A DNA stretch of 64,000 nucleotides. It comes from Antedon mediterranea. Lineage: Eukaryota; Animalia; Echinodermata. The stretch covers positions 21,993,432 through 22,057,431 of the forward strand of contig NC_092679.1 in assembly GCF_964355755.1 (NCBI RefSeq), written 5' to 3'. The notes below the pieces were generated by a model. The model saw only the letters and a program-made list of their open reading frames with translations. It ran no database searches and was not told the origin of the DNA. Below, in pieces: positions 1 through 64,000 of this stretch. Both the position numbers and the translations under genes were made by a program. Every line of letters starts with the position of its first letter. Within the stretch, counting starts at the first letter, position 1.

Positions 1-3000
1 CATATCACTACCATATTTAAGCATATCACTACCATATTTAAGCATGTCACTACCATATTTAAGCATGTCACTACCATATTTAAACATGTCATTACCATAT
101 TTGGTCACATCACACTTTTTGTCAGACTAGTTTGATAGTGTAAACAGAGCTTTCCCTGATGTTCAAATTTTAAAAATAATTAAATTGTTTCAAGTACTTA
201 TAATTTTAAAGTACCATTTAGTAGATCAAGAAAAGTAGATTGTTGACAGCCATAATGTGCGAAATTCAGCCTGTCTTGCACAATCTTACACAAATAAATT
301 TCATACCAAAATCTTGCACCACGTTTCAGTATCGTTTAATAGCAAACTTTTGTTTCGGGGCAGTAGATGAGGGAGTATGCATGCATATGACTAGTATTAG
401 TACACACTGTTTGGTTCATTAATTACAGTAAAGATTGCATTTACTGTAGGTAAAGTTAACATTTGCCCTACTGTTCCGCAACAGACGCTCGCTAATTTCT
501 ATCACTGTACCTACTGTACTACTAACTGTACCAATAACTGTACTGTAAAGGTATATTCCTGTATATTTAATATCAATCTACCATAGATTGTCTAAACAAC
601 CTCAGGGGGAGAAACAGTAATTTACATTCTTATTCTGTGTGTATTTCTCAGTAATTTAATGGTAATGATTTATTACCAGAAATCTAATAACAGTTTACGA
701 TGTTCTGATTTCATAGAAGAATATTAAAGTCAGAAAATTAAATTTAAGGGTATTTTTTCTAAGAATACATATGGATACCATACAGTTTCACATGTGGACA
801 ATTTACTACAGTATGGTCGGACATGAAATAATTTATAGACAATCGACCATTTTGTGTAGGCTACTTCACAGGGAACATTTTCGCCAGTGTAGCATACCAA
901 AAAGCTATACAAAACAACCTTATTGCTACACATTTTGAAAAGTATTCGTTTGGAAATTTAATCAATAACAGAAGTTGGAATAAACTGATTTTTTGTTTAT
1001 TTTTTTATAGAAATGTGTAGCAATAAGGTTGTTTAAATAGCTTTATGCTATGCTACACTGGTGAAATTATTCCCTGAAATATCTTTCAATTTTAAACTTT
1101 GGACTTGGTACTCTAAAATAAATTAAAATGATAAATTAAACGTTCAGAATATTTGAGTAAAATATGTAGAAGAGACTGAGAGAGGGCGGGTTTTATAAAA
1201 TAAAGTGCGCTGACTGTCGAAGATAGAAACAGGACAAATTGTATGAGACAGATTCTCCGGAAACTTTGAGGCAACTAAACTAACATGGCAAACCTCATTT
1301 TAATCATTTTAAAGTAGTAGCATCCTCAATTGGCCCAATTACTTATAAACCTGACAAATTGGTAATTAAATATGTTGTTAAAGACGTCTATAAAGGACAT
1401 TCCGGGTGACAGTCTAGAGGTAAGGGAAATTACCGAAGGAGAGGGTTTGTCCTGTATAGTAATTACTCTAGGATGTTTTGACCTCACTTCAATCAGAATG
1501 ACATCATAGGAAATTTTATAGGGGATAAATACCTTTGAATAAAATATGTAGTGCAGATGTTTTCCTTGCCTCCAGCTATTTTATGCCGGATTTGGCTAAA
1601 ATTGAATCCTCACAATTGATGTAATGTGATTAAAGAAATCCTGTTCTTTCTTCATTAATTTGTAGTTCACATTCGAGAAGTGTTTATGTTTTGAATTTAC
1701 CATGTGTTCTTGTTTCCTTTTATTTATTGATACAGATTGGAAGGAAGGGGCTTTTTAAAATGAGCCTGTCTCCCTCCTTCCTTGTACAGTTTTTTATACA
1801 TGTGGTTTTCTTTTAAAATGTACCGGATTTAATTATTACCAACAGTCAGGTTAGTGCAGGTTTTAGGATGGAGTGTATACAGTCTATAAAGTTGGTTTAT
1901 TAAAGCTTTGTCCACACTATCAAAGTTAATGTGACAAAAAATGTTGTCAAACTAGTTTGATAATGTAGACAAACCAACCCAGGTTCTACAGTAAATAACA
2001 TAATTGAATTAATTGTACTGGGATAATAATGTTCAGCGCCTAGAGGTTTCACAACATTAGGCGCTATATAAATCCAGGATATTATTATTATTAAAGCATT
2101 TTTTCGGGCAAAAACATGCCACCCACCTATCATCACTAGATCTCTGTGACCTATTTGAAAATCTTCCCCCATTTCAAATAAACATTTGATATTTGATGCT
2201 TGTGTGAAAATGAGAAAGTACTGTACAGTAATGGGAAATGGGTATGTCTCGTTTTCTTCTAATAGCCATCTCCACTGTCATCATACGGATCATCCTTTAC
2301 CCATGGTGGGCTTGTATCCGCATCTGATATTATTATCCTATCTTGCCTTCGTTCATCTGGCGAAGATTGTTTTGTCTTCTGTTTCTCCTTGGAATTTTTC
2401 ACCCTACTCGGTCACCTATTTTATGTTTTCCCATACTCATGTACAGTACTGTACTCTCATAGTCATAGATTTGTTCGAAAATGAAATTTGGGATATATAA
2501 AGCAAGATATATGTATCGTACCATACCTACTGTATGGTTTATTTCTGCTTACTAATTACATGTTTTAATGGATACCAGCATCAGTCAGTATCTACCGTGA
2601 TTATACACATTTTTGTGAGCTTTAAATAAAATGCTGGTAATGATTTGCAGCCGTTTTTTTTTTAGGTGGAGTTGTAAATGTAAGAGCTGACAAGAATAAA
2701 AAAAATATGATTTATTTGGTTATTTTAAATTTTTACTTTTCTTTGTAGCTTTTATTGTCTCCTTATTATGCCAAGCAAAATGAATTTCCATATTAAATGG
2801 GTTAATAGCATTTCTTGAATCTTGAATCCATGAAACATAAAAAATGATGTTTATCTCCAATTCAAGTTGTCTTGGCTAAAGGTTCAGTGTACTCATGTAC
2901 GGTAGCTTATCTAGTGTATTAGGAGGAAGTGTACTCCTTTTTCTGGTTCATTTTTAGTCATTTATCCCTTATTATAAATACACTTCACTTTGTAACCAAT

Positions 3001-3390
3001 TCTTTAATCCAAATTTCACTTCATTTATTCATCTCATTAATACATTAAAACATATACAAAGAAAAACCAAGAAACAAGAAATCTAAAAAGTGAACTTAAT
3101 CTACTATCAAGTGGTTTAAACAATTTAAAATGGAACACAATATAACATTGATAAATAAAAAATATGTCATCATTCACAATCAATGGTTTGTTTTAATTAT
3201 GTAAAGCTCTGTCTACACTATTAAACTAGTTTGACAAAAAGAATGTGATGTGCCCAAATGTGGTAGTGATATACCCAAATATGGTAGTGATGTGCCCAAA
3301 TGTGGTAGTGATATGCCCAAACATATATGACATCATGATGTCCATATATGTATGAAATAAAAATAATGTTTTTTCTCTTGTGTCTTACAG

Positions 3391-3948
3391 GTTTTGTAGC
3401 CAGTTTACTGAGTAAAAACAAAGAGACCGCTATCGAACAGTTACTCTCGCATCTTCCGTTGTTACAACCAGGAAACGTGGAAGCTAAAAAACAGTATTTA
3501 AATATCATCCCAAAAATACTTGCTCACTCACTAGAGGGCAGTATTCATCTTGATGAATGTCGACAGTTGTTATCGTATTTACTCATACACCCGGCTTTGT
3601 CAAACGACGAACGTGGATCGTTAACATACTGGTTGGGACGGTTGGACGAACATGCGAACGGACATGGCGTCTACCCACCGAGGATTTCTCCGGAGGGTTC
3701 ACCGTCTACGTCGCCGTATCAATCAAACGGTCACTATAATAACGAATCTAGGAATTTTATGCACGGGAGTAAAATAAATGGTTGGCGAGACTCTGGTATT
3801 GGCGAGACCACGTCGGGAACATTAAATAGTTATAGCAGCAGTGCTGGAAATAGCTTGACCCACCCTCCACTTACGTATACGGTGTCCGCTCCGCCAGCAG
3901 TTAACGTCCGTGTTAGTGGTCCACCTTCTACTTCGTCTATTCCTACAA
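3391..3948 (+). CDS. SAMD4: Smaug/SAMD4 homolog, first exon visible in the window (N-terminal Smaug-similarity region); earlier exon(s) lie upstream
   Basis: Acceptor ttacag|G at 3390 and donor GTATGT at 3949. Peptide LLSHLPLLQPGNVEAKKQYLNIIPKILAHSLEGSIHLDECRQLLSYLLIHPA resembles the SAMD4/Smaug N-terminal region. Phase 1 at both ends. Confidence 0.93.
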
Positions 3949-4027
3949 GTATGTACTTTATATTAAAAGATAATTTTACAATATTTTAATAAAATGATTT
4001 TTTTTTAGGTTTAGAAAATACAGTACT

Positions 4028-4302
4028 GTAGATCCCTATTATAAGTTTGAGTTCTGTATCTCAGTTCTGTATCGCCACATACAACAATATTTGCCCAGTA
4101 TCATAGGAATATTGGTAATACAGCTTCTCATGTATTACATGTCTCCTAGTATCATGTCCGACTGTATCATGTAAGGTTAAAGGTTATGGTTGATGATACT
4201 AGGTGATACTGTGAAACACATTTGATGCTGTATTATGATACTGGTGAAATCTACAGTAGATACAGTATCAAGAATTGGGTATCCCAAATTAAGGGATCTA
4301 CA
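4028..4302. mobile_element. Degenerate MITE-like inverted-repeat element; related fragments near 17310-17500 and 28250-28400
   Basis: Ends TGTAGATCCCT and AGGGATCTACA, with internal GTATCA/TGATAC dyads. Confidence 0.5.
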
Positions 4303-4332
4303 ATAGTCTATTAATTAAGTTGGTGACATATA

Positions 4333-5149
4333 CCGTATATTTCGGTGTATAAGTCGCACTTTTGACACGCAAATTTGACCTCTAAATTAAGGGTGCGTCT
4401 TATACACCGAACATATTGTGCCTCACCACACAGATTGTACATAGGCCTAAGGCTAGGCCTAGGCTATCGTCACCTCGTTTGCTAGGCCTGAGTAGGCTAG
4501 GCCTAGCTAAAGTAACTAACTAACGTAACGGCAACCTGCTTCTGCCTAGTTTTCAAGGCATTTTAGCATGATGTTATACTAAAAATATGATGAAAAGATT
4601 TGTTGATTATGGCGATTAAATTTCCTTTGTAAACGTTTACGTCGTACGATTGGAATAGTATTTATTTATACAGTAGTTATACGCACGATCGCCGTACCCC
4701 CAGCGCAAGCCCTTCTTTGGCGGCCACATGGTGTACGGTATTCGACTAGTATATTCTCCAGGTGATTATAGCATGGACCTAGCGTACACACTTCTCGGAT
4801 ACATAGATACTAATCGAATACGATTGTCCGTGAAAACGTCTGCCCTCTCGAAATGATCGAGCGAGGCTAGTCCACATACGTGTTACACACATGGTTATGC
4901 ACTCGATGTTGCGGCTGTTGAGGCTGGGCGCGGCCGAGCCTAGGTAAGAAAAACCTAAATAAAGGACGCCGTTGCAGATATAACAAAATATATTATTACA
5001 ATAATATTGATTACAATTTAAAAAAACATTGTTTTGATGAAATATAAGGTGCGTCTTATACACCGACGATATAAAAAATACCGATATTTTACTCTCAGTT
5101 AGGGGGTGCGTCTTATACACAGGTGCGACTTATATACCGAAATATATGG
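4333..5149. mobile_element. Tc2/pogo-like (Tc1-mariner superfamily) MITE
   Basis: TIRs CCGTATATTTCGGTGTATAAGTCGCAC and GTGCGACTTATATACCGAAATATATGG, flanked by TA, with subterminal GTGCGTCTTATACAC repeats. Confidence 0.9.
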
Positions 5150-5969
5150 TAATACATTTTGAAGTACTGTATGGTATATTAATATTTATTTACAGCATTG
5201 TTTTTAAAAAATTAGTTGGACGTTACAAACAGAAAATTAAATATTTTTGGGAGCAAGTTAAACTTTAGGCCATCCAATAACTATAACTAGTTCCTGTTTT
5301 TTTTTCCCTGTCACCTGCCATTAAACCCATGCATGTTGATTTTAACGATTCTTGACTATAGCTTTTTTGCATACAAAATATTATAAATTGTAGACAAAAT
5401 GATAATATTATTAACAAACATAATTTTATTTTTTTTATATATTGTAGACAAAATGATTAATTATTAATTAACAGACATAGTATTATTGTTAATTACAATA
5501 TTTTCTTTCAAGGTGAATTTTACCATTACCAAAACACAAAATTTTTGTATTTCAATTTTAATATACAATAATAATTCACCTAGAGGTAGATACATCAATT
5601 GCTTCGGTGAATTTGTTAGTGATAGTGAAACGCATAATTAAACTATAAATACCACTAATATGTGTTTAATTTGTACTTGGAAATTCCAAAAATAGAACTT
5701 AAAAATAGAATATAATGGATCTGGAATTATATTATGAGAAATCACAAATTCTTTTCCAAGAAAATGTTATTTTGCCCACAAATTAAATCTATTCTATCAA
5801 TGTTTGATGTAGTATTGTTATTCTTAACTAAATAAAATATAAATTTATTGTAATCCCCCTTTGAATAGATGTTTTTGAGACCATGCATAAATTAATTTGT
5901 AAAAGATGGTAGCCTTTCTGTAACATAATTGTACAAGTACATTTGATATACTATAATATGCTATTAATT

Positions 5970-6042
5970 CTCTGTTGGGACTCGAACCCATGACCTCCAG
6001 ATCACTAGCCTGGGCCGTTCATACCTTTAGACCACCGAGCTT
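5970..6042 (-). mobile_element. tRNA-derived SINE head or tRNA-like pseudogene
   Basis: The minus strand has an A-box-like TGGTCTAAAGG and a B-box GGTTCGAGTCC. No clean acceptor stem is evident. Confidence 0.6.
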
Positions 6043-6243
6043 GCACTGATGGCTATACAATAGGTTAGATTCTAGCCCAATATATCATAGGGAAATCTGT
6101 GAGAATGAGAAAAAGCTGCCCTCCACCGAGATTCAAACTCAGAACCAGAAATTTTAAACAGCCTGGTGATGTAGTATATTATGGCAGACGTATGTTGTAA
6201 ACGACAAATACGCAATATTAATTAATATGTTATTCTGTTTCAG

Positions 6244-6540
6244 CCGGATCCACAACAACTTTGAATATTCCGCAAAAAAATAATCGCCGGAATTCACTAA
6301 CTCCTCCCGACACATTGGTGCAATCGTCCTTATCAACGCAAGACTGGTACTCGCATGAAGACCTTGATACACGAGGTAGTAGATCGTTACCCTTGCCTTC
6401 ACAATCTAATGAGCATGCTCCGTTGTCTCCTCAAAGTAGCACGGCGTCGTCGGGTAGTAGCACCGAGGCACACAACGAGGACGGTAGCATGCAACCGTTG
6501 CAAAAGTGTACTTTTCGCGAGGAGGGCAGCGGGATGAAGG
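6244..6540 (+). CDS. SAMD4: Smaug/SAMD4 exon (Ser-rich linker leading into the SAM domain)
   Basis: tttcag| acceptor and GTGAGT donor. Encodes RRNSLTPP, EHAPLSPQSSTASSGS and TFREEGSGMK, typical of SAMD4 just before the SAM domain. Phase matches both neighbours. Confidence 0.93.
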
Positions 6541-8424
6541 GTGAGTATCCTAACACAAGAAACGTTGATTAACAGCACGTAGTAAAATTGGATAACTTGA
6601 TTTCAATCATGCATGGAAACATTTGAGTTTGCTTTTATAGTCTGGAATTAGGCTAACCATAATCATTCACTGTTGGCTATGCTTATTGGCCTTTCTCATG
6701 TTCACCTACTATGAATAACTGTACAAATTAAGTAAGGGTGCAACCAATGTATTTGATAGTCTCCATATAAAAATGTGAAGATACTTTAGATGATGTTTTG
6801 TATACTTCTATTTTCCACAGAGAGCCTATTTCTCTTTTTGTCCTATAGTACTGTATCTTGTCATCTTCAAGTGTAGGCCTACAGTATATATTTATTTGAA
6901 TTCTTTTTTTTTTTTCAATTTTCAGTTGTTGTGATTGGGTTCTTTTTGTAGCGAGTCATTTGACGGTGTTTCCTATTTTAAATTTGTTCTCACAAAATGT
7001 TTAGTTCTTTTACCATGTACTGTACTGTACTATTGAGGATGAGATTATATCCCAGAGTGGGCATATACAGTACTTGAATCAGTAAAGTCAAGTTTGTCGG
7101 TTTTTCTTATAAGCTTTTTTTAACAAATACAATAAAATTGCAAGTGAAAGTTATAAATATTACATCAGAAATTAACTTTGTATTAAGGTCAAATATTATA
7201 GTGTTTATTGTGTGTGAAAATGCTTTTAAAATGTGTTTCTCTAGACACGTTGATAAATACCTTTTCTAATTTTACCAAGGTTACTACATTGCTTTTACAA
7301 ATAACAGACAGAGTTGAAAATGAACCCATATTAATAGTTACCAATTACTGTCGGTGTCATGTCATTGTACCATCCTATTGTAATTGAAAGACAAAATCAA
7401 TTTTCCAAGTTTGAAATTTTAATTTGATTTATCAATGAATTTATAAGTTTAACACTGTCCCTGTTGTTAATTCAATGTATAATAATAATAATAATTAAAA
7501 GTTTCAAATTTGAAACTGTCCCTTTAATTTAATATATCAATGAATATTTAAGTTTGAAAATGTCCCTTTAATTTAAATAAACAAATGTTCCAAATTTAAA
7601 ACTGTTCTTTTAATTTAATTTTATTTATGAATTTCTGAGTTTGAAACTGTCCCTTTAATTCAATGTATAATAATAATCAAAAGTTTCAAGTTTGAAACTG
7701 TTCCTTTAATGTATAATCAATGAATGTTCCAATATATACAGTAAAGTGCTTGAATGTTTTTAAATATTTTATCAATATATAAATCACAAAGAAAACCCGT
7801 TACAGCCTTATTGTCTATATTGAGGAAAAAAAAAAGATTAATGCATTTTATTTTTACACAATCAATCGCATAGTGAGTGTTTACAATATAGATTATTTCT
7901 AACCACAGTATATCATTACATCGTCGTGTATGAGATAGATTAGTAATTTAAAATTTAATCTTCTGATTATGATAGCTTTTATATAACTGCAGTTTCCGCC
8001 TTTGATCTCTAAATGCATAGGATACCTTGTTAATTAACTGAGATTGCATAACAGCTACTCAGTTTTACCCGAGTGGCTATAGTACAAATGATATTATTAT
8101 TGTAATTACGGAGTAGCAATTATTACTTCTTGGTTGGATAAGTAATTTAAAATTTTGTACAAACAACATCATCAAAATTTATTTATGAATAATTTGGTGG
8201 TCAGAGATTTTTTCGTTGGAGGTATGTTTCTGCCAATATAATTGAATAATAATAATAATAATTGATATCCAATATTTTACATAACCTGGCAACAATTCAG
8301 AAACAAACTTTGGAAGTGTTTTTAGGTGCTAAATTGGTGCCTTAGGCAATTTATGGTTGATGACAAACCAAATTTAGAACAGAAGACGAGAAACGAGTAT
8401 GAACTGTCGCAAATTGACATAAAG

Positions 8425-9130
8425 CTAATGCTTGATCATGTGTATAACTGTGCATGAATGAATAGGCAGAATAACAAGATCAACACCATGCGACATGAAG
8501 CATCATGAAAAAGTTAATCATGATGAAAGATCTGAATGTGAACCTTGTTATAATGCTTGATCATGTTTAACTTTGCATGAACATGCTTAAAGTATATCAA
8601 GATCAACAGTACTGCAGGTTCACATAAAGCATCATGAGTAAGTTAATCATGATGAAAGATCTGAATGTGAACCTTGTTATAATGCTTGATCATGTTTAAC
8701 TTTGCATGAACATGCTTAAACAATATCAAGATCAACAGTACTGCAGGTTCACATGAAGTAAATTCATCATGATGAAATCTGAATGTGAACCCAGCTAATG
8801 CTTGATCATAACTTTGCATGAATGAACATGCTTAAAGAATATCAAGATGAACAGTTTTGGCAGGTTCACATTAAGCATCATGAATAAGTTGATCATGATG
8901 AAATCTGAATGTGAACCATTCTAATGCTCGATCATGTTTAACTTTGCATTAATGAACTTGCTTTAAAAAATACAGTAACAAGACCAACACTACCATAGGT
9001 CCATGCATGAAGTAAATTGATCATGATGGAATCAAAGCTAATCATGATAAATCAAAGCTAATCATTTGTAACAAATAAGTTCAATGAAGCATCATAAGTT
9101 GATCATGATGAAATCTGGATGTGAACCTAT
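8425..9130. repeat. About 125-bp degenerate tandem repeat, ~5 copies
   Basis: AATGCTTGATCATGTTTAACTTTGCATGAA...CATGATGAAATCTGAATGTGAACC recurs. Confidence 0.85.
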
Positions 9131-10403
9131 CTAGTAGGCCTAAATATCAAATAATCATTATTATTATTACAACTACAAATTGTTTCTTGAAATCACACTT
9201 TGAAATGGCTTGATTCCAAAAGTTCTAACATTACCAACTTCCGCTCCCTAACACAAACTTCCGACAACACTTGGCCTCCATTCAGAATTTTATTTGTGTC
9301 CTTCACAAATAGTTCTTATTTTTGAAGAAAATGTACAAATTTGATGATGATCCAAGAATCTATTTATTAAACATATACTAATTTTTGATAGCGACCTTAA
9401 AGATTGTGGTTTGATTGAGCCAAGTTCATTCCTGTTTAGTCTGGTATTATAAAGCTTAACTTTTGTCAGAACATTATCAGAAGATTCTAGAATGTATTTC
9501 CGGCTAGTTACTGTATTATGACGCGAAGGAGGTTTCCGAATGTCAAATGTGGGGCGGAGGAGGGGTGAGGATGATTTTGATTATGTAGAACGGACCATTA
9601 AAATGACCTTTTCAAGGGGAAGAACTGCTAAACAAAATGCTGAATTTCACCTTTGTTCTATCTTTGTTTTGATAAAATTGAGTGATGGAGGGAAAAATGT
9701 TATATTCTTGGCTATGAAGTTGTATCCTATTCTTTAATGCATTTTATATTGATGATGTGTGTACCATTAAAGGACACATTGTACTAATCTTAAGCCTCAA
9801 TTTTCCGGAAGCCGTTTTCCTGCCAAAACAATGTATTTTCCCCCATCCACATGTTGATTTTCATGCCAAACATAAATAGACTACAGTAGGTGTGTTTGAA
9901 AATGATTTGAATATCTTTTCTGGATAGCTACAATGATGGGATAGGAACCGTCAGGTCAAGGGTTTAAAACTTTGTTGTAGTTAAATAAGTTAAATTTGCC
10001 TAATTAGGATGAGAATCTTAACACTTTACTTTTGAACCAATCAGGTAGAGAATTAATAAACCTAAAATAGTTATTATATTCAGTATTTATTGTTTATTTG
10101 TTTATTTTTTAATTCTGTTATTGTATAAATTTTATCATTTCAAATATTTACTGATTCACTTTAGAAATTAGTATATTATTGTATTGAAAGAAACAAAAGT
10201 ATTTCACTGTTGTGAGCACTGTTGTTATTTCCAGTTTTTGGACAAAAAAGGAATTTTTTTATAATTTGTTTGTATCTTGCATGAATACCGCTTTTTCAAA
10301 ATAGATATATGTTTACTGTAGCATTGCTATTTTATTTTTGTTACAGTATATCCCATAACAAGATTAGTATTAAATTGTTTTTACCTACATTTGTTTTTTT
10401 CAG

Positions 10404-10513
10404 ATGTACCAAGTTGGTTGAAAACTTTGAGACTACATAAATATTCTTGTATCTTTCAACAATTAACCTACCAAGATATGTTAGATCTCACAGAGGAACA
10501 ACTTGAGGCGATG
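10404..10513 (+). CDS. SAMD4: Smaug/SAMD4 exon, SAM RNA-binding domain first half
   Basis: Hand translation gives DVPSWLKTLRLHKYSCIFQQLTYQDMLDLTEEQLEAM, containing the diagnostic WLKxLRLHKY Smaug/Vts1 SAM motif. cag acceptor and GTATGT donor. Confidence 0.96.
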
Positions 10514-11240
10514 GTATGTTATCAATAGTTTTGTCATTATCATTGAATGTTATTTCTAAGCTTTGTTTTTTTTGCTGATATCATATTAATTATCATTCAC
10601 AACATCAAAGTTACTTTGAGAATTCCCATCAATGTTTTTGTGAAAATTTCATTTCATTCAATTTACAAACACAAAACAGGTACAAGAAAACAATACTAAC
10701 TGAATGAACTGGCGATAACCCAAGAAAGTTTAATAAATAATATATAATAATAAAAAAAATTCTATTCGGGTCCCCAAAATCAATTCAGTTTCCAAAATGT
10801 TTACAAGGGAGCTCTTTTTCTGTAAAAGGTAAAGCTACTGCTTACAGTATCTCTTGTTTAAAAAAGGCACTTTGTGAAAAGGGGTTTTCTATCGAACCCT
10901 ACTAACATTTTTTTACAAGAAGATTTCCAGTTTCCCAAGTCTTATTTGGACCATCTTCTTTTTCTGGAAAATGTATTTTTATTGTTATTTGTCTTTAACT
11001 ATTACAATAATGTTAATCTTAGTTAGAGTCTCTTTAATTTTAACAGAATACAGTAAATGTCTTTTGTAGAATATAGTAAAACTTTTGTATAATCATTGTT
11101 GTCTTTGCATTTAATCAGAAACTTTGAGTTTGGTCAAGGAGTTGAAGATGACCAAACTGAACTTGCAGTTCCTTGGTGAATTTGTTAGCTTGAAAAATCC
11201 TGAGATAGACATTTTAGCAATCTTCTCTTTGATCCATAGT

Positions 11241-11894
11241 TTTATTTACCTCCGCCAAGGAGGTATATGTAATCGGTAGCGTGTGTTTGTTTGTTTGTTT
11301 GTTTGTTAGCAGGATTACTCAAAAAGTAATTACAAGATCTTTAGCAAAATGAATAGAGAGATAGATATGTGGTCAAGGACCATTCCATTAAATTTTGGGA
11401 CCACAGTCCCAATTCTGGACCACTTTTTAGTATACTTTTTTAGACCTGCTAGTGTTAAAAGATAGGCCGGCGAGCAGTCTTAAAGTAACAAGTAAACTGA
11501 AATTGCATTTTCTCGAACTACTTGTCCAAAAAACTTAATTTTTGAACAAGAGGCAAGAGTTATAATTTGTGATTTGTAATTTTAAAACATAATTTGATTG
11601 AATGTGCACATTTTTTGATGCAAGTAGTTTAAAAAACCTATTTCTTTTCACTCGTTTGCTTTTCGCGTTGCTGTTCTATTGTTAGTCAACTGAAGCTATT
11701 GTTAACTGAAAGGCTTGTTACATAACCATTACACCAAACTTGCATACACATGCTTGTAATGAAATTAGCCTAAATCACAAACAGCATTAAGACACACACA
11801 AATATATATATATATTTTTTTTACCGGAGAAATCTGATGTAGGAGAATTTTACAGTAGGCGGAGGTATGCCCTCTCGGAGTGGCTTTCTAGTTT
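11241..11894 (+). mobile_element. Helentron-associated (HINE/DINE-1-like) non-autonomous element
   Basis: Subterminal inverted repeats ACCTCCGCC (11248) and GGCGGAGGT (11858), a (GTTT)n microsatellite near the 5' end, and a short 3' hairpin followed by CTAGT in a T-rich site. Confidence 0.78.
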
Positions 11895-12890
11895 TAAATT
11901 GTAGTAGTTTTTTCTCTATTCGTCATTCTACCTTTTTTTCAACCCCTTTTTCAGTATTTTGTTTAATTGTTGAACAGATTCAAGTTTCTCATTTAAATTT
12001 TTTTTTAAATTTCCCAAAATTGAGTTTTTTTATAACCATTTCTTTGCTTTTAAATAAGTAGGCAGTTTGTTTTTCCAACCGATGTTTAATTAAGAGACAT
12101 TCAGGCAATATTGTTTAGGTTAATTATGATGAGTTACTTACGTAAATGACGTCACTCAAATACTATTATAAAATGTGTGTAGGTTTTAATGCCTTGTTTA
12201 TGTTGACTTTACCTAGCAAAACATTGTTATTTACAGCTGATTTCATTTCATTTCATTTATTTTGTCTCACATATAACAAAAAATAACAAACAATGTTGTT
12301 GCTGCATTATTAATATCATACTTTTCCTAATTGACTCGAATTTTGGTTTATTATTTATGATTCTCGAAAAAAATTTATGTTAAAGATTGTTTTTAATGTT
12401 GTTGAATATGTCATATTAGTTATTCACCTTGACTAAAACTTAGATCAAAGAAATCTTTCCTGGAAAAACTGTAATTTAAAGCAATAAAATTAAAAAAAGA
12501 AATTCATGATGCTTGTTGTGTTTCTCTGCTGTTATAAAATATCAAATATAAGTGAGGTTATTATTAATGTTGTTTTAAATTTGAATCTATTCTGTAAATA
12601 CAAGATGTTTGTTTGGAGTCTTTGTGATTACAAGTCCCAATAGATCCTGTATCGCTATAAAAAATAAAGTGTTTACAGTTTCTAGTGACAGATCCGTTAA
12701 CAAATTAAAATTGATGAGAATCTGCCATTCGTATTGTTATTTGAAGGAATTAGTTTTACATATTGTTTCCTATGCTATTGTTTTAATTCATTTACACTAA
12801 GTGTTTGCTTAATGCGTGATGCCCTTTTTAACTTGTTTTTGTTTTATCCAATTAGTTGTACACTATGTTTTAACTTTGATATTTAAACTA

Positions 12891-13652
12891 CAGTCGACTC
12901 CGCCTAAGTCGAATTCGCGTAAGTCGAAAAATCGCGAAAGTCGAATTTTTTGGAAAGTCCCAATTCTTTCCTATATATTACTGTGTAATTTTTATTTGTA
13001 AGTCGAATTTTTCTAAGTCGAAATTCGTCTAAGTCGATGTCTTTTTGCGGTCCGAATACACACATTCTTTAGTGATTTATATCGTATAAGTCGAAGTCAC
13101 AAATTACGCGGCAACAACGCGCTAAAAAAGCCGATGAAACAAACAACAGAGGGGATAATGTGGGACCATATCGGTTCTCTCAAGCAGGTTGTATAGTATA
13201 GGCGGCGTCCTACAACTCGCGCTAGTGTATAGTGTATGACTTGTTTCAGAGTTGAGAACTTGAGCGGCGTTTTGTGGGTACCTATTTTGTGCTAGACTGA
13301 TGGCAATAAACAATGGATACCGATTTCGAATAAAAACCGAAATGTATTTATTATACGTTTTTGTATTGTTTCGGGCTTAAACCATAAAAGAAAATACAGT
13401 TTATCATTGCCGATAAAGAGGCTTAGCATTTATTAGGCCTAGCTAGCTAGCTAGCTAAGCAAACTCAATTCAAGAAGGCTCATCGCGTGGGCCGCGATTG
13501 CGACAGGGCAGGGTCCACTAGGCCTAGCCATAGCGCGGCTAGTGAGTGAACCTAGGCCTAGCATTTTTTTTTGGCAAATCTGTAAGTCGAAGTTCGCGTA
13601 ACTCGAATTTTTATACCGGTCCCATTAGATTCGACTTAGGCGGAGTCGACTG
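12891..13652. mobile_element. Tigger/pogo-like MITE
   Basis: TIRs CAGTCGACTCCGCCTAAGTCGAAT and ATTCGACTTAGGCGGAGTCGACTG, TA TSD, and many subterminal TAAGTCGA repeats. Confidence 0.93.
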
Positions 13653-14091
13653 TATTTCTAAAAAAATGTAGAACTTTTTTTAAGGGTACCTGTTTAGGAC
13701 CCCCAAAAGGCGTCCCCCTTTTTAACTTGATTTGGTTTTATCCGATTAGTTGTACATTATGTTTTAACTTTGATATTTAAACTATTTCTAAAAAAAATTA
13801 AAATTAAATATATATCAAGGGTACCCCTTTGGGACTGTATGTTTTAACTTTGATATTTAAACTAATTATGAAAAAATAATATTTAATTATATGTGGTAGA
13901 ACCTTTATTAAGGGGATCCCTTTGGGATCCCCCAAAAAATGTCCTCCTCCTCCTCCGAGTGTCCTCCTGTGAGTAGGAGTTCACCATATTGTTGAAACAT
14001 ATATTTCTTGTTTGTTTCATGGGAAAGTGTCCCCATTAAATAGTGTCCCAAGGGACTGGTTCCACTGTAATACAGTTAAATTGTAAGCAAC

Positions 14092-14365
14092 GAAACTAAA
14101 CATATAGCTAATTAGCATAAAACTATAAATATATAGCTAATTAGCATAAAACTAAACATATAGCTAATTAGCATTAAACTAAACATATAGCTAATTAGCA
14201 TAAAACTGAACATATAGCTAATTAGCATAAAACTGAACATATAGCTAATTAACATAAGACTAAACTGTAGCTAATTAGCATAAAACTAAACATCAACTAA
14301 TTAGCATTAAACTAAATATCAGCAAATAACATACAATTAAACATTAGCTAATTAGCATAAATTAA
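14092..14365. repeat. About 27-bp minisatellite with GCTAATTAGC palindrome
   Basis: AAACTAAACATATAGCTAATTAGCATA in about 10 copies. Confidence 0.88.
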
Positions 14366-15159
14366 ATGGATAAATAGCAATATAAATTAAAATAGATAAA
14401 ACCAACAATTCATCATCATAGGCCTATGTTTATGTACGTTGTGATTATGACCTAAAATAGAATCTACACACATTTTCGTAGTGACACATGAATAGTTATA
14501 CTGCATGTTTTTGACGATCTAAATTGCTAGTTAAAAACCATCATGTTTATAAATACACACACACGATTTTTTCGAATGCCTTAGAGCTTGTTTTGATGAC
14601 GTCATTGTGTGAGGACATTTACTTATTATTCTCCGTCATTCATCATAAACGTATTACTTTCTATTTTTAAATATCATTTTAAACATTTTTATTTTTGTAT
14701 ATTTATTAATTATATTATTACTTGATGAGTAGTTATAATAACTGTTTTTAAAAATAAAAATATATTTACGTATTGGTCATTTATAATATTGTAAACTGTA
14801 GAAATTTATTATATATTTTTTTATTTATATTATAATATACAGTAACATGTAATAGATTCCTGTCATTTGATTGGACGATAGTGGTTCACATGTCATTTGA
14901 TAGTATTATAAAACGATCATGTGATACTAATAATGTAGTACTTTTTTCTGGGTTTTTTTTTGTATAATTTATAAACCATGAAATTATTTGTATCATCGCA
15001 CTCATAAACATTCATTATTTGTAGTATATAATTTTCCTAGTAGGTAGGTGAAGACATGTGACATCATAGGTCATCTCAAATTTAATGCTCCCTAGTATCT
15101 ATCCAAATGTACAATTTGCTTTATTATCATAAAGTTTAACATCTTTTTTCTTATAACAG

Positions 15160-15246
15160 AAAGTTACAAAAGGTGCAAGGCATAAGATAGTGTTAAGCAT
15201 TCAGAAGTTGAAAGAAAGACAAAGTACACTACAAAGTTTAGAAAAG
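15160..15246 (+). CDS. SAMD4: Smaug/SAMD4 exon, SAM domain second half
   Basis: [29 protein letters not shown], with aacag acceptor and GTAAGT donor. Confidence 0.96.
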
Positions 15247-18200
15247 GTAAGTACAGGCTACAGCTCTATTCAAACTATCAAACTTTATGTGACAAAAAAT
15301 GTGATGTGCCCATATATGGACATGATGATGTTATCACTACCATATTTGGGAATATCACTACCATATTTGGGCACATTACACTGATAGTGTAGACATTTTC
15401 AATGAACAGTTCTATTTTATAATTATTTGACTTTGTAACATTGGATTTGTTTTTTCTTTTAGTATATTAACAGTGTTTTAAGCGTTGAATTAGTACTGAA
15501 AAAACTTCTTTGTTTGTTTGTTAAATTGACATTTACCATTCAAATAAAAAATAGTTTTCTGATTCAAATACGAAAAACATCATTGCAAAAGTTGTTTTTT
15601 CGTTCACTATGCTGTTATTTACTGATTAACAATTAATTAATATTACAATACATTAGCGAATGTATCTGTGAAAACCGCCGTTACGTTAATTTATGGTAAC
15701 GATAATGCGAATACTGCTGCAAGTTTAGTTTGCGAGGCTTTTAACGCATTGACAAGTTACTTAAGCGATGTATATCGACGACGATATGAAGTGATATCTC
15801 TGATTTATCATCCCTGATCAGTCGAGGATTATATTTTCATTTGCCATCTCTGAGTTGAGATTAGGCTTGGTGCAAGTTTGACGGGTATAATCATTTCTGG
15901 CATTATCAACTCAACTCAATTTAAGTGTTGCTAGTCGCCATGTGCATATTCATTTTTTATATATTTATGTAAATTCTAAAAGTCGATGTTTATTTCAAGA
16001 TTTTTTGCCGTTTTTACTTGTGGTGACTGTGGTTGTGTTTGTTTTCAACACCCGTTTTTTATAGTAATTTATGTTCTAGTAATTTTCGTTAATTGTTTCA
16101 TATTTTAATTAATTATAATTATGTGGTAATTCTTTGATTTTCATGCATGGGTAAAAGAAAATAATATTCATAGAACACTTTCTTGGAAATTGTAATGCAG
16201 GCTTGTTATTGAGATGTTATATGGACAATATTTATTATTATTACTGTCTATTGATCTGTCCAATGCGGAAAATCGTGGTTGTTAAAAAAAAAGTTGTCAT
16301 TATTAAAATCATAATCATTGACATATCAACAGTAATATTAGATTGTCATCAAAATCATTGACATATCAGTGATATTAGTTGTTATATAACACCTAAATAT
16401 TATTCCTGTCTTTTTATCGGAGGATTATGGTCACATATTGTGCAATAGTATAAATAGTATTAACTTTTTTTAGCCTTTGGGAAGGAAAAAAATGTACAAA
16501 CATAACTGTGATTCTGAATGTAAAATACAACAGTGCTGCCTATTTTTTTATAACAATAACATTTTTGGGGATGAGGTGAATGATGAAAGGTTATATTTCA
16601 TCATTCGCCTTGTTGAAATATAACCTTTCATCATTCACCTCATGCCATTATTTGTACCATTACACTCATAAACATTCATTATTTGTATATCATTATCAAT
16701 CACATCAACAATGATATTTGTTGCATTATCAAAATTATCATCAAATCATTTAAAAAACAACATTGATAAATTAATACTGATTTTGTTTCTAATTACCAAC
16801 AATGACATTTGTTGTTTAAATGACATAACATTTTAGTCAGTTGTTAGTTGACATTAAGAGTAGAAGTACATAGACGCTGAAATGTAAATCATTTCTATTC
16901 AAACTCTTATGATTAATTGATTCTTGATTAACTGTGACAGGCGAGTGTTTGTAAATATTACATACTCTCCTCTCCAAATCCATTAATAGATTGAAAACGT
17001 TCTATTAATCTATAAACATAAAGTTCGTATGTAGTTTGTGAAGTCATTAAAACTACTAATTATAGTTTTTTCATGTTTAAAAATACATTTTGATAATATA
17101 CATTTAGTTTATGATCACTCAAATCTAATTGTACTCAAAACAGCTCAATATTGTTTAGTTTGTTTTGAAGGATCATGTCAAAATTATTCTACTACATTAA
17201 TTCTACTGCAGCTACTGGAGTACTTAACTACAGTTTTACTTGAAATAATAATAATAGTTTGTTTATGTAGAGGTTCATGAAAGAGTTGCTGCAAGTCCAA
17301 AATATCAACCGAATATTTGTATAGTATCCAAATTTGTCCAGTATCATAGGTGAATTCGGTGATACAGCATCACGTGTTTCACATGTTACGCCTGTATCAT
17401 ACCCTAATCCTTATCCTATCCTTCCATGATACATGCACCGCATGTGATACATTACCTATAAGATGCTTTAATACAGAATTTGACAAATATTGCCATATGT
17501 AAAGATGTAGCACTGAAAATCTGGTTTCAAATCAATTGTTTGATTTGGATTTTGTGGTTTTTCTTTGAGGCGAATGCATTATTAATATTATGAAGATTGT
17601 AATATTAATTTTAACATTAGTAAGCGTCGAAAGAAACACGTATAAATTACTTATAGTGCTATATGCATTGTTATAAAAAAAAAAATCCAGTTATCGATGC
17701 ACTATGTTATTGTAAAAGAAATTACCAATAACCAAATAAAATTATAAATATAAATTAATTTTTCATATGACAAGATTTTTAGTGAAACCAATAGTTCATT
17801 TATTATATGAAATCATAATTTTAAAAATACAGCGCATATAAACATTTCCAATTCCTTTTGTTATTAAATACAATATTACATAACATGTTTAAAAACAACA
17901 CTATGAGATAATGTAAAAAGGGATACACTCAAAAAATGAATGAGTAGATGACAATGGATTTAAGGGATTTTCTTGGTGGTTGTGAATTTAAAATGTGTAT
18001 TGAATTTTAAATTATTTATGTTCATAACAATTATGAGAGACACTGAAGGTGGATTGTAGAAATCAATTATTTAAAGACGTTGTGTTTTGTTGGTATTAGT
18101 TATTAATTCAGTCTATATCATGTTGAATAGAGACAAAAAGCTTATATGAGTGGGTGGGTAGTGTAGATTTTCCAGTACTGTTGGGGGTATAGTTTTGCTG

Positions 18201-19082
18201 GGGAGGGGGGGGGGGGCGGAGGTTGGTAAGCTTGGTCACTCATCAATATCCTCTGTCATGTTTGTTTTAAAGCTCTGTCTACACTATAAAAAAAAAGTGT
18301 CATGTGCCCAAATATGGTAGTGATATGACATCATCATGTCCATTATATGGGCACATCACATTTTTTGTTTGTCACATAGAGTTTGATAGTGTAGACAGAG
18401 CTTTACATGGTAATGTAATCAACACTCTACAAAAAACACAATTCATCTATTTGGTCATCAATATTTAATAGATTTCTTAATATTATTTAAATTTATAATT
18501 TATTTAGTCTGGGCATTGTAGACGCTGTTGTTTACAAGTAGTAATATATTGGGCAAATAATATTTTTTATTGAGAGTTGAATTGAGAATAAAGTAAGAAT
18601 GATTGTATTTATTGTAATTATTTTTTTTGTTTATTTAATTTTTAAAGCATTAATACAGTGAATATGATAATGAATATTATTAAGTAATGTCTATTCCCAT
18701 CTACAGTACAATAACACCACTATAAAAATATAATAAGATTATGTTCAATATTATATGTAACTTATCTATTTTTTCATTAAAAAAATCAAATTATACTTTT
18801 TGCTATCTTTCTAATACCAGGGTCTTTGGTTCAAGTCATGAACAGTTCCAATACAGTGCCACTACCTAGCCTCATGTGAAACTTAATTTAGAAAGCCTGT
18901 AATTGGTGATTCACATAATTTGCTGTTGGAAGTTGTAAAATTAATAATAATAATAATATTTATTTCCACAACTAATAGAGCAAAATACAGAGTATCATAA
19001 TAAATATAGAAACAATAATGAACATAATTAAAAAAATGCAAGAAAATCAAATAAAAATAAGTTTTATACATTCTTCTTGCAG

Positions 19083-19296
19083 GACATCATGTCAGACAGC
19101 AATGCTGGAACATTACGAAATGCGCTGAACGAAATCAAAACGATGCTCGGAACGCCCATCAGAAGTTACATACCCGAGAACGATAGTTACGATCAGTACG
19201 GTCAGGACTCACTGCCGTCTGATAGTGACCAAGGATCTTCACATTTGATTGCAAACGGGGATATACCTGGTCAGATCACAAGATTTATGGGGAAAA
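19083..19296 (+). CDS. SAMD4: Smaug/SAMD4 exon, PHAT-like region
   Basis: DIMSDSNAGTLRNALNEIKTMLGTPIRSY...GDIPGQITRFMGK, with ttgcag acceptor and GTAAGA donor. Confidence 0.92.
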
Positions 19297-20865
19297 GTAA
19301 GAGTTTACGGTAGAAATCCTATTAAGGGCACACCTCCCGGACCAATAGGAGTGTTTCCTATCATTCTTTTTATGTGAAAGTGTCCCCTGAACACAGTAGT
19401 CCTCAAGCTCTATCTACACTATAAAATTTATGTGACAAAAAAATGTGATGTAGACAAGATGATATCACTACCATATTTGGGCATATCATTACCATATTTG
19501 GGCACATCACACTTTTTTTTTTCAAACTAGTTTGATAGTGTAGACGGAGGTTTGGGCTTTATGGCAGCCAAAGAAGGAAGGAGTATAAACATAGCTACAG
19601 AAAGGTTTAAAGCTCTGTTTACACTATCAAATGTTATGAATTTTATGAAAAATGTGCCTATATGCATATGATGATGTCATCACTACTATATTTAGGCATA
19701 TCACTACCATGCTCCCTCCCCTCCAAACCAATCTACCCTGCAGGAGGCAAACTGTAATTGTGTGGGTATAACAGAGATAGTCTAGTCATCCTCGGGTACA
19801 GTATATAGTACTTAGTAGGCTCACCTTCCAATCCTGACAAAATGTTGCATTCAAATGTGATAAATGACAGTAATGAAATTACAAACATGAAAATATTAAT
19901 GTTGTATGTTCAGAGAGTTTAAAAACTGAAACTAAATTGAAAGTTAACATTTTATACAACTTTCATGCTAGACAGTTTCTTGCTCTGTGTAATTATAACC
20001 GTGGTTAAAAAAGTAACGAGGGGAAATCCCCAGTTTTTACATTTATGCATTAACATAAATTATAATCCATGGAGGAAAGTAAATCAGTTGCGCCTGTCTA
20101 CACAAGGAAATTATTACAAGTATGGAAACAATAATTCTTGACCTTTTGACCTATTGCGCCCTCTAGAGATATATTACACACAAATAAATCATCTTTATAA
20201 TTATTTTCATTGTTGTATATATATCTTGAATCGAGTGCCTGAACGATTTTGGGAGGGGTGACGAAAACCAAACAGGGACACGTTCAAGTCTCTCCTGGCT
20301 CATGTACAAGAACCCAGCCCCTTTTTTGGAGGAGTAGAGGTTTACCCTGGAGTATTGTTTCTTTTGTCATGGAAAGACGCTATATATAAGAAACATCCAA
20401 CCAATATTAATAATAAAAATAATTGAAAACTTATATAGCACCGGTATCCCCCACCCGTGTGGAGCTCATGGCACTTTGTGCATTAGAAACGTGCAAGTAC
20501 AGTACATCAGCGAATAGCGACGTCTTCGGGTTGGTCTTGGAGCATTTAACTGTTGCTGGTAAACTGTTCCATACACTTAGTGCTGACCCCACTGATTTTT
20601 GACTTTATGCTCTTGAAGAAGGTTTTGTGACAATGAAAGTAGGCCTCTGCAGGATGATTCATAACGATCCACAAATATTGGCAACGTGTAATAATTAGTA
20701 CCATAAAAAATGTTATGACTTGATAAAATTATCAAGAGATTAAATTTTAAGAGATATTTATTATATGTTTTGATACAACCTCCTGATCACTAACCTGGCT
20801 TTCATACAACCCCTGATCTTGCGCTGATGGCTATGACAATTTTTACTTTATATTTTTATCTTTAG

Positions 20866-21073
20866 TGTGTACACAGTTGGTGATGTTGAGAAGACCAGAT
20901 GAAGATTCCATAAGCCTATACCTACAACTCCTTGAGAAATGTCTAAACCATGAAGCCTTCAGCAACATCCACAAGAAAAGACTGATGACGTGGCGCCAGA
21001 GCTTCCAAAAGTTTTCATCCAGAAGTCCGTACATTAGGAAGCAGTCCGTTCAAGATTTGCGAACTCCTAGAAC
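20866..21073 (+). CDS. SAMD4: Smaug/SAMD4 exon, PHAT-like region continued
   Basis: [45 protein letters not shown], with tttag acceptor and GTAAGA donor. Confidence 0.92.
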
Positions 21074-21495
21074 GTAAGAAATAATAGATTTTAAACGTTT
21101 ATTAAACAAGTACACATTACCCGAGTATATTTGCAGACATCCCAACTTGGAAATCATTAAATATTGAGATACTTTGAGGGCATTGTCATTTCTAAAATAA
21201 ACATCCAAACATAGAGAGGTGCTATTTCAAAAACTCTTAAGTATCAGTATGCCAGGCAATTTATAAACATGACAATTTCAATATACACTGTGTGTTCGGA
21301 TATGTGTTGGCACTGCATGCTTATTGTTTAGTTAACAAAAGGGCCTAAATAATAATTTATGCACTACCAGAATTTTTGGGGTCTTTAAGGGGTAGATAAC
21401 TCAAAATACGCAGAAACTGGAGACCTACAGTATCTGTATTTGACATTCAACTTCCAAAATGCGTACCTCTACCTAGATCTACTTCTTATTTGTAG

Positions 21496-21670
21496 GTGGG
21501 GCCACGTTAGTAACATTCCAATTGACTACAAGCCTAGTTTACGAAGCCAGCGGCTGTGTTATCCACGACCTTTGAACCAACGTGTTCCAATGGTTATTGG
21601 TATGGGTTCAAGTGGCTTGTTTAGGCCTGTAACAAATCACGCCAGCAACTTGAACTATTCACCCCAACAG
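21496..21670 (+). CDS. SAMD4: Smaug/SAMD4 exon, low-complexity C-terminal region
   Basis: tgtag acceptor and GTAAGT donor. The phase-2 start joins the previous exon in frame (WGHVSNIPIDYKPSLRSQR...YSPQQ). Confidence 0.82.
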
Positions 21671-21689
21671 GTAAGTTTTATATGTCATT

Positions 21690-21870
21690 TCTTTCTTCAG
21701 TCCATGTCGTCCCACTGCTGAGCAAAGGCTTCTCCCAATTGGTGCCAGTTGTTCCTGTCTTTCACAAATCTTGGCCATGCTGTGGTAATGGTCTGTCTGA
21801 TGAGCGCATCCCTTAATCTCAAATGAGGTCTACCCCTCTTTCTTTTCCAATATATTGGCACCTTTGGGCT
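21690..21870 (-). mobile_element. 5'-truncated RTE-clade LINE 3' end in a Smaug intron
   Basis: KRKRGRP...W..FVKDRNNWHQLGEAFAQQWD* is typical of an RTE ORF C-terminus and is followed by a short GAA-rich tail. Confidence 0.72.
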
Positions 21871-22097
21871 GGCCAAATATATCTGGTTTTTTTTTGGAAA
21901 GTCTGGCATTCGGAATGTGTTAAAAGGATGGTGGTAAAAGGAATTTGGAACCTTTTGGTTCTCAAGAAAAGTCTGGTATTGGGCGAGTTTCTGGCTTTCA
22001 GAGAAACCCGTATTGTTACATACAATATAGCAGGGATCTTACAGAGAAAAGTTTATTTTCTGTAGTCATAATACCCTTTGTTTCCTATGTTATTTAG

Positions 22098-22281
22098 TTA
22101 AGTGGTAACCACCATCAGGGTGTCCAACGAACACAGTCTATGCCTGTACGCAGGATGTCACAGCCAGTTGTCCAGCAACAGGGTCTGCAGACGGCAGAGT
22201 CAACGGCAACTTTACAAGAACCGGATATTAACAACTGTTTGGAAAACTTGTGTCGGAGTGTTACGGAAATAGCTCTCAGTG
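22098..22281 (+). CDS. SAMD4: Smaug/SAMD4 penultimate exon
   Basis: LSGNHHQGVQRTQSMPVRR...EPDINNCLENLCRSVTEIALS resembles the conserved SAMD4 motifs VQRTxSLP and LESLCLSMTEHAL. GTGAGT donor. Confidence 0.9.
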
Positions 22282-22711
22282 GTGAGTATACATTATGTGG
22301 CCATATATAATTGCATGCGTGAGGTAAGGATGTTCATATTGCGTCTTTATGAGGTAGAAAATTAAAAACAGTGCCTAAAGTTAATAGATTTTTTGGCGCT
22401 TTTTCTCCCATCATACAAAATAGAGATTCTTATAGTGCATTTTTCAGTCCATGTACTGTGTTGAAAAGGAAGGGAAAAAAGAAAAGGGGAAAAAAGAAAG
22501 GCAAAAAAGGGAAATAAATAAACAAACAAAATTAAATAAATTTTAAAAAATAAGAAATAGATTTGGTCAAGTCCTCACCAAAATGTTTTGATGTATTTAA
22601 GTTTATTTATATTTGAGTAGACAAAGGTAATTATGTCTGTGCATAGAAAGCTAATCATTTTTACAAAATCAAGACTTTGGTGTTTACATTTTTCCTCAAC
22701 ATTTTACACAG

Positions 22712-22749
22712 ATGGTCCTGAACGTAGCCTGGACTCAGTTGGAAACTAA
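22712..22749 (+). CDS. SAMD4: Smaug/SAMD4 terminal coding exon with stop codon
   Basis: acacag acceptor and phase 1 give DGPERSLDSVGN*, with TAA at 22747-22749 followed by a long AT-rich probable 3'UTR. Confidence 0.8.
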
Positions 22750-25450
22750 CGCACTTTAAGACGCGAGAGCAAACTATTAGCACCGTGAAGTTGACAAGAA
22801 GTGAATTATGGTATATGTAGGCGGTAAAAACTGGGAGAAAATTACTGATGCGAAAAATTCAAAAGCGAGAGGTGGGTTCTGATGGCAGGGTGAAATGACG
22901 CTGAGAAGGAAACTATCGCATCACGACAGTAATACACAAAAATAACCAACGACAGCTGATTGTAAATAAAATAAACCCGTGAAATTGTCGGTTAAGGTTT
23001 TGAATGTACTATAACCAAGAATTCATATTGCATGCACTGGCCTATAGCATGTTAAAATTATAAGTTTAACCCCTATAAAATAATAGCCTTCCCTGGTTTA
23101 TGTTACTATAGATATTGGGTGTTTTTTTTTCACAGAGAAGCCATTTTATCGAGATTACTGGCCGATAAATGGTTCGGTGGTTTACATTTTTGAGGTTCCT
23201 ATTCATATTCAAAAAATCATTATGTAAGAAAAATGTGTGTAGGATTTACAAGTAAAGAGGCGTGAATTCTCAGCTGTTTTATTAATCACTCTAGTAAAGC
23301 ATACAATTTCATCAATAAAATGTTAGTGGGTGTGGGTTGGCGGGAATCCATGTTCAGTTTCAGCTGAATCTTTTCATATCCATAAAGTGGGTGGGATTTA
23401 GTCAATGTGTAATTTATAAATGCACTTTGGTCATGGGATTTATTGTCGTAACAATATCTGTGAGAAAAATCTGAAATTAAGGTAAAAAGTTCTGAATCAA
23501 TGTATCTAGAACATCTTGTTTTTGTTAGTATTACATGGATCTCTAGCACTTTTTATAGATTTGCTATATTTGAAAAAGTAGCTCCCATTATGATTTAATT
23601 CGCGTAAAGAAAGAAAAACATTTAAATCATCTTTCTAATTGATTGATTTTCTTTTGAATTTATTTGTCTTAATTAAGCAACATTATTAAACTTTCGCGAA
23701 AGTTTATATATTTTTTTTAGTCAGAAATATCTATTAGTTGAACTGTTGACCAGCTCAGCTATTCTATTGAGAGTTTGTGTGTTGATGTAACGCTTCTATA
23801 TAAATCATTTGGATATGAAACTTTAGTAAATTCGTAAGTACTTTGATGTCGTCATTGATTATATATCACAAATATATATATGTGTTTATTATGCTTTGGA
23901 AGCTCTAGTTGTAATCGATGGATATTTGGTTTAGTATTTGTGGTGTTACTCAAGTTTAAAAAGGTGACAGTTGTTTGTCCTCCTATTCAAATCTTCCTCC
24001 GTTATCAGTAGCGTACTTTTTCAAAATTTTAAGGTATATTGTAAAGTGGTTACACTCAAGCTGGCTGTTGTCGTATTGAACAAAGACAGTTCCTGGTGTT
24101 TTACCCATATGCGGGGTTTGTATCGAACTTGTGTTGTACAATTCTGATTGGTTGTTTGATACATCGTGTCACGGTTCACTTCAGTTTCCATGGTGTATCT
24201 GTCTTAATAGCACCTTGTACAGAGTGAAATAAAACCCATAAAATATGCACTTTTCCCATTATCTAACAACAGGATGCTGAGCTTGTCTTGCCAAGATTGG
24301 GACTTGTAACAGTCCTTTGATCTTATGTCTGGCTGCGACAAATACCAGCAGTATGTGCATATTCTCTGCGATGAGCAGTGTCTGTAGGATGTGGAACTGA
24401 TTGTGTTGCAGCCATAGATAAACCCTTTGATCTACGGAGCTCAGCATCATGTTGTTAGATTGGCTTTGTCATACCTTGTCTTTTCCAGTCTATCTCTTCT
24501 ACCTATTGTTACCCATAATTCATTGTGGTTCTTTCTGTTCCTTTTATCTTGTTTAAAACGTATATAACTTTGAATGGTAAACACTGGTTGTTTTTTCTAT
24601 TTTTGTGAATTTAATGTCATTGTGGCAGGAGCCATTTCATTTAGAATAGCGCTGTATATTATATAATTGATATACTTATGGCTCCGCAGTTAATTTAACT
24701 TTTTTAGGTGAAGTCTGATAGGTAGTAGTTTATTATTAAACCCAATTAATTTTTTTATTAACACATTAAAATTTCGAAATTTGCATTTTTTTTTCTCAAT
24801 TTCGACTCCAAATTCTTAAGAAATTATCACTCAACATAAAGAAATTATCACTCAACATAATAGGTTTTCCCCTAAGATTATAATATATTTTTGTATAATT
24901 TTAAAAATATTTCTTGCATGATACATAATTAATCTTTCTCGTATTTTTCCATTAAATTTCTTTTTATGGTGTTCCATAAATTCTTATTAGTTGATACTCA
25001 AGATAACATATTTCATGATGTAGAAAGCCTTTAGGGTGGAAACAGGTAAAATCCAAGCATTATAGTGTGATCATTATTCTGTGAATAATGTCTTGTCATA
25101 CAAACATTTCTTTTTCAATCAAAGTCACTATACAAACACTTGATGTGATTTCTACTAAAAATTGCTCATCAAAACCTTGAGAACAAGTAAACAACAGTTT
25201 TATGTATATTTATTTAATGCACTGTCTTAGCTGGTTGGATGTTGATGTGATTGAGACGTCCTCTGGAAGGAATTCTTAGCTTTCGTGTTGAAACTGAAAA
25301 TTAAAACCAATTTAGATATTAAAATTGCACGTATCTTACAAGACTACAGTGTATAGTAAATTGCAAAGAAAAATGCATTTAAACATTTTTTTTTCTCTTT
25401 TTCTTCTGTTTAAGTTTTTATTCTAGTTTCTTTCCATTTGCGATGATTTA

Positions 25451-25571
25451 AGCTCTGTCTACACTATCAAATTTTATATGACAAAAATATGTGATGCGCC
25501 CATGGACATGATGTCATATTTGGGCACATCACACTTTTTTGTCAAACTAGTTTGATAGTGTATACAGAGCT
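25451..25571. mobile_element. Abundant short Harbinger-like MITE family, representative copy
   Basis: TIRs AGCTCTGTCTACACTATCAAA and TTTGATAGTGTAGACAGAGCT in TTA/TAA sites. Other full or partial copies near 1-151, 1904-1970, 3205-3345, 15262-15395, 18271-18402, 19407-19550, 19611-19710, 42446-42583, 47020-48050, 48664-48805, 58541-58690, 60661-60810 and 61340-61480. Confidence 0.88.
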
Positions 25572-25800
25572 TTACCAATATTGTTTCAATAATAGGCAAC
25601 TGTATCTGCTAAAACTTAACAAGAAATCAAATGTGAGAAAGATGCTCATACCAAAGTCATCCCACAAACATTTAATTTTCATGATGCTCATTAGACTACA
25701 CATCGCTGTTGAGTCTAACAGACATTCTGCATATGCCCATATGTTTCTGATCTTGCACAAAATGTCTTTTGTCAGCTCTCTGATTGATGAATTAAAGTAA

Positions 25801-26062
25801 GGGGCGTGTAGCACAGTGTGTCGAAAGTTCGAATCCAATCCAAATCATTGCTTGTATCCTTAGGCAAGACACTTTACATTGCCTCTCTCCACCCAGGTGT
25901 ATAAATGGGTACCTGGTATAGATCAAAACACAACTGCGCTAATTACGACTGCAACATTATGGAAATATCTTTTCAGATGTGTTTGATCCACAACATTACC
26001 AGGGTAATAATGTAAAGAGCCTAGAGGCTTTGTGCATTAAGCTCTATATCGATGTATTATCA
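25801..26062 (+). mobile_element. tRNA-derived SINE with CORE-like body and L2-type tail
   Basis: GTTCGAATCC B-box, then TCCTTAGGCAAGACACTTTAC...CCACCCAGGTGTATAAATGGGTACC, then the tail TGTAAAGAGCCTAGAG...CTATAT. A similar tail fragment lies at ~2020-2092. Confidence 0.72.
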
Positions 26063-26345
26063 TCATAAAACGTAACTAGGACTTAGCAAATGGAAAGCTC
26101 TCTATTTCTCTGTACCTTTCATAGTGACTTCTATATACTTATTTTTTAACTGAACTACGTTACATTTAAATATACTTGTTCTATTTATGTACAATTTTAT
26201 ATAAAAATGATTTTAGTAGACTTTGCGGGACAAACCAACTATTTTTACTGGTATCTGTGTGGATATGCTTGATGTATTTTTTTTCCAACAGATTGAGTGT
26301 GTGATTTTTTGGGTGGTAACAACATATGTAGTAATCTTTGGTTTA

Positions 26346-26715
26346 CAGTAGAACCTCTATTAAGGGGACACTTTCAGGACCAATAAAAGGTCGCTAAATG
26401 CATGTCAAAGTAAAGAGTACACACCAGACTATAGAGTTCTCTAAAGAAGAGGAGGGCTTATTATTTTCATAAAATTAAGCTGTTGGAAATATGTTTGATG
26501 ATGGTGCCATCCATAGTGGTTTTATTCACATAGTTAGGCTGTTGGAAATATGTTTGATGATGGTGTCATCCATAGTGGTTTTATTCACATAGTTAGGCTG
26601 TTGGAAATATGTTTGATGATGGTGTCAGCCATAGCGTTGAACTTGTAGTGTCCTTCCGTCGTTTGACGGTAAAGTGTCCCCTTAGTAGAGGTGTCTGAAG
26701 GAAATTGTTCTACTG
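26346..26715. mobile_element. Degenerate Tigger-like MITE family (CAGTAGAACCTCTATTAAGGGGACAC ends)
   Basis: The same terminal motifs recur near 13890-14070, 19310-19400, 38305-38555, 51070-51160, 53820-53970 and 58430-58486. Confidence 0.65.
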
Positions 26716-26994
26716 ATTATAAATATTGAAATTCTTTTAATTCTTGCAATTATCAGGTGCTGCCGGTACGGTATTTTTGTTTGGCTAAAATTGAAAAACA
26801 ACTAAAATGAGATTGAATATGAATAAGCAGTCTCGTATTATAAATTAAGCTTGTTTTCTAGCCTGTTTCTTATGTATGTTGATCATACTTATTTCTTAGA
26901 AAAACGTTTATTTTTGTGAGAAATCAAAATCTTGATAGGTAATAAGAATAATGTTAATTATATAATCCCAGTTAGATTTATTGTAAACAGTGCT

Positions 26995-27440
26995 GATTTT
27001 CCGAAATGTCACCATTATTTTCTGAAATTATGTCACCATGATTTTCCGAAATGTCACCATGATTTTCCAAAATGTCACCATGATTTTCTGAAATTTCACT
27101 TTTATTTGTGTAAATATGTCACTGCGGTTTGCTTTAAAAAAAATCACCCTGGTTTGCTAAAGATTTTCGCCCTGATAAGGGATTGCATAAAATGTCACTT
27201 CGATATAAAAATTTCGCTGTGATTTGCTAAAATGCCACTTTGATTTGCATAAAAATGTCACTGTGATTTGCATACAAATGTCACTTTGATTTTCATAAAG
27301 ATGTCACTGTGATTTGCATACAAATGCCACTGTAATTTGCATGCAAATGTCACTGTGATTTGCATAAAAATGTCACGGTGATTTGCATACAAATGTCATG
27401 GTGATTTGCATACAAATGTCACTGTGATTTGCATAAAATG
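26995..27440. repeat. 21-23-bp minisatellite; the distal part carries ATTTGCAT octamers
   Basis: AAATGTCACCATGATTTTCC units grade into AAATGTCACTGTGATTTGCATAC units. Confidence 0.88.
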
Positions 27441-30400
27441 GTTATTGTTTGCATTTGAAACCATACATTACATTAAAACTGTTTGTTTCTAGTCAAGACT
27501 GAGATTAATCTGTTTTAATACTATTTTCATAAAAAGGTTTAATGTATTGTTTTCTCTATTAATGTACCCTTATTAATAAAAGAACTGTAGAGGCATTCTG
27601 TATTGAATATGATACATCTGTTAAATGACATTTGAACCCTCTCCTAACAAAATATGTATTTTCTCTTTTGTTTGACCCTGCTTTTTATTACATTTTTTGA
27701 TTCAAAATAAATGTTGAATGAGTGAAAATGCCGCCTGATTGAAAGCCCCAATACGTTGCATGTGCTTTTCGACCGAAATTGGTAAAGAGTTGCTTCAACC
27801 AAATTGCATTGATTCTGTCGCATACAGTATTTGAAAGTTGCATTGTTAACAAGTTTTGTTTAGTTTTTAAATTTATACAAAACAAAGTTAATTTATGGGT
27901 ATATATGTTATTATGGTTTAATGATATTACTTCCAGTCATAAAACATGATGCAATAATATTGCCGTGACGGAAGATATTAGCCAAAATACGAACAAACTT
28001 AGCCTTGTACTGTACATGATTTTTGCTGTAATTAAACTGGTTGACAATGTTGTTTTCATATCGCTAAATGCATGGCAAAGTAAACTGTACACAACAGGTA
28101 AATTATAGAGAGTTCTCAAAATGTTTTAAGAGAAGGACTTACCATTTACACAAAATTAGGCTGGAAATATGTTTATTTAATGGCAACCAATTGTCTGTGC
28201 TGTATCTCGCGTATGGCATTATATGACAAAAATCAAAGGCAATGTATGTAATACAGTATCACATGTTGCTCCTATATTATGTTTAGGTTCAAGATACAGG
28301 CTTCACATGTGATACTGTAGGCCTACATAAGATTACAGACTTAGCTTAATATGATACTAGTCAAATTATAGATAGAGGCATACAGTACAGGGAATCTGCA
28401 AATATGACCATGGATGAGTATAAGACTTGAAACCATTTGATGTAGAAATCCAAATTTGAGTAGCCCTTCCTAAAAAAAACAACTGGTGTACAATACTGTA
28501 TTGTGAACTGTACCATTTTCATTTTGGGGGTGTTACGAATAATACACAGATTTATTTCCTCAATGTAATACTCTCATGCATGTTTTGTCAAGTATTGTCC
28601 GTATATAATGAAACCAATTTTTTGTTATTATTTAATATGGGATTTTTTTGGGTGAGTAAAATTACATTTACATTTTACTACAGTAATCCGAGAAAATGGT
28701 TACATGTGCCCATTGCTTTTATTGCATTAAATTGCATTCAAAGTCATGTTTTTGTTTGTGTTGTTTTATTTTGTGGAAAAAAATGTGGAAAATTTTGCGA
28801 AAGATAATGAATATTAAAATGAACAGACAGAGTGAGTAGCACAAAAATATGCAGGATAACAAAAAAAGAAGAATTAAATGACGAAGATTAAAATGGTATA
28901 ATGACGTATGATGCATTGTACCAATTAATTAAACAATGAAGGAAACTAACAAGAAATTAAAAGAAACACCAAGAAGACCAAAAGAAACCGGGATAACCCA
29001 AATAAAAAAAGATTTAAGGAAAAAAATGTAGAATTTAGCAACAAAACCATCCTGTCCAACGGAGAAAAATATGGAAACAAGTTGTGGAAAGCGTAATGTC
29101 TGAATGACGAAAAAGTTTCACAAATTTTTCGGAAAGTTTCCAGTGTTATATGCAAAATATATTGCGTTATCACCATCTTAGAGAGTCATAGTAATCAGTT
29201 ATATCAAAAAATAAAAAGGTTGAAATTTGGCCATTTTTCAGAAATTGGCTAAAAACGCACTTTTTAAAATACTGTTATTATGCAATGTATATATTGCTAT
29301 ATATTGCGTTATAAGCATCTTATAGACGTATAGTAACCATTTATGTCAAAAAAATAAAAAGGTCGAAATTTAGCCAAATTTCAACCTTTTTATTTTTCTA
29401 TAACACTGGTTACTATAGCCTATGCTATAGACTATGCGCATGTTTATTGTACTATAGTAACCATTTAAGTCAAAAAATAAAAGGGTTGAAAAATGGCCAA
29501 ATTTCGATCTTTTTATTTTTTGATTAAACTGATTACTATAGCATAATAGACATGAGCAGAACCCATTATTCGACTCTGCGCATGTTTATTGTGCTATAGT
29601 AACCATTTATGTTATAAAATAAAAGGGTCGAAAAATGGTAATTTTTCGAAAATTTCCCTGTACTATAGTACAGGTATTTCTTCCAAAACCGACCAAATTT
29701 CGACCTTTTTATTTTTTGATAAAACTGATTACTATAGCATGCGCAGAACCCATTATTCGTCTCTGCGCATGTTTATTGTGCTATAGTAACCATTTATGTC
29801 AAAAGATAAAAGGGTCGAAAAATGGCAATTTTTCGAAAATTTCCCTGTACTATAGTACAGGGATTTCTTCCAAAACCGACCAAATTTCGACCTTTTTATT
29901 TTTTGATAAAACTGATTACTATAGCATAATAGACATGCGCAGAACCCATTATTCGTCTCTGCGCATGTTTATTGTGTTATAGTAACCATTTATGTAAAAA
30001 AATAAAAGGGTCGAAAAATGGTAATTTTTCGAAAATTTCCATGTACTATATATAGTACAGGGATTTCTTCCAAAACCCACAAAATTTCGACCTTTATATT
30101 TTTTGATAAAACTGATTACTATAGCATAATAGACATGCGCAGAACCCATTATTCGTCTCTGCGCATGTTTATTGTGTTATAGTAACCATTTATTTCAAAA
30201 AATAAAAGGGTCGAAAAATGGCAATTTTTCGAAAATTTCCCTGTACTATAGTACAGGGATTTCTTCCAAAACCGACCAAATTTCGACCTTTTTATTTTTT
30301 GATTAAACTGATTACTATAGCATAATAGACATGCGCAGAACCCATTATTCGTCCCTGCGCATATTTATTGTGCTATAGTAACCATTTATGTTAAAAAATA

Positions 30401-32758
30401 AAAGGGTCGAAAAATGGTAATTTTTCGAAAATTTCCATGTACTATAGTACAGGGATTTCTTCCAAAACCGACCAAATTTCGACCTCTTTATTTTTTGATA
30501 AAACTGATTACTATAGCATAATAGACATGCACAGCACCCATTATTCGACTCTGCGCATGTTTATTGTGTTATAGTAACCATTTATTTCAAAAAATAAAAG
30601 GGTCGAAAAATGGCAGTTTTTCGAAAATTTCCCTGTACTATGGTACAGGGATTTCTTCCAAAACCGACCAAATTTCGACATTTTTATTTTTCGATAAAAC
30701 TGATTACTATAGCATAATAGACATGCGCAGAACCCATTATTCGTCTCTGCGCATGTTTATTGTGTTATAGTAACCATTTATTTCAAAAAATAAAAGGGTC
30801 GAAAAATTGCAATTTTTCGAAAATTTCCCTGTACAGGGATTTCTTCCAAAACCGACCAAATTTCGACCTTTTTATTTTTCGATAAAACTGATTACTATAG
30901 CATAATAGACATGCACAGCACCCATTATTCGACTCTGCGCATGTTTATTGTGCTATAGTAACCATTTATGTCAAAAAATAAAAGGGTCGAAAAATGGCAA
31001 TTTTTCGAAAATTTCCCTGTACTATAGTACAGGGATTTCTTCCAAAACCGACCAAATTTCGACCTATTTATATTTTTTGATAAAACTGATTACTATAGCA
31101 TAATAGACATGCGCAGAACCCATTATTCGTCTCTGCGCATGTTTATTGTGTTATAGTAACCATTTATTTCAAAAAATAAAAGGGTCGAAAAATTGCAATT
31201 TTTCGAAAATTTCCCTGTACAGGGATTTCTTCCAAAACCGACCAAATTTCGACCTTTTTATTTTTCGATAAAACTGATTACTATAGCATAATAGACATGC
31301 ACAGCACCCATTATTCGACTCTGCGCATGTTTATTGTGCTATAGTAACCATTTATGTCAAAAAATAAAAGGGTCGAAAAATGGCAATTTTTCGAAAATTT
31401 CCCTGTACTATAGTACAGGGATTTCTTCCAAAACCGACCAAATTTCGACCTTTTTATTTTTCGATAAAACTGATTACTATAGCATAATAGACATGCGCAG
31501 AACCCATTATTCGTCTCTGCGCATATTTATTGTGCTATAGTAACCATTTATGTCAAAAAATAAAAGGGTCGAAAAATGGTAATTTTTCGAAAATTTCCCT
31601 GTACTATAGTACAGGGATTTCTTCCAAAACCGACCAAATTTCGACCTGTTTATTTTTTGATAAAACTGATTACTATAGCATAATAGACATGAGCAGAACC
31701 CATTATTCGACTCTGCGCATGTTTATTGTGCTATAGTAACCATTTATTTCAAAAAATAAAAGGGTCGAAAAATGGCAATTTTTCGAAAATTTCCCTGTAC
31801 TATAAAACAGGGATTTCTTCCAAAACCGACCAAATTTCGACCTTTATATTTTTTGATAAAACTGATTACTATAGCATAATAGACATGTGCAGAATCCATT
31901 ATTCGACTTTGCGCATCTTTATTGTGCTATAGTAACCATTTATGTCACAAAATAAAATGGTCGAAAAATGGTAATTTTTCGAAATATTTCCTGTACTATA
32001 GTACAGAGATTTCTTCCAAAACCGACCAAATTTCGACCTTTTATTTTTCGATAAAACTGATTTCTATAGCATAATATACATGCGCAGAACCCATTATTTG
32101 TCTCTGCGCATGTTTATTGTGCTATAGTAACCATTTATGTCAAAAAATAAAAGGGTCAAAAAATGGCAATTTTTCGAAAATTTCCCTGTACTATAGTACA
32201 GGGATTTCTTCCAAAACCGACCAAATTTCGACCTTTTTATTTTTCGATAAAACTGATTACTATAGCATAATAGACATGCACAGCACCCATTATTTGACTC
32301 TGCGCATGTTTATTGTGCTATAGTAACCATTTATGTCAAAAAATAAAAGGGTCGAAAAATGGTAAATTTTCGAAAATTTTCCTGTACTATAGTACAGGGA
32401 ATTCTTCCAAAACCGACCCAATTTCGACCTTTTTATTTTTTGATAAAACTGATTAATATAGCATAATAGACATGCGCAGAACCCATTATTCGTCTCTGCG
32501 CATGTTTATTGTGCTATAGTAACCATTTATGTCAAAAAATAAAACGGTCGAAAAATGGGAATTTTTCGAAATATTCCCTGTACTATAGTACAGAGATTTC
32601 TTCCAAAACCGACCAAATTTCGACCTTTTTATTTTTCGATAAAACCGATTTTTATAGCATAATATACATGCGCAGAACCCATTATTTGTCTCTGCGCATG
32701 TTTATTGTGCTATAGTAACCATTTATGTCAAAAAATAAAAGGGCCTGACATATATGTC

Positions 32759-33701
32759 TGTAAGGATGTGGACGACAACACAAAAGGAAAAACACGCCTT
32801 TTCTCACTTTTACCACGGTCCGGTGGTGTATTTGGTTTTAATTTGTTTTTAGCATAACAATAGAGATCAGTATGGTCCTTTTAATCAGATCTTTAATTAA
32901 GTAAGAGACAAAACTATCTGCTTCCTTGACCGGTTCATGAATACAAAAAAAAGCAAATCATTTAAAAAAGACTGTTACAATTATAGGGGGCAGCAACACC
33001 TATAGGGGGCAGTATTTAATTATCACATGATTAGATTAATCCCCACACTCCCCTGTTTAAGCTGAGTTTGTCCTCAAACTTAATATTATTCACAACAAGA
33101 AGAATCTTTTCAGTATTTTCAGAGTCAATGCCAGCATCATCAGGCCAGTCAGGGTAAACGTCCCCAGTACCATCGTCTTCAACAAAGGACTCTACACATT
33201 CCCCTTCGGCTCCCACAAAGTGTCTCATCTTCTTCTCTGGGAGAACATATACTGTGTTTCCATTACCATGGGCAGCACGCCTAGTTGCTTCTAGTTCGGC
33301 TCTTAGCTCATCAACCGTCCTCTGCACATCTCGCAACGATGCCTTGCTTGCCATCACTGATCTCTAATGTTAAAGCCAAATACGATCCACGATCCCACTT
33401 CTGACACCAAATTGTAAGGATGTGGACGACAACACAAAAGGAAAAACACGCCTTTTCTCACTTTTACCACGGTCCGGTGGTGTATTTGGTTTTAATTTGT
33501 TTTTAGCATAACAATAGAGATCAGTATGGTCCTTTTAATCAGATCTTTAATTAAGTAAGAGACAAAACTATCTGCTTCCTTGACCGGTTCATGAATACAA
33601 AAAAAAGCAAATCATTTAAAAAAGACTGTTACAATTATAGGGGGCAGCAACACCTATAGGGGGCAGTATTTAATTATCACATGATTAGATTAATCCCCAC
33701 A
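32759..33701 (-). mobile_element. Miniature non-autonomous LTR retroelement (TRIM-like, Gypsy-derived)
   Basis: Two 289-bp TG...CA LTRs (32759-33047 and 33413-33701) that look identical by eye. TSD TGTC on both sides. PBS TGGTGTCAGAAGTGGGAT (33392-33409, minus strand) complementary to the tRNA-Leu 3' end. PPT AAACAGGGGAG (33048-33058). Confidence 0.95.
33031..33354 (-). CDS. Short gag-derived ORF inside the mini-LTR element
   Basis: MASKASLRDVQRTVDELRAELEATRRAAH...VYVLPEKKMRHFVGAEGECVESFVED looks like a coiled coil plus the start of a Gypsy capsid (KxxxFxG...VExFxE). It runs through the PPT and stops inside the 3' LTR. Confidence 0.6.
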   Translation of the reverse strand: MASKASLRDVQRTVDELRAELEATRRAAHGNGNTVYVLPEKKMRHFVGAEGECVESFVEDDGTGDVYPDWPDDAGIDSENTEKILLVVNNIKFEDKLSLNRGVWGLI

Positions 33702-34878
33702 TGTCTATTATTATCTCTTATTACTATATTTCCCTGTACTATAGTACAGGGATTTCTTCCAAAACTGACCAAATTTCGACCTTTTTATTTTTTGATAAAA
33801 CTGATTACTATAGGATAATAGACATGCGCAGAACCCATATTTTGTCTCTGCGCATGTTTATTGTGCTATAGTAACCATTTATGTCAAAAAATAAAAGTTC
33901 GAAAATTTCCCTGTGCTATAGTAAAGGGATTTCTTCCAAAACCGACCAAATTTCGACCTTTTTATTTTTTAATAAAACTGATTACTATAGCATAATATAC
34001 ATGCGCAGAAGTCATTATTTGACTCTGCGCATATTTATTGTGATATAGTAACCATTTATGTCAAAAAATAAAAGGGTCGAAAAATGGCCATTTTTAGAAA
34101 ATTTCCCTGTACTATATTATAGGGATTTCTTCCAAAACCGACCAAATTTATTGTTCTATAATGGCCATTTTCGAAAATTTCCCTGTACAGGGATTTTTTC
34201 CAAAAATAGCCAAATTTCGACATTTTTATTTTTCGATAAAACGGGTTAGCATAGTATAGTTGACTTGCGCAGAACCCATTATTCGACTCTGCGCATATTT
34301 ATTGTGCTATAGTAACTATTTATGTCAACCAATAAAAGGGTCGAAAAATGGTCATTTTCGAAAATTTCCCTGTACTATAGTACAGGGATTTCTTCCAAAA
34401 CCGACCAAATTTCAACATTTTTATTTTTTGATAAAACTGATTACTATAGCATAATAGACATGCGCAGAACCCATTATTTGTCTCTGCGCATGTTTATTGT
34501 GCTATAGTAACCATTTTTTTCCAAAAATGGCAAAATTTCGACTTTTTTAAAATACTATTATTATTATACAATAATATTGCTATAATATGTGCATATATTG
34601 CGTTATAAGAATCTTATAGACGTATAGTAGTAACTATTTATGTCAAGAGGGGAAGAAAAAATTTTGAGTATGTGACAGGCTGTAATCTGCCTGAACATCT
34701 AAGTCATGTTTTTAGATAAAATACATTTATTTATAGTATTTATCCGACAAGAAAACTTACTTATATATGTCATGGGATATTTTTCTAGCCATAATGATGA
34801 TTTACTAACGCGACCGAAAAAAAAGACGCGACCGCGATGTATCAAAAACGTCTGGCGGCGCTACATACAGAAATGCCG

Positions 34879-35284
34879 CAGAGCCATATATATAAAGAGT
34901 TACGACATTGAAGTTGAACTTTTTCTTATATTTAAAAAAATGTAATTGCACATTTTACGATGAAATATCGATGTGCACAGCGTACAGAAGTACTTGCGGC
35001 AAAGAATATTGCGCACGCGTGCGCTTCCATGTAGGCCCTAGCATTTATTTTTTTGTTGTTATAAAAAATATATATATATGTTACCAAATCAATACATTAA
35101 TAAAATTAATTACTAAAAGAAAAACGGAATCTAAGAGTTATTTCATAGACAACAAAATCTAAAAATAATGCACAAACTATAGGAAAACGCTATACAAAAG
35201 AGACGCGCGCGCCCTCAGCGTGCGAATTCTTTGACACAAAAATGGCTTCTAATCTTCAATGTCGTAACTCTTTATATGGCTCTG
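34879..35284. mobile_element. hAT-like MITE in the FAM177A1 promoter region
   Basis: TIRs CAGAGCCATATA(TA)TAAAGAGTTACGACATTGAAG and CTTCAATGTCGTAACTCTTTATATGGCTCTG, with a perfect 8-bp TSD AAATGCCG (34871-34878 and 35285-35292). Confidence 0.9.
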
Positions 35285-35422
35285 AAATGCCGGAAGTTGA
35301 TTGATGCGATCAATCATATCATCATCAAACATTTTGTGTATCCCACTCTGAATTAAGTATCCCCCTCTCCTTCTTTCGCATGTTATATATACAGCAAAAA
35401 AACATTCTATTAAAATAACATC

Positions 35423-35470
35423 ATGCAGCAACAATCGGACATACCATCCAAGAATTCCGTTTCAAACGAG
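35423..35470 (+). CDS. FAM177A1: FAM177A1-like, predicted first coding exon
   Basis: ATG at 35423, 16 codons (MQQQSDIPSKNSVSNE) ending GAG|GTATTT. Phase 0 fits the next exon. Confidence 0.65.
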
Positions 35471-35859
35471 GTATTTATTATATTTGTATTTCATAAGAAT
35501 AGCTAGGCCTTAGTTAGGAGGATGCTGTTTCGTTTTAATTATAAGTTAGTATCTAGGCCAGACCTAGGCGGGCACAGAAAATCGGGCACATCATGGACGA
35601 TCGGGCCCATTGATTATTATAGGGCCTAGGCCTAAACAAGTTTCTATACTACTAGGCCTAGTGGCCACATCTAGGCCCTAGACCTAACTACTGTAGATAG
35701 TCTGTATTTTGGATTCCTGTATTTTTGTACTGTACATGCATAAAATTCACAACTTAATTATATTCATTTATTATATATTAAAATATATTATAATTAAAAT
35801 ATATTAGGGCCTAGGCTAGTATTGATTATTGACAATCGTGTCTTTTGTTTATATTTCAG

Positions 35860-36048
35860 ACTTTGTTGATAGGCAACAAGGGTGGGTTACTGTCAGCAGC
35901 CCTTCCACCTGAAAAAGAATTTGAAGCAATCACATTGGAAGAGAAGAAACAACCAAAACGAGTGCTTCATTTTAGTGATGGAATTCTCGAAGAGTTCAGT
36001 TCAGATGAAGAAGAGGATGAAACTGATGCTCAACCAAAAATAGACCCT
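35860..36048 (+). CDS. FAM177A1: FAM177A1-like exon 2
   Basis: KQPKRVLHFSDGILEEFSSDEEE...KIDP matches the FAM177 PxRxIHFxxGExMEEYSTDEDE motif. tttcag acceptor and GTATGC donor. Confidence 0.9.
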
Positions 36049-36423
36049 GTATGCTTAACCATGAGGAACCATATTCTTACTCTTTGTTTCTCATCTATTT
36101 GATTTAAATAATATCTGATGACAATCAGGCCCAGAAATAACAACCTAACCACTAAATAATCAACCTAACCACGGTGCTACTACATTTTCGCGCCTCAATC
36201 TCTCAAGTTTACCCAATTTAACAAACATTCACCTGCGGTGATGGTCCGTGTCCGACCATGGTGTTTATGCCCAGTTAGTTGCGAAAGTACAGTAGCACCC
36301 CCACCTAAAGAAACTGACCCTCCTCCTCATGTCCGATTGTTTTCTCTACTTTTATTCCATTAACACTCTTCAGATCATTGCCGCCCAATTCATTAGCTTT
36401 TACTAATTACTTATGTTTTACAG

Positions 36424-36490
36424 AAAACCTTGACTTGGATCCCATATTTATGGTATTATTGTGTGCTTGGAGCGACAAAAACATTGTCCG
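36424..36490 (+). CDS. FAM177A1: FAM177A1-like exon 3
   Basis: KTLTWIPYLWYYCVLGATKTLS (FAM177 LTWGPYLWF motif). ttacag acceptor. Confidence 0.92.
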
Positions 36491-36620
36491 GTATCGTACC
36501 TTATATTATTATCACTTTCACTGAAATAAACAATTGTTAAAATAACCTGTGTTCATATATTACTCACTCAAAAACACAAACTTACTGTACTATTTAATAA
36601 TTGTTGTTCTGTTCTTTTAG

Positions 36621-36718
36621 TTTGTGATGTAGTAGGAGAGAAATTTGCTTGGTGGCTCGGAATTACGTCGCCTAAATATCAGTATGCTATTGATGAGTAC
36701 AACAGACTAAAAGAAGAG
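36621..36718 (+). CDS. FAM177A1: FAM177A1-like exon 4
   Basis: VCDVVGEKFAWWLGITSPKYQYAIDEYNRLKEE matches the FAM177 CDxxGEKxAxxLGIxxPKYQYAIDEY motif. Confidence 0.95.
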
Positions 36719-37036
36719 GTGTGGCTACAATTTCACTACAGTACATTATTACCATATACTGTACATGACCAAAGCCAGGGAATACGATTTAGGAAAAATT
36801 AGTGGGTGGGGTGGAATGTATAATTTAGATTGGATTAACAATGAAATTCAACTTTGCTATTATTTATTATCTATAGGTATATGGAATATTCTGACTACTA
36901 AAAATAAGTCAATTACCTCTTAACTTTCCCAACTTTATAAACATCAATACAATAGTCAAATTAATTTGTGTCTTGTCTTTTCAATTAAAAATAAATTCAG
37001 ATCATTTTAAAACATTTCTTATTATATGTTTATTAG

Positions 37037-37168
37037 GAAAGAGAGGAACTTGATGAAGAGATGAAGGAACGAGAAGAGGAAAAAAATAGAGTGGCTGAAA
37101 TGAATGCGAAAGAAATGTACACGGATAAAGGAAACACAGGAAGTGATCCTGCGTCATCCAATATATGA
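37037..37168 (+). CDS. FAM177A1: FAM177A1-like terminal exon
   Basis: tattag acceptor, acidic EREELDEEMKEREEEKNR...SSNI*, with TGA at 37166-37168. Confidence 0.82.
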   Translation, partial: EREELDEEMKEREEEKNRVAEMNAKEMYTDKGNTGSDPASSNI

Positions 37169-38321
37169 CCTTTAGTTAGAAACAACCAATTAATCTCAAA
37201 ACATACAATACAATATTTGTTGTTATAAATAAGTTGGGGATTTCTACTATTAATGACATGTATTGAATATTATCAAAGGCAAAAACCATTGTGTGTACAC
37301 AGTTTTTATACACTGATACCTACACATCTGTCTTATCTATTAGTCCACATTCTGGCTGACATCACATGTACTTTATTTGTGAATTCACCTTTTGCTGTTG
37401 CCTTCCTTGCTCCAACCTAAAAAATAAATCCCAGTCTACATTAGAAAAATTTACCAAGTGTAGACCAGGTGAAAAACTTTGGCAAACTGCGGAAAAGAAG
37501 TTGGGCCACACATCCATGCTTGTTTGCTGATATTTATGAACTCAACCAATCAAATCACAGTCTGTCTAGTCATGTGATTCTGCAGGTGTATAAAGTGTCT
37601 AGTCCACACTAGCAAACTTTAGTTGCAAACTCAAGAAAAGTAAAGTTATTCAAGATAAATTTGCCAGTGTAAACCAGTTGATAAACTTTGCAAAACTCCA
37701 GAAAACGCGTTTGTAAACTTGAAAAGTTTGGGTCATGCGTTTGCTTGACAAACTAATTTGATTTGTGAGCTCAGTGAATCAAATCAGTCTTTTTATTCAT
37801 GTGATTCTGCAGAGTGGACTGGTTTTCAATAACTTCTCTACAACAGTGGCAAAGTTTGGTTTGGTAAATTTTGTAGATTAGGCTTAATAAAGAAGAGGTA
37901 CCAAAATGTAAACATATACTTGTATTTCAGTATTTGATTGTAATGGATGTATATGTATTCATATATTTAGTGTATTTTTACTTTTTCTGTATTTAATACA
38001 GTAGTTTCTCTTTTTATATTAAGTTTTATTTGTGTGTTTTACAATATTTTTACTGTATGATGTTTACTTTTGCTGTATTTAATACAGTAGTTTGCAATCA
38101 TTTAAAGAGACCAATCAAATTCTTCACAATCTGTAAATTTGAATATTTAAAAATATATAAATAATTATTAATGTATTTAGTTTGATTAGCAGTATTTAGT
38201 ATTAGTATTAATGTGTATAAAACTATTTTTCTATCCTGAATGGTTCCAAAATAATTTTCTTTCATATTCCCTCCATATATTTGTTGCATAAAGTAAGTAC
38301 AGTACATTGGAACCCTATTAA

Positions 38322-38447
38322 AGCTTGGTTTCCACTAGGACGCGACGCAAACAAGTTGACCTATGACATGCGACAGAATAATTCATTGCTTGTAATTGGT
38401 CAAATCCATTGCATTATGTCATTGTGTTGCGTCTCTAGTGGGAACAC
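38322..38447. mobile_element. Small Harbinger-like MITE nested in a Tigger-like remnant
   Basis: GCTTGGTTTCCACTAGGACGCGACGCAA ... TTGCGTCTCTAGTGGGAAC form an imperfect inverted repeat. Confidence 0.55.
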
Positions 38448-39134
38448 CTTCAGGATAAGGGTGTCCTCTAAATAGGAGTAGGATGTAAACATTTTACATA
38501 ATATGTTGTCCTGGTTTGTTAACAGAAAAAGTGTCCCCAAAGGATGTATTCTACTCTAATTATTATATATCTTAATAGTTGATGTTTATTGTGGAAAAAA
38601 GTAGTTGTGATAAAAGAAATTACTAGAATCTTGCCATTTAAGTTGATTAAATGTATAGTTTACAATGAAAATGTAAATACTATTACTAAGTTCCTTTCAC
38701 CTAAAAACTGTGTGCCTACAGAATCAACCTGTCAAATCATTAAATGCTTGACATCTGTCGATATTTAAAACGTCTTATTATTTTGCTAAAATTTCATACA
38801 ATTATATAATGAGTGTGATATTTATATTATACTATGAATTACTAGTAATAAGTGACTGCAATGTTAATATTTTGTTTATATATTTCTGTGTGCAATAAAC
38901 TTTGTAAATGCTACACTATTAAGGCCTATATTGTTGATTATTCTACAAAAATGTGATGTTTTGTTCAACACACACTAATATTTTCTCCATTCAATGAATA
39001 TAATGCATTCATTACTTTACCTAATGCAAACAAAAACCTGCCACTCTGACCACAGCAGTTTATTTATGGTAGCACAATGGTGTTGGTTTCACATTTATCG
39101 GTCTTTTGTCTTTGTTCATGTCTTTCCTATATCA

Positions 39135-41035
39135 TCATTCTTTCTATTCCTAACATTCCTGTTTTCACCATCCTTTCTATTCCTAACATTCCTGTTTTCA
39201 CCATCCTTTCTATTCCTAACATTCCTGTTTTTCACCATCCTTTCTATTCCTAACATTCCTGTTTTTCACCATCCTTTCTCTTCTTAACATTCCTGTTTTC
39301 CACCATCATTTCTATTCTTAACATTCCTGTTTTTCACCATCCTTTCTATTCTTAACATTCCTGTTTTTCACCATCCTTTCTCTTCTTAACATTCCTGTTT
39401 TTCACCATCATTTCTATTCTTAACATTCCTGTTTTTCACCATCCTTTCTATTCTTAACATTCCTGTTTTTCACCATCCTTTCTATTCCTAACATTCCTGT
39501 TTTTCACCATCCTTTCTATTCCTAACATTCCTGTTTTTCACCATCCTTTCTATTCTTAACATTCCTGTTTTTCACCATCCTTTTTATTCTTAACATTCCT
39601 GTTTTTCACCATCCTTTCTATTCCTAACATTCCTGTTTTTCACCATCCTTTTTATTCCTAACATTCCTGTTTTTCACCATCCTTTCTATTCCTAACATTC
39701 CTGTTTTTCACCATCCTTTCTATTCCTAACATTCCTGTTTTTCACCATCCTTTTTATTCCTAACATTCCTGTTTTTTACCATCCTTTCTCTTCTTAACAT
39801 TCCTGTTTTTCACCATCATTTCTATTCTTAACATTCCTGTTTTTCACCATCCTTTCTATTTTTAACATTCCTGTTTTTCACCATCCTTTCTATTCCTAAC
39901 ATTCCTGTTTTTCACCATTCTTTTTATTCTTAACATTCCTGTTTTTCACCATCCTTTCTATTCTTAACATTCCTGTTTTTCACCATCCTTTCTATTCTTA
40001 ACATTCCTGTTTTTCACCATCCTTTCTATTCCTAACATTCCTGTTTTTCACCATTCTTTTTATTCTTAACATTCCTGTTTTTCACCATTCTTTTTATTCT
40101 TAACATTCCTGTTTTTCACCATCCTTTTTATTCTTAACATTCCTGTTTTTCACCATCCTTTTTATTCTTAACATTCCTGTTTTTCACCATCCTTTCTCTT
40201 CTTAACATTCCTGTTTTTCACCATCCTTTCTCTTCTTAACATTCCTGTTTTTCACCATCATTTCTATTCTTAACATTCCTGTTTTTCACCATCCTTTCTA
40301 TTTTTAACATTCCTGTTTTTCACCATCCTTTCTCTTTTTAACATTCCTGTTTTTCACCATCCTTTCTCTTAACATTCCTGTTTTTCACCATCCTTTCTAT
40401 TCCTAACATTCCTGTTTTTCACCATTCTTTTTATTCCTAACATTCCTGTTTTTCACCATTCTTTTTATTCTTAACATTCCTGTTTTTCACCATCCTTTCT
40501 ATTCTTAACATTCCTGTTTTTCACTATCCTTTCTATTCCTAACATTCCTGTTTTTCACCATTCTTTTTATTCTTAACATTCCTGTTTTTCACCATTCTTT
40601 TTATTCTTAACATTCCTGTTTTTCACCATCCTTTTTATTCTTAACATTCCTGTTTTTCACCATCCTTTCTATTCCTAACATTCCTGTTTTTCACCATCCT
40701 TTCTATTCTTAACATTCCTGTTTTTCACCATCCTTTCTATTAACATTCCTGTTTTTCACCATCCTTTCTATTCCTAACATTCCTGTTTTTCACCATCCTT
40801 TCTATTCCTAACATTCCTGTTTTTCACCATCCTTTCTCTTCTTAACATTCCCGTTTTTCACCATCCTTTCTCTTCTTAACATTCCTGTTTTTCACCATCC
40901 TTTCTATTCTTAACATTCCTGTTTTTCCTGTTTTTCACCATCCTTTCTCTTCTCAACATTCCTGTTTTTCACCATCCTTTCTCTTCTTAACATTCCTGTT
41001 TTTCACCATCCTTTCTATTCTTAACATTCCTGGTT
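39135..41035. repeat. 34-bp pyrimidine-rich minisatellite, about 55 copies
   Basis: Unit CCATCCTTTCTATTC(C/T)TAACATTCCTGTTTTTCA repeated in tandem. Confidence 0.98.
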
Positions 41036-44000
41036 CCTCATCATACACTACTGATCTAATGATCATTCTTTCTCTTCTCTTTACAATCCCTGTTTCACAA
41101 CCATTCACTTATAGCAAGTAAACAACTTTAAAAACCACTGTAGGTTTAGTATACATTCATTTTTAATACCATCAGTTCATTGTTATGAACAGGATTATCA
41201 CTACATTACCTACTGTAATTATTAATTACATGATCTAATTAATAATAATATACAGTACAGGACTAATTAAAGAAGTAAACAATACCGCTTTTGATACTGC
41301 TTTTACAAAAAAAGTCCAAACTATAAAAACAATCGTCCTAAAGTATCCAGTAGCAGAATATGCTTTTTATGTTATCTAAAATATGTTTGCAGCAAAAAAT
41401 ATGTATTAGTACTAATAAACGCAATGTGATAATTGGTCTCTTAGTAAAATCATAGACAATTATTATAAATGAATAGTATTCATGATTTAGTTCCATCATC
41501 AACAATTCTGTAAACGTCGATGTATTGATATGCAATTCATTATACACATTTTTACAGTGCTAACATAACATTATATTACAATATTATCTCTGGGCTATAT
41601 GTTTATATAAAACTATCGATAACTTTAGAACAATTATACAAAACACTTCTTTAATTAGCTATAGGATTATTAATGGATATGATAATTAATTCAACACACA
41701 ATTTTTCTTCTTAGTGACTACTCTTATCACCATATTAAAAAATGAGAATGACTTATAAACAAAAAAATATACATTTTTATAAACAAAACAGAAGAAAGGG
41801 TATGTTTAAAAACGAAAAATAAGGTTAAAAATGCAATCTTTTTAAATCTACTTAGGAATCATGTCAAAATTAATACTGCAGTTACTGCAGCAACTACTGC
41901 AATAACATATATTCAACCTGTTAGTGGCAGTTTCATCGCTGTTGGTTGTGAACTGAATAAAATAAAAAACTTTAAAAGAAAAATGTTTGTCTCACTGTAG
42001 AGGTTTTGTTTCTGCAACAAACAGTACAGTATCTATGTTTAGGTTAAAAAATGGACTTACTGCAGTAACTGCAGTAGGATAATTTTGACATGGTCCCTTA
42101 TTGTATCCCACAGATCAGGTATATTACACATATATACAATTTGTACAAAATTCATTCAAATAAATGTCTCAATTTTAACATTACCATGACAATCCTGGTC
42201 ACATGAATTGCACATAATATTTTCTATTCCCATTATGCTTTGTAATTAATAGATCATTAATATTAATTAAAAAATTCATTGTTAGTACCAAATTAATTAT
42301 CAAAATATGTGGTACAGTTTCTAAACATTTTGGTACAAATCTAATGTACCTATTCACTGTGTAGTTCAATGTCTCCTCCTCTAAAAATAAAACAAAAACC
42401 TAACACAAACTCTTAAACTTTGTTAACTGTATGTGGGAGATCTAAAGCTCTGTCTACACTATCAAACTTAATGTGACAAAAAACGTGATGTTCACATATA
42501 TGGACGCAATGACGTCATATCACTACCATATTTGGATACATCAAACTGTTTTGTCAAACTAGTTTGATAGTGTAGACAGAGCTATAAAGAGCCCAACAAA
42601 GAGTCAAAGGTTGGCTGTAGTTTTTGTTCATTTCACAGGAAAGTGTTCCTCTGAATAGGGGGTGTCCCAAAGTAGGAATTCCGCTGTAACAGATATTTGT
42701 AGTTAATATTAACCAATGCCCTTAAAATGTTTATAACAGCAAAAATAAACATATCGAAAAAAAAAATTATATATTTTTTTTCATAATGTATAACAAAAAT
42801 CTTGATTATCCAATCAATAATCATTGTGCGTTCAACTATATCATAACCTTTGAACCCGTAATAATTTGGTGGTTTTTAAATCTCCCTAAGAAAAAAAGGA
42901 GGGTTTTAATTTGGAGAGAAAGCGTAATCACCCTAAATTGAATATTAAGCTGTATAAAGGAAAAGGTATTTATTGTGGTCCTCAAGCTGGAAACTGAGGA
43001 CACTCAGATTAGACCCTCTACGGACCCACAGCAGACAGCCCATTCATTATTTCTATTAGGTTTAGTAGATTGTCAACAAACATGATGGTGGACATATTTT
43101 TTAAAGCCTTAATGGAAAACCAATATACACACACCACATCTTAACATTCAATGCCCATGTACTTATTTAAGGGCCAACAATGTAAATGAGCATAAAGCTG
43201 CATTCACACCTGCCAATTCATACGATTTTAAAAACAAAATGGCAGCATCTTGGTGTGAACATACCTTAAGCCTAATTGCATGGAAATGGGAGTAATAACT
43301 AATAAGTCAGTACATACAAATTTGCAGACTTTTATAACATAATGTGAAAGCCAAAGAGCAGCGGATCTGGAATTTTGAAATGAAGGGTAGAAGGGGAACT
43401 TAGCCCCTGCAACTGGATCTGTCTATTCCAAATACTTAAGGAAATATGTTGATATTAAAAATACTCCAACAATTCCAGTGTGAATGGATGCTTAGTAATA
43501 GGTGCACTGAAGCTGCAAAGTGCAACCATAGCCAAAAATGTCACAATCGTTAAAAGCTTTAGGCTGCAAGAGGTTGCACAACCCATTGACTTACCAGCAG
43601 TACTTGCAAACCAAAATTGAAACCTAAAATTATTAAGAAGCTGCATATCTATACACATATAAATGTATATTACATTTGACAGAAGAGAATTTCCAAACAG
43701 CAAAGTGATATTATAAACAATATATCTTTGCAACCAAAAGCATTGATGTCATCAGAACAAGTTGCATACAAGCTGAAGTAAAATAATTTTAGCTGCAAAG
43801 ATTCAATTAAAAAATGTAGCTGCAACTGTGTATTAAATGATAAAACACTGCTCACATATATTTGTGCAACCAATTTTACACATCGGAAGAAAGAGCTAAT
43901 TGTTAAACAATTACCAAACATTATAATACTTAATAGAATAGCAGCAACAACACTTACAAGCAAGTGGACAAATTAAAATCTGCATAAAACAAAAGTTTAT

Positions 44001-44165
44001 CTTATTTATCAATTCCTGCACAAAATTACATATTTACAAATCATAATTAAAATATTCTTAGTTCTAAAAAATTATTCTCAGCAGTTAAAAAAAACCCAAA
44101 TTGATCACATGATTGTAAAAAGCAGACTACATGTTGATGAGGATCAGTTAAACTGTTGATGAGAA

Positions 44166-46902
44166 TCAGTTAAACTGTTGAAGTATGCAACTGTTAGCTG
44201 CGTGGTTAGCTGCAAAGAGGTCACAGTCCGTACTGTCTACTACATTTATCACTTGGTTCATGTGAAGAATCTCGTTGGGCTGCCGTATGTTCGGCATTTG
44301 CTGCTGCTGCAGTAACAGACTGTGTTGTTTATGGTTTTGTAAAGTGTAAGGCGGTGGCAGTCTGGAAGGTAAAGATGTTTGGCCATCATACTGTTGGAAC
44401 TGGTTAGAGTCTTTGACAATGTTGTAAATAGCAGGTTGTTGTTGTTGTTGCTGCTGTATGTACATTGGCTGGTTCTGAGACATATTCATCATTTGAGAAG
44501 TTTGAGGCTGTGTAAAAGCCATTGGTTGTAAATTTGACAGATTCACCTGCTTCTCATGAGGTACCTGTCCATGGTATAACATATTGTTACTTATTTGTTT
44601 TCGCACTCCATTAGTTTGAACCACACGTTGCTGCGGCATATGATTCATAGGGTTTGATTTCATTTGTGGACCACTTAATATTTTGCGCATTTCTTCCTCG
44701 GGCACAAGCGGCACTGCTGGAGGTTGATGGTTGAACTGTACTGGTTGTTGTTGCTGATCCCTTGCTACTGGACTAACCATCATTGGCTGCTGTTGTGGCT
44801 GGAACATATGTGTTCTGGTTTGCTCAAAGTCTTCTCTCTGCATCTGCTGTCTTCTCAGAAATGTCTCCAGATGCTTCTCCTGTAGGTCCAATTTCTGTTG
44901 CTCATGTTTCTGTATTAAAAGTAATCTTTGGCGTTCCTGTTCCTCCTCAAGACTTTTTTGATGCTTCTGGAATTGCTCCAGCAATTGCTGATCCTCCATG
45001 TTGTTGTTCATCATTACAGGTCCCTGGACAACGTTTCCATTGGACAGAATATTGAAGTCACCTCCATGAGCTCCTTGTACATTTCCACTGCAGCCAGGTC
45101 GCGTGAGTAACGAATGAAGTATTGACGATTGTTTAGATTCTGAATCTAATTGCCCTGCCACACTAGTAGGTGAACTTTGATCTTTGATGTCAAGTTTTGA
45201 TATACGATCTGTTACATGGGCTGTAGGAACTTGATGCAACATGTGACCAACATTGTGGTTTTGTGGAGCATTCATTCGTTGCTGGGCACCATTCACTCTT
45301 TGTGGTGTGACATTTACACCATTAATTCCTTGCGTACCATTAGTTTCTGAAGGAGTAACATTCAGTCCTTGAGTATTAACATTTAACTCTTGTGATGCAT
45401 GTTTTACTCTTTGCGGAGTAACATTAATTCCTTGCGGAGTAACATTAATTCCTTGTGGAGAAACATTAAGTCTTTGCGGAGTAACATTAAGTCCTTGCGG
45501 AGTAACATTAAGTCCTTGTGGAGTAACATTAATTCCTTGTGGAGAAACATTAATTCTTTGAGAGTTCATATACGATGGTAAACTATGCACAGAGCCTTCT
45601 GGTGAGGCTGCCAATTGATTTTGTTCTCGTAAATAATCAAGGGAATCTGAAAGGGCATCATTTGTCGTTTGTCCATTCACATAACCTCTAGACTTATCAC
45701 AAGATTCTTGTGGCAGCTGAGTGCCCGTCGATAAATCATGGTCTGTGGGCTCAGTAATGATAACGCCTTCATTATCAGCTGGTTTAGTTAAATCAAAAAT
45801 ACCAGCTGAGATCATTGCATCAGCAGCAGAATTGTCCATAATGTTTTCAATGTTATATTCCAGGGTAAAATTGGCAATATCTTCTGGAAGGCTAGAGCTT
45901 TGTGGTCTGTTAATTTTTGTAAATGTTACATTCATAAAGTTACTTTGACCACTATTAGGTGGAAATTTCATTTTCATTGCATCTTCCAAGGCAGTATTGG
46001 TATCAGTATTTGTATCACAGTTTTGCGGACAACTGGTTAGAAGCTTTTCAAGAATACCTGGCACTTTGCAAACATTCGCTTTATCAAACAAGTCGTCGTA
46101 CTGTAGCGGACTGTCGACTGATTCCATCGTGATGCCAGGACTCATCAGCTGACTTAAGTTGTCAGGACTGTTGAGATTGAAAGATACACCAGCTGGAAGA
46201 TTTCCTGGAATATCTGGTGATTCAGAACTTTGTAAGTCTTCCATAGTAATTTCCATCAAGTCATTGAAAACACTGTCCTCTTCTGCGATTGACAACATAG
46301 TAGTGCTTTTACTACTTTGATGCGTTTGAGTTTCCGGTGAGCCATGAGGGCTTTCATTGGAACTACCCTCTGAACTGTGTTCACTGTGCATTGGGGAACC
46401 TAATTGTTCAACAGGCCATATAGCCTCTTCCTTTAAGACAGGACAATTTATTTTATTGGATTCAACCTGTCCAACAACAGAAGGTTTATTGACAATTATT
46501 GGCTTCGTATTTGTGTTGACTACTGGGCCAGCTGCTGATGTAGATTGTTGGGCTGGGAAGGTATTAAACGACGCAGGTGATGATTTCTCAATACCAACAT
46601 CCATTTCAATTGGACAATCATCCGTAACTTCTTGTTTCAGAAGTGCAGCAATGTTCAATGTTGGTGGAGGACAATAAGGCTTCTTGATAACAGCATTATC
46701 AAGAACCGGCTGCGGTATCAATTTAGCAATTTCAGCATCACACATTGTTGTCGATGACTCCGGAACCTCAATGATATCTGGAGAGGATGTGACTCTTGCC
46801 ATCTCCATCATGTCAGATCCTGGTGAAGAAACTCCATTTCCAATAACAGTCTCATTATGTTGAAGACGTTCTAGCATAAGGAATTTCTCTCCTTCTTCTT
46901 GC
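44166..46902 (-). CDS. bHLH-PAS (HIF-alpha/SIM/NPAS class) transcription factor, 2.7-kb terminal exon encoding a Q/S/P-rich tail
   Basis: Long ORF 44166..46997. The acceptor ttttaacag|G at 46903 joins it in frame to the PAC exon (YVIG|QEEGEKFL). Contains poly-Q tracts, LxxLL, PPPY and a heptad repeat. Confidence 0.9.
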
Positions 46903-47125
46903 CTGTTAAAAATAGATGAAAAAAAAATTAAGTTTCTTTTCCTACAAATGTGTATAAACTGGTGACACAAAAGTATAGATAGTAACAGCACCGTCATTGG
47001 CGTATAAATTTATCTATAAAGCTCTGTCTACACTATCAAAGTAGTTTGACAAAAAAAGTGATATGCCTAAATATGGTAGTGATATGCCCAAATATGGTAG
47101 TGAGTGATATGACATCATCGTGTCC

Positions 47126-48007
47126 CTACGCTCACGCTAGCCATTCGCGTTTTCGCAAATTGCGATTGAAGTTGTCAATTTGCGAAAAAAAATTTTTTAA
47201 TCATTCGCAAAACTTGCGAAAATAATTTTTCCTTAAAAACTCAAAACTTCGTCCGCCTAGGCCCTAGCTAGGTTTCAAATATTAAAGTTGTATGTAAACC
47301 ACAACGACTTCGCCGCCGTCGCCAGCCTATAATAAGTGACAGCGATGTAGCGTTACTTACCATCAACGACGTTTTTTCCGCTAGGAGGCCTATTTATTGT
47401 ACAGGCGAATAGTTGTAAATCGCGTTATCTGTAAATGTACACGCGCCCAACTAAGGAGAATAATTGTAATTACGAACAAACAAACAAACTGCGCATGTGT
47501 ACAGATGCAAATATCGCGCAATAACAAACCTGCTGCATGAACATTCCGACGTCGTCGTAGTTCGTTTTTGGTGTGTGTTACGATGTTTTCGTGAGTGAAT
47601 AAGAATTATATTGTTTGTGATGAAAAACTTCATCCAGGCAGTCTGCATATGCTGATAATTGAAGCCAATCATACATGACTCGGCCGTGGCATAGATAGTC
47701 AACTATTGAGTAGACCTCCTTGGCCGTGGCGACTGGTATCGCGTCAGGCCGATTAGGCTGCAGTAGATAGGCCTAACATTTTTTAATGCGGTCATGTTTT
47801 ATTTGTATTTTAATCACAAATTTTGAATGAATAAAAATAAAAACAATACAAGACAACAACCTACATATTTATTTGATGTATCTACCGTGAAATTTAGCCA
47901 TTTTCATGGTTTATAAAATTTGCGAAAGAATTTGCAATTTTGCAAAAAAAAATCGACGACCTTTCGCAAGTTTTGCGAAAGCAAATTTGACCTTAGCGTT
48001 AGCGTAG
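47126..48007. mobile_element. Unclassified TIR element with a 5-bp TSD, nested in a Harbinger-type MITE
   Basis: TIRs CTACGCTCACGCTA and TAGCGTTAGCGTAG, TSD TGTCC, and subterminal TTCGCAA/TTGCGAA clusters. The host MITE halves are at 47020-47125 and 48008-48050. Confidence 0.85.
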
Positions 48008-48062
48008 TGTCCATATATGGGCACATCACATTTTGTTGTCACACTATGTTTGCTTTACTTAC

Positions 48063-48207
48063 CCAATAACATAGTTCATGCAGACGACATACTGTGCCTC
48101 GTTGTTGGTATTGTAGATAATTGTTGCCTTTGTCTGCATCCAAACCCAGTCACCATTCTTACCAAGGAAACGGTAGTGTTTGGTAGAACTTGATCCTTTC
48201 ACGATAA
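48063..48207 (-). CDS. bHLH-PAS factor, PAS-B/PAC exon
   Basis: IVKGSSSTKHYRFLGKNGDWVWMQTKATIIYNTNNEAQYVVCMNYVIG parallels HIF1A [31 protein letters not shown]...IVCVNYVV. Canonical splice sites. Confidence 0.94.
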
Positions 48208-48914
48208 CTAGAAAAGATGTTTAACAAAAATGTTAAGAAATGGTCACCTTTTTATTGAATGGTCAATGTAACAACCTGATGTGGTAGCTACTTTAAATCC
48301 TTAACTAAATTGAAAGAGATGCCAATTGTTCTGTTATCATGTCTAATAAACTTTACTATTGTTGAGTTCACACATGGTCACTATCACAATATATGTTGCC
48401 AAAGTCAGCGGCTTGTTCACACACACATTCACAATCACAATCTATGATAACTCAAATCATTGTCATCATTTTACCTGTAATCTTGATTGGACAGAAGTAT
48501 ACCAAGAGCTGATTGGCTTCTAAAGAAACTACTACTAAAGTGCTCCTGATCCGACTGATCAGTCTATTCCGAGCGATCACTATGGTAAGCTGTTAGCTCC
48601 CAATGTGGATCAAAGTTCACTTGTGCGAACCAGCCCTTTAAGGTTACATTTCTACTAATCTAAAGCTCTGTCCACACTATCAAAACTTTATGTGATAAAA
48701 AAATGTGATGTGCCCATATATGGACATGATGATGTCATATCACTGCCATATTTGGACACATCACACCTTTTTTTGTCAAACTAGCTTAATAGTGTAGTCA
48801 GAGCTTAACCCATCTATTGTCTTAAAGATTTTAAAACCCATTTAAATTGTTGGTATGCATTTGTTATTTTAATGGTTTTTCTGTTATAAATAAGTTTGAA
48901 CGATTAGTACTTAC

Positions 48915-49021
48915 GTTTGGCATGACAATCACTAACTTTGTTTGCGTCAAGAGGGTTATGGAATTGGTAAGCAGTCTTTCCTATTAGTTCTTGAGGTTCA
49001 TACCCAATAAGTGTGATAATC
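48915..49021 (-). CDS. bHLH-PAS factor, PAS-B exon
   Basis: RIITLIGYEPQELIGKTAYQFHNPLDANKVSDCHAKL parallels HIF1A [26 protein letters not shown]. Confidence 0.94.
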
Positions 49022-49371
49022 CTAAATAATAAATAAAATCATATCATAGAAACAAAAGGAAAAAGACAACACCAGATAGGGGGAAATATTTGTACTAGGT
49101 TTCATTGATTCAAAGTTAGGATCCCTTTAGCGATGAGTTTAGTATTCAGTTTCAGCTAAAATTGTGTGATAAATTGTGACATTTTGAGATGGGATGTACG
49201 GGCCAGGGATTTAAACTACTAATTTCAGCAAGTCCTCGGAAATATTTGGTAGTGGAGCTGTAGTATGGTGGTTAATGTGATTGCCCACTTTGTGCTACGC
49301 CGTAAATTAGGCAGCTCTCTGTAAAGAAATATTAAAGAGCGACACCCCTCAGGACTGCCTATCTACCTTAC

Positions 49372-49556
49372 CTATCATCACAGAAAGTAAAGCTCATATC
49401 CATTCCATGTCTACTCATAAACATATTGCCATCCATCCGCATCTCTACAACTGGTTGTGGCAGGATCGGCCGACAGAGGCATATTAAACCTTCAACGCTG
49501 TACCCTTTGCTATTGGATGAGCACTTGAGTTTGAGACGTCCAGAAAATTGTACAAC
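49372..49556 (-). CDS. bHLH-PAS factor, PAS-A end / PAS-B start exon
   Basis: VVQFSGRLKLKCSSNSKGYSVEGLICLCRPILPQPVVEMRMDGNMFMSRHGMDMSFTFCDDR, containing the HIF-like FxSRHxxDMxFxxCDxR motif. Confidence 0.94.
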
Positions 49557-49922
49557 CTATTTTAAAGCACACCAAATATAATTTAGTTACACAATTATTT
49601 TTATAATCAACATAGCTACTTTCTTTTTATCATTTACCATCATTATTATTTCTTAATTAATTTTTTTTTTAAAAGAAGGTATGTTTTCCGGAAGTTTGGA
49701 ACTTGTTTTTGCCTGTTTTTACCGTTTAGTTTTCTGCTTATTTCATTTAAATCTCTATCTACATCAGGTCACTGATACCCACAGTATTGACATCTTTTTT
49801 ATAGCAATCTGTAAGTTAGTTTGCTCATTTTGGAAAGGTTTGTTAGTGGATAAAAAATGAATTTCTAGCCCTGCTAGGTGATAAATGGTGTTGATATAGT
49901 TTTTGTTACCAGCTGTACTCAC

Positions 49923-50050
49923 CCTGTAACCAACCACTTTCCCCTTGTTACTGGTTCCACGGCGTGAGTGCACTGACCGCATACGCAAGAAAAACTGCCT
50001 CTCCTGAACATAGTCCTTCAATGAATTGTTCTCCTCATTATCGTTGGCAG
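49923..50050 (-). CDS. bHLH-PAS factor, PAS-A exon; the upstream exons were not found in the window
   Basis: ERQFFLRMRSVHSRRGTSNKGKVVGYR corresponds to the ERSFFLRMKxxLxxRG motif of HIF/SIM/Trh. ttttacag acceptor and GTGAGT donor. Confidence 0.9.
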
Positions 50051-53000
50051 CTGTAAAAGAAAGGAGATAATGTGAATGATATATGATATATAGATTTATA
50101 CTTTGTATAAATTTAACCTTTAACCTTTAACCCTTAACATGGTGGTTTATCAGATGCAACTTTGGCTCTTTGAAAGCTCAAGTATCCAAACAAAAAAAGC
50201 ACTGATCTCACACTTGACCAGTATACTGTATTTGACCAATTATAGTATTAGTATTAAGTATTTCACTTAAGTTTGTTTGTTTGTTTGTTTGTTTGTTTTA
50301 TCTTTATACTGGGTGACCTCTTCAGTCAAAGACTGATCTCCCAGAGGGCCCAGTTGGTGATCAGTGGCTGTGATGTACTAATACACCGGGGTAACCCCCT
50401 ACTCGTCTCGAAAGATGTACTAGGTTCTTTAAAGTCTATAATTTTTTTTTTCTTATTTCGCTTGGTGAGACGGGTATTGGGAATATACTTGAGCATGGAG
50501 TTATACTCAGTTAACAGCAATACTGTAATATCTCAATGTACTATATCATATTCATTTCCCATCGATTTACAAAAAAAAAGGCCAGCCAAATCTATACATT
50601 ACATTCCATAAATTAATTAAAATAAATAAACATTTTAACTGAAACTCTCTAGATACCAAAATGTCAAATTACTCAAACAACTAGCCATGACTTAAATATA
50701 ATGATTAAACACTATTTGCAAATGGCTTTCTTGTCAGAGAGGAGAGTAAACAAATTGTTACTAGAAATAGTCAGGATTTTTATAAATTAAACATGCTGCG
50801 TCAAATGTTAGAGTTCAGACATTTACAACTAAATTTATGCTACACCATGATTAATGCAAGTGTATGTTAAACAAACCTGACAGCAGTTTATACATTACAA
50901 TATGTGACAACACATATTGTGTACACAGAAAATATTTAAATGTCATTAAATGTCACTGACATCAAATTGCTTATTTGTTAAAACGCTTTATTAGTACAAT
51001 ACTAAATAAAACAAAAATAATCTGCAACCTTTATAACAAGCTAAAAAAATACTATGTACAGAAGGGCACAGTAGAACCCCCATTAAGGGGACACATTCTG
51101 GACCCAATAAAGTGTCCCCTTAATAGAGATATCATCTGTCTCAAAAGAGGGGTTTCACTGCATCAAATACAAAATCCTGTGTTAAAAAAAGACCTAAAAC
51201 AAATGTGTTATTTTGAGAATTTTTTATATTAATTTTTCAAAATGTTTTACTTCAGTGGTAGTTATTGTGCAAGGCTTGCAAAATGAGAAGAAATATAAAA
51301 AAAAATGTTTTTTAATTGATGGAATACAATTTCAACTCTTAGAGGAAGACTTTATTTGTATATATGCCAACAAACATAAAATTACTTTACATAGTGTGCC
51401 ATATAAAATGTTTCTTTCTTTGTAGTTACTTCAATAAAATTTGCTGCCTTAACTATTGGTTTTCTTTACTTTATAATAAATATTAATGCATTATAAAATA
51501 AATCATACTTGCAATATAATTTAAAATGGAAATTTTTTAATAAAATGAAAGACGTCCTCTTGGGTAATAACATGCTAAAGTAACAACACAATTTTTTAAA
51601 GGCCTAATTGGAGGCCTATTTATAATTGGAGGCCTAATTGGAGGCCTAATTGGAGGCCTATTTATAATTGGAGGCCTAATTATTGGAGGACATATTGTGC
51701 AACTTTCATTTATGCATTACTGTGTTTTATATATAGAAGTGTGTTGTTTTGTGTAAAACAGTTGCATTCAAAGCACTGGTCAAACCCATTGAGGAACAGA
51801 CTACTTCCTGTCATCTGGTAAAAACATAAACAAGGGTCACAAACAGCCTGCACTGACCCATATCCAAACAAAACACCAATTGAATTTACACACAATATCT
51901 CTACTTTCGTTTTCACCAGAGCTGTTGATTGAACAACGAAGGGTTAAATCCAAGCTTTAGCATAGGAGTTGGTTAAAAGAAATAAAAGTTGTACATTGTA
52001 AAGCAATTTTGACTTTGGTTTCCTTGTTACTATTAATATTCATTTTTAGATGTTATGCAACAAGGATCATCCATCGCTTTAAATTTAAATTTTAGACTAT
52101 CGGATGTATGACATCATCATACAGTACATGGCCATTTGAAATTGTGTTTGTAATTTTTCAAAATTTGAATTAATGGGAGTCACAATGTTACCAATTTGTC
52201 AAAAACTTTAGGTCATATGATTGCCAGAATATCTAATTTCTGTACACATTTTTGTTTGTATGGATCACCTAACTCGTCCTGGTGACGAGTTTAAATCTAA
52301 TTTATATTTACAAAGATGTTTACTTGTTCTTTAGCCAATACCGCTTACAATTAAATTAAAATATGGTCATAATTTTTCATTTTTGGATTAAATAAATTTA
52401 CATTGGCGACAGTAGATGATGCTATAAAATATTATATTCGTGAATAAAGAAAAATTGGTTAATTGTATAATAAAACTAATCTGATGTGCAGCATTTATCT
52501 TGAAATGATGGTCATTACCCACACAACACCGTTTGTTTGGTAGAATTATGGATGTCAAATGTTGGCACTGTTTTCAGTGTGACTTGACCTCATTTCGACC
52601 TAGGGTTAGAGTTGAAATGAAACCATGGTTGCGTTGAAGCTAAAAAATGCTACATGGAAATCGATTTAAGAATAATTTTTAATGATCGGAATCTATTAGT
52701 ATTATGGTCTTTGAAACTGCTTGTAAAGGTCAGTTAATTTTTGTGTTGACCCATTTATGCTGGATTAAAAAATCTTTTCATGAACGATTTTAAACACATT
52801 CTCTTGTCCAATAGAAACAGGCCCTTACCTATCTTTTCATGAACTAATTTAAAACGTACTCTCTTGTCCAATAGAAACAGGCCCTTAATTTCTATTGTTA
52901 CATAAGATTATAATATTACTGATAATGTTTTAAACAACAACTGGATTACTTTCTCTTCGTAATATCAGTTATTTAGGGCAATCCTCCTCAGACATTGGCA

Positions 53001-54734
53001 AGGCTGAATATAATGAGTCACAATAAGCCATTAGAGTTCATTTTGTCTGGCACTTTATCTACACACTTTAGTAGCTTAAACCCTTTCTAATACCATTCTA
53101 TCATCGTAACATCCCAACTTACTTACGTACTTCCCATAGTTTAGTCTGAATGCACCTTAAGTAATTTGAAATGCATCCCAGACAATTACTATATATAGTT
53201 TTTTCAGTGTTTTTACTGCAGAAATGCTACAGTTTCTGTGGTATGGGTATTGCACCTACTGTACTTACTTATTTAATACTTACTTACTTATCAAAGTAAT
53301 GATAATTATGTTGAGATTATTTGAGTAAAAAAAAATGTTTTTAAATAAAAATGTACAACATACAAACCTTGCTCCCCTCCCCTTGGAATATTCACTTGAA
53401 ACAAAAGGCAATATTAAATATAATGTTTGAAAACTATGAACAACCAATAAAGGTGACATCCCTATTCAAACAACGTTTTATTGGGATGATATCCCCTTAA
53501 TATAGGTTATTTATTTTGCATTGGAATATAATAAACAAAAATCCATATTATTAAAAAAACAGAATATAGATCACTTTTATAACAGGAAACTTATGTTTGT
53601 AAATCTGTAGTGTTGGATTTTAATATATTGATCCCATGGATTGACTGTTATATAAATATTAAATGAATAATACTGACCAATGGATTGATCAATGGATTAA
53701 CTTTGGACCTTGACCAAGGTCATTTATTGGCAATAATGAATTTATCACCTTTTTGTGTGTTTTGCACAGAACATGTAAACTATGAATTAGTAACCAACAA
53801 TAAATGTTATAAATGTAATTATAGAACTCCTTTTAAGGGGACATGTTTTGGACCCTCAATAATAGCGATGTCCTCTGAATAGAGTTTGCCAGGTTAACAT
53901 ATCTCCTTATTCGTTTCATTAGAAATTGTCTGCTAAATAGAGGTATCCCAAATATGGAGTTCTACTGTAAGTAGCTATTTACCACTATTTTTTTTACTTT
54001 ATACTAAAAGGAATTATTAGTTAATTTATCATTTCATGAAAATACCAAACAGAAAGTGAACGATCTTTCATTACAACATAATAATAGCTAAAATAGCTAA
54101 AATGCACAAGTCCCTAGGAAATAGACAAAGAAAGTTCATTTTATAACAGCTAAAATGCGCAAGTCTCTAGAAAAATAACAAAAGACACATCATAGCTGAA
54201 AAGTCCCTTGCTAAATTATTATGCACTGACTTGATCCGCTTCGATATCGAAAGTAAAGCTGTAAAACGCATGAACGATTAGATTATTCTCTTGATCGTAG
54301 ACCGTTTGGTAACGTACAGCTTTGTAGAGTTATCAATATCCTTGTTTTCGTTAGGGTCAGTCAACTGTTATCAGACTGATCACCTAATTATGATTGTTCA
54401 GTAAGCATTAGGTGAGTTGATTGATCCATAATAAGACAATCAAGAAATCCAGTTGACTTTAACTAGCTTTGAACAACAAAGTTGCTTGCTTTGTGTTCAG
54501 ATGTTCTAGTGCAAAGTTCATTACTGTACATTGTATGTATACAGGACCAACAGCTTTATTTTTCATCTGAAGGATGAAGCACTGAGAGTAAAGCATCCTT
54601 CGGATACAAGCAATACACAGGTGGTCTTGTACCCATGACTCTTAGTCTTACATTCTTGTTGATTCCTTATCAAATTATTACCGTACCCATCGATTTACCA
54701 AAGATGGAATCTAGAATGATGCAATGCAATGCTA

Positions 54735-54937
54735 TGGAGTTATGTAAGCCAAGAGTTGTAAGCCAAGAGTTATGTAAGTCTGGAGTAATGTAAGTCTGGA
54801 GTAATGTAAGTCTGGAGTTATGTAAGTCTGGAGTAATGTAAGTCTGGAGTAATGTAAGTATGGAGTAATCTGAGTCTGGAGTAATCTAAGTCTAGAGTAT
54901 TCTAAGTCTGGAGTAATCTAAGTCTAGAGTATTCTAA
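54735..54937. repeat. 16-bp minisatellite, left part; it continues at 57531-57725
   Basis: Tandem CTGGAGTAATGTAAGT units on both sides of the Harbinger-like insertion. Confidence 0.9.
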
Positions 54938-57527
54938 GGCCCTGTTCAGACCCATGGCGTTAGACCGTTTTAGCGTACGACGCTAAAAGAATGTGTGTCT
55001 GAACAGTTGGGGATTAGCGTAAAACGCGTCGTACAACGGTTGTAGCGTTGTAGTGGAAAACGGTTGATAGTACCGTTTTAGCGTACGACGCTACTGTAAG
55101 TCAACGTTGTATCCAATCAGAACGTTTCCTGTTATGACGCGAAACAAGGTTTGACCTAGGCTGACATCTTTAGTGTATCGTCAATGTGTGAGATGGATTT
55201 CAATAACAAAAAGGCCAGAATAAATAAGGCCTAACTACACTACAAATACAACTGTTACAAAGGCTACAAACTACTATCAACTGATTACCATTATATTTTC
55301 TAACAAATGACATAAATACATGCACCTTGTATTTAAACATAGGGACTACGATCCCATCCGCTTTTAGGCCTAGCTAGGCCTAGAGCCATTCACGCATTTC
55401 ATTCAGGGTGTCACGAAAGCTCAGACTACGAAAGCTCAGACCCCCTAAGACCTAAGATCACGAAAGCTAAGACCCAACACCTAAGATTACAAATATTTAT
55501 CTTTCGCACCTGCCTTGTATTTTAACTCCCAACATTTATTCTGAATACCACACCTTAGAATTGGCACTTTCATGAAAAAGAATCACATAAAAAGTAACAA
55601 ATACATTTTTAAATTGATGATTTTACAGACGTTTTTCTCGCACACAAAATGACTAGCCTACAGTACAGTAGGCCTACCCCATGGGCCATGTTCAATGTTT
55701 TTGTTTCTATGGAACGTCAAAAGAGCAAAAATTATATAGAGGGCTGAAAACTCTGTGGAGTCCATCTACAGTGTGGATGGAACAATGTAAAATTAAAATT
55801 GTAATGATAATAGTATAATCATGCAAGTAGGAAGAAATAAATACTGGCAAATAAATTTTAATTTAAAAATCATGATATGTTTTTTTGTTTCGTTTTCTTT
55901 CTGTTTTTATACTTGTACTATTATTGTTGCTCTTTTGGCGCTCCATAGAAACAAAAACATTGAGCATGGGGAGCTCGAGGAGTTACATTGTCATTACACA
56001 GTATACACAAAGAACTTATAACACAAGAATCTCCTGTTCGTCCGAAGCGCGTAACAATTTCGAAAGGCATTGTGGGATAGAATAAAGCTATGGGTGGAGC
56101 CATTGTGAGCCATGGAGTAGGGCGCCCGCATCAAATTAGAAAGTCAAAATCATAGAGGGGATCTGCTAATGCTCTAGGGGGGATAGAGTAATTGACTGAG
56201 GAGTAGGGCTCCCGCATCAAATTAGAAAGTCAAAATCATAGAGGGGATCTGCTAATACTCTAGGGGGGGTAGAGTAATTGACTTCCTAGTTTGGAGGGGG
56301 CGCTGCTCCATGCTGTGAAATGGCGTCGCCCAGTTTGACCTTTTAACCCTGTACTTCCGATACTGTGTTTTGAATGCAAATTGAAGAACAGGAGATTCTT
56401 GTGTTATAAGTTCTTTGGTATACAGTACAAAGAAACACATCTGTAAAATCATCAATTTAAAGGATTTATTTATTTGTTATTATGTGTTTCTCCTTCTGAA
56501 AGTACTTATAAGTCTTAATTTTAAAGTGTGGTGTTCAGGATAAAGTTAGTCAACAAATTTGGAGTCAAAATACAAGAAAGGCAGGTGCGTAAGAAAAACA
56601 TCCTCTGAACCAACACAATGGAGTAAATATATACCAACAAACAACCCGTCAAGTTTGTTTGTTGTAAAGAAAAAATATACATTTACTCAACGGGCGAAAA
56701 TAATGTGAGTTTATCTATGTTTTGCGGTAGTATTAAATTATATTTATGGTAATAAATGAAACCTACTGTGTTTAAAATTATGTATGGATAAACAAGTATT
56801 GTTTTTAAGCTGTAGTATATCTTAGTATTTGTAATCTTAGGTGTTGGGTCTTAGCTTTCGTGATCTTAGGTCTTAGGGGGTCTGAGCTTTCGTGGTCTGA
56901 GGTTTCGTGACACCCATTTCATTCAAGCTAAAAACTAGCCTGGGACATCAAGTCACTCATTCATACAAGGCAGACTAGACTGGACAAGTTTAATGCTGAA
57001 AACCCCCTAACTCCTAAAAAAATCAGTAAACAAACAAGGGGAGCTGTGTCCCTTTTATTAGCAAGTTAAGGGTTATTTTCAACCGACTGGACCAAAGAAT
57101 ATATATCTTTGACTGGACTGGATAGACTAATCACAATCATTTTTTTTCTTCATCATTACGAGGCCTGCTTTATTTTTGTAACACAAGAGCCTGGGGAAAA
57201 TGTTTTTTACTACAAACAAAATAAAAACAATAGAAACAGAAATTTGGCTTTACTATATTTTTCTTAAATAAATGCTGAGGTATGTTTTATTTACGGCAAA
57301 TTTTGTCATAATTGTAGGGCTGAGATCTAGGCCTATATACAGTGGAAATAATGATGAAAACACGTGGGTAAGAGCACATGAATATGCAACTAGAAACAAC
57401 CTGGATGACGTACTTCCGTTGTAACGATAATCGTACGCTATGGGTCTGAACACCTCGTTTTTTTCTCTGCGGTTTGTAACGTGACCTTGATAGTAACGTT
57501 GTATGCTAAAACGCCATGAACAGGGCC
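54938..57527. mobile_element. PIF/Harbinger-like non-autonomous element inserted in a 16-bp minisatellite
   Basis: Ends GGCCCTGTTCA and TGAACAGGGCC, flanked by TAA and TTA, with subterminal GCGTACGA repeats. Confidence 0.82.
55406..56915. mobile_element. MULE/Foldback-like element nested in the Harbinger-like element
   Basis: About 90-bp TIRs starting GGGTGTCACGAAA, a perfect 10-bp TSD ATTTCATTCA (55396-55405 and 56916-56925), and further internal inverted homology. Confidence 0.9.
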
Positions 57528-58884
57528 TTAGGCTGGAGTAATGTATGTCTGGAATAATCTAAGGCTGGAGTAATGTATGTCTGGAGTTATATGTAAGTCT
57601 GGAGTAATGTAAGTCTGGAGTTATGTAAGTATGGAGTTATGTAAGTCTGGAGTTATGTAAGTATGGAGTTTCCCTAGGTGTAAGACAGAAGTAATGTAAA
57701 TCTGGAATTATGTAAGGCTGGAATTTTGGGGTTAAAAAACAATCAAAATGTCTATAGTATGTATGCTTACTTTCAAGTCCCCAGATATGCCTGCCATGTC
57801 AGTGAACCGACATCAATCAAGTCATACAACAGGTAAACAAACATGACTGGAGAGCAAACAACGTCCAATGTTACTAGGAATAACCGCGCACAAAAAGGAC
57901 TGACAACTCTTGAAATGAGTGAAACGTTTTAACTTTATTTATTCTAACAGATTAAAGTAGTTACCTATTAGTTTCTTAAATTTTTTTTTATTAAAGCCGG
58001 AAAATCAAATCATGTCTTTATCATTTAACCGAGAAATAGTATGGCAAGCCTCCAAAAATAGGCTGCACATTCTGTCTAATTCAAATTGCAAAAAAAAAAT
58101 AATTATAGACCAAGTTGGCGCGTGTTCAATTTCTTGGATAGTGCATTTGACTTTCGTTTCTACTGGGTGGAAAAAAAGACGGACAACTGGGAAAAAAAAG
58201 AGTATTGTGAACAAAATAAACGACTCTCATTTGTGAAGTTGGGCAGATGGTTGTCGACCTCATAAATGAACTCTGACATTCTTATAATAAGGTATATTTA
58301 TTTGAATTTCAAGTAAGCAATGCATTTCCATTGTTTTGGAGAAATAATTTTAATATTGGTTCTTTGGCATCAGTTAAACGTATAGGTATTCAATAGGCAA
58401 ATTTAAAAGGTTGATTTGATTGGAAAAGGTACCCGACTATTAGCGTCCTCTGAATAGGGATGCCCGAAAGGAGAGGTTCCACTGTATGTCAATTTGAAAG
58501 AGATTGCAGTTTCCTATCTAAACCTCTGAAACAATTCTTAAGCTCTGTGTACGCTATCAAACTAGTTTAAAAAAAAGTTGGAAGTTCGCAAATATGGTAG
58601 TGATATGCTCAAATATAGTAGTGATATGTCATCGTGTCCATATATGGCCACATCACATTATTTTGTCACATAAAGTTCATAAAGAGTAGAAGGCAATTCC
58701 TTTAATAGTGAACCCCTGGAATAAGTTCCTATCTAAATGTCCAAGCAACACACATTGCAATACCTTGTCTACTACGCATAATGATATGAAAGCCTCGAAA
58801 ATCAATTCACAACCAACTATTCAACCATGTAAGCCAATAAAGTAACACCAACAAATCAAGACAAATTGGATCTCTTTCTTTAAT

Positions 58885-59500
58885 AGTTACCCTGGATTTT
58901 TGACCAGAATTTTATTTTTAACTACTGTAGTCCATAATCTGTAATCTGCTAATTTCCATACAGAGAAGTAGAGTGGTACTAAAAGAATACATCACACAGA
59001 CTATTAATAGGACTGTATTTTGTATGAAAACACAACCCTGGATACATTATGAAAAAACTGCAGTAATTGTTCAGTGAGTTACCCTGGCTATTTGACCAGA
59101 ATTTTAACTATTGTACAGTAGTCTATAATTTGCTAATGTCCATTTGCAGAGAAGTAGAATTATAATAAAATAGGCTACTAAAAAATACATCACACAGACT
59201 ATTAATAGGACTGATTTTTGTATGAAAACACAACCCTGGATATATTATGCAAAAACTGCTATACAGTAATTGTTCAGTGAGTTACCCTGGCTTTTTTGAC
59301 AAGAATTTTAACTACTGTATAGTATTCCATAATTTGCTAATGTCCATTTGCAACAGAGAAGTAGAATGGTAATAAAATAGGCTACTAAAACATACACACA
59401 ATACAGAGTAATGTACTCCAATAGGATCACTGTATTTTGTATGAAAATACAACCCTGGATATATTATTATGCAATAACTGCTGTATGTACAGTAATTGTA
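58885..59500. repeat. About 195-bp tandem triplication
   Basis: GTTACCCTGG...GAGAAGTAGA...TTTTGTATGAAAACACAACCCTGGATA recurs at ~58887, 59078 and 59281. Confidence 0.85.
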
Positions 59501-62500
59501 CGAAACTGATTAATTCCTGATAAATGTCACAAGAGAAAGGAGCCAATTGTTTTCTTTTTTTGAGAGAGGAAAGACATTTTGAACAGTTACCAAAAGTGTC
59601 TTATTAGATTTGAACCAATCACCCAGATGAGTTAGGTAATCCATGCAAATACACATTGAAATATAATGTCGTGTTAATTTCTCATTAAAAAATATAATAA
59701 ATATTAATACCCAAGGAAATACAGTTATTGTAAAACACGGTTTTAAAACAGTATTTTCCTTGCCCAAAGAAACAAGCCATAAGACAATTACTAGGATCTC
59801 TATTCAGACGTCCCCACCCTCATAATTTTTTCAGGAGCCTCCCGAATTCATCATTCATCATATTCGTTAAAAACGTGTCAAATTCATTCGTTAAAAACGT
59901 GTCAAATTTATTCGTTAACAATAATGTAAACCTCTCAACCTGGCGGTTGGAACGTCTGATTTTATTTTCAATCTATGATTTCATAATGAAAGGTCAGATG
60001 AAGGTCAGTTTTGATTTCAGTTTTGTGGTTAAAAATTGTGGCAAAAGGTAATCATATAGGAATGCTAATAAGGACACCTGATACTGTGAACTTACTACAC
60101 ACTGGCTATGAACTCTAAAAAGACCCACAAGCAAAAGTTCTAAAAAAGAAAGAGGTAAGGAAAGGTATTAACAATTAAACAATACCACCTGAGGTCTTTG
60201 TTAACCCAATTGTTATGTCATTAATCTCATTTTTAAAGCGATCCTTTTAAAATGGTTTTACAATATTTTCATAATTATTAATAGTACATAATAATATTGA
60301 AATGGATATTAAGGCCAGTATAAAAAAACAAATCAATTATAAAAAATTGTATAATTGCAATAATTAGTGATGAACATCATTAAACCAAAATAAATGTTTA
60401 TAAATTTAATATAGATAGATGATGATAATGATTATAATAATAATAATGATGATGACGATGACGATGATGATGATGAAGATTTTATTTATTTCTTTATTCT
60501 GATATAAAATCAATAGGATAAAAACACAAAAAAGTACCGAGACGGCAAACTTATTTCCATTGATAATGATGATGATCATGATATGATGACGACTATGATG
60601 ATTATAATGATGGCCTGCCATGTTTCCTACTGAAAAAATGTCAATAGTGACATTGACAAAAGCTCTGTCTACACTATCAAACTTTATGTGACAACAAAAC
60701 ATGTGCCCATATATGGACATGATGCATATCACTACCATAGTTTAGCATATCATTATCACTACCATATTGGGGCACGTCACGCTTTTTTTGTCAAAATAGT
60801 TTGATATTGTATATGCTGGTAGATTTAAGTTATTTATTATAAAAGACATCTTATACTGCTGCAATAAATCATTAACCGACAGCAGTTCGTTAAAGAGATA
60901 AATAACTGCAATTTTGAACAATAACAAATTATTAATACATAATAATTTAAATAATCAACATTAAAAAATATATAAAATATAAAGACCAACAAGTTAAAGT
61001 AGGGAAAATACCAATATCAAGAGTTACAATACTTTCACACACTAAGTGTAATGAAAACGTTGTGTAAAAACCTCGCTAGGAAGATCCACTCAAAGATACC
61101 AATAGTTGTATTTCGGGACTCGGCCACAAGATTTTACATCAATGAATATTCTTTCATATGTTTTAGACCAAGTTAAAAATCTCAAACATTTTGAAAGATT
61201 TTCAAGAGTCCATGTGAATCAGTATTAAATTGCTGGAAAGATAACAACGGATCATACTGTATAACAACTTGGAAAAGTCTTGTAATATAAAAATTTAAAT
61301 GGTTGGAGTCAAATTGAAACATTCAGGAAAATACAGTAAAGCTCTGTCTATACTATCAAACTTTATGTGACAAAAAATGTGATGTGCCCATATATTGACA
61401 TGATGATGTCATATCACTATATTTGGGCATATCACTACCATATGTGGGCATATCACCACCATATTTGGGCACATCATTGGGAAGAGTTTTAACACATTTG
61501 TAAAACTAGAATTCTTAGTCAATAAAAAATATTATGAGGCGCCATTTGTTAACCTGGTATAATAACTAGGCCGAGCTACTGTACATCACTTAAAGTTGAC
61601 GACATGCTATTTTCTATCCTTAAAACGTTCATTAAGATCACTATAAATACAAAGTGAAGGCATAACATGATCATCAAAGAAATAAAATAGGGTGAATACA
61701 TTATACAGTACTTTTCATATTCTTTTAAATGCAACAATACTTTTTTTTGGAAGGATAATATATACTGTAATTCTAAATTGTATTTTGTATGTCTGTTGAG
61801 GAAAGAACAAACCGGTTTTTAAACTATCTGGGTCTCGGATAAAAAAAGTTAAATTTGAACTTGATATGGCATGATGTTTAGTGAATGATGTTGAATAATG
61901 TTTTAGACGTACTGTAAGTCAAAGATGCTCTCCAGGTAGAATGCCATCCTGAAATGAGTGTGTCGTCTTATAGTAATTAGTAATTTTTGTGTTAAATATA
62001 TACGTAATTTAACTTTCTATAAACCAGAGATTCTAAAATAAAAGATTTTTGTGTAATATATTACAGTATAATGTTATTATCTTCTATTCTGAGACAGCCT
62101 TGATGTCCTAGCAACAAGAAACAGAAAGCCAAAACCATGAACTTCAACTCCCAGGCCATTAAAGCCCATTGACAAGAACAATCAACTAGTTGAACTACGG
62201 TATTGTGGTTAGGTGCTTACCCTTTAATCTTAATGCTTTGGTTCATATCATTTTATTGTCTGAAATACTTGTTCTAAAAACTAATATTGTTTGATTATTC
62301 TGATTAAACTACAAGAAACTAATTTCTAAATTTTATTTATTCTAAAGTTCATTTATTTTATTTTAAAATTAACTCTACAGATGTTTTAGAAAAATATCAA
62401 AGACTTTTTCTAATTAAAATAAAAAGAAATTTAATGACAAATTTTGAAAGAACAACATTTTTTCTTTCCTTTAGAAATCAGTCCTTTAAAAATCCTATAA

Positions 62501-64000
62501 GAATCAATTTTATGTTAATTGGTATGATGATATAATCCATGGTTTATTGGAACGCGGCCTTTGATTAAACAAATTACAACAACTGGTTTAAGTTTTAAAT
62601 TATGATATTTAACGAAAGTTAACAATGCATGAAATAATACTATAATAAGTTTTCCACCAAAAAGAGTGGGATTAACCTTTGTACATTCATTATGTATTTA
62701 TTATTAGATGGCTTGACAGTATTTTTTCTTCTTCAAGTGTTAACCTCTAACTGTCAAAGACGACGAAGGTCAGCTAATAATCCTACAGCCTTGTATATAT
62801 TATTATTAATAAAGTAGATTATGCAATGAATTACAAAATAATAAAAAAATGAGGGTATCTTGCAATATGTTTTAAGGCTTTAATCTCTGTTTGTGTACCA
62901 ACATGAAATTTTGATTGACCAAATGAATAATAATTTAACATTAATTTGGTGGGTGAACAACCTAAATTGGGAATAACACAAGCAATAAATGTATGGCAGG
63001 CTGAGGTTGCTAAAATATTATAAAGCAAGTTTTTTTGCTTAAATTAAAAGGCACAGACTTTGGTTTGTATGCAGCTATTTTGGTTTTGTAAATTTGGTCT
63101 AGGCCTGGTCTAGAGCATACTGGACTCACGGCTTTAAGGGTACAATTTCCTTAACAATGTGGGGGAATAACCTGTGTCTTGCAGAATACAACAATTTTGT
63201 GTCGAGTGCTGCCACCAAACGGCGCTCATTAGTCTGCCCACAACAGCAGAAGCTGAATAGACCAGTACACCAGAGTACACTCCCTATGCAGGGGATTTGT
63301 TGGATTCTGAAGGTGTCCAATTACAGGGGTTGCGATATCAAATCAAGGCAAACAAAGCCAGAACGATTATATTCAAATATGGAGCGTCGATAATATTCCG
63401 GGTTGATAAAGAGTTTATAAGTCACGTTTTTTTTTTTGCTCTATTATTGCTATAAGAACCAAGATTTTAAACTTTGTATGCCTCATTCAAAATCACAACC
63501 GCAGCAACAATAGCTCTTGTTTACAAGCTTGGTGATTTCTGAGTGAATGGTGACACACAATGGGTGTAATTTAAGGGTTGCCTCCCCACTCTATTCTAGT
63601 GACCTTGATTCTCGAGTGCAATTTTCGGTTTCAATATCTTACAATGAAAGCTTTTTCCAGTTTAAAATATTTATTTTTTTAATGATTGTAACTATGCTGG
63701 CCTAATTATTGTAACCTGGTGAATTCAGAAGATCTTTAGAATTAAAATAAAAATTAAATAAGACTCACTCACTCCCTAGATGTACATGTAATGTGTTATT
63801 TTATGCCATGGCGCAATGGTTATAGTGGAGTTGTTTCCGTCATGTCAGGAAACTGGGACCAGTAGCTAAGCTTAGGTGCATAGGATAGTCGCAAACTATA
63901 CCATTTATGGAGAGGGAGAAACCTATACTGGGACAGTAGCTAAACTTGCGTAGTCGCAGACTATACCATTTATGGATAGGGGTTATTATGAAGGAAAAAC

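What the first reader, a model, noticed from the sequence alone, without database searches (positions are those of the whole stretch)
32755..33705. Intact, very young 943-bp mini LTR retroelement that keeps an open gag-derived ORF
Seen in sequence: apparently identical 289-bp LTRs, a 4-bp TSD (TGTC), an 18-nt tRNA-Leu PBS, a PPT, and a 365-bp interior almost filled by one uninterrupted ~107-aa ORF. The ORF looks like a gag N-terminus fused in frame to the element's 3' end, and it stops inside the LTR. Established: TRIMs are usually non-coding and are mobilised in trans, and 4-bp TSDs are common for Gypsy elements. Inference: this may be a recently active parasite family encoding a truncated Gag (packaging aid or dominant-negative decoy) rather than a one-off deletion.
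Basis: partly seen in the sequence, partly recalled or inferred. Interest (0 to 1): 0.8.

Follow-up and report, generated by a model that had tools for sequence, protein, structure and literature searches.

The report
Mini retrotransposon carrying captured cyclophilin-40 fragment
A tiny jumping gene in a feather star carries a 105-letter, intron-free piece of the host's cyclophilin-40 gene where its own enzyme genes should be, likely picked up by a copying slip, and it has likely since spread to some 15-20 copies that are likely transcribed; this kind of capture is already known from other animals.

Summary
The structure is confirmed: 943 bp on the minus strand, identical 289-bp LTRs, TGTC target duplication, tRNA-Leu(CAA) primer site, purine tract and an open 107-codon frame. 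The frame has three parts: Gag residues 1-60 (60/60 identical to an Antedon mediterranea PNMA-type Gag), 35 codons of the host cyclophilin-40 (PPID) gene (33/35), and the element's 3' end. Both junctions sit on exact shared blocks (9 and 11 nt). The host gene has an 80-82-nt insert, read as an intron, inside the captured piece; the element lacks it. This fits double template switching onto a spliced host mRNA during reverse transcription (Tan 2016). Contig depths suggest about 14-23 copies, more than the longer relatives. The chimera is the main form of this family in two RNA-like runs from two samples, and it is absent from two DNA runs of a related organism. Distinct insertion sites could not be counted. 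The open frame is most simply inherited and young; nothing shows that the protein works. This scan noted the same kind of capture before in shark, ray and other genomes. Verdict: new member of a known kind.

The parts
32755..32758 (.). 4-bp target-site duplication (TGTC), left copy
33702..33705 (.). 4-bp target-site duplication (TGTC), right copy
33413..33701 (-). 5' LTR, 289 bp, TG...CA
   Evidence: 100% identical to the 3' LTR
33392..33409 (-). primer-binding site, 18 nt, tRNA-Leu(CAA)
   Evidence: equals the first 18 nt of the tRNA-Leu(CAA) probe in PMC7997516; the same 12-nt core is the Steamer PBS (PMC8905726)
33031..33354 (-). chimeric ORF, 107 aa: Gag(1-60) + PPID(205-239) + 15 codons of element 3' end and LTR
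33175..33354 (-). first 60 codons of a PNMA/zinc-knuckle (Ty3/Gypsy) gag
   Evidence: 60/60 to P0002, A. mediterranea XP_071947621.1 and XP_071960493.1; family assignment
33175..33183 (-). 5' switch point: 9-nt block (codons V-E-D) shared by gag and PPID mRNA
   Evidence: gag contigs leave the window at 33175 and PPID contigs at 33183 (loose ends)
33079..33183 (-). captured host cyclophilin-40 (PPID) mRNA piece, 105 nt, residues 205-239, between the isomerase domain and the first TPR match
   Evidence: 33/35 to P0003 XP_071951832.1; bovine Cyp40 1ihg E=1.2e-4; domains
33114..33115 (-). exon-exon junction: the host gene carries 80-82 extra nt here, the element does not
   Evidence: X8 record 26, X1 records 4 and 5, X7 record 21 and joint, lengths
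33079..33089 (-). 3' switch point: 11-nt block shared by PPID mRNA and the element's native 3' end
   Evidence: PPID contigs leave at 33079; native 3'-end contigs leave at 33088-33089 in X7 and X8, and X1 contigs break at 33089
33048..33078 (-). native 3' end of the element with the polypurine tract at 33048-33054
   Evidence: also present in non-chimeric relatives in X6, X7, X8
32759..33047 (-). 3' LTR, 289 bp; holds the ORF's stop codon (33031-33033); carries two letters (32949, 32964; 33603 and 33618 in the other LTR) that differ from the family majority
29497..34550 (.). host 196-bp tandem array into which the element inserted (context, not part of the element)

Best explanation
This is a young non-autonomous Ty3/Gypsy mini-element whose interior is the start of gag joined to an intron-free piece of host cyclophilin-40 mRNA, likely made by two template switches during reverse transcription and likely copied many times since by a longer helper element. 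Shown: the anatomy, the three-part ORF, the two shared blocks at the junctions, and the loss of the host's 80-82-nt insert. Inferred: a PPID mRNA was co-packaged in a virus-like particle. Reverse transcriptase, running from the 3' end, would have jumped onto it at the 11-nt block, copied 85 more bases across the splice junction, and jumped back at the 9-nt block in gag, deleting the rest of gag and all of pol. The product kept what is needed in cis (LTRs, PBS, 5' gag RNA, purine tract), is likely transcribed, and is likely mobilised in trans; it appears to outnumber its longer relatives 2-4 fold. The 107-aa protein is most likely a passenger.
For: Gag 60/60 and PPID 33/35 with a V-E-D overlap. 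Loose ends show gag, PPID-upstream and PPID-downstream sequence leaving exactly at 33175, 33183 and 33079; read by eye, they encode the next ten residues of P0002 and P0003. Shared blocks of 9 and 11 nt have chance 4.5e-5 and 3.7e-6 (5e-4 and 8e-5 at an AT-rich match rate). The host insert is seen in 3 of 6 laid runs (X1, X7, X8) and is absent from the element and from the RefSeq protein. In X1 the 5' junction contig has depth 427.6 and the 3' one about 324, against 18.7-22.8 for host-only PPID contigs (14-23x), 202 for gag that runs on and 95 for the native 3' end. Two LTR letters found at only 1.7-2.1x host depth stand in both LTRs of this copy, as expected when both LTRs are written from one RNA. 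Chimeric contigs in X1, X2 and X3 differ from the window at one place where host contigs differ at two, which fits one shared change at 33099 and a single origin (positions inferred from contig ends). In X3 all 6 of 6 contigs and in X2 all 9 of 9 lack the intron; the chimera makes up 2996 of 3039 gag-5' depth in X3 and 169 of 237 in X2. X8 (organism C): 0 of 7 contigs bridge a junction; X7: depth over 33124-33171 is the host contig alone. The same hallmarks define LTR-mediated retrocopies (PMC5131818). Mini-Ty1 needs only 380 nt of 5' and 357 nt of 3' RNA in cis (PMC4974528).
Against: No genome was available, so no second insertion site or TSD was seen; the copy number rests on contig depths, which the tool warns are not copy numbers. 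X1 and X3 are one sample and may be the source of the window; only X2 is independent. Run types are not on record (X2 is a guess, X3 unlabelled), and contigs give no strand or true level. The letters of the intron were not shown, so GT-AG ends were not checked. No pol of the helper was recovered (0 of 4731 candidates). The 5' interior RNA folds no better than shuffles (z -0.10), so a packaging signal there is analogy only. A second mini variant without PPID in X2 is also in frame with the same stop, which is mildly unexpected for a passenger ORF (about 1 in 3).
Confidence: 0.85

Rival explanations
1. The chimeric 107-aa protein is functional: its N-terminal Gag helix would bind full-length Gag and poison or modulate particle assembly.
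For: Native gag start codon kept; frame open through both junctions; no frame-breaking indel listed for runs X1-X3; abundant in RNA-like runs; the PPID-free mini variant in X2 is also in frame to the same stop.
Against: Lacks the zinc knuckle and almost all of the region aligned to PNMA capsids (residues about 29-219); in a low-confidence model the cut falls inside helix 54-68 (pLDDT 50). Both changes in the captured piece alter an amino acid. An element that harmed its own helper would not be expected to outnumber it. Tan 2016 found 14 of 17 young Drosophila retrocopies in frame and offered youth as the possible reason.
Confidence: 0.08
2. The PPID piece entered at the DNA level: a cDNA or processed pseudogene of PPID was patched into an existing element by microhomology-mediated repair or gene conversion, not by template switching inside a particle.
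For: Microhomology also marks DNA repair (established knowledge); intron loss only requires an RNA step at some point.
Against: It needs an extra intermediate, and none was seen: contigs leaving the captured piece continue as the PPID gene itself in X1, X2, X3 and X8. Sense orientation, replacement of internal ORFs and shared blocks at both ends match the template-switch pattern.
Confidence: 0.05
3. One capture event was multiplied passively by expansion or segmental duplication of the 196-bp array, not by retrotransposition.
For: The copy sits inside a tandem array; distinct flanks of chimeric copies were not shown.
Against: This copy's two private LTR letters are at single-element depth and occur in both LTRs; the patch beside the TSD occurs once in the window; the chimera is abundant in RNA-like runs, where the window's own LTR letters are absent in X2.
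Confidence: 0.06
4. The junctions are an assembly artefact.
For: None found.
Against: Contigs crossing both junctions occur in X1, X2 and X3, from two samples and two studies.
Confidence: 0.01

Closest known systems
LTR-mediated retrocopies of animals (Tan et al. 2016, PMC5131818; passages and section 5 read)
   Same: Partial host mRNA replaces internal ORFs; shared blocks at both fusion points (median 6 bp there, 9 and 11 here); both LTRs kept; in frame with the parent gene; further rounds of retroposition as a non-autonomous element.
   Different: An echinoderm (that paper covered fly, mosquito, zebrafish, chicken, mouse, human); the whole unit is under 1 kb; it likely has 14-23 copies and dominates its family, whereas two Drosophila cases had more than one insertion site.
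TRIMs, including gene-carrying plant TRIMs (Gao et al. 2016, PMC4717578, passages and section 13 read; bivalve TRIMs, PMC6934838, passages)
   Same: Under 1,000 bp, terminal repeats, PBS, PPT, 4-6-bp TSD, no RT or integrase; gene-carrying TRIMs hold exon pieces without introns and have two or more copies.
   Different: LTRs are 289 bp (100-250 bp in the definition quoted in PMC6934838); it keeps a gag start and a 107-codon ORF; gene-carrying TRIMs in PMC4717578 were plant elements of 1,172-1,449 bp with 5-bp TSDs; here the parent Gag is identifiable at 100% identity.
PNMA-type Ty3/Gypsy elements (Gypsy12_DR Gag, PMC3789554, passages; PNMA domain in Gmr1-like and Cer elements, PMC4131045, passages)
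   Same: The parent Gag's nearest clusters are PNMA/zinc-knuckle Gags (score 0.97).
   Different: No pol was recovered, so the clade (Gmr1-like or other) is not assigned.
Maize Bs1 and HERV-K/FAM8A1 transductions (seen only as cited in PMC5131818)
   Same: An LTR element carrying spliced host gene pieces.
   Different: One short piece of one gene here; very young; no evidence of a host function.

Membership tests
LTR-mediated retrocopy (Tan 2016) | partial host mRNA replacing internal retrotransposon ORFs | tested here: met
   PPID 205-239 lies between gag codon 60 and the native 3' end
LTR-mediated retrocopy (Tan 2016) | short shared sequence at both fusion points | tested here: met
   9 nt and 11 nt
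LTR-mediated retrocopy (Tan 2016) | intron loss relative to the parent gene | tested here: met
   80-82-nt insert in host contigs of X1, X7, X8, absent from the element; intron end letters not shown
LTR-mediated retrocopy (Tan 2016) | both LTRs and a target-site duplication present | tested here: met
LTR-mediated retrocopy (Tan 2016) | further retroposition to dispersed sites | tested here: inconclusive
   depth ratio 14-23x and private letters in both LTRs point to it; separate sites not seen because no genome was held
LTR-mediated retrocopy (Tan 2016) | co-transcribed with the LTR element, sense strand | tested here: inconclusive
   dominant in two runs whose host PPID contigs are spliced; contigs give no strand and the run type is not on record
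TRIM | total length under 1,000 bp with 4-6-bp TSD, PBS and PPT | tested here: met
   943 bp, TGTC, tRNA-Leu PBS, purine tract
TRIM | terminal repeats of 100-250 bp | tested here: not met
   289 bp against the range in PMC6934838
TRIM | no reverse transcriptase or integrase | tested here: met
   the 365-bp interior is fully accounted for
TRIM | no coding capacity | tested here: not met
   107-codon ORF from the native gag start; 'no coding capacity' is from PMC4717578. TRIM-like, not filed as a strict TRIM
Ty3/Gypsy | Gypsy-type Gag (capsid plus CCHC knuckle) in the parent | tested here: met
   P0002: zf-CCHC E=1.1e-5; PNMA, Retrotrans_gag and Ty3_capsid clusters
Ty3/Gypsy, Gmr1-like clade | pol domain order and RT phylogeny | not testable with these tools
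   no pol-containing relative found; no genome

The most novel reading that the evidence does not exclude
The captured piece is not a random passenger: carrying host cyclophilin-40 sequence gives the mini-element an edge, either as camouflage (silencing it would also silence an essential host mRNA) or by feeding small RNAs against a co-chaperone that helps load Argonaute. A transposon would then have out-bred its helper by stealing a piece of the host's RNA-silencing machinery, caught within one young lineage.
Probability: 0.06. Interest if true: 0.8.

Novelty: new member of a known kind. Interest (0 to 1): 0.42.

Why it matters
It is a very clean and recent example of host-gene capture by an LTR retrotransposon in an echinoderm: the parent Gag, the donor gene, both switch points, the lost intron, a sister deletion without the capture and a related organism lacking it can all be seen. 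Because it appears to be multi-copy, transcribed and still moving, it offers a natural test of what happens just after a capture: whether a captured host piece shields the element from silencing or draws small RNAs onto the host gene. The mechanism itself is established, which limits the interest.

Tried and rejected
Whole-genome search: no genome is held for this window, so copies and TSDs were not counted. Pfam on the 107-aa ORF: 0 families. Exact look-up: the ORF protein is not in the collection. Representative-protein search: 9 hits at E<=0.001, including two Gag relatives and one PPID-like fragment; among the three I read (P0005, P0008, P0010) none was a Gag-PPID fusion. Longer relatives of the full Gag (Gag-Pol): none among 4731 candidates. 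X6 (organism B): 2 contigs at depth about 3, too shallow to call the chimera absent. RNA fold of 33175-33412: z -0.10. Structure model of the full Gag: mean pLDDT 50, a hint only. Complex prediction of the chimeric protein with full Gag: no verdict, score 0.02; not used as evidence either way. Intronic read-through as the source of RNA signal from this copy: the HIF1a-like coding exons end at 44169 and the Smaug-like pieces lie left of about 22.3 kb, so it is outside both coding spans; untranslated exons were not mapped. Paper searches for a description of this element or of PPID capture (listings only) showed none; subscription papers, Repbase/Dfam and supplements were not searched. Earlier scan notes by sequence and in this genome: none. 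Rejected: plain post-insertion deletion (cannot explain the PPID codons); strict TRIM (two defining features not met).
Full report
Observation. The window holds a 943-bp element at 32759-33701, sense on the minus strand, with two 289-bp LTRs that are identical base for base and a TGTC duplication on both sides. An 18-nt primer-binding site starts 3 nt inside the 5' LTR boundary and equals the start of a published antisense probe for tRNA-Leu(CAA) (PMC7997516, one passage seen); its 12-nt core is also the Steamer PBS (PMC8905726, one passage). A short purine tract precedes the 3' LTR. The ORF 33354-33031 gives 107 residues and stops five codons into the 3' LTR. With 0 differences in 289 bases, the 95% upper bound on LTR divergence is 1.0%. 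No second copy lies in the window.

Host and setting. Five exons in the window match an Antedon mediterranea HIF-1-alpha-like protein at 92-100% identity, the 911-residue exon at 100%, so the host is that feather star or something nearly identical. The element lies about 10 kb from the coding ends of that gene and of a Smaug-like gene, inside a 196-bp tandem array.

What the ORF is. A search of longer proteins returned 3 hits among 252 candidates. Residues 1-60 are 60/60 identical to a 307-aa A. mediterranea protein listed under two RefSeq accessions, which has a CCHC knuckle and whose nearest clusters are PNMA-type Gypsy Gags. Residues 58-92 are 33/35 identical to residues 205-239 of the host cyclophilin-40, PPID, and also match bovine cyclophilin 40 (1ihg, E=1.2e-4). 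This stretch lies between the isomerase domain (33-194) and the first TPR match (from 300), so neither functional domain was captured. The last 15 residues come from the element's 3' end and LTR.

Junctions. I laid 6 of the 20 runs listed. Contigs that continue as gag leave the window at 33175, contigs that continue as upstream PPID leave at 33183, and those that continue as downstream PPID leave at 33079; read by eye, the loose ends encode the next ten residues of P0002 or P0003. Native element 3' ends leave at 33088-33089 in X7 and X8, and in X1 contigs break at 33089, with a hidden contig of depth about 95 ending there. So gag and PPID share 9 nt at the 5' junction, and PPID and the element's end share 11 nt at the 3' junction. 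A randomly placed junction would show such blocks with probability 4.5e-5 and 3.7e-6, or 5e-4 and 8e-5 at an AT-rich match rate.

The donor was spliced RNA. In X8 one 1002-nt contig matches both halves of the captured piece with 86 letters between 33110 and 33115; X7 shows the same joint; in X1 a 418-nt contig at depth 18.7 does likewise. The insert is 80 nt in X1 and 82 nt in X8, falls between codons 80 and 81 of the ORF, and is absent from the RefSeq protein, from the host contigs of X2 and X3, and from the element. I read it as an intron; its end letters were not displayed.

A family, not a single accident. In X1, host-only PPID contigs have depth 18.7 and 22.8. The 5' chimeric junction has 427.6 and the 3' junction about 324, or 14-23 times the host gene; gag that runs on past the junction has 202 (9-11x) and the native 3' end 95 (4-5x). 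The tool warns that contig depth is not a copy number, so this is a rough internal ratio, and X1 may be the window's own sample. Two LTR letters (32949, 32964) differ from the family majority (depth 936) and occur on a contig of depth 38.6, 1.7-2.1 times the host gene, yet both LTRs of this copy carry them. That is what reverse transcription of one RNA gives, so this copy likely arose by a further round of retrotransposition. Chimeric contigs differ from the window at one place and host contigs at two; from contig ends and the protein comparison I place these at 33114 (private to the window) and 33099 (shared by the family), which points to a single capture. Distinct insertion sites could not be counted because no genome is held.

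Expression and range. In X3 all 6 contigs laid and in X2 all 9 lack the intron, so both look like RNA. In X3 the chimera accounts for 2996 of 3039 gag-5' depth; if X3 were DNA like X1, gag running on would be near 1400 and the intron contig near 130, and neither is present. Chimera to host-PPID depth is 2.8-4.3 in X3 and 0.8-1.9 in X2; contigs cannot give strand or true level. X2, a second sample and study, also holds a sister mini-element with 24 more gag bases and no PPID (874 bp if otherwise the same), in frame to the same stop, at depth 59. In organism C the family and the host gene are present, but 0 of 7 contigs in X8 bridge a junction and X7 shows only host depth over the captured piece, so the capture likely postdates that split. 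X6 is too shallow to judge.

Mechanism. Shown: anatomy, donor, switch points, intron loss. Inferred: a PPID mRNA was co-packaged; reverse transcriptase switched onto it at the 11-nt block and back at the 9-nt block, dropping most of gag and all of pol; the product kept the cis signals and is mobilised in trans. This is the model of Tan et al. 2016 (PMC5131818; passages and section 5 read). Keeping the first 180-204 gag bases in both mini forms is likely a cis-RNA requirement, by analogy with mini-Ty1 (PMC4974528, passages), although this RNA folds no better than shuffles. The open frame needs no selection: 60 codons are native gag, 35 are native PPID joined through identical codons, and 15 are open by chance; the other two frames read from the junction hit stops after 27 and 7 codons. 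Against a working protein: no knuckle, almost no capsid, a cut inside a predicted helix (low confidence), and both changes in the captured piece alter residues. For it: both mini forms are in frame, and no indels were listed in organism A.

Comparison and novelty. It meets the testable hallmarks of LTR-mediated retrocopies. It is TRIM-like in size but fails two TRIM criteria (repeat length, no coding capacity); plant TRIMs carrying intron-free gene pieces are known (PMC4717578, passages and section 13). My paper searches (listings only) showed no description of this element; subscription journals, repeat databases and supplements were not seen. This scan has noted the same kind of capture on other DNA (unchecked AI notes). 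The boldest reading rests on the donor: cyclophilin 40 modulates Ago2 loading in Drosophila (seen only as a cited title and one passage in PMC12859917), so the captured piece might shield the element or aim small RNAs at that gene. Nothing here tests this, and short length alone could explain the element's success; I give it 6%.

Verdict. A real, young, likely active host-gene-capturing mini-retrotransposon; known mechanism, unusually complete evidence; new member of a known kind; interest 0.42.

Noticed in passing
run X2, joint 33081 to 33175: A second mini-element of the same family with 24 more gag bases and no PPID piece, also in frame to the same stop; listed in X2 only, of the 6 runs laid.
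   Followed up: partly
window 32744-32754 and 33706-33727: The insertion site is not plain array sequence: a patch of about 37 bp including the TSD replaces about 24 bp of the 196-bp unit, and the left flank forms a 12-bp palindrome with the TSD. The patch occurs once in the window. Origin unexplained.
   Followed up: partly
window 32750-32758: Two contigs from other loci (X1 record 1 from 32752, an X2 contig from 32750) align 7-9 bases into this copy's flank before diverging, a weak hint of an AT-rich target preference; mismatches were allowed.
   Followed up: no
window 29497-34550: 196-bp tandem array with internally palindromic units (about 75% self-complementary) and decayed units at both edges; possibly transposon-derived.
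   Followed up: no
window 44169-50066 (- strand): Five coding exons of a HIF-1-alpha-like bHLH-PAS gene; the last exon encodes 911 residues and includes a 21-bp coding repeat at 45352-45560.
   Followed up: partly
window 3339-22310 (+ strand): Exon-like frames of a Smaug-like gene; the piece at 15157-15249 matches Drosophila Smaug (1oxj, E=8.3e-4). The other pieces are assigned by recalled resemblance only.
   Followed up: partly
window 39132-41032: 34-bp minisatellite, 56 copies, with strong strand skew.
   Followed up: no
window 33265: All gag-5' depth in X2 shows a synonymous other letter at this place that X1 lacks, although X2 holds both mini forms; this may be contig merging or a population difference.
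   Followed up: no
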